DNA of 64,000 bases, from NCBI GenBank assembly GCA_044892525.1, contig CM097886.1:168132312-168196311 (forward strand), read 5' to 3'. Of the stretch, positions 1 through 64,000 are shown one piece after another. The notes under the pieces are model-generated. The model made no database searches. It was not told the origin of the DNA and saw only the letters and a program-made list of their open reading frames with translations. This DNA is from Schmidtea polychroa (lineage: Eukaryota). Position 1 is the stretch's first letter, and each line of letters starts with the position of its first letter. The position numbers and the translations under genes are program-made.

Positions 1-537
1 GAAATAAAGGTTAATAATATTTCGAATTACGCAAAACCTTTAACTGCCTCATTTTTTGACGAAGGCATTAGGGAACTAAACGAGAAAATAAGTAATATCA
101 CAGAGTTAGGAAGTAGCTGGATCATAAAAAAAATAACAGAAATTCACTTCACCATAACAAAGATAAGTAGGCTAAGTAGATTAAGTGGTAGAAGTTTCAT
201 TGAACTACCTACTTATCTAAAAAATAAATATTGTTTAATTAATATAAAAAACACCGATGATTCAGTTATAATTTATCTGAATTAATATATAATCCATTGG
301 ACTTACCCATGAAATTAAAAGATATTAGAAAATTCGAGGCCAAAAATCCTGGTTTAATAATTAACGTTTTTTCTTATGACAATAACAAACAATTAATAGA
401 TAATTACGTTTTAAAACACCCACATTTAGACATTATACATCGTTCCAAAGTTTTAAATGGAACTGTAATTAATTTTTCTATTATTAAATAAAGGGAACAA
501 TTTCCATTACGTTGCTATAAGCAATTTAAATAGGTTA
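1..537 (+). pseudogene. Disrupted N-terminal part of the same pPolB
   Basis: Frame 1 from base 1 reads ...GSSWIIKKI...SGRSFIELPTYLKNKYCLINIKNTDD. Frame 3 (297-476) reads LKDIRKFEAKNPGLIINVFSY. Frame 1 from 478 reads LLLNKGNNFHYVAISNLNRLL and runs into the 538 ORF. These are typical pPolB N-terminal motifs, broken by a lesion near 260-296 and an extra T in aatttttcta (about 473-477). Confidence 0.8.
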
Positions 538-3192
538 TTGAATTGTGGTATCAACACTACTTGTCCTACACGCATACGTTCATTATGGTGCCATCGGTGT
601 TTGAATGGGTTTAATAATAGAAACGCACTAGAAAAACATGAAATATTATGCAAACGTAATCAATTAGGAACAACTCTTTATACTTTCCCTCAAAATAAAT
701 TCTTACAGTTTACTGACTGGTCGAAAACAGTAACTCCTCCTTTTGTAGTTTATGCCGATTTTGAGGCTATTTTACCTTCTGATAATGATCATTTTCAGCG
801 ACACATGCCAATATCTGCTGGTCTTTTACTAGTAAATAACTTTGACGGATCTAAATCTTATCAGCAGTTCATAGGTTTAGATTGCGTCGAGAGTTTTTTA
901 AGTGCTATAGAGGATATAGCATTGAATAAGGTTCTTCCTTTTTATTATAAAATGGGTAGGAAACCAATGATTAAATTAACGAAAATTGAGCAACAACAAT
1001 TCATTAATTCAACGGTTTGTTATCTTTGTTTGAAATCTATCGTGGATCCTGTTAGAGATCACGATCATTTTACGGGGAAATACTTGGGTGCAGCTTGTAG
1101 CACATGTAACGTAAATAGAAAAATAAATAAAATTTTGCCTATCGTATTTCACAACTTGAAGGGATACGATATGCACCATATACTTAAATATGGATTAAAT
1201 AAATTTAAAAATTGGAATTTAGGGTGCATCCCAATAACTACGGAAAAATTTATATCTTTGATTGCTCATTTAGGTAAAATTAGCCTAAGATTCATTGATT
1301 CGTATCAATTTGTCAATGATTCTTTGGCTAAAGCAGTCAAAACTTTGAATTCTTTGCCTTTTACTAATTCTTCTTTTTCTGGCACCATAGTAAGTGAAAA
1401 AGGAATCTTCCCTTATAATTTCGCCACTTCTTTAGATATTCTCCAAACTACTTATGAATTACCACCAATCTGGGAGGGTGTCACTGAGCTTGAGTATGAA
1501 AAAGCTCAGGAGATTTGGGTAGAAACTAATTGCGTAACTTTATTAGATTATATGATGATCTACCTAAAACTTGATTGTTTTCTTTTGGCTGATTTCTTTC
1601 ATCAGTTTCGGTTGAAATCCATTGCTCACAATAGATTGGAACCATTGAATTATTTCGGAATTCCAGGCATGTCTTGGTCTTCTGCATTAATGTCTTTAAA
1701 TGAATCAATTGAACTCATAACTGAAAACGAAATGTTTAGCTTTTATGAGGGTGGAATAAGAGGCGGTCTTACTTTTGTGAATAAGCATTACGTAAAAACC
1801 GACGAGAACACCGAGTTACTATATATAGATATTAATAATCTTTATGGCTGGGCTTTAAGTCAATCATTACCTTGTGGCGAATTTTGTTGGGTTCTTGATG
1901 GATTTGATAAAATAATGGATGAATGTAGGAATTTAAATCTTGAATCTTTGTCTTATGGATACACACTTGAAGTTGATCTTGTAATTCCTTCTGAGCTTCA
2001 TGATAAGTTGGATGATTTCCCTGTAGCTGCTGAAAAAATGAAACCTGCTGGGTCTAAGGTTGAAAAATTATTATTAACTCATCTTCCAAAATCTAATTAT
2101 GTTATTCATTGGAGATTATTAAAATTATATTTGGAACTTGGTGTTAAAGTAACACGTGTAAATAGGGGTGTAAGATTTAAGCAATCACCAATTTTTAAAA
2201 AATATATAGATACAAATACCGAATTAAGATCAAAAAGCGTAAATAGCTTAGATAAAAATTATTATAAATTGCTAAATAATAGTTTATACGGCAAAACAGT
2301 TGAAAATTTAAAGAGAAGAATGAATCTTCGTCTTTGTACAACTGCCGGTAAATTAGTTAAATATTCGTCAAAACCGACTTTTAAAAAATCTATTAAAATA
2401 GCAGATAATTTAATTGCAGCACTATTGAATTCCGATTCTATATGTTTAGATAGACCGAGTTACATTGGTCAATCTGTACTTGATCTATCTAATCTTAGAA
2501 TGTATGAATTGCAATATAAGGATCTGGAATCATTTCGCAATGAGTTTAATTGTAAAATTAATATCGTTGCAGGTGATACAGATTCTTTTTTCCTCGAAGT
2601 CATTAACTGCAAACTTGAGGTTCTTTTACCTGCAATGGTTCGAGATAATTTATTGGATACTTCCAATTACAATAGTTGTCATTCCTTATATAGTAAGAAC
2701 CTTGATTCAGTCATTGGAAAGTTCAAAGACGAGAATAAAGGTCTTAAATATAAGGAGTGGGTTTTTCTTAGACCTAAATGTTATAGCTTGTTGGGTGATG
2801 AGGAAACAAAAAAGGCTAAAGGTGTAACATTGAAAGGTAGTGACATAAAACATCAGTCATACCTGGATTGTTATAACACTAACCAGATTTTTTCGGTTCC
2901 TCAGACTAAAATAACAAGCAAAAATCATCAAATTTTTACAATTAAAAACACAAAAATAGCACTAACTAACAAAGATGACAAAAGGGTTTGGGTGGGGAAA
3001 AATACTAGTCTTGCACATGGGCATGTAAGATTAAGTGAATTAAATATTGGAGAAAATGTTGGAGAAATTGTTGCAGAAAATGTTTCAGAAAACGTTGGAG
3101 AAAATGATGGAGAAGATGAGGAAGAATTAAATGAAGATTTTGGAGAAGATGACATCGATATCGATGACGTTATTTTGTCCGATGAGGACTAA
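538..3192 (+). CDS. Protein-primed family-B DNA polymerase (Polinton/adintovirus-type pPolB), main ORF
   Basis: ExoI YADFEA, ExoII FHNLKGYD, KGIFPY, ExoIII YLKLD, EGGIRGG, motif A YIDINNLYGWA, motif B KLLNNSLYGK, motif C GDTDS. A Zn/HNH-like insert CYLC...VRDHDHFTGKYLGAACSTCN lies between ExoI and ExoII. Confidence 0.93.
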   Translation: MNCGINTTCPTRIRSLWCHRCLNGFNNRNALEKHEILCKRNQLGTTLYTFPQNKFLQFTDWSKTVTPPFVVYADFEAILPSDNDHFQRHMPISAGLLLVNNFDGSKSYQQFIGLDCVESFLSAIEDIALNKVLPFYYKMGRKPMIKLTKIEQQQFINSTVCYLCLKSIVDPVRDHDHFTGKYLGAACSTCNVNRKINKILPIVFHNLKGYDMHHILKYGLNKFKNWNLGCIPITTEKFISLIAHLGKISLRFIDSYQFVNDSLAKAVKTLNSLPFTNSSFSGTIVSEKGIFPYNFATSLDILQTTYELPPIWEGVTELEYEKAQEIWVETNCVTLLDYMMIYLKLDCFLLADFFHQFRLKSIAHNRLEPLNYFGIPGMSWSSALMSLNESIELITENEMFSFYEGGIRGGLTFVNKHYVKTDENTELLYIDINNLYGWALSQSLPCGEFCWVLDGFDKIMDECRNLNLESLSYGYTLEVDLVIPSELHDKLDDFPVAAEKMKPAGSKVEKLLLTHLPKSNYVIHWRLLKLYLELGVKVTRVNRGVRFKQSPIFKKYIDTNTELRSKSVNSLDKNYYKLLNNSLYGKTVENLKRRMNLRLCTTAGKLVKYSSKPTFKKSIKIADNLIAALLNSDSICLDRPSYIGQSVLDLSNLRMYELQYKDLESFRNEFNCKINIVAGDTDSFFLEVINCKLEVLLPAMVRDNLLDTSNYNSCHSLYSKNLDSVIGKFKDENKGLKYKEWVFLRPKCYSLLGDEETKKAKGVTLKGSDIKHQSYLDCYNTNQIFSVPQTKITSKNHQIFTIKNTKIALTNKDDKRVWVGKNTSLAHGHVRLSELNIGENVGEIVAENVSENVGENDGEDEEELNEDFGEDDIDIDDVILSDED

Positions 3193-3328
3193 TTTTATTG
3201 AATAAATTTTATATCTTTACATTTGTTATTTGGTAAATTTTTATGTTTTTATGTGTCTAGTTATTTTTATGTGTTTAGTTAATTTTTTATGTGTTGTATA
3301 GTATTTGGTTGATATATTATTAATATTA

Positions 3329-3399
<71 letters not shown>

Positions 3400-3400
3400 T
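3329..3400 (+). repeat. (ATT)n microsatellite
   Basis: Direct reading. Confidence 0.95.
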
Positions 3401-3589
3401 CATAAAAATTTTCATTAAAAATTATCTTAAAAATTATTTTATTAAAATTTCCATTAAAAATTACCATTGAAAATTATTCATAAAAATTTCTATTAAAAAT
3501 TACTTAAAAAATAATTCTTTAAAATTTCCATTAAAAAATTTCAATTCTCAAACACCTTCTATTTTTGTTAATAAATTTAAAAATCTTAC

Positions 3590-4200
3590 TTTAATTTACT
3601 TATTACATTACTTTAATTTACTTATTTAAAAATTATTACTTTAATTTACTTATTTAACTTTAATTTAAATTTTTTTTACCATTGATTATTTAATTTTAAA
3701 ATTTGGACCTTAATTAACTTTAATTTAATTTTTAGAACCATAATTTACTTTAATTTTAAAATTTTTGACCATTATTTACTGTAATTTAATTTTTAGAACC
3801 ATTATTTACTGTAATTTAAAATATTTGGACCATTATTTACTTTAATTTAATTTTTTAGAACCATTATTTACTTTAATTTAAAAATTTGGATCATAATTTA
3901 CTTTAATTTAAATTTTTGGACTGTAATTCAAAAATTTTGACCATAATTTACTTTAATTTAATTTTTAAGAACCATAATTTACTTTAATTTAAAAATTTGG
4001 ACCATAATTTACTGTAATTTAATTTTTTAGAACCATTATTTACTTTAATTGAAAAATCTTAGCCCATAATTTACTTATTTAGACCATAATTTACTTTATT
4101 TCAAAAATAAATCTGAACCTTGATTTACTTAAATTTTTAGACCCATCATTTACTTTATTTTTAAATTTTAGACCCATAATTTGCTTTATTTTAAAAATTT
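3590..4200 (+). repeat. Degenerate ~30-bp tandem array (gaccataatttactttaatttaaaatttt) in the Polinton subterminal region
   Basis: Roughly 15-18 imperfect copies of the accat(a/t)atttact(t/g)taattt core. Confidence 0.85.
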
Positions 4201-5208
4201 ACTATGCGTTTTTTAATGTAAACCACCTTTTCTATTGAAATTCTCATGACCAAGAAGATCCCCTCACTATAGTGTGAAAAATCCATGCTTTTTTATTGAA
4301 GACTACCTTTTTCTATTGAAATTCTCAGGACCAAGGAGACCCACCCAAATAATATTTATCCTTGGCTTGTTTATTGAAAAAAAAAAAAAAAAAAAAAAAA
4401 TTTTGTATTTAAAATCCCAGAAAACATTGGGCATTACGGCAACAATTATGTAATCAAAAAATGTCTACGGAAAAAGTTATGCAATCAAAAGTTTGCAACA
4501 TTTTTTACCCCCCCCCCCCCCTATTGCTGCCGTAAGCCACTAACTACCTACTTTTATCCAATAATATTCCAACCTACCTAAAAGATTCAAAGAATTCAAA
4601 TTAATAAATAATCCAAATAAATAAATTAATCCTACAGAAACATCATTTAAATTTCATACACACTTACTCGTTGCACACAAATAACACAACTAAATATATC
4701 GATCAAAATCCAAATATACACACATAAACAAAAACCATTGGACACACACAAGAAAATATCCGGGCAATGTTATGAATATAAAATTATATGCAGCTCTTAT
4801 TCTTCGTGTGGAGGAACGCCGCACCGATCTAAGTGGGCTACTGCAATACTTACACTATAGTATAAGCAACATTCAGTTAGGAATAGATTTTGTCACAGTT
4901 CCTTCTTCAATAAAATACCGCAAATTAGTAGCGGACTTGCTTGAAAGACCAGACGCTTCAAATCCCACTGCAATACTAATACTTCATGCAACTGGATATT
5001 TTTTAAATGAGACATCCTTTGAAATTAATCACTGAATTTATTTTTACACAAGCGTAGCTGAAGAACTAGATAAACTATTAAATAGGGATATGTACCGATG
5101 CAGTCAATCAGATTTGAGCTACTGCCATCAAAAATTTAAAAAGAGATATCTTTATGAAAATAGAGGGGAGCGGTAATTATTTAGAAAAATTTAATGATTA
5201 GTGTAGAG

Positions 5209-5545
5209 TTGACCCTTTGGCCCATAAACAATTTTGCCAAAAATATTGAGCCACATAAACACGAATATTTTTTGGTAATCTTTATTACCACTATTTTGTA
5301 ACTGTGATTACAACCGATAAAATCTGGATAATAAAAAACACCATAATAATTAATAATTGCGATATTTATTGTCAAAAAAATACAGAATTGCGTACTTAAA
5401 TGAAATTTTTTATCAAAAAAATATTAATTCATTTTTAATGGGAGTTTTGACAGACTTTCGTATTTTTATGTGAAAAATATTACTTTTTTAATTTTACTTT
5501 GGACCAAAGAGGAAAGTATTTTGGGTAGCGTGTTGGACACCCCTG
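5209..5545. mobile_element. hAT-type MITE inserted into the hAT dimerisation-domain coding sequence
   Basis: Right TIR cgtgttggacacccctg (reverse complement CAGGGGTGTCCAACACG). 8-bp TSD gtgtagag (5201-5208) / gtttagag (5546-5553). The left TIR is eroded. Confidence 0.55.
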
Positions 5546-5689
5546 GTTTAGAGTCTTAACGAACTTTTCTTTGGAAGGAAAATTTGTAACAAAAACAAGA
5601 AGTCGTATGAACGTTGAAACGCTGGACAAGCTTTGCGCTTTCTAAAACTTATTTACAAAAATACGCAAGAAATAAAAATGTAAGAAATG

Positions 5690-5790
5690 TCCACTCAATA
5701 TATTTCACGATATATTTCGACAGTTTTCCTGTGATCGTCAGGCTGGAGAGAATAACTATAGAAACTATAGATTTTACGAACAATTAATTA
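5690..5790 (-). mobile_element. Penelope family-1 3' UTR fragment carrying a hammerhead copy
   Basis: ttcacgatatatttcgacagttttcctgtgatcgtcagg matches the 3' UTR of the copies at 29.3 and 36.7 kb. Confidence 0.7.
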
Positions 5791-6380
5791 TAGTTATGTA
5801 ATCCCGGGTCTGGAATAATGTAATCCCAAAATTCTAGGATTAAAATATAGCACGGAATTGCAAGCCATACATACTATGAACATACTATTTAAAAGTTATG
5901 GTTTTCATTAAATTTACATTAAAAATGTTTTTTTTAATTTTTAATTTTTAAATGTTGATAATATTTTAAATGAAATGAAATTGTCGTGTTTATTATGAAT
6001 TTCAGATCATTATTACATTATTTTGCAAAAATGTAAAATTTTATTATATATTTTCTGCAACACATTTTTATACGTTTTTCTAAAATAATAATTTCAAGAC
6101 TTTATTATGTGATTGTAGAAATTTTTTTCCATTTCAATATTTTATTATCAATATCTGAATATCTAAAATGACTTGACTTTAAATTTAATATTTCAATTAT
6201 AAATTATATTTTTCAATGATTTTCTGTATTTCCCATAATTTCCCGTAATCTATCATCATTTCTCAAATTTATTAATATCCTTTAAATGGGAACTTTATTA
6301 AAATAAATGTTAATTTATATTGCTCCACTTTGCTTCTCTACTACTCATGGAAATGGGAATGACATAAAGCGCCTCAAATA

Positions 6381-6789
6381 CACCAAACACCACTGAGATG
6401 CATTTCCTATAATATAACAAAAAAATCAATAATCTTACATTATAGAAACATACATACTTACTTTGATTTCACGTTGATGTTCTCATTTATAGCTCAATGA
6501 GATACATCTTATATTATAGAAATCTGAAAAGTGGAAGGAAAATTAAAAAATGCACACAAGCACAACACATAATAAAAAACACATACAAACTTTTGATTCG
6601 TAAAATTGTAACGATGAGATACGTTTCTATAATAATTCTATTTAGACAATTTTTAGAAAAAAAAGATCGTTGAAAATTTTTTAAATTATATTTTTAATGA
6701 AAATATCAAGAGCAGATGAATTTGGTTCAAAATCTTTGTTCTACACGCCAACCACCACTATAGAGAATGTATCTCAGTGGTGTTTGGTG
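6381..6789. mobile_element. TA-flanked MITE, TIR CACCAAACACCACTGAGA (short copy)
   Basis: ta|caccaaacaccactgaga ... tctcagtggtgtttggtg|ta. Internal sequence is nearly identical to 41594-41935. Confidence 0.85.
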
Positions 6790-9700
6790 TATCCTCAAAT
6801 TGCATATTTTTATAATTAAAAACGCCTGTATATGCGATTTTTGCACATAACTTTAATCCCTCTGTGTGTATTTTTTATTACATAGTGTTGTTGTGTGTAG
6901 TGTATGTGTGTTTGTATTTTATTTTTCTAACAGAAATTATTTTCCTGTTTTTCTATAATAAATGAACATAATTTATGCCGGTCCTTCATTATTTTTGTTC
7001 TTATTTTTTCTAGATATTAATTAAATATATTTTAATTTGTAGCTATTCTGTCCATAATTTATGTGCTTTGATGTGTAGTTAGTAATATTTAGACAATTAA
7101 ATCAGATTTTGGGTTAGGGGTCTTCAAATTGTACAAGTGAATTTGAATTGCACGAAGTAATTTTGCTGAAATAAAATTTAATTGTTTTTGTCCTGTTATT
7201 TGAATAATAACAGGTAGAGAACATCATAATAAAGAAAATTATGATAAACTATTTAATAATCATCATACCTCTAAGGGTCAAGGTTTAGGCGGCAAACTAC
7301 CTTAATATGTTCCATCTCCATTTTGAATAATACAAATAAATATTCTATTTTAAATATAAAAATGGTTTCACTGATGTTTCTTAACACCTTTCAAACTTAA
7401 AAGATATTATTAAAAATGTTTAAAAAAATTTTATTGTCGCAAAAACGATGAAAACATTATATTATGTCAATGAGCATTTTCTCCTTCTCCTATAAAAAGA
7501 GCACTACCGCCAGCGTTTGAAATGAATGATATGATTTACAATGCTACCATAAAGAATATTCTAGGATAAATATGTTGTCTCAATTGTCAGCTTGAACCTG
7601 AATAAAAAAAGTTAAAACAAACTTACCCTCCCCCTCTCCGGAAAATGTCCAGTCCCGAGCGGTAAATGCAATTCACTAAACAATTTAAAAGAATAGAGCA
7701 TTAACAATTTTTAATTCTTCATTGGCGAAGAGATGAGTTGTAAATTTTGCAAATCTCGCCTCGTTTTGCAAGGAGAAAAACACTCGAAATGATGCAGCGA
7801 TCAACCGGTCTAATTGGATGAGACGGCAATAAGCTATCTACAGCTTTCAATATCCAATGATTTCCCAGAAGGATATTCATATAAATAAATTTCATATTTC
7901 ACTCAAATACATTTTCCCCAAAATTAGTGAGTAAGTTAGATAAAAATTTTTGTTTATTTGTCAAATTTAGATTTATCTTAATTTTTTATAAATATTTATT
8001 TTTCAATTTTCAAATATTATCTATTTTTTATTTCTGTTTAAATGAATTGGGTAAATTTTTAAATTTTTAAATTTTGCTATTTTATTNNNNNNNNNNNNNN
8101 NNNNNNNNNNNNNNNNNNNNNNNNNNNNNNNNNNNNNNNNNNNNNNNNNNNNNNNNNNNNNNNNNNNNNNNNNNNNNNNNNNNNNNNNNNNNNNNNNNNN
8201 NNNNNNNNNNNNNNNNNNNNNNNNNNNNNNNNNNNNNNNNNNNNNNNNNNNNNNNNNNNNNNNNNNNNNNNNNNNNNNNNNNNNNNNNNNNCTCAAATAT
8301 TTTATTATTATTATTACTATTATTATTATTATTGTTATTATTATTATTATATTTTAGAAGAAATTATTTTATAACTTTAATAATTATTTTATAATTACTT
8401 TATAAATTTAACTTGAAATATGTAATTTCTTAGAAAAGTATTCAATTAAATTTTGCAACATTTAAAACAAAACCCATTATTAATTGTAATTTAAGTCAAA
8501 CGAAATCTTAAAGAGCCAGCACTCTTCAATAGGCGGATTCTGATTTCACTCATCTTATGATCCACTGGATCAGCTGCAATTCATCGAACGCGAGGAAATT
8601 TATTGGTAGAAAATCCCCGAGCGGCTGACTTGATTACTAAAATATTTTTACCAAATGATGCTAGTTTTAATTTTTTTTGTCGAAATACAAACTAATTGTT
8701 TTTTGATACAATCGACTGCATTCAAGTGCTTTGAAGAGTCTTCTTGAATTGTTGGAGAAAGGGTGATTTTAGTACACTAAACTGTTAGAAATAATTGAGT
8801 AAATTCGCGTCTCATGCTTTAAAATTGGCTCAATGTCTATGGTCAATGTGCAAATATCTAATTTAGCCCTTTTGNNNNNNNNNNNNNNNNNNNNNNNNNN
8901 NNNNNNNNNNNNNNNNNNNNNNNNNNNNNNNNNNNNNNNNNNNNNNNNNNNNNNNNNNNNNNNNNNNNNNNNNNNNNNNNNNNNNNNNNNNNNNNNNNNN
9001 NNNNNNNNNNNNNNNNNNNNNNNNNNNNNNNNNNNNNNNNNNNNNNNNNNNNNAGGACAAAAATAGCTCGCGAAAACGAGTTTAATGAATTGGAAGATAA
9101 AGAAAAATATTGGTTAAATATTGAAAAGTCTATTGTTATATAAAATAATTGTGTTATTTGAGGAAAATCTATGGGAAAAGTGATAAAAAAACAAAATCAT
9201 TAAATAATTAAATCAATTAATAAAATAATAAAGAACTCTTCTTACAAATAAATTATTCATTTCAACGTGCTGTCGTATGAAAAAAGCAACATGGACACGC
9301 GCTAAACACGAATTTCAAGATTGGATAATTGTTTATGATTATTTTTACAAACAAAACTATGAATGTAAAATTAAAATTTTTTAATATATTTAAAAAAATT
9401 AAATTGTGAAATATAGAATTTTTGTTTTAATTGATAAAAATATTTCAAAACATTTGTTTCTTGTTAATCCGAAAAGTTATAATCTATTTATTTTTTACAA
9501 TAAAGAAATGTTGTTTTGATGAATTGTATTAAATTGTGTCAATATTATTCAGATTAGAAAAAGAATTCATATAGAATTTATATTTCCTTATTTGGACTTT
9601 CCCAATTGAAAAAATAATTAATTTTTAAGAAATTTTATTTTACAAATCTTTAAACTTCTTTTTCAAACAAATTCTGCAAAATCATTTTCTTTATTTAATA

Positions 9701-10119
9701 AACTTTACGAAAATTTCAAAATCCCAAAAATAGAAAATTGTTGTTGTACAAAATGTAAGAAAAAAATTAATTGTTTGAATACGAAAAGTGGGTTATTGAA
9801 AATTAGATAATTAAATCTAAGCATTAAAACAAAAGAGATTGCATTATTGAAAATTGCTAATGTAAAAATTTGTAAATTTTTTTTTAACAATCGAAAATAT
9901 GAACAGAAAAATGTCTCAAGTGATTTGTTTTAATAGTGAAATTTGATATTAATTAATTAATACATTTTTAGTTGTGGTTTTGATGCGCTGTAATTTATAT
10001 TTTAATTTTTTTCTAATTTGAAATTGTAGAATAATAAATAAAATTAAAATAAAAATAAAATAACATTTATATTAATATTAATAATAATAATAATTAGTTA
10101 TTAATAATAATATTATTAT

Positions 10120-10930
10120 AAGAAAGTATCACTCAAACATTCGTTTTACGATATATTTCGATAGTTTTCCTGGCATCATCAGGTAGGATATAATAACTAT
10201 AGAAATTATAGAATTTTGAACAAATATATGATTTAATATTAATTATATTCAACTTTTAATAAAAATATTTTTATTCTTTAAAAATGTTAAAAGTATAATT
10301 TAAATAATAAATAATATTTTAAATTGTGGCATTTAGAAAAATATTTTAAAACAACAACAATACATATATTTATATGTACATTTAAAAACATTTAAAACAC
10401 ACATATTTTGCACGTTAATTTTTGGATTAAATGACTAATATCAATAACGCTTCACAAATTACACCTGTACAATAACTATTGAAATTTCATTAATAAAATT
10501 TTAAAATCAGGCATACCTATTTGTCTCTTACAGCCCTTATTGTGCTCAATAAAATTGGTTTATAATGACTTTGGTTTATAATGTTCTTGAGCTAGAATAT
10601 AGAGATGACGGGAAGTTTCTCCAATGTATGTGACATTACACTCATCACATGTAAATTGATTAACGAGATCAGAACACAATCCAACCGGAGTTTTGGTTGC
10701 TTTACATGAACTTGACTCTATCTTATAGTTTGAATTCCCGACTGCTTGTTTATCTTAAATTTATAATCTGTAAAACTCTCTGAGTACGCCAATACCAACA
10801 CAAATTTAGGCTCATCATTATTACACACGCTAATTAATTAACAGAATCATACTCAGATTGTCTCAAAGGTGCATTATTAGGATTTTTAATAAATTTATCA
10901 ACAGTTTCGTTTACCATAGTTAAAAAAGAG
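10120..10930 (-). mobile_element. Older degraded Penelope family-1 copy (GIY-YIG region + 3' UTR)
   Basis: Alignable by eye to 36632-37560 (ttacagcccttattgtgctc, gataaacgagatc, aaatttaggctcatca). Hammerhead at 10147-10185. Confidence 0.75.
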
Positions 10931-13324
10931 GATTTTTATAATATTAAAAAGCCATTAAAGATAAGAATGGGGCAATTTTTCAAAAGTGTGAAATCAGCAA
11001 GTAAAGCGTATGAAGAAATAAGAAAAAATGAAATTGTAAAAATATTTATTTTTGTAGAAAGATCTGAGATATATTATTAAAGGAGTTTGAGTATGACATA
11101 AGAAAGGTAAAAATGTTATTATCTACAATGGAGATTTTTCGAAGTTTTTGTGGGGTATTTTAAATATTTCATATGGATGCAGTCCTTCTTGTCAATGGTT
11201 TGAAATGGTTGCTTTATAGGATTTGGTGATTACCCGGGTAAGATCAAACAAAAATAATTACTTTATTTCTTATTCCTATATGAAAAGGAATCAAAGATCA
11301 AGTCTTATCAAATTGCAACGATAATGCTCTCAGTATATATGACTTAACGAAGTTCATTTTGAGTAAGAAAAAGGAGGCAATTTCTTGCGAAAGATATTAT
11401 TGAAAACTAAGTCACTAATTTCCCGTTATATATACTACTCAAATAGATTATAACAAAGGCTGAAATCTCTACGCGTACTTATAATACTTGGTTTAATACT
11501 TTTATATACCAATGAAGTCACAATTTAGTCACAACTTTTCCAAGTATTTTGACAAATTCAAATTCTAAATCATTCCCCTTAGGTGATTCATGAATCAGGT
11601 CTTTCGCAAATATGCCTCAAATCCTTTCCATTATATACATTTTACAAGCATTGTAATAACTACATACTATTTTTATGACCAGGATTAACTGGAGAAGCAT
11701 TACATAAAATTCTACCTTTTCTATGAGCCAAGGTTCATGCTATAAAATTTAACATAGATTCTGGTTTTACATTTTCTATTATTTTTCATCCAAAGTTCAA
11801 GACCAAACATTTCCATATTCTTTATTTTCCGTTATTATTAATACATATCATATTAATATGAAATTTCTCTGATATAAGATGTCTATTTGAAGGGTTGCCA
11901 GAACTCCAAAATCACAGATTGGGATATCTGATAACCGATAACAGCATCTCATGATATGATACAGTGTGCCTGAGAAACGACTCTAGTTTCTTTTCTTCTG
12001 AGATATATTACCTTGTTTATAGGGTTACAGTTTATTATGTTCAATCAAATTGGATGATAGGTAAAATGTTGGTTGATGCTTTATTACTAACATTTGTTCA
12101 CTTTATTACTTGCCATATTATTGTACATGAGTTCAGGAATATCTAGATACTAGTAATTTGTATATAAGTTCATATTGAGCTGAAGTATGGTCGTAAAGCA
12201 AGATACCTTGGTCAAAACAAATGCCCATTGAGGCTGACATTGACACCTTTTACATCCTCCCTCTAATGTCTGACCCAGCCACTGTTTGTCTCCACATGAT
12301 AAATTAGTTTTTCTAATTATGATTTTTGTTCAGATACAATGCAAGACATTTGTCTGTTGAACTCGTGTCAGTCCCGCTAAGTCTTGCTTTTTATCTATAA
12401 AATCCTATTTGAATTTCTCTAATTTGTCTTTATTTTGTATAACTTTGCTGTATATCTTTGCTATATTAACGAATATATTCTAATTATGAAAAGGTTATTT
12501 GAGACCCTTACAATCATACCATATAATATGATACACACATTAAATTATTCATGTTAATTATTAATTTAATTAATTAAATTAACAAATAATACTATGAACA
12601 ATTTAACTTGAAAAATGTGATTCTTTAATTAATGAGTTATTTAATTTTTATAATTAATTATTTAATTTAAAAATCACAAAATTAATTAAATTATAATAAA
12701 AGAATTTAAAATACTGGCTACTCATTTTCCTAATTCATTATTTTTATTTATTAAAGAAGCATAATTATCTAATTTAAAACCAATTAAAACAAAAATTTAA
12801 TATCAATTGATTAATTAAAACAAAATGAAATATGAACACTTAATTAATTATCGAAAGAAATAATAACTAAAATTTAATATTTTCTGCTTTATCAAAATAT
12901 AGAATATTAATTTTTAATAAATTTATTTCTTATGAGTCACTTTTGTCGTGGGTTCACAAAGGTGCCACATTTATTGAATCTTCAAGAAACATATTCTTCT
13001 TTCAGTTCTTTCCAATATTTCTCAACCCTTCTGTATACAAAGAGTTTAACACGAAAAGAGTCTTCAGATTTGCACCTTTTCGCTGTGAAATAGTAGGGCA
13101 GTTTTCCAAAATGCATCTGCTATCAATTAAATCGCCTTAATCTGTAAAAACTCGATATCTTTAATTCAATGAGCCCTATTGTAACTTTTACTTTGAAAGA
13201 TAGGAATTAAGAAAAGGATTATCTTTATTTTCTACATCAGTTTGAGGCTTACAAATTCTTGATGAACTAAATTCAATACCTTTTATTAATTTTTTATAAA
13301 ATATTTATTTTAAAATCACATATA

Positions 13325-14294
13325 CAGTAAACCCTCCAACTGCGCGGTAGATACGTTCCACTAAAACAACGCGCAAACCGAAACCGCGCACTGTGAACCC
13401 GATTTTATATGTAATTATGGGGTTAGGTTCCAGATATTACAAAAATATTAAAAAATATAATAAAAAGTCTTTATTCAACGACTAATATACATATTTACAT
13501 TTATATAAACATAAAAACTAGTAAAAACAGTCTCAATTCATTGCTTTTACATAATTAATATTACTATTATAAAAATTAATAAAAATTTAACATAAATAAA
13601 AATTATAAAAAACAATACAAGAACTAAAAAACAGTCTCAATTCAACGACTAAACATAAATAAAAATTAACATAAGTAACGTTATATTAATCACTGCTACA
13701 TGCTGATAAGCTTGATTCTATTGGCTGTGATTGTATAATTTTTTGAAAAAAGCTTGTTAACACTGATTGCTTACCTATTATTAAAAACCTATTAAATCAA
13801 AATGAGTATTAAATCAAAAATCAAAAATTTTATTTATACTTACTTTATAACACTCTTTAATTGATGTAATAATTTTTTATTACGGTTATATCTAATGCAC
13901 ACGAATAAGATTTTTTTGAATTTAATACTAATATATTTTTAATTAAATAAACACTTGTATAAATATCTATTAATTAAAACTATGTAATTTTACATCCTAA
14001 TCCTAACCACATCACTAGAAAAATGAAACTGTCTTTATTATTTTTATATAAAAAATACAGTGCATCGAAATACGATGAATCACTATTTTCACTACCATAT
14101 GTATTCGTAGTTTTACGGGATTCACCATAAAAAATTAAATTGACATGATTTTTCTTGTTAAAATAGACAAAAACAAAAAAAAACCGCGCAGCTACGAAAT
14201 TTTTAGCGCGCAGATCGAAATTTTGGTATTAAAGGTTTGGCCGCGCAATTGCAAAACCGCGCAATGAAAAACCGCGCAGTTGGAGGGTTTACTG
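13325..14294. mobile_element. Tigger/pogo-type (Tc1/mariner) MITE
   Basis: Perfect 23-bp TIR cagtaaaccctccaactgcgcgg / ccgcgcagttggagggtttactg, TA on both sides, subterminal ccgcgca repeats. Confidence 0.9.
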
Positions 14295-14324
14295 TACATA
14301 TTTTTCTCATACAGCCCTTATTGT

Positions 14325-14990
14325 GTTCACTAATATTAGTCAAATTCTAAGGAGCTATGTTTGAGAATTGCCCAGTGTAATTTGATTGGTGTAGATGGAT
14401 TGGATAGTGAGTTAAATTAATTAAATAACGAGTGTTAGGATAATAAGTCTAAATTCGTTAAAATCCGTACTCAGAAGGTTTTACTGATTATAAAAGAAAG
14501 ATAAGCAAGCAGTTAGAAATTTAAACTATAGTTGTGTCTAATTCATGTAAAGTACGCAATATGTTTGTTAATAAGACTAAAACTCCTTTTGGATTGTGTT
14601 CTGATCTCGTTTATCAATTTACATGTAATGAGTGTAATGACACAAACATTGAAGAGATATCGTGAAAATTACAAACCGACGGTATTGTTGTTGTTTTAAA
14701 TGTTTTAAATTTTTAAATTAAATAAATTTTAAATTTCAATTTTTTAAAAGTTTATAGAATGTTAAAATTAAAAATAAAATTAAAAAAAAAATCTTTTCAT
14801 ATATTTGTTACAAATTAAAGATGTATTATTTAAATAATATTTTTAAAAATATTTTTTATCAAATTGGATATTATCAATAAATTTGTTCATAAAATCTATA
14901 ATTTCTTTAGTTATTCTATTCTACCTGACGATGACAGGGAAACTGGTGAAATATAGCGTAAAACGAATGTTCGAGTGGCGCTTTCTTATA
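14325..14990 (+). mobile_element. Older degraded Penelope family-1 copy
   Basis: tactcagaaggtttt...gatctcgtttatcaatttacatgtaat matches the GIY-YIG region. 3' UTR hammerhead at 14922-14960, then (aat)n. A short inverted piece lies at about 14330. Confidence 0.75.
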
Positions 14991-17650
14991 ATAATAATAA
15001 TAAATATTATTATAAAAACTTCTTTTCATTTTCACCTCTAATTTCTTTTCAGTTGATATTATATTTATTAAAAATAGTTGACTATGAATCAGTAAAGATA
15101 TCAATGTTTTTTGTTAATTTCATATTAATAACTAATATAAAGGCTGGAAAATAATGGTGTTTTGTGCTGCAAATTTGTTTAGTACTAAATCTGAATCTAA
15201 AATAAATTCAAATTTCTCTGACATTGGTACATTTGTTTAACTTTTACTTAAATAAATAATAGCTGCAAAAGTATTTACAATGGCCATGGAGTGTTAGTCC
15301 GCAGGTTTGTGTCACCAATGTGATCTTGACCCCTTGCACCTTATGCGGATATGTAAGGCATTTATTTGGATTATTTTATGTTATTTATTAATTTTATACA
15401 CTGAAAAATGGTCACTTTTGTGTCGTTGCCGTTTGTTAGATTTTTCTCTNNNNNNNNNNNNNNNNNNNNNNNNNNNNNNNNNNNNNNNNNNNNNNNNNNN
15501 NNNNNNNNNNNNNNNNNNNNNNNNNNNNNNNNNNNNNNNNNNNNNNNNNNNNNNNNNNNNNNNNNNNNNNNNNNNNNNNNNNNNNNNNNNNNNNNNNNNN
15601 NNNNNNNNNNNNNNNNNNNNNNNNNNNNNNNNNNNNNNNNNNNNNNNNNNNNNNNNAGAATATTTGTGCGATAAAGTGAATTAATTTTTTTTATAATTTT
15701 ATAATTTTTCTTTTATTCCCAAACTATAAATCATGTCAATTTTATATATCCAGAGAAAATGTTGATGAAACAAGACCCGTCAAATGTCGACGTTAATGTC
15801 GACTTGACTAAAAACGCCAATTGTTCTTTTATGAGTCGTAATTTAAATATTTGACAAGTGAAATTCTAAAAGATCTGAGAATTCCTCGGGCAAATGGAAC
15901 AATAAATTTTTCAGAGTCGACTAAATATCAGATTTTTGTTTGAATCGATTGAGTGAAATGTTTTTTCGTTGTTTAAGATTTTGCAACTTTTTATTTGTCT
16001 CTGTCTATATCTGAATAAATTGAGATAAAAATAAGGAAATTAATTATAATTAGTCGACATGTTCAACTCGTATATTTGGGGTGGGGGAGATTAAATAGAA
16101 AAAATAAGAAAGAATAATTCAATTAAAATGAATTGAAAATTTGACCAACAAATCTTTCTTATTATCTAATTACTTTTCCCAGTAATTGGGACCGGGGAAA
16201 ATTTATTTTTCTAATATTTTAGCACATTCAACCCAATATAAAAAATTTAAATGACACTAAATTGACTCAAAAATCATGAAATTNNNNNNNNNNNNNNNNN
16301 NNNNNNNNNNNNNNNNNNNNNNNNNNNNNNNNNNNNNNNNNNNNNNNNNNNNNNNNNNNNNNNNNNNNNNNNNNNNNNNNNNNNNNNNNNNNNNNNNNNN
16401 NNNNNNNNNNNNNNNNNNNNNNNNNNNNNNNNNNNNNNNNNNNNNNNNNNNNNNNNNNNNNNNNNNNNNNNNNNNNNNNNNNNNNNNNNNNNNNNNNNNN
16501 NNNNNNNNNNNNNNNNNNNNNNNNNNNNNNNNNNNNNNNNNNNNNNNNNNNNNNNNNNNNNNNNNNNNNNNCAATAAATATTGGAATTGACAAAACGCTT
16601 CAGACAATCAATTTTTTCATTTTTAACTGTGATCTGTGAAAATTTAAAAATAAAATATTAAAAATAAAATATTAAAAATAAATAATTCAATTTTAGTTTA
16701 AGAAATGATACAAATGTTATTAATTAATTTTTTTCATGCTGTTCTCATTTATTATTAATTGATTCATATCTAAAATTGAANNNNNNNNNNNNNNNNNNNN
16801 NNNNNNNNNNNNNNNNNNNNNNNNNNNNNNNNNNNNNNNNNNNNNNNNNNNNNNNNNNNNNNNNNNNNNNNNNNNNNNNNNNNNNNNNNNNNNNNNNNNN
16901 NNNNNNNNNNNNNNNNNNNNNNNNNNNNNNNNNNNNNNNNNNNNNNNNNNNNNNNCTTTTTACTTAATTCGCTATATTTAAATGTTTACCCTCCTAATCT
17001 GGAAATTTGACCCCCTTGAAATGTTATTTTCCAGTAAAATCACAAACGACTTAATCAGGATGAATTCCGATGCCAAAACACTTACAATTAACTAAGCTGC
17101 CATCGTTTTTTCCATTTTGCTGAAAACGATATTTTTACTGATTCGAAAACAAAATGTATAAAATAATTGAAAAGGCTTCATTTCCTCAAATTAATAATAA
17201 GAAAATTGAATTTTTGGAAAATCTTCCAGATTTTTTCCCTAGAATTCTTCCAAAATTTATAGAAATTTAATTGGGCATTGTTCTCAATTTAGTTAATTAA
17301 ATTGTTGCCTCGGTTTCATAACAATTTCTGCAAGCATTTAGTTCATATTTGAAATTTATGGATAAACAGTTCTTCAGAAAGCGCAAGGAAGTGATTGCAA
17401 AAAAATTTCTTCAAGAACTTTCTTCCATAGAAAATAGAAAACATATTTTAAATCTGATTAAATATAAAAAATTTATTTATTAAATTATTTTTCTATTTAA
17501 TGTAAATATTTTTTTTGCATTTTCAAGGAATAATTTTTCCTCTTCAAAGAATTTATTTAAATTATATTAAAATATTTTCGGATATATTTATGCAAATAGT
17601 GTTTTCAATTTCTCATATGAGTTTTTTTACTCTGGATAAATATTAAATTT

Positions 17651-17652
<2 letters not shown>

Positions 17653-17702
<50 letters not shown>
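17653..17702 (+). repeat. (TA)n microsatellite
   Basis: Direct reading. Confidence 0.95.
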
Positions 17703-17707
<5 letters not shown>

Positions 17708-19536
17708 TAATTAATTTATTTATATTTATTTGATTAAGAGCAATGTCGAACAGACTATTTGTGTACCTTATATTCAATGATTTAATTATTTTATTTTTAT
17801 AAAATTAACAAAAATTTTGGAAATTAATTAAAAATTAATCTGAATATTAATTATAGATATATCTGTGATAGAAATATGAAATTTACAATCTACACGGTTC
17901 TGACAGCAACTCTCTGGATATTTCTCGTTCAAAGCGAGGAAGCAGAAATTCCTCAAAAGTGAGTCTAGAAGAATATTCGAAAAGAATTAATAAATGATAT
18001 TTATTACTAATTGAAAAATTCATGGATTTATTTTAATTAAAACACACTTATTAAAACAAAAGAAATATAAATATATATTTTATTAAAAGTCTCATCAGGT
18101 AGCTGCAATAATAACATAAAATTTGTACTTTTTATTTATTTTTAAGCATATTTTCTTTATTTAGATATTTCTATTTTTTTTTGTTTAAATGAGTCTGTGA
18201 AATTTTCGCTATTTGATATCACGATGCGATAGTTGAGTTACATAATTTGCCATGTAACTTGGAGACGGTTTCAAATTAATAAATTATTATTCGAGTATAT
18301 CAGTTATGTAAGAATTATAATTATTTTATCAGAACATTTGTTTCTTTCTGTCTCTAATTGACTATTCTAAGCTTAATAGTTGTTTGAATGAATTCGAGAT
18401 TAGTTTAAACAATGGATAACAATAAATATTTTCATGTCAAAGGTCGGTGTAAGTTCTATTTTCCTTCTCTCTATTTGTTTGAGTTTTTGTTTAAATGAAT
18501 GCCACAACTCTTCTTTTCTGGTGATTTTCAAGTTGTGTTTATATTAATTCATTTGTTTGTAGCTTTTATATCACAAATTGTGTTTCAGTGCTGTGCGTCT
18601 TCATTGGATGAAATAAAATAAATTTTATAAAAAATTATGTTTATATAAATTAATATAGACAATTGCATTTTAATCATAAATTATATTAAATATTTTATTA
18701 TAATAAAAATATTAAATTAACAGTCAAAATAAAACAAAATAAAAATCATCAAGGTCATGTCACTGATATAATTACTGTGCAACTTATCAACAAATAGACA
18801 AGCTGAGGTTAAATTTGTTAATTAATTCTTTACATTTAGGTAAAATATATTTTATCTTTCAAATTTAAAAGTTTAAAAAAAAAATTCAAAACCAATTTTG
18901 CACCATAAATTATTAAATTATAAATTAGTACTCCGTCATATTTAATATCAANNNNNNNNNNNNNNNNNNNNNNNNNNNNNNNNNNNNNNNNNNNNNNNNN
19001 NNNNNNNNNNNNNNNNNNNNNNNNNNNNNNNNNNNNNNNNNNNNNNNNNNNNNNNNNNNNNNNNNNNNNNNNNNNNNNNNNNATCTCAATTTTTCTTAAT
19101 TGCTGATATTATAATTTGAGAATTATATTTTACATATTGAAATATTCGGCAATGAAATGAAATGATAATTGAATTCAAAAAATTTTTATAATAAATAAAT
19201 TATTATTAATTATAGGTATTTATCTAATTAAATTTTTTAATTAGCAATAAAAGCTTATTAAAATCATTTATTTATAAATTTGTTCAATTATTATTATTTT
19301 TTAGAGATTTTCTCCAAAACTACGATTTGATTCCAAACTATGAACAAAGTAATAATTTATTGTGGATTTCTTTTGACATTTATTTCTAAAATTTTAATTC
19401 ATTTGAAAGGAGGATTAAAACTCAATTAAGGAAATTTAACTAATTTCAAATTAATGAAAAAATTTAAAAAATAAATTTCACCTATTTATCAATTAACATT
19501 AATTAAATTACTAAATGATATACGAAGGATATGAAG

Positions 19537-20165
19537 CAGTGGTTCTCAAACCGCGTTTCTCCAAGGCCCACATGTTAAATAAACTGTGTTACAAATACAA
19601 GTATAATGTAACCCGCCTTAAACATTGGTTTCAGAGGCAATTAATAAAGCCTTCACTAGCATAAAATTTATCACTGACGCTTTTAGTTTAGTTATTAGGA
19701 TAAATATTAGTAACATAAAGTTTACTATTTACTATTTACTACACAAATACAGAGACATGTAATCGTATAATATAACGACAATTTATATAGATGGGTTTCT
19801 CGTTTATGTACTTGTTACGGATGGTGTTCTTTGCGCATGGATAAAATGTGTAGAAGGAATTTTGGACAAACACATTCGAAGATCGTCCTCCACATTCTTT
19901 CGTGATCGATATTTTGTTTTCAATGCATTCAATGCAGAAAATTATATGGTTTAAACTAGAATAGATAGAGTGGTAATAAACTAGCAATCTACAATTCTGC
20001 AGCGTGCATCCGTATAGTCCGCTGCTTTCAATTCGTGGTAAACGCCGATCTATTTTTTATTTTCTTCTACTTTTTGTACTTTTTCTAGACTTCATCGCGG
20101 CCCACCAGATCCTCTATCAAGCCCCCCCCCCCCTTGTGCCGCGGCCCATGGATTGAGAACCCCTG
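19537..20165. mobile_element. hAT (Charlie/Buster-like) MITE
   Basis: TIRs cagtggttctcaa / ttgagaacccctg and a perfect 8-bp TSD ATATGAAG (19529-19536, 20166-20173). Confidence 0.93.
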
Positions 20166-23094
20166 ATATGAAGGATATATATTTACCGATTCATNNNNNN
20201 NNNNNNNNNNNNNNNNNNNNNNNNNNNNNNNNNNNNNNNNNNNNNNNNNNNNNNNNNNNNNNNNNNNNNNNNNNNNNNNNNNNNNNNNNNNNNNNNNNNN
20301 NNNNNNNNNNNNNNNNNNNNNNNNNNNNNTGAATAATGAGCTTAAAGAACACAGGATTACAGTTGAATGAGGATCCAATGTAGACAGCTCCTGGGGATTA
20401 TTCTATCAAGAGTTTAGATTAATTTGGTGTCAGTTAAGTAGTGGAAATAGGATTACAGTCATCCGAGGAAATCAGTAGCAATTTGACAAATGCAACGCAA
20501 AGTTTTATGCCTCGAAAGATTTTATTTTTCTCATTGTCAGAAGGTGAATGCCAGAAACGATACAGAGGTTTGACATTGCAGTTAAAGTACAAATAGAAAT
20601 AACGGGGAATATAGATGTTCTTGATCTATCATTAAATGCAAGAATGTTGTTTTTCATTCTTTGTTGCCATGTCCTAACAAATACCTAATATTTTTATGTA
20701 CAACTTTGGAAATAGGACCTAGTGTTCTTTCGTGTCACTTTTTAAATTTTATACGTGGAAATCTAAAAAGATACCCAATTTCAAAAAAAGAATAAAAGAT
20801 ATTTTGATGTTTGCAATTCCGTTTAAAGATCAAATTCAGTTGAAAGAGTCATTAGCATTTGAAATCTTCTTTAACATTTTTCTTCGATCGATTTTGCACT
20901 TTTCAGTTACTTAAAAAGTCACTTATTTCCAAATTCAAATTCTTTTCCTACTTCAGTTTATCTGCCACCCTTGGGATGAAGCTTGGAATAATCGAGAGTC
21001 AATTGGATTTTACCTCCTAACAAAAAACTTATTAAAAATAATACTCGAGTTATTTAATGTGACTTATTAGTTACTTGAAAGGAGTTGATGGGAAATTCCT
21101 TCCTTTTACCGCACCGAGGCAAATATCGAATTACTTTTCTAGTCTATTTTTTAATAAAAAATAATTTGAGATTCCATGTTATCCATTGGCGATTTGTTTA
21201 CGTAAATACTAAGCGGGAAACACGTGCAGAAAATGGGAAACAAAAATAAGCAAATTGTTGTTTTTGTGTTTAAATGTATTTGGCTGAGTCATAATCAAAT
21301 ATTTTTATTTATTATTTTTATTATTATTACAAAATTTATTAAGTCACATTAAAACAAATGTTGGAATTAAATTTTTCATTTTATAAAGCGATAACAATTT
21401 CATAAAACTTTCAACTCAATTGAAGGATGGACCACTAAGCTTGGTATAGGAGGCAATTTATTGTATGTGTATTGAGAATAGTGTTGAAACTCTAGCTACT
21501 ATCCTGAAGTTTTTATAGGTCACCCACTTGGCTATTATTAGGGTAAGTTTTCCCATTCATAGTTTAGTAGGATTTAGAAAAGTTGGCTGTCTTAAGGAGC
21601 GTGATAAATATGGTACGATGAATAAATTAATCTTCAGAATCTTTACCAGTATTCTTTTTGCAATCCACGGTCTTCAGTTGTCATAATATCAAATCAGATC
21701 CTTTGATTTACAAGTTTCAGATACTGTCTACATTTCTTCTTGAAATCTTTGCATCTCCTGAATGAATCAGTCTGTAATATATTTTTCATCGTGAATTTAA
21801 AGTTCGCAATATTCCAACCCCTTCAGATTTCACCAGCCTCGTTACCTATAAAGATCGTGGATGAGTATCTGCATCAACTCAAAACTGCTAACGCCATATT
21901 CCTAGGTCTTTGAACTTACAGATATTTTACAAATAGTAAAGAATGGGTGACTGTTATATATTTTATGAGTTGTTAATTTTCATCACCAGAAGATCTTCGG
22001 ATCTTGATACATCCTTTATTGATAAATCTGTTTTGATGGCACTATTTCTCCTTTGAACTTGCACATTTATACCTGTCGAATATGTTCTCGTGCAATATCC
22101 ATTTCTTTAATTTTGGATCTTTACAATTACAAGGCGGCATATGAAGCTCCCACAAATACAAATAAACTTATTTATTGAAATACAACTTTACTAGGTTTGA
22201 TGAGCCAATATAATATTGTGCTTTATTTATTAACGTAATTCTAGGATATGAAGATTCGTGGAGAGATCCAGATAGTATTCGTTTGATGAAAAAGTTCCGT
22301 GGATTATTGGGCAAAAGAGTACAAACTAAACGATTCCGTGGACTATTAGGTTGAATGATCAAATGAATTGTGAAATCTTTAGAAGTTGATTTTTCTGTAA
22401 TTTAATATTGATTTGCTTTTGAATTATTGATTTTACTTTTTTATTGATTGGATCCGGAGTTCCTTGGTAAATACAGACAGAGAGCACTGTCTAATATCAC
22501 CGAATCCTTTCTAATATAGGTTCAAAATAAAGGTTCTTTTTCAATGCAAAATATATTCAATGTGATGATATATTACTCAATATAGTCAACCTTATGTAAG
22601 CATGTTGGCAAAGACGGGATTCTGGTGCATTTGAGCACATTTCCCACATTTTCGACATATAGCATTGTGCCTTGCAGCTCTTTCTATCAGATTCAACTTT
22701 AAATTGAAACATATCTAACGTTTTTTGACAATTATTTTATTTGGCAAACATGATGACAAGCATCAAATCTTCAACTAATCTTATTTTTAACTTTTCTCAA
22801 TGATAAATTTAGTTTTATCATGTTTGTCAATTTCTTCAATGCTTGAGTTAAGGACCTTTATTAGTAAAATATTTGATCTTTTTCACCATTGAGTAGGAAT
22901 TAGAGGTCCCGGTTCCATAAACCCTTCCCCTGGACTAACAATTATCAATGTGAATATCACTTTATGTTGGTCTCAGGCATTTTGTATTGGGAATTGATGT
23001 CTCAGTATTTTATAAAGGTAAAAAAGGGATTCAAGCATATATAATCATAGAAAGTTTGAATAAGTAAATTATGGTAGTGTAATTTAAAAATCAT

Positions 23095-23742
23095 AAACAG
23101 ACAGCCAAAAATCAACACTAAAGAAGAAATCAATGAAATCAAGAATTTGATCTGTTGTCATTGACCTTGAGAATAACTGACAATATATAAAAAATATAAT
23201 AAATTAAAAAGTAATAATTAAAATAATATAGAAGATTTTAGGAAATATACTTTCAAAAAATAGGATTTAAAAATCAAAATTGACACATTTATTGAAATAT
23301 TTATATAGCGTATATAAATAGTTATTGGAGGCTTTATTTTAAAATATTTTGAAATATTTTATTAAGTTCTAGAAGCTAATTATAGAAGCTTTATAAAAAA
23401 ATTTAAAAATTTTTAGTTTGTGTCATTTTCGAATTTTAAATGGTATTTATTTTATTTTTAATTTTAATTTTCAATAAAATTTTAAAAATTTTTAATAAAA
23501 AAATAAAAAAATTCATAAAAAGAAAGTATATATTATATTTAGAACCAATGAGAATTAAGAAAAAGGAAATAAAAGAAAGATAGAAATGTATTTTTGAGAA
23601 GAAGATTGCTAAATTACAGGAGATTGACAAGGACTATCTTATAGTCGAACATTTTTTCATTAGATACATTATTTGCAGCAAAAGGCTTAAATTATCACTT
23701 TATTGTTTTAAATAATAAATGCTGCTACCAAGAAAGCATCAC

Positions 23743-23745
<3 letters not shown>
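23095..23745 (+). mobile_element. Penelope family-2 3' end (last codons + 3' UTR) followed by (AAT)n at 23746-23815
   Basis: cagacagccaaaaatcaac...aatttgatctgttgtcattgaccttgagaataactgacaat and the downstream UTR closely match 34955-35530. Confidence 0.85.
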
Positions 23746-23816
<71 letters not shown>

Positions 23817-24668
23817 TAAATCAACCAGCTAGGTACCAACAAACTAACACATAAAAAGAATACCAATTAAATCACGAATTAACAATAAAAAGAAACAAAA
23901 ATTCAATAATAAACTTTATTTCCCATCACATATTTGGTTATAAAAAGCTTTTCTTAATTCTGCTAACAAAATACGAATGAATTCTTTCTTATATTCTTGA
24001 CAAGTACTAACCACTAGTAACAAACAACCAGATACTAACAACCATGTACTAACAACTGGATACCAGCAAATAGGTACTAACAAATAAGCAACCAAATCTA
24101 TACACTGAGGAAGCAAGTCTATTCAATTATAAAAAATAACTGATGAACCTACTAAAATAGAAGTTAAAATAATAATATAAAATTTATTTCTTCCCTGTAA
24201 TTTATCAAATGATTTTTTAAATAAATTAATTTGTTAGACATGTTAGAAATTAAATACATTTTTTAATAAAATGGTATCGATAATTAGTGAAATTGTATCT
24301 GAGTAAGTAAAATGTATGGTCTAAATTTAACAAAAATCATAAAGGTTTTCAATGAAAATCACATTAAATGGGAGAATAATTATATAAAGTTGTCAACTCA
24401 GTCACTTAAAAATAAAACAGCACCATGTAAAAGGAATATAAATGATCAATTTATAAAAAAATGATTGATATTTACAAAAATATTTCAAAGTTGCAATGAA
24501 AAACATCAAATTTTAATATAGAAACAAAAAATTTTTATTCTCAAAAGATCTGATGTAGATTTAAGTTTCTTCTTAGATTAATAACAGTTAGTAACAACGA
24601 ATTATTGATAAAGTTTTGTTAAATAAGTACAAATTCTTATAAAGTTTTCTAAAAAGAGTATTTGTAAA

Positions 24669-25600
24669 TGTAATGTATGGTTATATATTTTATCGATTCT
24701 TGAACAAGGTTTTGCGACGCCTTGTTATTTTATGGAGTGTAGGTTGCAATGGCCAAGAATAAAAATACTATATAGCGATAATTTACTACCATAGTAAATT
24801 ATCGCTATACAAATATCGACAAATTAAAAAATCTATTTAGAAAAATATTTAAAATACAAGAAAGCTCAAATAATCTAAATTATTCAAAGAAAGAAAAACA
24901 TACTCTTAAAGTTTATAAAATACCAGACAATCACTGATTATAGTTGGTAGCAAGAGTTTTTTATAATTGGGAAGCGAGTATCTTCATCACTAATCAAATT
25001 CAAATCCAAACGTTCCTAAAGATTGGAAATTCTATCTTCATCACTAATCAAATTCAAATCCAAACGTTCCTAAAGATTGGAAATTCTCAAGTGTTTTTTT
25101 ATAATTGGAAAGCGAGTATCTTCATCACTAATCAAATTCAAATCCAAACGTTCCTAAAGATTGGAAATTCTATCTTCATCACTAATCAAATTCAAATCCA
25201 AACGTTCCTAAAGATTGGAAATTCTCAAGTGTTTTTTTATAATTGGAAAGCGAGTATCTTCATCACTAATCAAATTCAAATCCAAACGTTCCTAAAGATT
25301 GGAAATTCTCAAGTGTTTTTTTTATTACAACTCCTTCAATATACACAGTGAATAGCTAAATAAACAGTAAGCATAGTGTGTTTTATATATAATATTTCAT
25401 TAATAAAATTTGTTATTGTTTACAAGTGTTATTGTTGATTTTATTATTCGTTTTATTTGGGGTGTCATAAGCACGCAGATACACACGCACCCCGATTGTC
25501 CCGCCACAAGTTTTAACGGAGACTCTTTCGGGCTCATCAAATTTCATAACACACACAAATATAATAGGAACTTTCCAACAAAACAACAAAGAATAAATTT
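24669..25600 (+). mobile_element. Probable solo LTR related to the LTR at 59115-59800 (boundaries approximate)
   Basis: Starts tgtaatgta like the 59800 LTR, has the same palindrome about 100 bp in, an AATAAA near 25400, and a 62-nt motif 61/62 identical to 59191-59252. No TSD was found. Confidence 0.55.
24955..25325 (+). repeat. Higher-order tandem repeat: five 54-bp units plus ~30-bp linkers (54+54+30 = 138-bp period)
   Basis: tatcttcatcactaatcaaattcaaatccaaacgttcctaaagattggaaattc x5, near-perfect. Confidence 0.92.
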
Positions 25601-26039
25601 ACTAGACTTTCAAATATATATGCAACTCTAAATTAAAATCAACCACACTTTGAATATACATTTTAAACTGGTTAATTAATGTAAGATCTAACAAATTTAT
25701 GTAATGATTTATATAACACCATACTTAATTGTCAACTACTTTATTTATAAGACCCCAAATCACTTTACTTCAGTGATGATTGTAACAAAAAACCAATGTT
25801 TTACACGAAACACAGACATATATCTACTCTTTATAGATTCTTCAAGGTGAATTATTCTTGTGGCCTCTGCCCCATTATTATTTAGTGAGAGCCAAATTCT
25901 AGTACAAAAATATCTGAGATCACAATTCATTGACACAAAAATCAGAGACCCGAATACTTTTTACTATTGTGTGATCTTCACAATGACTTAACCCATTGAC
26001 CCGATTCATCTATCCAAACAAAAAAACCAAGCATTAAAA

Positions 26040-26532
26040 ATGTTGTCTCTGTTCCATCAAATGCGTTATAAGCATCGTACAAAGTTGCTTAAAGAATCGC
26101 GAAATGTAAAAAACCACACAATAGGAGAAACTTTAGTTTTGCAATCAGCTATTGATATAGTTAAACTAATGTTCGTTGAATCATATGCGAAACAGTTGCG
26201 ACTAATACCGCTTGCTGATAATACAGTTGTTAGAACAATCAATGATATATCTGAAGATCTTTGTGTACAGGTAATTTCTCAACTGCATGATTCAAAGTTC
26301 ACCATTCAAGTAGATGAGGCAACCAACGTAGCTAAAGACGCTCACTTAATTGCTTATGTTCGATATGTTTCAAAAGCTAATATAACAGAAGATATATTAT
26401 TTTGCCAACCTATTCGTGGAAAAGCTTTTTTTAATATAGTTAACACTTTTTACAGTTGTTTTAAAACATAGGGAAGGCGCCAAGATTAAATATTTTAGGA
26501 AGGATTATTGACATAAAAGTTGAAAACCGCTG
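26040..26532 (+). mobile_element. hAT Buster/Charlie (ZBED5/SCAND3-like) transposase fragment joined to a 3' TIR
   Basis: HTIGETLVL...IPLADNTVVRTINDISED...FTIQVDEATNVAKDAHLIAYVRY...EDILFC. TIR gttgaaaaccgctg ends at 26532. This is an internally deleted copy. Confidence 0.85.
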
Positions 26533-26949
26533 GGCTAAGCCATGAATATTATTCATTGTCGTAATTGTCATTCGTGCGTAGAAAAGAGAAAATATTTTAA
26601 ATGTAGAAAAATTAATATAAACTCACATACACTTATAATAAAATTGCATTTACTAAAGCCAGATAAATTTTAAAGAATATATTTTAGAAATGATTTTCAT
26701 TTTCTGAAAATACGTGCAATTTTTAACGGAAATAGGCGAAGTTTTATTATTTACGATTGCATAAAATCTTATGGAAATAGGTTAAACTGGTTCATCTTAT
26801 TAATGACAATTATTTTAATTCTGATAAAATTTATCTCACTAAAAGTTAAACATTAAAGCATTACATTAAAATATATTTACAATTTAAGAGAACAAAATAC
26901 TACACTCGGTTCAATTGGACAACATTTTCTAATATTCAAAAAATAGATA

Positions 26950-27899
26950 CACCCGTTTGCGAAATATAACATAGCCTATAATTAAAAAAAAATCAATAAA
27001 TATATATTATAGGAACACACAAACTTACCTGCGTGTAAAATTTTAATGCTGCGAAAGCTAACATATTTATTATAGGAATCTAAAAAGTGAGAGAAAATAA
27101 TTAAGCATACAAACACAGCACACATAACGAAAAATACATACAAAATTAATAACGTGTTTTTTTTGCGAAATTAACATTAATTAACATATAATTAACATAT
27201 TAATATTTTCAAATTATTTAAAAAGTTATGCACAAAAATACTTTTAAATCAGATTCCAACTGCTCTACCTTGAGCTTTAGAGAAAAAGAAGAAAATACAT
27301 CGTAAGATTTAATTATAAGATAATTTAGAATATAAAATTTTTTTAGATTTACAGATATTGAAGAAGGTCCTTCGACATCTTTGAATTTGCAGGAAAAAAT
27401 TCGCAAATCGTAAATTTTAATAAATTATTTTAACAAATTAATATTTTCATAGAATTACAGAAAAAGACAAAATTCGAAAGAAGATTACAAAAACTTAAAA
27501 AACTATTTTATCCATTCTTTCCTAAATGTCTTAAAAAAATAAATGTTTGGTGAATACTTTATTTATTCATAATTATAAAAATATCTAACTTACATTTTTA
27601 AGAAATAAATCCAAATAAAATACCATAAAATTTCTAAAAACACCTGAAATTTAATTATCAATATGTTATATTATAAATGATGACTAACAGTAATATTTAA
27701 GAACTTGAATAATGATCTCATAATTATATAAAATCAAAAGTCCTAAAAATTACTTTAATTCAAAAACTTACCTTAAAACGATTTTTGAAAAATTGAATAA
27801 ATGAAATTAAGTTAACATTGTCATATAATTGATGACTCACCTCAACTGGTGTGCACACCAACGTATATTATAGACAATGTTAACTTTCGCAAACGGGTG
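26950..27899. mobile_element. TA-flanked non-autonomous DNA transposon, TIR CACCCGTTTGCGAAA
   Basis: ta|cacccgtttgcgaaatataacat ... atgttaactttcgcaaacgggtg|ta. Confidence 0.85.
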
Positions 27900-28971
27900 T
27901 AACATGCCAACTTGTCTGTGTGTTGAAAATCTTGTTACACTGGATAACATCTTTATTATAGGATTTTAATTTGGTCATAGAAATAAACTTAATCTCACCT
28001 CAAAATTCCTATAATAAAAGACGCTATTAAATTAGTAATCAAAACTTCATTGTGTTTGATAACACCAAAATTGAAATTTATTTTTTAAAATAATGAATTT
28101 TCAAGTTATTATTTTGTAATTATAAAAATAATTTTTGTTAAAAATAAATATTAAATTGCATTTAAATACTTAAATAAAACTTATTTATAAAAAAAGAATA
28201 ATAAAATAAACTAACTTGATAAAATGACAAATTAACAAATAAATTTTATTGGCTTGTAATGTTTGACAATTCAACACGCACTACAAAAATACAATAGAAC
28301 TAATCCGGGTATATATTTACGTTATTCCAAGTTTATAATATTAAAAACAATCTAAAAAGTTATATTATCGGAACACACAAACTTATCTGTGTGTAAAAAT
28401 TTAATGTTTTAATGAATAAACGTTTTTACATAGAAATTTAGAAAGTGGTAGAAAAATAATTTAACAACAAAACACAACACATATAATAAAAAATGCATGT
28501 AAATTTTTGATAGGTTTTTTCATTTTAATGAATAAAAGTGAAAACATATAGTTAACAAATTTTTTCCAATTTATCAAAAAATCATGGCGGAACAAATTTT
28601 TAAGAAAAACTTTTGTCGAGAAAATGACGAAAAATCTTCGTAAGATTTATAAGATAAAATGTAAGTTTAAAATTTCGTTAGAATTTCAGATATTATCATC
28701 AGTATATTTATAATGAAAATAAATATCTCAATGTCTGGTTTAGGAAATACTTTCGCTATAATAGCTATAAGTGATAATTGGATATTCAAAACAAATTAAA
28801 TTGTTTACAATTAAAATGGGAAACTCTGTGTTTTTGCGAAAGTGAAGACCTGCCGTAAGATTTATTCATAAAAGTACAAATAGTTTGAATTTTTTACAGT
28901 ATTTCAGATATTTCTTTTCAAACTCTGTTTTTTGTGAAGATGAAATCCCCCTCAAAAAATACTCGTTTTAA

Positions 28972-29211
28972 CCCTTTTGCTGCTCCGCACGTATATTATC
29001 GCAAAAAAAACCGTGCCACATACGCTCTAAACGAGTATATTCGCATATTGTTTCAAAATAGTTTGCTGCTCTGGTGAAAATATTTTGAAGCCAGTCTCCA
29101 TTTTAGATTATAATAAAAACATGGGGTCTGTTGATAGAAGTGATATGATGCTAAGCTCTACGGAAACTGTTACGGGCACGTAATTTCAAAAAGCAATGCG
29201 CAGCGAAAGGG
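28972..29211. mobile_element. piggyBac-type MITE
   Basis: ttaa|cccttttgctgc ... gcagcgaaaggg|ttaa (TTAA TSD, CCC/GGG ends, 11/12 TIR match). Confidence 0.85.
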
Positions 29212-29261
29212 TTAAAAGGCTTAAATACAAAATATTTTATTTAATAAATAGTTAAACATAT

Positions 29262-30090
29262 ATTTGGTAATGATTTAACTATAAGATAACGCCAATCAAA
29301 CATTTTTTTCACGATATATTTCGACAGTTTTCCTGTCATCATCAGGTGGGATATAAAACTATACAAATTAAGGATTTTAAACAAATTTATTAATTATATA
29401 TAAAAAAAATTTTATTTAATAAAAACATTTAATTATTTTTAAAACATTATAATAAAATTAATATATTATTTTTTAAAATTTTAGCATTCAAATTTTAATT
29501 TAATAATTTAAAAATTTTATTAATTATTTAATTTAATACAACAATCAATACATACAATATACAAAAAAATTATTTAAAAACATTCAAAACACAAGTATTT
29601 ACTGCATTCTGCACATTAATTTTCGGATTCAATGACTTTATCAACAACGCCTCACCAATCACACGTTCTCAATAATTATCGAAATTTTTTAATAAAATTT
29701 TAAAATCAGACATACCTATTTTAATCTTACAGCCCTTATTGTATACTCACCAATATGAGTCAAAGCCTTCGGTCTACTTTCCATGAAGTTGGCACTATCC
29801 TATAGTTTAAATTTCCTAACTGCTTTCTTATCTTCACTTTATAATCCTTAAAACCTTCTGAGTACGACAATACTAACACAAATTTAGACTCATCATCCTT
29901 GCACACACTATTTAATTTATTTAATTCATCAGGCTCACACACCTCAACAACATCACACCCAGATTTTCTCAAACATGGATCCTTAGGATTTTTAATAACC
30001 GTTCTTCATTAACAATTTAACCAATTTATCAACACTTTTTACTGAATTTTTAAAAGTAGAAGACAAAGACCATGCACAATAAAAATTTTA
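29262..30090 (-). mobile_element. Penelope family-1, inverted internally deleted copy
   Basis: Reverse complement of the 3' half of the element (KFVLVLSYSEGFKDYKVKIRKQLG...), with hammerhead at 29310-29348. Confidence 0.88.
29310..29348 (-). ncRNA. Minimal type-I hammerhead ribozyme (identical to 31232-31270)
   Basis: Exact reverse complement of the 31232-31270 motif. Confidence 0.8.
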
Positions 30091-30099
30091 AATTAATTA

Positions 30100-31315
30100 A
30101 AAATAAGCAAATTGATGAAGAGCTGTTTAAATCTATTCGCCCAATGGGATCACAACCAGCAAAAAATGTATGGACTTCCAAAAATCCATAAAGATGGCGT
30201 GCCTATGAGACCTGTTTTATCCATGATTGGCACTGCCCAGTATAAAATAGCCAAATTTTTGGATGGATTATTGAAACTATTAATACGATCAGAATTTGAA
30301 TGTAAAGATAGTTTTGAATTTGTTTCCTGAATTCCACAATATGATAGACAAAGTATGGATGAAATTATGGTTTCGTTTGATGTTTGTAGTCTGTTTACAA
30401 ATGTACCATTGGTTGAAACAATTGAATTATGTTGCTTGTTATGGAATGAAAATATTTCTGAACATCATATTTTGGACGGAAGAGCATTTCGTGAACTTCT
30501 TGTATTTGCTACTTCAAAAATCAATTTTCTTTTCAATAATGAATGGTATCAACAAATAGATGGAGTTGCTATGGGTTCAGAAGGTTTGAAGGATTATAAA
30601 GTGAAGATAAGAAAGCAGTTAGGAAATTTAAACTATAGGATAGTGCCAACTTCATGGAAAGTACGCAATATGTTTATTAATAAGTCAAAAACTCCAATCG
30701 AATTGTGTTCCGATCTCGTTTATCAGTTTACATGTAATGGGTGTAATGCCACATACATTTGAGAGACTTCTTGTCATCTCTGTATTCGAGCTCGAGAACA
30801 TTGTAGACCGAAGGTTTTGACCCATATTGGTGAGCACAATAAGGGCTGTAAGATTAAAATAGGTATGTCTGATTTTAAAATTTTATTAAAAAATTTCGAT
30901 AATTATTGAGAACGTGTGATTGGTGAGGCGTTGTTGATAAAGTCATTGAATCCGAAAATTAATGTGCAGAATGCAGTAAATACTTGTGTTTTGAATGTTT
31001 TTAAATAATTTTTTTGTATATTGTATGTATTGATTGTTGTATTAAATTAAATAATTAATAAAATTTTTAAATTTTTAAATTAAAATTTGAATGCTAAAAT
31101 TTTAAAAAATAATATATTAATTTAATTATAATGTTTTAAAAATAATTAAATGTTTTTATTAAATAAAATTTTTTTTTATATATAATTAATAAATTTGTTT
31201 AAAATCCTTAATTTGTATAATTTTTATATCCCACCTGATGATGACAGGAAAACTGTCGAAATATATCGTGAAAAGAATGTTTGATTGGCGTTATCCTATA
31301 ATTTTATTTAATGTT
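30100..31315 (+). mobile_element. Penelope family-1 copy (RT N-half fused to GIY-YIG by internal deletion)
   Basis: MYGLPKIHKDGVPMRPVLS, VSFDVCSLFTNVP, QQIDGVAMGS|EGLKDY, LVYQFTCNGCNATYI*ETS. Hammerhead at 31232-31270. Confidence 0.9.
31232..31270 (+). ncRNA. Minimal type-I hammerhead ribozyme (Penelope pLTR type)
   Basis: CAC-CUGAUGA-U-GACAG[GAAAA]CUGUC-GAAA-UAUA-UC^-GUG: intact core, 5-bp stem II, palindromic stem III, 3-bp stem I. Confidence 0.8.
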
Positions 31316-32221
31316 TCTATGTGTCTTAATTATTTTGTAATTGAAAAAGCGTGATCAATATAAACAAAAAAATTGGAAATATATAAAATATGAGCAATTT
31401 CAACACCAGANNNNNNNNNNNNNNNNNNNNNNNNNNNNNNNNNNNNNNNNNNNNNNNNNNNNNNNNNNNNNNNNNNNNNNNNNNNNNNNNNNNNNNNNNN
31501 NNNNNNNNNNNNNNNNNNNNNNNNNNNNNNNNNNNNNNNNNNNNNNNNNNNNNNNNNNNNNNNNNNNNNNNNNNNNNNNNNNNNNNNNNNNNNNNNNNNN
31601 NNNNNNNAAATAAAATGTTTAAGGCCATTATAAATTTTCAAACCCTGTCAACATTGTTTGTAATATTCTCCCTTTTCTCTTTAAATAAAGTTGATGCATT
31701 GTTTAAACCGGATATCCGGGTAGGGCTTTTTTATTAAAAATTTAATTAAATACGTTTCGATTTGTAAAATGGCAGGATATGATATCCTTTGAGATCCTGT
31801 AGAATCTCGATAAGATCTTTATATCAATTCAGGCTCTTGCCAATGAAAGTAAATCATCTAAATAATGTGCAAATTGATGCTAATGATTGATCTTATCGCA
31901 AATTCCTTAAAAGGTTACCAGTCCAAGGAGTTTCTATATTTATTATGTTTAAATGACAGAAGTATCTAAGTAGAACACTCAGAGGTACAGTGATGTAATA
32001 TTTATATAATACTATTATAATAGTTCAATTAAAAAACCAAGAAAATAATTTATTTAATTAATTAACAAATAACGTCCACAAGGGACTAAAAACAAATTAA
32101 TTTTATTGATGTTAGGTGTCATTTGTTTAAAAAAATTTTAAGTGCATTTCAATCATTAAATTGAGTCCGTTGTATTTAGATCAGAGTAATAAGGAATCTC
32201 ATCTTGCCTTTAAAGCAATCA

Positions 32222-32224
<3 letters not shown>

Positions 32225-32264
<40 letters not shown>

Positions 32265-32700
32265 TAAAGTGATGATTACTTGGTAGCTGCATTAATTAAA
32301 TTTAAAAACAACTAAACGATAATTTAAGCCTTTTGCTGCGAATAATTTATTTACGACAAATGAAAACATTATCGACTATAAGATAGCTCTTGTCAATTTC
32401 ATGAAGTTTAGCTTCTTCTATTTTCTAAAATACTCTTTGATCTTCTCTTTTATTTTTTTTTTCTTATATCTCATTGGTCAAAAATTATAATAAACTTTTT
32501 TTTTGAAAAATTTAAAATTCTAAAAAATTTTTTTAATAAATATCCTTTAAATTTCAAAATGACTCACTAAGAAAAATTTTTAAATTTTTAAAGCTCCTTT
32601 AATTAGCTTATAGAAACCTATTTTAATAAATACTATCTTAAAATATTTATAAAATATAGTTTCCATTAATTATTTATATACGCAATTAAAATATTTTAAA
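32225..32700 (-). mobile_element. Penelope family-2 inverted 3' UTR (pLTR-like), next to a gap
   Basis: aatttaagccttttgctgcgaataat...atcgactataagatag is the reverse complement of the family-2 UTR. (AAT)n lies on the outer flank. Confidence 0.75.
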
Positions 32701-32945
32701 AAATGTTTCTATTTTGATTTTTAAATTCTAACGATCTTCTAAAATTATATTTNNNNNNNNNNNNNNNNNNNNNNNNNNNNNNNNNNNNNNNNNNNNNNNN
32801 NNNNNNNNNNNNNNNNNNNNNNNNNNNNNNNNNNNNNNNNNNNNNNNNNNNNNNNNNNNNNNNNNNNNNNNNNNNNNNNNNNNNNNNNNNNNNNNNNNNN
32901 NNNNNNNNNNNNNNNNNNNNNNNNNNNNNNNNNNNNNNNNNNNNN

Positions 32946-35529
32946 ATTACAGTGAACAAAGAATTGGTAACCGACCTCATAAATGTTTATCCAAAGGTGA
33001 AAAAGGAGTACTTTCACTAGGACCAAAGTTCAGTATAAACAGAGAAATAGATGAAGCAGCCATCCTCAATTTCAAAACAGCTCTTTGTCGCATTGCGTAC
33101 CAGATCAAATGGAACAATACAATACCTCATGAAAATGAAGATAGCGAAAACCAGCTCCCAATATACATAAACACAGATAAACGCTATCAACCAAATCCTG
33201 ATGCAGAATTAGATTCAACACTGTCAAAGGTCTGTCACAAAATCATGGAGATAGTTGAGAAGGAAAGAAGAAAACCATATCTCTCAAACCTAACGAAAGA
33301 CGAACAAGCAATATTAAAGTCCCTTAAAAAGAAACCACACGTTTACTTACCAAGTGACAAGGATGAGAATTTTGCATTATAGAGAAGAATCGTTACTGTG
33401 AAGCTGATTACGAACACCTCGGCAACATCGAAACATACAAGAAAGTCGCCGCATGTCACCAAACACCATCGAAATGAAGATCAACAAAGTATGGAAAGCC
33501 ATAGCTTTGGAAATGAAGCTCAACACCAGAATAACCAGCAGCTTCGTCACAAAAACGTCTGATTTTCCCAACTTCTACCACTTAATTAAAACTCACAAAG
33601 AGGGTCCTGGTATCAAAATTAGACTTATAGCGTCCAACAAAAATGGACCAACAACTGAAACAAGTTGGTTCCTTGCAAAGATCTTGAAACATTTATTGGA
33701 CACGATACCACACCATCTTCAAAGCAGCGACTGCCTCATGACAAGATTAAATAATAACATAACTTGTCATAGAGAATTCAAATACCCATTCAGTCTTGAT
33801 GTCGTATCACTATAAACATCTATAGAACCAAAAGAGGCTATTCAATGTTTAGAAAAGAAATTAAGAGAAAGTAACTTGTTAATAAAGGAAATGAATATCG
33901 AGAATAGCACCAAACTACTTACTGTTATCCTCGAGAACACCTATTTTACCTTTGAGCAAAATATCTATAAACAAGTTAAAGGTCTGCTTATGGGTTCTAG
34001 CATATAAGGACTGCTAGCAATCATCTTTATGGATAACTTCGAACGACAAACACTGAGGACCATACAACCCATCGGTTTCTATGAAAGATATGTAGATGAT
34101 ATCTTCATCACGACCAAAAGCAGAAAAGAAGCGGAGGAAATATTTCATACATTCAATGCGGCTCACCGAGATATTAAGTTCGAAATCGAATATCCGGAAG
34201 AAGATGGATCCCTTAATTTATTGGATTTGAGAATTAAAATAGAAGAAAATACTCCAACATACGGGTTCTACAGAAAACCAGCTCGCAAAGAAATATTTAT
34301 GCACCAAAGATCAGCGCTTCCATACTTACAGAAAGTACATGTCATAAGAAACGAGAAACGAAGAATAGCCAATCGATGCAAGGAGAAAAACGAAAACTTT
34401 AAAGAAAAATCAAATTTCAATAAAATCCTACACCGAAATGGATACCAAGGTGAAGACATTGAAAGAATGAATTCTACCCCAAGAAGATCTAGGGAATTAA
34501 CACAAAAGAATCAGAAATATTTCTATCTGAATATCCCATTCATCAGTGACATACTCGACTTCAAGATCCTGAAAGAACTAAAACGTACCGGTCTTCCAAT
34601 TCGGATAGCACATAAATCTTGGACATTGAGAAGGGCTCTGGCAGGCAACATAAATAGAGAAAACAATTGCACAATGAAAAACTGCCAGACACCGAAAGAT
34701 ATGTGCTTTAGAAAAAACATCGTTTATTGCATCACGTGCAATGTATGCAATGAAATCTACATTGGAAGTACACTCAGGACCTTGCACCAAAGAGTTAAAG
34801 AACATCTAGATCCTGGTGGAACATCCTCGTTGGGCAGACATCTCCTGCAGTGTCAGCCAACAATGGAAAGAAAAAATATTTCAAGAGAAATCCTAGCTAA
34901 TGGAAACATCCAAAAGAAAAGTGTCAGATTCAAAGAAGCAATTCTCATCATAAACAGACAGCCAAAGATCAACAATAAAGAAGAAATCAATGAAATCATA
35001 AATTTGATCTGTTGTCATTGACCTTGAGAATAACTGACAATAAATAAAGAAATTTAAAAAATATATAATAAATTAAAAAGTAATAATTAGAATAATATAA
35101 AAAATTTCAAAAAATAGGATTTGAAAATCAAAATTGACACATTTATTTATTTAAATAGCATATTTATATTTATATTTAAATAGCATATATAAGTGGTTAT
35201 TGGAGGCTTTATTTAGAATATTTTCAAATATTTTATTAGGCTTCTAGAAGCTAATTATAGAAGCTGTATAAAAAAATTTAAAAATTTTTACTTTTTGTCA
35301 TTTTGAAATTTTAAATGTAAAAATTTTAAAAGTTTTTAGTAAAACAATTCATTATATTTACAACCAATGAGAATTAAGAGAAAGGAAATAAAAGAAAGAT
35401 TGAAAGGTATTTTGGGGAAGAACATTGCTAAATTCCAGGAGATTGATAAGGACTTTCTTATAGTTGAAAATTTTTTCATTAAATACATTATTTGCAGCAA
35501 AAGGCTTAAATTATCATTTTATTGTTTTA

Positions 35530-35530
<1 letters not shown>
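32946..35530 (+). mobile_element. Penelope-like element family 2 (RT + GIY-YIG), several stops and frameshifts
   Basis: LGPKF, NLTKDEQAILKSL, PNFYHLIKTHK, FSLDVVSL*TSI, QVKGLLMGS, RYVDDIFI, LNLLDL, FYRKP, IVYCITCNVCNEIYIGSTLRTLHQRVKEH. The 3' UTR is followed by (AAT)n at 35532-35582. Confidence 0.92.
34029..35021 (+). pseudogene. Penelope RT C-half + GIY-YIG endonuclease (open remnant of a disrupted ORF)
   Basis: YVDD motif, thumb region and GIY-YIG signature. The upstream part contains stops. Confidence 0.85.
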
Positions 35531-35582
<52 letters not shown>

Positions 35583-35584
<2 letters not shown>

Positions 35585-36530
35585 TTGGGTTTTAGGATAC
35601 TAAAAAGTCGACCGTTGGTTACTCTGATTCCACGTGTCCCAAAATTGACAAATACAAACTCGCAGCGTATATTTGTTTTATAGCAAATTTGCAATTTTCA
35701 ATAAATAATTACAACTCCTAGTTAACCACGATTTTGCTCGCAATTTCTGATCGAAACTCGCCCTGGACAGTCTCGACCTTGTGCGATTTAAAAATAAGTT
35801 TCACCTTTTTATTTGATATTCCGCGCTCTGATCCGAACTTTTTAATAATCCTTTTTTTGAACTCTTTAGTTACTCTTATAATTCCCTTTTAGTTCTTGAC
35901 TTTGTTCCTCAAACTCCTATTGTCAGTTTCTTCTTCCATAATAAGGCTAATGTCGATTATCTGAATTTGGAGTTTCCTTATATATTCCCATAATCGTTGT
36001 AATTGCTCCGTTTTTGACCTAATTGGTTTTGACTTCCTTAGTTATTGTTCTTTAATTAGTTATTTATGTTGACCCTTTTAGTAATTCCCTTCTTTTGTTT
36101 ACGCTCGTTTATCCGACTGTTTAGATAATTGCCCTCTAAATTCCCAGTTTGTTTATTCCCCCAAATTGCCACGCCCGGGTTTTACATTGGCTCGGATTTT
36201 CCGTTAGCCAATTAATCAATTAATTAATAGTTTGTTTTTCCATATTTGCCTGTTTTTCGACCCTTTCTAAACATTTTCTAACAATTTCTTGCTCACTGTC
36301 TTCTTCAACATTCCCTAATCTACCCCTCTCCCGTTTTCCAGCTTCAATTTCGATAATATTTCACTTTATTCCACTTCCTCAGGTTTGCGCATTTTTCCAT
36401 TTCGTGTCTGATTGTACCCTTTTATAGTTCTGTTTTTGTCATATCTTTCTTTGCTATTACTTCTCTGCTTGACCGCCATTCTTTTTCGTTCAATTTCGGT
36501 TTTCTTTTTATTAGGAATTATTAAATTTGA
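35583..36530 (-). mobile_element. 3' end of an LTR retrotransposon: integrase-tail remnant, PPT and LTR (LTR about 35583-36310)
   Basis: On the minus strand, the purine tract gggagaggggtagattagggaa (36311-36332) directly precedes TGTTG, and the segment ends CCCAACA at 35583. An upstream peptide Q..SKERYDKNR resembles integrase tails. Confidence 0.5.
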
Positions 36531-36563
36531 CATAATATAATAATTTACTTCAACAACTTCAGC

Positions 36564-36634
<71 letters not shown>

Positions 36635-36691
36635 GTTAAACATACATGGCAATGATTTAATTATAAGATAACGCCAATCAAACATTTTTTT

Positions 36692-36730
36692 CACGATTAA
36701 TTTCGACAGTTTTCCTGTCTTCATCAGGTG
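36692..36730 (-). ncRNA. Minimal type-I hammerhead ribozyme variant
   Basis: CAC-CUGAUGA-A-GACAG[GAAAA]CUGUC-GAAA-UUAA-UC^-GUG. Stem III remains a palindrome (AUUAAU). Confidence 0.78.
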
Positions 36731-36903
36731 GGATATAATACTCATTAAATAAAGGATTTTAAACAAATTTAATTATATATAAAAATTTTTTATTTTTTAA
36801 AAACTTTAACATTTAAAATTTTATTTAATAATTTAAAAATTTAAAATTTTTTTATCAATTATTTAATTTAACACAACAATCAATACATACAATACACAAA
36901 AGC

Positions 36904-37788
36904 TTATTTAAAAACACTCAACACACAAGTATTTACAGCATTCTGCACATTAATTTTTAGATTCAATGATTTTATCAACAACGCCTCACAAATCACACGT
37001 TCCCAATAATTATCGAAGTTTTTTAATAAAATTTTAAAATCAGACATACCTATTTTAATCTTACAGCCCTTATTGTGCTCACCAATATGGGTCAAAGACT
37101 TCGGTCTACAATGTTCTCGAGCTCGAATACAGAGATGACGGGAAGTCTCTCCAATGTATGTGGCATTACACCCATTACATGTAAGCTGATAAACGAGATC
37201 GGAACACAATTCAACCGGAGTCTTTGACTTATTAATAAACATATTGCGTACTTTCCATGAAGTTGACACTATCCTATAGTTTAAATTCCCTAACTGCTTT
37301 CTTATCTTCACTTTATAATCCCTAAAACCTTCTGAGTACGGCAATACTAACACAAATTTAGGCTCATCATCCTTGCTCACACTATTTAATTTATTTAACT
37401 CATCAGACTCACACACCTCAACAAAATCACACCCAGATTTTAACTCATCAGACTCACACATCTCAACAAGATCACACCCAAATTTTCTCAAACATGGATC
37501 CTTAGGATTTTTAATAAATTTGTCAACAGTCTCTTTCACCATAATTACTAAAAAGGATTTTGAATAACCATTCTTCATCAACAGTTCAACCAACACGTCA
37601 ACACTCTTTACCGAATTTTTAAAAGTAGAAGACAAAGACCATGCACGATAAATCAACCCCTTCACCATATTTCTTTTATACTTGAATTCACAAAAACTTT
37701 CAGAAGAAGTATAGAGACCAGTATCAGTTGGTTTTCTATAAATCTCTGTCTCATAGTGTTTCTCTTTGCGTTGAATTAACAAATCCAA
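36904..37788 (-). CDS. Penelope RT thumb + GIY-YIG endonuclease (open but 5'-truncated)
   Basis: LVYQLTCNGCNATYIGETSRHLCIRAREH...ERVICEALLIKSLNLKINVQ. Confidence 0.85.
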   Translation of the reverse strand: MDLLIQRKEKHYETEIYRKPTDTGLYTSSESFCEFKYKRNMVKGLIYRAWSLSSTFKNSVKSVDVLVELLMKNGYSKSFLVIMVKETVDKFIKNPKDPCLRKFGCDLVEMCESDELKSGCDFVEVCESDELNKLNSVSKDDEPKFVLVLPYSEGFRDYKVKIRKQLGNLNYRIVSTSWKVRNMFINKSKTPVELCSDLVYQLTCNGCNATYIGETSRHLCIRAREHCRPKSLTHIGEHNKGCKIKIGMSDFKILLKNFDNYWERVICEALLIKSLNLKINVQNAVNTCVLSVFK

Positions 37789-37851
37789 GAAAGCAAACGA
37801 TGATTTTTTCTCCGTTTCACATGTGAAAACAATGTTTTTATGTAGACTGTA

Positions 37852-37920
<69 letters not shown>

Positions 37921-38201
37921 TACTAAATGAGGATTTGCGGGGTTTATTAGGTTTCAAGAGTTATATATCAGTAACATATCAGCTCAAAGCTTACAGTGCG
38001 AGTCAGAAAGTCTTTTTCAAAAATTTGAAATAAATATTATTGACAAATATTACAAAAGAACAAAGTTTTCTAATGTTTTATTTTCGAGTTGAGTTGAACT
38101 TATTGCTTGTTTATATTTTTGGATTTCCGATACAAATAAACAAAACAGTCTTAAGCTCATTTGTGCTTAACAATTTATAATTAAATTTTATTACCTGCAA
38201 T

Positions 38202-38558
38202 CAATGTTCCCTCTAAGCCATAAGCAGCAGTGCGCGCAAAGTCAGCTGCGCTGAGCAGCCTTGAAATACAAATGAGCGTCAAAATGCTATAACGTGGTTG
38301 TAAGAGTTTTAAAACGACACTACAGAAATATACCGTTATTATGCATCTGGTTATTAACATTGAAAATTTTTAAATATTCAAAATGAACCACATAATAATA
38401 TTGAGTATCAAAAATTCGTAATGTTTTATAATAAATATGTTAATTGGAAGGTGAAAATAAAATAAAAAATAAAGTATACTGCGCTGAAAATAATTTTGCT
38501 GCGCTGGGGTGTTGGAGGTGCTTCGCGCGCGCACGCGCGCAGCTTAGAGGGAACGTTG
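38202..38558. mobile_element. hAT MITE
   Basis: TIR caatgttccctctaagc / gcttagagggaacgttg and a perfect 8-bp TSD CCTGCAAT (38194-38201, 38559-38566). Confidence 0.93.
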
Positions 38559-40669
38559 CCTGCAATCCTACGTAAATGTCACCTGTCAAAACAAATTTAA
38601 TAACTCAACACTTTGAATTACTTCATAAGGTTCCTCTAGTTATGAAAGGATTAACTTTCAATTTGAGTGAGGAAATTTGTTTTAAACCACCAACTTTCTG
38701 CTAATATAAATTGTTTTAGTTTAAAGGAAAATAAATAATTATTTCTCATTTCTTCTAATGTTTTACAGAAACCTCTGCGACTTCCTTTTCAAATCTTCAT
38801 AATTTTGAATAAATGTTTTTATCGTCTTCTTTCAATTTAAACATTCTTAGCTAGTTTGTAGCTTATTCAGTGTAAATGTTTCAATTGTCAAATTTGTTTT
38901 AACTGATGTAGAAATTAAACGAGTTGCAAACAAACAATTAAAGCTGAGGAATAATAATCGAGAAAATATGTTAACGCCTGCTTTATAAGAAAGTTTTTTT
39001 TTCAATGAAGGCAAATTTGTTGGAAAATCAAACTGTTAGACATAACTTTGAACACTTCTTTTGTTACTTCATTTAATTTATTTTCCCTCATAAACAAAAT
39101 CTAGGAAACAGAAATTATGGAAATCAAATTACTTCTAATTCACTTGAAACATTAGTAGCATCTACTGTGAGGGAAATTACAATTATGCAATTTGTTTTAA
39201 TAAACTTGAATTTATTTTTGCATACAATGCTTAGAATCAGCAATAATTTTGATGGAAAAGTTTCCTTTCGGCTATTTAGAGCATCTATATTAGAAGCATA
39301 CAAATCGTGACTCACGTCCCAGATTTTGTCAAAGGTCCCGCAATTGTTTAAAATTCGTAGCACAAAAATATGTTAAAACTCTTAAAAGCATTTGGTATGA
39401 GAATTTTATAAAGTACTATGATTTATACTCTTCCTGACTTAATACGTCCATATTTGATTTCTCATGTTATAGACATCTTTAATTTGAAATAGTAAATTGA
39501 CAAGTTTGATATATATCATAGACCTTCTTCTCTCTTACCCCTTTTCTTTAAATATTACCGATTCTTCTTTAGATATTAGAAATTATGTGACATTATCTGA
39601 CTTCTCCTGTTCAATAATCAAATACTAAGACTCAGAAATATTGAAATTTTACTTACACTACAATTTTACAAAACGTATTCGATTCACAATTCACAATTTT
39701 GTATTATCCTTACACAGTTAGTAAGGCATTCTTAATATAGGACACCATCAGGTTGGTAAATGATATTTCAATGTTAATATTACTTCACCTCGCTCTTTTA
39801 TATAGTTTGTTAAAAGGTTGTGTCTCTCCTTTCTTTAACCAGAGTGGTAATGTTAACTATTTATATCAGCATTCAAAGCAATTTCTCTAATCACAAATCG
39901 TATTTGATTTATTACAATGTTATAATGAATCGTTTCTGTCCATCTCAATTCCATTAATTTAGACAACATTTATCTCTAAATTGTCAATGCACAAGTTCTA
40001 ATAATTTATTACGGTTATCTAACCAATTTACGGTTATTTACCCAATTTCAAACATAATATGATTATTAGAGCTTTCAAATTGATTTCATTCTTCTGTGTT
40101 TTGACCTTCTATAGACCAACTAATTACGTAAGTATTTTTTTATCAGTAATTGCTGATTTCTCCCTCAATATTTTGATTACATTGCGTAACAAAATTTTGC
40201 ACACCTCCCAAATTCTGTGTGTATAACATAATTTCACTATGCTGATATTATTTTAAAGTTCCATTTCATTTTTAGAAGTTATTTTAAATTTATTTGATGT
40301 CCTTTTTAAAAAAATGATGTTTAGACTTGTTAAATGTCATTTTGCTCGTATAGAAAGTACGCCCGCATTTATATCAGTAATATATAATGAGGACTCCAAC
40401 ACACGTTCAATGTCAAGATCAAATATAGACCAATCGAATCATTTTTTTTAATTTAAATTTTATTTAATTACTTCTATTTAATTTATTACATTTTATTATA
40501 TTTTTATAATTATTTGATTTTAATTAATACTTTTGTTAATTTTTAATTTATTACTTTAATTAATTATTTTATTATATGTTTATTATTATTTTATTTTAAT
40601 TACTTATGTTATTTAACTATTTTTTTCGGTTTAAATCTTAATAAATTTTAATTATAATTAATATTAAAA

Positions 40670-40830
40670 AATGTATTTCATGAAAAAATGTTCGACTATA
40701 AGATAGATTGACAGAACTATCTCATAGACTAAAATTTTTTCATTAAATACATTATTCGCAGCAAAAGGCTTAAATTATCACTTTATTGTTTTAAATAATA
40801 AATGCCGCTACCAAGAAATCATCACTTTAT
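40670..40830. mobile_element. Penelope family-2 UTR relic with a fold-back junction
   Basis: Minus-strand aatgttcgactataagatag abuts the plus-strand attgacagaactatctcatag...gcagcaaaaggcttaaattatcac. Confidence 0.65.
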
Positions 40831-40929
40831 ACTTATAATTAATATTATTATTATAATTATTTATTAATATATTTTTATTATTATTACCTTTATTTTACTT
40901 TTATAATTAATTTTTTATTTAATTAAGCA

Positions 40930-41240
40930 GTCAAGTGTTTGCTGATGGGACATTTGATACTGTCCCATCCACTTTTTTTTAGTTGTATACCATTCATGCC
41001 AATGTTTTTGGCTAAACTCTCCCTTGTATATATGTGCTTTGTGAAAGAAAAATGCTATGGATATCTATGGATATCTCATCGATGCAAGTAATGAGATAGG
41101 TTCTGTTTTTTCTCCCGAATCATTCTTATGGCGTACGAAGAATACAAAAGAAATTGGGAGGTGCCAGTTTATCTTCATATGATCGGGAGACATTTGACGA
41201 CCTATTTCGCATTTATATCCAAACCCGTAAGAGATATTTC
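40930..41240 (+). pseudogene. MULE (Mutator-like) transposase DDE fragment
   Basis: VFADGTFDTVPSTFF*LYTIHANVFG*TLPCIYVLCERK, matching the typical DGTF...QLYTIH...P..Y.L pattern. Confidence 0.7.
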
Positions 41241-41593
41241 GAATGTGAATTAAATTATAATTTTTTTGGTCTGAATTTTTTAAATTATAATTTTTTTATA
41301 CCAAATATCTAGGTATCCAAAAATGAATAATTAAAGAATCAAAATCAAGTTTTGTAGTTTTGTACATATATCCATACATATTTTGTTAATCTAATATATC
41401 ATATATTATATAGCTATTAAATTTTTATTGCAGATCTAAAAAACATTCAGTCTTAGAAAAAATATGTAAAAAATCACGTTTGTATTCACGAACACAAAAA
41501 TGGTATTTAATGTTAGTTATTTTTATTCAGAGTAGGTTTCAGATAGTAGCCGCATTCTCTTTTTCTGCGTTGGCTTAAAATCTGTTAGTACTA

Positions 41594-42488
41594 CACCAAA
41601 CACCACTGAGAACCGTTTCCTATAATATAACAAAAAAATCAATAATCTTAGATTATAGAAACATACATACTTACTTTGATTTCACGTTGATGTTCTCATT
41701 TATAGCTCAATGAGATACATCTTATATTATAGAAATCTGAAAAGTGGAAGAAAAATTAAAAACTGCATGCAAACGCAACACATACTAAAAAGCACATACA
41801 AATTTTTGATTCGTAGAAATGTAACGATGAGATACGTTTCTATAATAAACTTTATTTTAGACAATTTTTAGAAAAAAAGATAGTTGAAAATTTTTAAATT
41901 TATATTTTTAATGAAAATATCAAGAGCAGATGAATTTTGTTCAATATCTTTTCAATCCATATTTGATTTCCTGAAAGAAGCCCATCATATTGAGCTCAGA
42001 AAAAAAATTACAAAAATTAAAAAAATTATTTTAATCATCGATTTTCCCCAAAATATTTTTAAAAATACATATTTTAGGTGATTGATTTATTTAATTATAA
42101 TTAAAAATATATCGGACTCACATTTTTTCGAAATAATTTCAAAATAAATAAAGGTAAATGTTATAAAGTTTCTAAAAAACCCTGAAAATTAATTAAAAAT
42201 AATTTACAATTAAACTGTTGATTAAAAGTAATATTTAAGAACTTGAATAATGATCTCATATATCATATGGATCAGAATTCAAGTCTTAAAATTTACTTAA
42301 AATAAAAAAAATTACTTGAAAGCCATTTGTAAAATGGCTAAAATTTCCAAAATATATAAATGATGAGACATGATAAATTGATAACGATGATTTTACAATT
42401 ACAACCAATTAGAATTGGTAAATAAATTGGTGAGTGAATTTACACGCCAACCACCACTATAGAGAACGTATCTCAGTGGTGTTTGGTG
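41594..42488. mobile_element. TA-flanked MITE, TIR CACCAAACACCACTGAGA (long copy)
   Basis: ta|caccaaacaccactgaga ... tctcagtggtgtttggtg|ta. It has about 490 bp that the 6381-6789 copy lacks. Confidence 0.87.
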
Positions 42489-42515
42489 TAATCGGTTATC
42501 AGAGACAGTTTCACG

Positions 42516-43760
42516 CACAGGGTTACTTATTTTTATAGCAAATTAGGTCATTTTTGGTTGTGCTCTTAGTCTTCAACTGGTAAATAATTCACCTCAAATT
42601 AAAAAACTATAAATAAAAAATAAAAACTTATTAATTTTGTTAACTCACCATGCCTGGCCTATGTACATTTTAACCAAATCACAAAATATTTCATAAAATA
42701 TTTTGTGAACTTATTTTAGAAGTAGAATTTTTGTCCGTGTAAAAAAAATCAAATCGTGTAAAAACAGGATTGTTTATATTTCTTCAACCGTGTTATTTCA
42801 AAATCATGCAGGATTGGGTGTACTTGTTTTGTTGAAAGTTTGCACATTTTTGGTTACTACAGTATTTCTATGATTTTCGAGCGATAAAGTCATGGTATTA
42901 ATGAAACTATTGCCACATGGACCGATAATTTACTAAAATTTGACAAGGCTGCTAAACAAAGAAAAAACATATTGAGAATTCATTAGAAAATCAAGTGCTA
43001 TTTTTGGAAGATTCAATTATCTTGCAAGAAACGAAAGGTGTCGCAAAAACAGCTTTTAAATAATTCCAAGAGAATTGGAGGTTCATGAGCCCGAAATTTA
43101 AATTCATCTGTTATAAAATCAAAGTATATATTGAGAAAGGTGGAAAATTTGATATCTAAAAACGACAGCTTTCTGAAGCGTCCTGACAAAAAGGTAGATA
43201 ACAAACTTTTTCCAGTATGTCTGATACTATACCTATTTCTGGAAAGATAAGAAATTATACAATAAATAAATCATAAGTGAAGGAAAAGTGGGCTACTCCG
43301 TGGCTAAATATAGAAGAATATAGTAGATTTTGTTGAATTATGTGCAGCGACAAAATGATCGTCACGAATACAACTGCTCTGAATTCTGGCAGCAAAAGAG
43401 TTTGGTCTGTCTATATGTCAAAAAAAATTATTAAATTTACTACCTGTATCATATGTCAGCCACATGTGTTAAATTGGTTTGTTCATTTCATTCATTCTCA
43501 AGCGTGCCCTTACATTTGGTTTTTCGATAACTGTTTAAAGGAAAATTCCTATGTTAAGTTGAAAACAAGTGTTGAAAGTTATGAAAAGGCAAAGAAGAGC
43601 TTCTTTACTCATTGGATCTTGGATCCATCGGAAATAGACAGCCAATGCAGCAATATTTTCGTTGAGAGATTCATACACTATACACAAAATATGTATTGCA
43701 AAACTCCTGAGACTCTCAGTATGCAATTCATATTGGGTTAAAGGGTATTATGATACTACA
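42516..43760 (+). mobile_element. Degraded DNA transposon starting with CACAGGGTTACTT; transposase with DTT..N.G and CxxH-like motifs (superfamily uncertain)
   Basis: ORF 43340-43741 reads IVTNTTALNSGSK...CIICQPHVL...SYEKAKKSFFTHWILDPSEI..CSNIFVERFI..QNMYCK...LSMQFILG. This resembles DDE transposases with D(T)T.N.G, CxHH and late SN..ER motifs, recalled from memory. Confidence 0.5.
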
Positions 43761-45069
43761 TGTTACTCGAGTTTCAAAAAAGAATATTATTTATTAGCGG
43801 AGGATCGGTCAAACTCGTAAAACTTGGTTATTGATTATTTGTGTCGAGAGAGAATATATTTTTGTGATTCAAATATCCGTTGGGTAGTTTATTGTTTTGA
43901 TTAAAAGCATACGTGAAGTCAAAGGTTACCGACTTGAATTAGTAAAACCCAACAAAATTAAAAAAACCAATTTCTAAATGATCGCGGTGAGTTTTTTATG
44001 AGTGACTCTAGTTTGCAGAATTTTTCGATTTTTATCAATAAAAAGAAGAATTGTTTTTTCAAGAAACAGTGAATTAGAATTTAGCATATTCCAGTGTGAA
44101 ATTCAATATTCAACTCTTCTAGTTGAACCTGAAATGGAATTTACTTATTTAGGAACTTAGTACGTTGTTTATTTATCTCAGTCCCTGCTTGGTGCGCATT
44201 ATTGGGGAGTAGTTAGTACACGCGAAACATTTTGTTTCAAAAACTATTTTCAAGTTATAAAATCTATCTTAATAGATTAAATGGAAAGGATTTTGGATAT
44301 TTAATAAACTTTGATTGGACAACTTTCCAGTAAATAATAATTGTAATTTTAAAAAATAAAGAACCTTTCATATACTATTTTACAAGAAAATTTTAAATAA
44401 TTTCTTATTATCATAGTTTTCTAAATATATTTTAGAATATATTTAAATGTAAATTTATTCTTTCGGACGCGTATCATTAGTGATCGTAAAGTATTGAGAA
44501 TTGCAATAATAATTTCAAAAAAAGAATAAATAAGCAAATATACAGTAAAGAAAAACTAGAAAATAACATGTAGAGTCACAAAGGCACCCACTGAATATTT
44601 ACCAAGACCTGATTAAACAAATAATTTTTATTAATGATCATTAAACTATTTTTATTACTTAAGTCTTAAGCTATAAAAATCTTTCCAAATTTTTTCCAAA
44701 AGTTGTTAGAATATAACCCTTGTCTTTTTCGGTGTGCCCTTGATATGGAAATTCCTTTTGTCAACATCATGAAAACAATAATTGATTTTTAAAAATTTTA
44801 ATAAATTTTTACAATTTAATTTATGTCTCATTTTAATAATTTCATGTAAATAAATAAAGAAAAGTAGAAATATTTGTAAGAGAATAAATTTATTTATTAT
44901 ATTTTGTTTTACTTTTTTAAATTTCATTTAAAATATATTAACTTTCACTATTTTTTAAATTATTCGTTTCAATAATCAAAGTTTACTTAAGATTGAAACT
45001 ATTAACATCTAAAGCTTAAGTCCTTGCAATATTTAATCATATTTTAAAGTTTGTTATATATAAGTTCAT

Positions 45070-45114
45070 ATGCGAAAAAGAGTCCAACAGGGTCTGGATA
45101 ATAGTAAAAGAAAT
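45070..45114 (+). CDS. HIAT1: HIAT1/MFSD14-like MFS transporter, putative coding exon 1 (MRKRVQQGLDNSKRN)
   Basis: ATG plus 14 codons, then a gtttgt donor, a 73-bp intron ending ttttag, and a phase-0 join to exon 2. The alternative is a start at ATG 45197. Confidence 0.55.
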
Positions 45115-45187
45115 GTTTGTTAAATTTTAATTATTTTAATAATTTTTTTTAATGTAGTTTTTGGTATTGCTATATATTTTCTTTTAG

Positions 45188-45814
45188 GCATCATGTATGT
45201 ATTCAAAAGCTACAATTTATCATGCTGTAGTTGTAATATTTCTCGAATTTTTTGCATTTGGCTTACTAACAGCTCCTATGATAACTGTTTTAGATGAAAC
45301 TTTTCCTAAACATACTTTATTAATGAACGGTTTAATTCAAGGCGTCAAAGGATTTTTATCATTTTTAAGTGCTCCATTAATTGGAGCAATGTCTGATGTT
45401 TTCGGTAGGAAACCTTTTCTACTTCTCACAGTTACTTTTACTTGCTCACCAATTCCATTGATGAAATTGAGTCATTGGTGGTATTTTACAATGATCAGTA
45501 TTTCTGGAATATTTGCTGTGACTTTCAGTGTTATTTTTGCTTACGTTGCAGATGTTACGAAAGAGGAAGAAAGGAGTTGGGCATATGGATTAGTGTCGGC
45601 TACCTTTGCAGCAAGTTTGGTTATAAGTCCGACTATTGGAGCTTATTTAGGAAAGATTTATAGTGATAATTTTGTGATAGCACTTGCAACTGCAGTCGCA
45701 TTGTTGGATATTTTCTTTATTTTGGCGTGTGTGCCTGAATCTCTACCGGAGTCTTGTAGAGTTGTATCGAGTAGTGGTAAAAAAATTTCCTGGGAAAAAG
45801 CAGATCCATTTGGG
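45188..45814 (+). CDS. HIAT1: HIAT1/MFSD14-like, exon 2
   Basis: YHAVVVIFLEFFAFGLL...LMNGLIQGVKGFLSFLSAPLIGAMSDVFGRK...ISWEKADPFG. ag/gt boundaries at 45187 and 45815. Confidence 0.95.
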
Positions 45815-46279
45815 GTAATTTTATAGTTCTCATTATTTTTAATATAATAATTATAATCCAAATAAAAATAATTATTAACTATTACAACTAAATTCTCTAT
45901 TTGATGTTGATTTGTACGATATAAATTCTCGTGTTGCTGTATGCATTTCCCGGCTGTGTTTGTGTGTATGATAATAATATCGAATACTGGATTCTGATTG
46001 GGTGCACACTCAATTATATAGTATATATATAGTATAATAGTATACTATCAGCTGACTTTTTGTTATTGCAACCTAATAAGAAACCTTTTGTTCTTATTGA
46101 CTATTAGCAAAAATAAAATGCCAATTAATTGCTATTAAATTAGTTAGAAAGTTATTTCATTGGTTAATCATTGAAATGTCGCATAAAAGATTTAATAATT
46201 TTTATGGGATGTTTTCTCGTGGAATTACAGTTCGGATTGTTTTGACGATCATTTATTGATATTTGGTTTTAAATAAGGA

Positions 46280-47830
46280 TTTTTTTTGTGACGGGGGGTT
46301 CTGGCCTCCATTGTGATAACATTGGTTTGGGAATGTAAAGTTAGCTAGCAATCTGGTAATTTGTGGTTGGAATTAATTATTATTTCCATATGCAAATGTT
46401 TATCCGGTTTGAGGATGTTTGTGAATTTTTTTTGGGTCGATATTACGTAATTGGCGGGCGCTATTCAATGATTGATTTTTCAGTAGATTTGTGACTATTG
46501 CTGATGATATTATTTCAAACTATAGTATATTTGATGATATTTTATAATGATGATGTGGAACTTAAATAAGAATCCGCGATATATACCTAAAGTACGCCCC
46601 AGGTTCCAATGGGGGTTCCTTCCCCCAATTGGTCCCTGTTTATTAGGAATGCATATTTTGATAGGAAACTGATTGAAATTGACTGTTATTTCCATTCGCA
46701 AATGTTTATTTGACTTGCGATTAATCGATAGTATTTTTGGGGATCACTATCGCGTGATTGGAGGATGCTAACCAATTATTGACACGTAACTGGTTTGGGG
46801 ATATTTTCATGCTATTACTTTCTATTTACATTCTATCTGATGATTTTTTTTAATAATAATGTGAAAATTGAATCAAAATAAGCAATTTGTTATGAAAGTA
46901 CGCCCAAGTTCCAGAGGGGCTTTCCTTCCCCCAATTGGTCCCTGTTTATTAGGAATGCATATTTTGATAGGAAACTGATTGAAATTGACTGTTATTTCCA
47001 TTCGCAAATGTTTATTTGACTTGCGATTAATCGATAGTATTTTTGGGGATCACTATCGTGTGATTGGAGGATGCTAACCAATTATTGACACGTAACTGGT
47101 TTGGGAATATTTTCATGCTATTACTTTCTATTTACATTCTATCTGATGATTTTTTTAATAATAATGTGAAAATTGAATGAAAAAAGAAATTTGTTATGAA
47201 AGTACGCCCAAGTTCCAGAGGGGCTTTCCTTCCCTGAATCGGTCCCTGTTTATTAGGATTGCATATTTCGATAGAAAAATGATTGAAATTGACTATTACA
47301 TCCATTCGCAAATGTTTATTTGACTTGTGATTATCTTAGAGTATTTTTTGGGATTACTATCACGTGATTGGCGGACACTATGATTTATTTTTTAGTGGCT
47401 TAATGATACTATTACTTTCCTTTGAAACTAAATTTTGTTTGCTTTTATTATAAACATTTGAAAATGAAAGCCAAATAAGCAATTTGTTATGAAAGTACGT
47501 CCCCAGGTACCAAGGGGTTTCTGCCCCAGATCCCCGTTATTTAGGAATGTAGACATAGGTGAAAATAGTGTAATGTGATTGAAATTGACTAATATCTACC
47601 ACTTCGTTCAAATGCATCAGCATTTTGTGAAGTTTAAAAACCGATATCACGTGATTGGCTTACGCTATCCAATGAGTTGCCTTTTAGCAGTGTAGGGGCT
47701 ATCAATGATGTCATTACTTTCTAGTGAAATTATAAAAATTGAAAATGAAATCCAAATAAGTAATTTATTGTGAAAGTACGTCCTAGGTTCCAGGGGATGT
47801 TAACCTTCCCTTCCTTAATCTCCGCTATCC
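46280..47830 (+). repeat. Tandem array of ~300-bp units (about 5-6 copies) in intron 2
   Basis: aaagtacgccc(a)agttcca..gggg recurs at about 46589, 46897, 47200, 47493 and 47774. The central units are nearly identical. Confidence 0.9.
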
Positions 47831-49091
47831 GATGGTATTCATTTCGTTTTATTAACATCTACTAAAAACCTTCCATTTCACACAATATATACAAAAATAA
47901 ACCTCTGTTTATGAGTGCAAACTAGAAACATTCATTCCATATTTTTATCTGTTGTTTCTTGTTTGAAACAATAATTTTTGTTTCACAAATTCACTTCACG
48001 TACAACACATTTAAAACAGAATAATTCTGTTACACAAAGTCTACGTGGTTATATTTATTTACATAGAACCTTTGTGATTTCAAACTTGTTTTTGTTTGTT
48101 TGCCTTGTAGATTTGTGTAGAATTGATATATTGAAAAACTCAATAGAATCCCATTAATTAAATGCCCGTTTAAAATTAGATAAATTCCCAAACTCGAATT
48201 AAATGTTACTAAAATTATAAGACTTAAAATAAATTATCCATTATTCAATAGAGAAAAAAATCAATAAAAATGTTATATTATTGATGAAAAATAACTTATT
48301 TTTAAAAGTATTTGAATTAAATTAAATTAATTTCATATTTGATTCGATAGAAAATTGATTATATAAAAATGCAGTCGATCAAAATTAAAAATTAATATAA
48401 AATTTAAAAAATCAATTAAATAATAACTAATGAAATAATAATAGAAATAATGCGAAAATTGGATGTTATATTAGGTTATAAGTTACAAATATTTCATTGC
48501 TCTAATTTCACATGCAAGAGTACAAATCGTGACAAATAATAAATTTAGTTTCCCCCGACAAACGGAAGTCAGACAAAATATTAAAAGTAGATTACACATT
48601 CATATAATTGATATTCCATAATATTTTTTATAGTTTCAATAAATTTTGTTATGCGAATTTAAATTTTTAAAAGAAATACCGAAACTGTATAAATTCTGAT
48701 TGTCATTCAATAGGAAAATAATCAATTTTCCAAATTACACTTTTATCGATTAAAATTAAAAGTTATTATAAATATTTAAATCAATTACAATAATTATACA
48801 ATAATGGGATGAATTTTGGAGGGAGGCAATTATTTCATACAAATCTTGCTGAGCCAAAATTAAATTATTAATAGTTTAAATTTGAAAATTGCACTTTTTT
48901 CGAAAATTTTAATAATAATTAAAATGAATAAATAAAGACCACCCGATTTTCAGATAAAATTACAATTAAAATCACCGGTTGTCGATTAAGTTTTATTTGG
49001 AAATATATTTGAATTGAAATTAAATTGATTTTATTATGATTCGATTAAAAACTGATTTTCAGATACACATACACATATATATTAAAAAGAG

Positions 49092-49238
49092 CTTGAAGAC
49101 TATAAATCAGTAATATATCGATGTTTGTTGATACTCACGAATTTTCGGCACTGCCTTTTTCAAGTGAATAAAAAGGCAGTGCCGAAAATTCGTGAGTATC
49201 AACAAACATCGATATATTACTGATTTATAGTCTTCAAG
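49092..49238. repeat. Perfect inverted repeat, 69-bp arms with a 9-nt loop
   Basis: 49092-49160 is the exact reverse complement of 49170-49238. Loop: caagtgaat. Confidence 0.97.
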
Positions 49239-49716
49239 TTCTCTTTTTAGTAAATTCAATGGAAAAAATAATCAGTGGTGAAATTGGAAAAAAAGTTCTT
49301 ATAATATATATCAATGTATTTATACTATTATAATATATTAAACGACTGCATCTTTTCTCTTTTTTTGGTTCTCTTTCCATCACATTATAATCCATCATAT
49401 TATAATATGTTTATAATTCGTAGGAAAACATTACCACACAAAGCAAGCTGACTATAAAAAATCATGCATTAAATGTTTAGGGTAAAATCAAATTTAATCC
49501 AAAAGTATAATGAAAAATCGGGCACATTTTAGTACATTTAAACTGTCCATGAACCATTATAATAATACAGAATTTATTAAATCTATATAATTGCGAAATT
49601 TGACTAAAGTTCAAAAGTTAAAAAAAATAAGTCGCAAGTTTTTTTATAATAATTAAAATGGTCATCATCATCTAATAGAGGAAGCTAGATTTTCAGATAA
49701 ATTTGCAATAAAAATA

Positions 49717-50090
49717 ACCGGTTATCGATTAGAATTAAAAGTTATTGTAAAATTTAAAATAAGTTATATATTTGAATTGAAATTGAATCGATTTTATTAT
49801 GATTCGATAGAAAATTAATTTTTTATCAATATAAATATCAATATAAATATAGGTATTTATGCTATTATAATATCTTACAAGACTTCATGCATTCTGTTAT
49901 ATCTTTGCAATTGTTCTCTTTCCATCACATAGGCAATTTTCACGGTTTATAATTATTATCACACACAGCAAGTTGACTATAACAAATCACACATTAAATG
50001 GTTAGGGTAAAAATAAATTTAAATCAAAAAATATGATGCAAGATACGGCACAGTTTATTACGTGTTTAATCGGTCACAACCGTTATAATA
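49717..50090 (+). repeat. Intronic block duplicated at about 52507-52952, with more degenerate copies at about 48975-49560
   Basis: accggttatcgattagaattaaaagttattg... and cacacagcaagttgact...gtttaatcggtcacaaccg recur. Confidence 0.8.
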
Positions 50091-50241
50091 ATACAGAATT
50101 TATAAAATCTTTACAATGCACAGTCTGACACAAAGTTCAAATGATGGCGTGACAGTTAATTAAAACAACTCTTGCATTGGTTCTTCATTATGTGTTTTTA
50201 TTCATCAAAATAAAGTTTCGCTAAATCCAGTTTATTTACAG

Positions 50242-50355
50242 GCACTTCGTCGGATTGGTAATGATTACTTGATTCTCATTCTTTGCATAGCCACCTTTCT
50301 TTCATTTCTACCTGAAGCTGGACAATATTCATGTTTTTTCGTCTATCTCAGACTG
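50242..50355 (+). CDS. HIAT1: HIAT1/MFSD14-like, exon 3
   Basis: ttacag|ALRRIGNDYLILILCIATFLSFLPEAGQYSCFFVYLRL|gtaatt. Confidence 0.93.
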
Positions 50356-50415
50356 GTAATTTTTCGTGACATTTGGTTCTCAAATAACATTTCTCCTATT
50401 CTTTCTTTTCATTAG

Positions 50416-50868
50416 GTTCTTGAATTTTCTGAAGAACATGTTGCATTGTTTATTGGATTTATTGGAATATTTTCCTGTTTGGCACAAACAATTCTACTTG
50501 ATATTCTAATGAAATATGCCGGGCCTAAGAATACGATAATCTTTGGATTGGGGTTTGAAATGATCCAATTGACGATTTTCGGATTCGCCAATCTTCGCTG
50601 GATGATTTGGCTAGGTGGTGGTATCGCTAGCCTCGGTTCGATAACTTACCCGGCGATTAGTGCATTTGTATCGAAACATGCCGATACCGATCAACAAGGC
50701 GTAGCACAAGGGGTTTTAACTGGTATTAGGGGCCTATGCAACGGACTCGGTCCTGCGATGTTTGGTTTTACGTTTTACTTGTTCCAAGTGGATTTATCTG
50801 GACAGCAGCCTTCAGATGATATCATGAAGAACAAAAACCTCAGCAGTCACGAGGTGTTTAGATCTCAG
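50416..50868 (+). CDS. HIAT1: HIAT1/MFSD14-like, exon 4
   Basis: attag|VLEFSEEHVALFIG...DQQGVAQGVLTGIRGLCNGLGPAMFG...RSQ|gttatt. An alternative donor at gag|gtg (50853) is possible. Confidence 0.9.
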
Positions 50869-51129
50869 GTTATTATTTTATATTTATTATATAGCTAATT
50901 AAATGATTTTTATTCATAAATTCAAACGTAACTTACATATCAGTAAAATCGATTTATTTATTGACCCTTTTCGATTTATTTAGATTTTCGATCAGTATTT
51001 TGTTCTATATTTAACACAAATTTCCCGCATTGCCTTTTTAACATTTGAATCCATATAATGACCGAATCCTAAATTAGTAAAAAGAAATAAAATATTGTTT
51101 AGTTTATTTTTATCATAATTGGAATTATT

Positions 51130-51460
51130 TTTATTGATTTAATAATATTTCATTTATATCGATTTAATAATAGTTTATTTATATTGATTTAATAATATTT
51201 CATTTATATTGATTTAATAATAATTCATTTATATTGATTTAATAATAATTCATTTATATTGATTTAATAATAATTCATTTATATCGATTTAATAATAGTT
51301 TATTTATATTGATTTAATAATATTTCATTTATATCGATTTAATAATATTTCATTTATATTGATTTAATTATAATTCATTTCTATTTTATATTTTTTAACA
51401 TCGATTTTTAATGATTATCGATTTAATAATATTTTATTTATATTGATTTAGTTATAATTC
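51130..51460 (+). repeat. ~25-bp AT-rich minisatellite
   Basis: atat(t/c)gatttaataataattcattt repeated about 10 times. Confidence 0.85.
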
Positions 51461-52713
51461 ATTTATTTCTATTTTATATTTTTTAACATTTGAATTTATA
51501 TTCACTGTAACTTCTTTTGTAACTTCACTGTCTGAACTATGAATCAGTAAATATATCGATGTTTTTGATATTCACGAATTTTCGGTACTGCCCTTTTCAA
51601 GTGAATTTGATCTGTCTTTATTGAGATCTTGAAATGGAATGAAAATCTGCCTAAAATCGGTGTCATCAATTAGCAACAACTAAATTTTGAATTGATGTCA
51701 CAATATTGCTATCTGGTTACATTAATTGTGACTTGTAGGAGGAACCTGTAACCTGTAACTTGCATTTGATTACCTTGTCACGAAACAGCGCGTCATATAT
51801 GTATATTGGTTTGATTTCTTATTTAATCTTATCCCTATACTCATAAATAACTTACAAGTGATTCTCGCTTTCTATCATACAATTGGGATTTTTGAATTGA
51901 AGTAACGCACAATTCATCCAACGATATCCTTTCTGTGTTTTCCACCCTTTATATTTCCCTGACATTGATTTACATTACTTGTCTACGACCTTAGCCAGTT
52001 CATTCAAGTCTTCTAGTTGACTTAATGTCAGCGTTACCATGAAATATAAGACAAAATATTGATGTATGGTGTGAAAAGAAATGAAGATTAATATATCCTA
52101 TGAAATTAGGAAATTGTTGGTTAATAATGGCACATTAGGAAATGTATGAACCTGTGAAAGAATTTCGATAATTGAGTGTAACAATTGATCTTTTCAAAAT
52201 AAAGCATTTATTTAGGAAGCAAAAATCAATTTTTCCCATTTTTGTTATATAAATTGTCAATAAATTCCCCATTGAAAAATCGATTCCAACGCTAATTGAA
52301 AAATTTTCCAATGTGTAAACTATCGAATAAACTGATTGATTTTTTGATCTGATTTGTGCAAATCCAAAAATAGGTACAAAGTACAAAGCGATATTGCAAG
52401 CAGATCAGTGTTTACTATCATTCTCCAGTTGTCTCGTAAAGGTTTCTGTTAGAAATTCATTTAATTCTGCAATGTGTTTACTGACATTGTTGGCTGTAAT
52501 TTTTTGTTATTGTTGATGCGAATCATTTAGGGCTCTAGTGCCCAAACTTTCCTGGATTTTTATTCACCGGTTATCGATTAGAATTAAAAGTTATTGTAAA
52601 ATTTAAAATAAGTTATATATTTGAATTGAAATTGAATTGATTTTATTATGATTCGATAGAAAATTGATTTTCAGATAATATTAATATAAAAATGCCATGT
52701 TGTCGATTAAAAT

Positions 52714-52754
<41 letters not shown>

Positions 52755-54308
52755 TTCTGTTATATCTTTGCAATTGTTCTCTTTCCATAACATAGGCATT
52801 AGCACGGTTTATAATTAGTGGGAAAACAACACACACAGCAAGTTGACTAGAACAAATAACGCATTAAATGGATAGGGTAAAAATAAATTTAAATCAAAAA
52901 ATATGATGCAAAATACGGCACAGTTTAGTACGTGTTTAATCGGTCACAACCGACATTTATTCTAACTCACCTGACTAGTAAAATAGGCGGAAAAAGAACT
53001 GAATAAAAATTTATTTAAAAATTTTAAATCTAGCTACAAATTTTAGAAAGTATAATTCATATTTCAATATTTATTTTAAATTTATTGACAGAGAAATTAT
53101 CAAATTGATTATTAGATTAATAAAACATTGCGATAAACTACAAAACTAACTACGAAAGCCAACAAATACCAAAATGACTTGTTTTTATGGACATCTATAT
53201 TAAACTAGACATTTAAAAACCAAATTCTTTTACATCATATACATCAGTACCCGAGTTACATTTAGCCTTACTTAGAATATAATAAATGGAACTGTAGTCT
53301 GACAAACTGTAAAATTCGATTTGAAGTTACAAATAGTAATTCTCGGCAATAACTACCACTATGACCTCGTAAAAACAATATAAAATCTTTTGGCTGACAT
53401 TAAAAATTACAGAATTTTTATATTGATATCCATAATTCAATCACTTCATTTAAATAAAATAATAATTTATCCAATTAAAACCAAGAAGAAAATTCAAAAA
53501 CTTTTTGAAATTAAATGAGCACTTTTGATTCTGTTTAAATCTAAAAAATCTTAACTTCCTCCTTACAACTTATACCTAACAGTTATTCCATGCATTATTA
53601 GTAAGCCAAATTTCTCACTATCCTCTCCACCCAATATAAAGATGTTATCGAAAAATCTTCTAGGAATGAAAAACTCGCTTATTAACCTCTATACTTTTTA
53701 CCGACCTTGACAATTTCTCTATTCGTTTCTCCATTTAAAATATCATATTGATTTTGGATCTCGTCAATTTTCACTTTTCACTTTGATTTTTTCTTTTTTT
53801 CTTTGTCTTTTATAGATAGAATTTACAGTTTTACATTCCAAATTCTAAATCAAATAGTCTGACATAGAATAGTTTATTTTATTTAATCTATTGAAGTCAA
53901 CTGTGCTATTTGCATTTAAGATTGTGATCGAATTATAATGTTTATTTATTAAACTGACTCGAACAAAAGAATTGTGACAAATAGCAAGTGCAGTTTCTGT
54001 CAGGATCTTTTTTTACTAATTTCAAATAAATACCAAATTCAATAGTTCTTTCAATCACTTTTCCTTCTAATTTTGTAAACATTAGGTTTTCTATCTATTT
54101 ACGAATTGATCTATCGAATTTTTGACGATAAAATTTCAGTTTTAATTGTTTAATCCTTTTTCTTTTTCTCCATATTAAAATCAGTAAAGAATTTTCATTG
54201 ATTAAATTCCTCATCCAATAGAAGTAAACTGAATTTTTCATGCTCGTCTTTTAAGAATAGATAAGAACACAAAGAAAACTTTGTATCTATACTTTCCTTT
54301 CTTAAATG

Positions 54309-54780
54309 TGCAATACAAATACATGATTAACAAAGACATTTCTAATACAAATACATGATTAACAAATATATGTAACAAATATATGATTGACAAAGACATG
54401 TGCAATACAAATGCATGATTAATAAAGATTTTTGTAATACAAATACATGATTAACAAAGATCTGTGCAATACAAATACATGATTAACAAAAACATTTGTA
54501 ATACAAACACATGATTAAAAAAGGCATTTGTAATATATGATTAACAAAGACATGTGCAATACGAATGCATGATTAACAAAGACTATGTGTATTACAAATA
54601 CATGCTTAACAAATATATATGCAATAAAAATACACGATTAACAAAGACATGTGCAATTCAAATACATGATAAACAAAGACATGTGCAATACAAATACATG
54701 ATTAACAAAGACATGTGTAATACAAATATATGATTAACAACGACATTTGTAATAAAAATACACGATTAACAAAGACATAC
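54309..54780 (+). repeat. ~32-bp minisatellite (about 14-15 copies)
   Basis: tgtgcaatacaaatacatgattaacaaagaca with variants. Confidence 0.9.
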
Positions 54781-55367
54781 ACATACAAAAAGATATATTT
54801 CCTTAATGAAAAATGCTTGTCTTACAACACGTCAAAAGTTAATTTTTGAATTTTGAATATCTTTGTCAATTTCCAAGACGATACAATGAATAATATGTCA
54901 TTCAATATAATGATAACAATATTAGAAAACAGTAATTCTATTAAGTTTTTTAAAATTAAAATATGAAGAAAAAAATTCCAATTTTTGAACTTGTAACCTT
55001 CTACTCTATGTTGCAAAATATCCTCCATGTTAGCGTCAATCGTTTTAATCATGGTTGAGTAAAAAACAAAATTTTGAACCATCTGAAGATTTTGACTTAC
55101 CATGGATGAACGCTTGAAGGTTGCTCGCAACACGTCTCTACCTACATAATAAAAATTGTGACCTTCCATAAATATTTACATAGTTTACAGTTGATAAATT
55201 TTGAAAATTTTTATTGAATAAAAACATTGATCTATAATCGAATACTAAATGAAGATCAATAACATTATTTATTTCATTTAAACAGAAATCAACAGTATTA
55301 TTTCTTCTAAAATTTTGTTTAATACTTTGATTAATTCCACTTTCTTATTTTTCTCTAACCCGTTCAG

Positions 55368-55862
55368 AAAATTATTCCCGGTCCTCCTTTTGCATTTGGA
55401 TCTATTTTAGTGTTTTTAGCAATTCTTGTATCAACTCTAATTCCAAACAATCCTCACGCGCAAGTTCATATTTCCAACCCCAACAGTAATCGCCGGGGGA
55501 AAATAAAATACGTCGCTATTAATTCCTCAAATGTTGACTGTGAATCTTCTAAAATCCCCAATAACGACCTTAACAATCACCAATTAGCCGATGATGATTT
55601 CGAATCAAACTACCTTAAACACGCAACAGATTGTCTATCCGATGACAACTCGTCTTTGAATTCATCAGCTTATCTTTCTAATGATTTTATCGCAAATGCC
55701 GACATCACAGATCGCGTTCTAACTGACTCTACTGTTCTCAGAATGGAAGACAAGAAAAACAAACCCATCGTGCCGAAATTGACTTTATCTCGACAAAAAG
55801 AAAGCGCAATATCCAGAGGTTTCAAGTATATCAAACTCGGCTCAAAACAGGCGACTTCTTGA
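55368..55862 (+). CDS. HIAT1: HIAT1/MFSD14-like, last coding exon
   Basis: ttcag|KIIPGPPFAFGSILVFLAILVSTLIP matches the family IIPGPPFLFG motif. TGA at 55860-55862. Confidence 0.92.
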   Translation, partial: KIIPGPPFAFGSILVFLAILVSTLIPNNPHAQVHISNPNSNRRGKIKYVAINSSNVDCESSKIPNNDLNNHQLADDDFESNYLKHATDCLSDDNSSLNSSAYLSNDFIANADITDRVLTDSTVLRMEDKKNKPIVPKLTLSRQKESAISRGFKYIKLGSKQATS

Positions 55863-56509
55863 TGTAATAATCTGCGTCCAAATATATATAGGAGCAATAA
55901 CCCGTTCTGTGTTTTGTACATAGTTATTCATTTCTCCATCGTTATCTTTCAGAGAATATCAAATCACGGTTTAATTTCAATATATTATTATTATTATATG
56001 GGATTTGTATTTTTTTATTTTTATTTTTTCTTTTTGTTTTGGAATGAATATCAAATATTTCCGCAGGTGGAGGAGGCAAATGATTTTTGAGATTTTATCC
56101 TTGATATTTTCACTCTCTGTTTGTATATTTAATAAATAATGGGTTAGTTCTTATTTACGGGGTCTGTCTGTCTAGTATGTATGTATGTATGTTTGTATGT
56201 GTAAATGCATGCAATTTAAACTTAAATATTACAAAAAAAAATAAAAATTAAATTTTATTTGTTGGGTTGAAATTTAATGTTGATTTCCAAGAATTAAAGA
56301 AATGGAGATGTTTTACTGAACAAGAAAAGAAAGTTTTAAGGAAAATAAAACGATTAACCGTCTGGTTTCGGGTGTTTTTAAAAAAAATTTCCAGCGTGGA
56401 TTACTTTTACGGTTTCGGTTTAAACCGTTTCAGAAGCCCTACAATGTCTTTCTTTAGCTAGGGTCGAATTTTGTATAGAAAAAATACAGAAACCAAGTAA
56501 CCCTGTGCA

Positions 56510-57300
56510 CAGGGACGGATCTAGTTTTTTGGAGCCCAGGGCTTAAAAATACTACACGTTTCAAAATTGGTTTTGACTCATGCATTTGATATTGACTAAA
56601 AAATTTAAAAAAATAAGACAGTATTAAAGGTTAATTATTATTTACATTTTTAGTAAATACTCGTATATGTATTAAGAAGTACATTCAAGGATATTAAAGT
56701 ACAATCTCAATGAAATTAAATACAACACAATTACAATAACAGATTATTAAATTTTAAAATTATTAATGACGCATTTTTCTGCCTTCTTTCTCGCTATATT
56801 CCTTAATAACTTCATAGTTCAATGACTTCGTGAAATCACTTTTCAATGGTAAAATTACCAAGTCCGCTAATCTCTCATTTTTCATTTAATTTTTTTGTTT
56901 ATTTTTAATGTAACTCATTCTTGAGATTGATCTTTCTGCTTCACAATTTGTAATAGGTATCGCAAGGAAAATTTTTAATAATGTATATAAATTTGGAAAA
57001 GTATCAATTTATTGTTTATTGTAAATAATTTTTAAAATGAATAAACTCATTTTTCAAGGTGGCCATATCGTTAACATTATCTTTATAAAAATGATATACT
57101 TTTTCAATACTGGATTCATAGATTTCTTTTGTTTTTTTGTTTACAATATCAAATAAAAATTTAAAAATTTTACTTTGATTTTTGAATTCACTTAGAAATT
57201 TGTCTGAAACGACGTTCTAAACTTCAATTCTAAATTTATCTTTCCATGTTAATTTATGTTTACGTCTGAATATTTTGTATTCTTCACTTAGATTATGAGG
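56510..57300 (-). mobile_element. Degraded hAT (ZMYM1-like) transposase C-terminus and terminus
   Basis: Minus strand reads FPNLYTLLKIFLAIPITNCEAERSISRMSYIKN (hAT dimerisation domain). The end cagggacggatctag is at 56510. Confidence 0.65.
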
Positions 57301-57509
57301 AAGTTGAAAGATTCTTAAAGATTAATTAGAAATTTTGTAAAAATTTAAAATATATTTTTATTGAAAAATATTTTAAGAAAAACTGAAATTTGTTTAAATA
57401 ACAAAAATAAGAATAGACAAGTTTTTTGATTATATCATTTATCAAATAAAATTTATGGAATTATTTAGTGATTTGAAAACGGATGTTCTCACGGATGAGA
57501 ATCCTAATA

Positions 57510-57522
57510 TGGTGGCAGCGGT
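57510..57522 (+). promoter_or_regulatory. Primer-binding site, probably tRNA-Leu
   Basis: TGGTGGCAGCGGT is complementary to the ...ACCGCTGCCA-CCA 3' end of eukaryotic tRNA-Leu. Confidence 0.7.
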
Positions 57523-59114
57523 AAACACCGACGCGATTACCGAAACGTTAAGGTGATGACATGGAAAAAATCATCAGAAGATCCGAAATTTATTTCGATG
57601 CTAAAGGCATCAATAAAAAAGAGCAGGAAAGATTGACTGCATGTATGATCAACGAGGATCTATTGGAGAAATATGCGAAGACAGTTAAAAAAGCAGCAGG
57701 ATTTCAAGCCAGGTTACGAATGGCATTTGATTACGAAAGAGACGTAATAAAGGATGTGGAAAGTTTATTGAATTATAAAAGAAGAGGCGAAGATATTGAA
57801 ACACATTTTAAAAAAGTGGAGGACCTTGTTGACAGGTTGTTTGAGAATAAAGAATTCACCAAAGAAAAAATGTTATGCAAGAGTGGTCTATCAGGATCCA
57901 CTGAGAAGAGGACAGTACATGCAGAAAGATGAAAGAGAAGAAGGCAGGCGACGAGAAGAACCAGAGTGCTGGACGTGTCACAGAAGCGGACATCTAAGTA
58001 GGAATTTTCCATATAAAAAAAGTGCCAAGATGTTTTGGTTGTTGGAAAGAAGGTCATATAAGAAGGTTATGTCAAGAAATACACTGTAAAAGATGAAACA
58101 GAAATGGCCATAGATCAGAAGGATGTTATACAAAGTCGAGTTACAAGAAATCGATAGAGAAACAAAGACCGACAGGAAACAGATACAGCCGGATTAATGG
58201 AATCGAAGAAGAAGAGGAAATGGAATTGTGCGTAAAGACAAATGATAATTTTAGTAGGACGTACCCAAACAACAGGGCTTCACTAGTAGACGAGTTTGTT
58301 GGAGCCATATACTAACAGAAAAGTAGATGGGATATCCTCAAAGGGTAGAAAAGTTGGAGAATGTAGGAAGGGTAAGTGAGAAAGGATACAGGTTCCTAAG
58401 GAGAGAAAGGTTTGAAGAGGAAGTGGAAAGAATTGGAACAATTGAAACTGGGCAGGAGGTAGAAATTGTATATATCAAGCTAGAAGGAAGACCTAGTGTA
58501 ACAGTAATGATGAATGGGGAAATTTTCGACTGTTTATTAGACACCTGAGCACGAATAAACGTAATGAGTGTGAACTGTTTTAACAAGTTACGAGGACAAC
58601 AATTGATGAGAAGCGACGATAGGTTACGATGTGCAAACGAAAGTACGATAGACACAATTGAAAGAACAAAGGTTAAAGTAACTATCGGAGATATTTCCAA
58701 GGAAGTTAGATTCATTCTCGCGGAGAAAGTGACACCAGAGGTGATTGGAGGAGTAGAATTACAAGAAGCATTTGGATATCGGCTGGAAAAAAAGAAAGAT
58801 ATCGTATCTAGTGAAAAAGACAAGAACTATATTTGTAACATTGAACCAAAATTCGTCAGACAAATAAGGGATGGAGAAAGATTGACATCTAAAAATTTAC
58901 TGTTTAATAAAGAAAAGTCGAAACGTGTTTATGGCGGATAAATGGGATGTGGGTCGCACGCATTTAGTAAAACATAAGATAATTCCAAGAGGCGAACCGA
59001 TAAACATAAAACCATATCGTCAACCATTGAATTTGAAAACAAAAAGTAAAGAAGCAATACAAAATTTGTACGAATACGGGATTATAGGGAAATGCAACTC
59101 CCCATGGAACAAGC
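57510..59114 (+). mobile_element. Degenerate Ty3/Gypsy internal region (PBS, gag, protease, start of RT), truncated by a second Gypsy
   Basis: PBS tggtggcagcggt, Zn knuckle CWTCHRSGHLSRNF, protease DCLLDT*ARINV, RT start KHKI..RGEPINIKPYRQP...IGKCNSPWN. Confidence 0.85.
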
Positions 59115-59800
59115 TGTTAATCTGTGTTATATTGGTATGTTCCTTATATATTTATGAGTTGTAGTGTTTATGAGTTGTAGTGTTTGGTTAGAAATTTGAT
59201 GAGCCCGAAAGAGTCACCGTTAAAACTTGTGGCGGGACAATCGGGGTGCGTGTTGTGTAACTACAAATAAAATAAAAATAATAATAAACAATAATATGAA
59301 TTGAAACCGAACTTTTATTAGAACAAAATTAAAAACCTTGAAGGAGATGTTTGTTGGAAAAATGTTTGTACTCTGTAGTTTCTGACTTATTATTCGTCGG
59401 AACTTTGATATATCTTGAAAGGAAAGTTTGGTGACAAACATGTTTGTATTCTGTAGTTTCCGATTGATTATTTTTCTTTTAGAAATCTTTCTTAAAATTA
59501 CTCGTTTTACTTGGCAGAACTTTGATATATCTTGAAAATTGGTATAAAATTCCAGATATTAAACTCACGAAATAGAGATTTTTTAGTAATTGTCGAGTTG
59601 TAGTAATTATTTTACTAATGCCTAATCGATTTTTTTTAAAATTTTCAATTTACTATAGCGATAATTTACTATAGTAAATTATCGCTATATAGTTTTTTTT
59701 TGAAAATCTTGATTTCCCAGATGGTGACAGTTTATATTTTAGTATTCACAATTCCTAATTGTGAACACTAAAATACATACTAAAATAACAGTACATTACA
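59115..59800 (-). repeat. 3' LTR of the CsRn1-like Gypsy
   Basis: PPT aaagggggaag (59804-59814) is followed by TGTAATG at 59800, with AATAAA near 59315. The end TTAACA at 59115 coincides with the break in the first Gypsy RT. CTACA at 59160 or 59176 are alternative ends. Confidence 0.7.
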
Positions 59801-60969
59801 TAACTTCCCCCTTTAAAACCGGAGGTTAACATGGATGAATAAAAAGTAACGTAAAAGAATTACATTCAATAACCTTTTTTTTTTCTTTGTATGTTTTATA
59901 TGTTTTAATGTATTTTGTTTTTGTTTCTTTGTTTCTACAACCTCAATAAAATTAAAAATTTACATTTTGTTTTGTATTTACAAGAAAAATAAAAAATGTA
60001 CAATTAACGCTGTTTGTGTTTTTATTTGAAGCATTCGCTGTAACGTTTTTTGTATAGTGGATCCAGTATTGTGTCTTTGTCGAATATTTTGATTGAATTT
60101 TTGTGGTTGAATTGGTTGTTTTTTTGTTTGTGTTTGGGTTTGTGTTTTGTCTTTCGGTGAGTCGTTTTGGGGGTCTATATTCTTGTGGTATGGTTTTATC
60201 CGTCTGATGTTTATTTTCAATTTGTTGTTATTTTTAATTATTGTGGCGACGTTCTTGTTGATTTCTAGGAGTTTGAATGGACCTTCGTATTTGGATTCGA
60301 ATCCTTTTGTGAATGGTTTTTTTATTAAGATGAAATCTGTTGTTAATACTATTTTTCCGTCTAATTCGGAGTCCGGTCTTCTTTTTAAGATTCCTTTTGG
60401 TTTTAGTTAGGTGGTTTCGCTATTTTTGTTTGTTATTTGTTTGCTGTTTTCAGTGTTTTTGTTTGTATCTGATTTAAGTGAAGGCAAGTTTGCTGCTTTT
60501 CCGAAAATTTTGTATGCTGGACTTTCATTATTTGTTGAGTTTGGACTATTTCTCAGTCCGATTAATATTGTTGGAAGTTGATTTAACCAGTTTTGGTCAT
60601 TGGCTTTTGTCCTGATGCTTTCTTTTAATGTTCTGTGGAACCGTTCGATTTTCCCATTTGATTGTGGGTTGTAAGCTGTTATTCGATTTCTTTTGATATT
60701 GTATTTATTGCATAGTATTTTGAACATTTCTGATTCGAACTGTCTGCCTTGATCAGTTATGATTGTTTTCGGTTGGCCGTAACGAGCTATCCAGTTTAGT
60801 TCGATCATTTCGCAGATATTTTTTGCGGTGATTTCTTTTATTGGGATCGCTTCGAACCAGTTGGTTTTTCTGTCTATGATTGTTAGTAGATATTTATAGT
60901 TGTCGTTTGGTGGTAGTGGTCCTACTATGTCTGTGTGTATTGTTTCAAATGCTTCACTGCTTGGGAAGT

Positions 60970-62829
60970 TTACTTTTTGTGTTTGGGTTTTTTTGTTGTT
61001 TTATTTAATTGACAGCTGTGGCAACATTTGACGTAATTCTTGATGTCTTCCCGCATGTGAGGCCATACATATTTGTTGTGTATTAACTCAAATGTTATTT
61101 TGTTTCCCGGATGATTGATAGCGTGTATCTTTTTTATGCAGTCTTGTCGGAATTCTTCGGGTAGTATGATTCGTTTGTTGCTTTCGTTGGAGACATCGTG
61201 CCATATTCCGTCGAGTTCCTGTAGTTTCAGGCTGTGTTTAGTAGGCAGTTTGCTTAGTGTATCGGTTTGTCTGGATTTGATTTGATCCAATTCGATTATT
61301 TCTCCGAATTCTAGGGCGTTTATGTCACTTTCAATTCTGGATAGAGCATCTGCTGCTATGTTTGATTTTCCCGCTACGTAGTTTATTATGCAGTTGAATT
61401 GTGAAATGAAATTGATTTGTCTAATCTGCCTTGGTGAAGGGTTTTTCATTTCTATTGCGTTTGTTAGCGGTTTGTGATCTGTGAATATTTTGAAGGTTCG
61501 TCCTTCGAGTAAATGTTGAAAGTGTTTGATTGCTTCGTGTATTGCTAGGAGTTCTCTGTCGAATGTTGAGTATCTTGTTTGATGTGATTTTAGATTTTTC
61601 GAGAAGAATCCTAGTGGTTGTTTGCCGTGTTTGTTTTCTTGAAAAATTGTTGCGCCCATGGCAAAACCTGAACAGTCTGTTGTTAGTTGGTAATATAGTT
61701 CTGGATCTGGGTAACCAAGTAGTGTTGCCTTTGACAGACTTTCTTTGGCTTTCTCGAAAATATCGGTTGTCTGTTGTGTCCAGTTTATTATGACATTTCG
61801 TTTTGTTCTGATAATGTCATTTAGTGGGGCTAGTAGTTTGCTGCAGTTTGGGATGTAAGAATGGTAAAAGTTTACCATTCCTAGAAATCTCCTCAACTCT
61901 CTTGTGTGTCGGCAGTTTGTAATTTTTATGCTGTTTATTTTGTTTTCAATTGGTTGTGTTCCTTTGTCGTTTAGTGTATGACCAAGGAAGTTTATTTCTG
62001 TTTTTATAAATTCACATTTTTGTGTATTTATTTTCAATTTTGCTTTGTTCAGCGTTTCAAATACTTTTTCTAGGTCTTTTAAATGGGTTGCTTTATCTGG
62101 GCTTGTAATTAGGATGTCATCCAGGTAAGCAATTGTGTTTTTGTTGTTTTTCATTGTTTGGTCCATGAATCTCTGGAAAGTTGCTGCGGCGTTCCGTAAA
62201 CCGAAAGGCATTCTGTTGTACTCGAACATTCCTATCGGTGTTGTTATTGCTGTCTTTTTTACATCTTCTTTTCTAATAGGTATCTGGTGGTATGCTTTTT
62301 GCAAATCTATTTTTGAGAAGTATTTGACGCCGTTTATTCGGTTTATTATGTCTTTTATTATAGGTAATGGGTAGCTGTCTGGTTCTGTTATTTTATTCAG
62401 AAGTCTGTAATCTCCGCAAGCTCTCCAATCGCCATTAGCTTTTTGTTTTAGCATCAGTGCTGATGACCATTCAGAGTTTGAATGTCTGACTATGTTGTTT
62501 TCCAATAGTTCGTTGAAAATATTTCTTGTGATTTCTATTTTTTTTGGATCCAGTGGTCTTACTTTTGCATGTACTGGATTTCCATTTGTCAGAATTGCGT
62601 GTTCGGTGGTTTGTTCTGATTTGTCATCGAATTGGACTGGTTCCATTAATTCTTTGTATCGCTCTAGGATTTTGTTGATTTCTGGTGTAATTTTTTCTAG
62701 GTTAGTTTTGTTGTTTGTGTTTAAAGTTACCACGCCTATGTCGATTTTTGGTTTCTCTCTGTTGCTCATGATGTGTCGTGATGTTGTTGTATCGGTATTT
62801 TCTAATATTTGTTTGTTTTTGCAATCCAC
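60970..62829 (-). pseudogene. Gypsy RT-RNaseH-integrase Zn finger (longest open segment of a frameshifted pol)
   Basis: 619-aa ORF. pol is split into 62882-63124, 60970-62829, 60407-about 60990 and 59978-about 60400. Confidence 0.88.
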
Positions 62830-63078
62830 TAGGAAGTTGTACTTTGTTAGGAAATCTGCTCCTATTATTGCTTGTTGAACGTCAGCTATTGTGAATGTCC
62901 ACTTGTAATTTTTTTTTGTTTATATTCAGATTTAGTGTTTGTTGTTCGAATGTTTTGATGCTTGTTCCGTTGGCTGCTGTTAACGGTTTATCTGCGGTTT
63001 TTGTATTTTTATACATGTAATGTGGCAGTAGTGAGATCAATGAACCGGTGTCTATTAGAAAATCAGTGTTATTTGTGT

Positions 63079-63145
63079 GCACCCAAAATGTATTGTTTTT
63101 GCCACCTAATGTGGGTGCTATCATTAGTGACTTTTTTAGTTTTCC
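63079..63145 (-). promoter_or_regulatory. Putative -1 ribosomal frameshift signal (slippery heptamer + pseudoknot) at gag-pol
   Basis: G_GAA_AAC at 63145-63139 just before the gag UAA, pol in the -1 frame, a 7-nt spacer and an H-type pseudoknot. Confidence 0.75.
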
Positions 63146-64000
63146 TGCTCTGTTTTATGATAGTCGCAGGGTTTTATGCATTTGTATGCTTTGTCGCCAA
63201 ATTTGTTATGAAAGTAGTAGTGGTTTTTATTTAGGAAATCATTTCTTGAATTCCTTTCTGGGCTATTGTTTCGGTAATTGTTGTATCGGTTTGGGGAGTT
63301 TGACCGGTTTCTGTAGTGGCCGTTTGGTGATTGTCTGTGGCTGTAGTTCTGTCTGTTGTTATTATATGGTAGTTGGTCTGTGTTGAAATTGTTTCTGTTG
63401 AATAGGTCTCTTTTTTCGTTTGGATTGGAATTTTGCCTGTTGTATTTCTCTTTTATTTCGGCTAGTTCCGCTTTTATTTGTCTGTTTTCGACAATTTGCT
63501 GATCAAAGTGTTTATTAATCGGTTTGTTGTTTCATTTGGTTCGGTGTTTTTGTTGTTTGATTGGTTGTTGTGATTAGTTTTGTTTTTGTTGTAATTTTGT
63601 GTGCTGCATATAGTAGGATAAATTTCTTCATTGATTTTATCTGCTATGTCTGCTAGCGTTTCTACGTCTGAATTGCTACTGGCTGCGAGGATACGTCTTA
63701 TTTCGGGCGGCATTGCTCGCATGAAAAATTCTTTTACTAATTCGTTTGATCCCGAATTAGTGATGTTTGGTTGGAGGTACTCCAATTTTTGTTTTAGTTG
63801 GCGAAGGAAATCTGTTGGTTTATTGTCGTCAAGTTGTGTGTTGTTGAGACATGATTCAAGCATTTGCCTCCTGTTGATTTTGTTTTTGTTTGTTAGGACG
63901 TTGCAAAGCTTGTTGAACGGGTCTTCCCTCTTTGAAATTTCCTCAATTTGGTCAGCTATTTCGTTCAGTTTGCTACTTGGGAGTGCAGCGATAATGTTTG

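Follow-up and report, generated by a model that had tools for sequence, protein, structure and literature searches.

Terminal minimal hammerhead motifs in truncated copies of a Penelope-like element family of Schmidtea polychroa

The 64,000-nt stretch of Schmidtea polychroa DNA analysed here (contig CM097886.1; in the following the window) carries six dispersed hammerhead motifs. With high probability they derive from a single endonuclease (EN)-bearing Penelope-like element (PLE) family, six truncated copies of which each end in one of these minimal hammerheads. The window copies would now be inert passengers; in full-length units the two motifs in tandem likely pair via their palindromes, and the element's RNA would be cut where the open reading frame (ORF) begins. 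The motif is linked to an ORF for reverse transcriptase (RT) and a GIY-YIG endonuclease, occurs in a tandem layout, is conserved and covaries. A preliminary description of the window had related the motifs to the minimal hammerheads of PLEs. Their identity as hammerheads of PLE pseudo-LTRs (pLTRs) is supported by the conservation and by the covariation between subfamilies.

Six motifs in remnants of one element family

All six motifs reside at the coordinates and on the strands given in the preliminary description, but core and stem II are intact in only three of them:

31232..31270, + strand: intact minimal type-I hammerhead with a 3-bp stem I, CUGAUGA, an extra U, a 5-bp stem II, GAAA, the palindrome AUAUAU and AUC
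29310..29348, - strand: intact minimal hammerhead, identical in sequence to that at 31232, with C17 at 29313 and a tail of ~68 nt
36692..36730, - strand: intact minimal hammerhead; the palindrome is AUUAAU, the extra base A, and C17 is at 36695; tail terminating in an (ATT)n tract
10147..10185, - strand: decayed hammerhead, UAC/GUA subfamily; stem II with two non-pairs, core preserved
14922..14960, + strand: decayed hammerhead, UAC/GUA subfamily; a non-pair in stem II, G at 16.1, U at 11.1
5706..5745, - strand: decayed hammerhead; C at 10.1, an additional base in stem I

In the 31232 copy C17 is located at 31267 and the cut is predicted after this position, in agreement with the site named beforehand. 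The 36692 copy differs from the 29310 and 31232 copies in the extra base and in the palindrome. Both the stem I change (CAC/GUG versus UAC/GUA) and the two palindromes (AUAUAU versus AUUAAU) are present as described earlier. The extra base between 9 and 10.1 is found in 6/6 window copies, the G10.1-C11.1 pair in 4/6 and a palindromic 15.1-16.1 region in 5/6. The exception in the latter case is the 14922 copy, which owing to the G at 16.1 has neither the palindrome nor the UH triplet. An ungapped scan allowing up to 13 mismatches yielded no seventh copy of this motif family in the window.

The G+C content of the window is 27%. The motifs might be mere chance look-alikes, given an AT-rich genome. 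In favour of this explanation, the comparison with Rfam that had been named as a check gave nine matches in the window (E up to 5) with no hammerhead among them, and the folding z-scores of 59-60-nt pieces are weak for five of the six motifs. However, a strict core descriptor which matches four of the six window motifs had no match in any of 100 window shuffles, and the motif pattern has 1,797 matches in the whole genome compared with none for the reversed control. Together with the covariation described below this refutes chance, which retains a practically negligible probability. The six window motifs are far above chance.

The PLE copies carrying the motifs are as follows, together with a start codon of relevance below:

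29277..31303, both strands: head-to-head PLE insertion, one event, bearing the 29310 and 31232 motifs
29280-30083, - strand: inverted 5'-truncated arm of this insertion, in three pieces
30089-30578 and 30577-31302, + strand: internally deleted arm of the same insertion
36660..37850, - strand: young 5'-truncated PLE copy with 97.5% identity to a near-full-length genomic copy
10092..10936, - strand: older truncated PLE copy with the 10147 motif, 75-80% to the young family
14295..15015, mixed strands: older rearranged PLE remnant with the 14922 motif, 76-84% to the young family
31277..31279, + strand: AUG, 9 nt 3' of the predicted cut, which in full-length units opens an 844-aa ORF

Five of the six motifs are found directly 3' of endonuclease-coding remnants of the single PLE family. 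The sixth, the 5706 copy, lies within a 90-nt stub of the PLE end (5703-5792, 77%). The two arms of the head-to-head insertion show 97% identity over 503 nt. The young copy at 36660..37850 consists of the 3' part of the RT and the end of the endonuclease ORF with a stop at 36904, and the remnant at 14295..15015 is composed of two plus-strand pieces (14408-14657 and 14832-15015) and one minus-strand piece (14295-14344). Past the motif of the 31232 copy the tail alone remains, comprising about 35-45 nt of the ORF start as judged by eye; the automatic tail end of +74 extends into the AT-rich flank. None of the six motifs has a same-strand tandem partner in the window. Thus a dimer in cis is possible only in full-length units elsewhere.

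The dispersed, short motifs, two of them near-identical, might alternatively represent non-autonomous retrozyme monomers or a set of regulatory ribozymes exapted by the host. A preprint (10.64898/2026.07.22.740005) derives, in the text available, animal retrozymes from PLE pLTRs, and the non-LTR retrozymes treated there share with our motifs a type-I hammerhead that is PLE-pLTR-derived or related. They are, however, non-coding tandem repeats with one motif per unit, whereas each window motif stands alone at the end of a coding element. Each window motif lies within PLE 3'-end sequence whose 5' truncation point differs from copy to copy, tandem repeats over any of the six motifs are absent, and half of the motifs are decayed. 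This alternative is largely refuted by the linkage to the ORF and we regard it as very improbable.

Three further decayed hammerhead remnants with a U3-A8 core (23624-23657 and 35443-35476 on the + strand, 32361-32397 on the - strand) are absent from the list of the preliminary description. We assign them to another PLE family, which has left pieces of its ORF at 32732-35021 (+). The motif pattern of this second family has 2,219 genome matches and none in the control. The U3-A8 core variant already appears in the accessible text of PMC4209133.

The window additionally contains features unrelated in kind. An open frame of 907 aa at 469-3192 (+) matches DNA_pol_B_2 (E 4e-31) and resembles a Polinton/Maverick polymerase. 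A gene of the major facilitator superfamily has its exons at 45188-55862 (+), the first long exon matching MFS_1 with E 6e-19. The pol of an LTR retrotransposon at 60407-62919 (-) comprises RT, RNase H and an integrase zinc domain. Hairpins at 42232-42293 and 27694-27749 match Rfam mir-753, a planarian family, with 59.1 and 38.5 bits, which is below the threshold of 62; their presence in two copies suggests a small inverted-repeat element. Finally, a 360-nt repeat with 93% identity at 6379-6792 and 41592-41951 has inverted ends (6378-6411 and 6759-6792) and is like a small DNA transposon.

Full-length units and the genome-wide family

A full-length unit consists of hammerhead, 844-aa RT and GIY-YIG ORF, and hammerhead, the two motifs being spaced by 2,771 nt. 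Same-strand motif pairs 2,701-2,771 nt apart are present in 5 of 15 loci (L204-L206, L203 and L055) that were chosen for containing the PLE 5' part. The open 844-aa ORF is enclosed in three of these tandem loci, L204, L205 and L206, which differ from one another at 1-5 positions in 2,806 nt, indicating recent movement of the family. Endonuclease ends searched for without centring on the motif have a motif with at most 8 mismatches within 700 nt in 50 of 59 cases.

The ORF of a 708-aa copy matches RVT_1 above the cut-off (E 1e-9), while its GIY-YIG match (E 0.0049) stays below the Pfam cut-off with 17.6 vs 22.6 bits. By eye, the residues DKG, YVDD, YIGET and CCHH are seen, which we take to be the RT and endonuclease signatures of an EN+ PLE ORF. 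In a protein search with the ORF, 3,092 of 7,992 scored relatives reached E up to 1e-20, and the 120 homologues listed include no named reference PLE. A PDB sequence search gave 0 matches. The RT-EN linker has no conserved cysteines in 16 aligned homologues, which, by the linker alone, fits Penelope/Poseidon. Moreover the family exhibits traits of EN+ PLEs, namely 5' truncation, partial tandems, an inverted copy and an optional tail of 30-40 nt. The tandem, inverted and tail layout of PLEs is covered in the accessible text of PMC8557442, where the role of the hammerhead is still called unclear.

An array outside the window (G000:C1:50681630-50719869, loci L244 and L245) comprises at least 19 units at a spacing of ~2.1 kb, and every unit has a PLE end stub of 330 nt. 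It was considered as a retrozyme and rejected, since the PLE stub is a passenger and the palindrome is broken in the two units examined. A pattern for other stem II openings (10.2 not A) gave 23 matches vs 10 in the control; only two of the matches are related to the family, and the matches were regarded as mostly chance.

Minimal hammerheads (min-HHR) in the pLTRs of metazoan PLEs, including Cercyon of Schistosoma mansoni and Penelope of Drosophila virilis, are known from PMC4209133, whose accessible text also reports weak cleavage of dimers. The motifs described here share with them the type-I core CUGANGA...GAAA...UH (present in 4/6 window copies and in all four subfamily majorities introduced below), the unpaired base between 9 and 10.1, the G10.1-C11.1 pair, the palindromic loop 3 and the pLTR position. 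Further common features are few tandem pairs ~3 kb apart, pairs on opposite strands, mostly single copies, thousands per genome, and consensus families with covariation. Differences concern the stems and the loop. Stem II has 7-8 bp and stem I 4-5 bp in S. mansoni but 5 bp and 2-3 bp here, and the palindrome insert is 4 nt here as opposed to 2 nt in D. virilis (PMC4209133, in the accessible text). Earlier publications on PLEs cover each of the following features: an additional base 3' of A9, a palindrome in loop 3, placement in the pLTR, pairs in inverted orientation, a tail of 30 nt and a motif that overlaps the beginning of the ORF. By title, no published description of this PLE family and no translation test of a PLE was found; the supplements of PMC4209133 may hold similar flatworm motifs. 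The arrangement is already described in other animals: the PLE family is new, the kind of motif known.

Conservation and covariation across subfamilies

Pattern and DNA searches yielded four subfamilies, namely A (CAC/GUG), B (UAC/GUA), C with ~70% DNA identity to A, and D with about 50-65% protein identity. Majority sequences were built for A, B, C and D on 72, 6, 34 and 18 copies, respectively, each at most 8 mismatches from the seed. The four majorities agree in 22 of 39 motif columns including all 13 core bases, an identity of the core that is partly built in for C and D, which were first found with core-demanding patterns. In the flanks merely 3 of 30 columns upstream and 5 of 30 downstream are common to all four, the divergence being inflated by a comparison without gaps. 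Apart from paired sites, the positions that vary are N7, the extra base, loop II and H17, which is C or A.

Changes at paired sites are in part compensatory. The pair 10.3-11.3 turns from C-G to U-A in subfamily C, while in subfamily D the pair 10.4-11.4 turns from A-U to U-G and the middle pair of stem I from A-U to G-C. In 36 distinct rows 88.1% of the paired cells are able to pair vs 78.3% after shuffling, and the covariation score is 0.316 vs 0.146, with 0/500 shuffles as high. One of five measures, the number of pairs with a two-sided change (5), is not above the shuffles (210/500). On the tree the compensatory changes amount to about four events. The stem I covariation put forward earlier for the window holds genome-wide: a 5' UAC is partnered by A in 20 of 30 cases, by G in 9 and by U in 1, and CAC by G in 45 of 46 and never by A. 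The third pair of stem I is unpaired in subfamilies C and D (20 of 36 distinct rows), leaving a stem I of 2 bp. By eye, one or the other palindrome was recognised in 94 of 100 listed genome matches, 42 being of one kind and 52 of the other, and the loop is palindromic in the majorities of all four subfamilies, even after a two-base change.

As judged from these alignments, what the active PLE lineages have conserved in the motif is an RNA structure. The earlier claim of selection across subfamilies thus stands as far as conservation and covariation are concerned, but selection acted on the mobile master lineages and not on the six stubs of the window, half of which are decayed. Since motif and ORF share a reading frame, coding may contribute to the constraint.

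Start codons, folding and putative cleavage

According to the preliminary description, the ORF track does not show the motif. As a qualification, the motif does not lie outside the ORF: it overlaps the ORF start in frame. An in-frame AUG formed at A9-x-G10.1 is present in 82/83 A/B copies and 17/17 C copies but in 0/9 D copies. A second AUG follows the predicted cut at offset 9 in 69/83 A/B and 10/17 C copies and at offset 3 in 6/9 D copies, where the codon differs from that of A/B/C. Hence every subfamily has an in-frame AUG 3-9 nt past the predicted cut, including D without the core AUG, a single lineage whose start codon was read from tails only. In subfamily A the post-cut AUG by itself opens 844 codons. 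The N-termini of the homologues do not discriminate between the core AUG and the post-cut AUG.

This overlap raises the question whether the motif is kept mainly as N-terminal codons of the ORF, or as a promoter or protein-binding site, the ribozyme activity being vestigial. The near-constant core AUG of A, B and C would fit. The ORF of the Anolis carolinensis Poseidon element PAc likewise begins at stem II, cleavage being dispensable in vitro (PMC11167929, accessible text), and Naiad PLEs spread without canonical hammerheads according to the part of PMC8557442 available. However, C3-U4-G5 is kept although it is located upstream of any AUG, and subfamily D keeps the fold with the core AUG in 0/9 copies. 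Moreover, amino-acid-changing substitutions in stem II are paired with a complementary change on the opposite strand, whereas loop II varies freely. We consider retention mainly for coding or binding unlikely.

In folding predictions the monomer hammerhead fold has -0.6 kcal/mol vs -5.6 kcal/mol with stem III open, i.e. it lies 5 kcal/mol above the open form. The double-hammerhead fold reaches -14.0 kcal/mol vs -1.2 kcal/mol for two monomer folds. It is not the ground state, as two monomer minimum-energy folds sum to -15.6 kcal/mol and the cofold minimum is -19.0 kcal/mol. Based on these energies, any cleavage would likely be slow and involve a dimer, perhaps with help from protein.

A hammerhead acting as a monomer aided by the element's own protein, instead of an RNA dimer, is rather unlikely. 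In its favour, the anole PLE hammerhead cleaved only with added protein (PMC11167929, accessible text). Furthermore, same-strand pairs are rare: by eye, none within 5 kb occurs among the first 100 listed genome matches, as against 10 divergent pairs. Against it stand the unfavourable monomer fold and the palindromic loop in all four majorities, which a monomer would not need.

In the preferred dimer model the two motifs of a full-length tandem unit would form a double-hammerhead fold through their palindromes and cleave after the AUH triplet, slowly or with the assistance of protein. The sequence 3' of each 3' motif is the ORF start, and the tails end at +36-44 in 15 of 55 copies and at +62-84 in 34 of 55. 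Reverse transcription may accordingly be pictured as beginning about 37 or about 68 nt beyond the cut site with uncut RNA as template, and such a start would explain why every inserted copy includes the whole motif and a tail. The 5' repeats of tandem units extend 109-1,665 nt upstream of the cut. As the inserted DNA spans the cut site, the template would be RNA that was either uncut or rejoined. One circular molecule as the only template was also considered and is unsupported, because the 5' repeat is not consistently nearest to its own 3' copy: that of L206 is, but that of L205 is nearer to L206 (5 vs 1 mismatches in 1,635).

PAc offers the closest parallel in the accessible text of PMC11167929, where two starts of reverse transcription make the tail, ribozyme mutants are without effect on insertion in vitro and no reads end at the cut site. 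In both elements the ORF begins at stem II and the cut follows some 26-27 nt later, the tails have two end points spaced by about 30 nt, and the target DNA is AT-rich and of the ATT type. In our family the tails end ~37 and ~68 nt beyond the cut, which is nearer than the 111-118 nt from the start codon in PAc. Unlike PAc as described there, our family has a second in-frame AUG after the cut, the sole AUG in subfamily D.

The hammerhead could therefore be imagined as a translation switch: cut, uncapped RNA with its first AUG 3-9 nt in would be the RT-endonuclease message and uncut RNA the template. We rate this idea as improbable at present. In the accessible text of PMC13725137, type-I hammerheads in the 5' UTRs of chrysoviruses and fusariviruses promote translation, and they share the position of the cut a few bases upstream of a start codon, at a distance of 7 nt in one fusarivirus and of 3-9 nt in our family. 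For these RNA viruses the evidence comes from cleavage in vivo and from reporters, for the PLE from sequence.

Taken together, S. polychroa is one more animal genome among those with PLE minimal hammerheads. The family supplies very young tandem units with open ORFs for testing both dimer cleavage and a role in translation, and its natural variants, namely the two palindromes and the lineage without core AUG, are useful for such tests.
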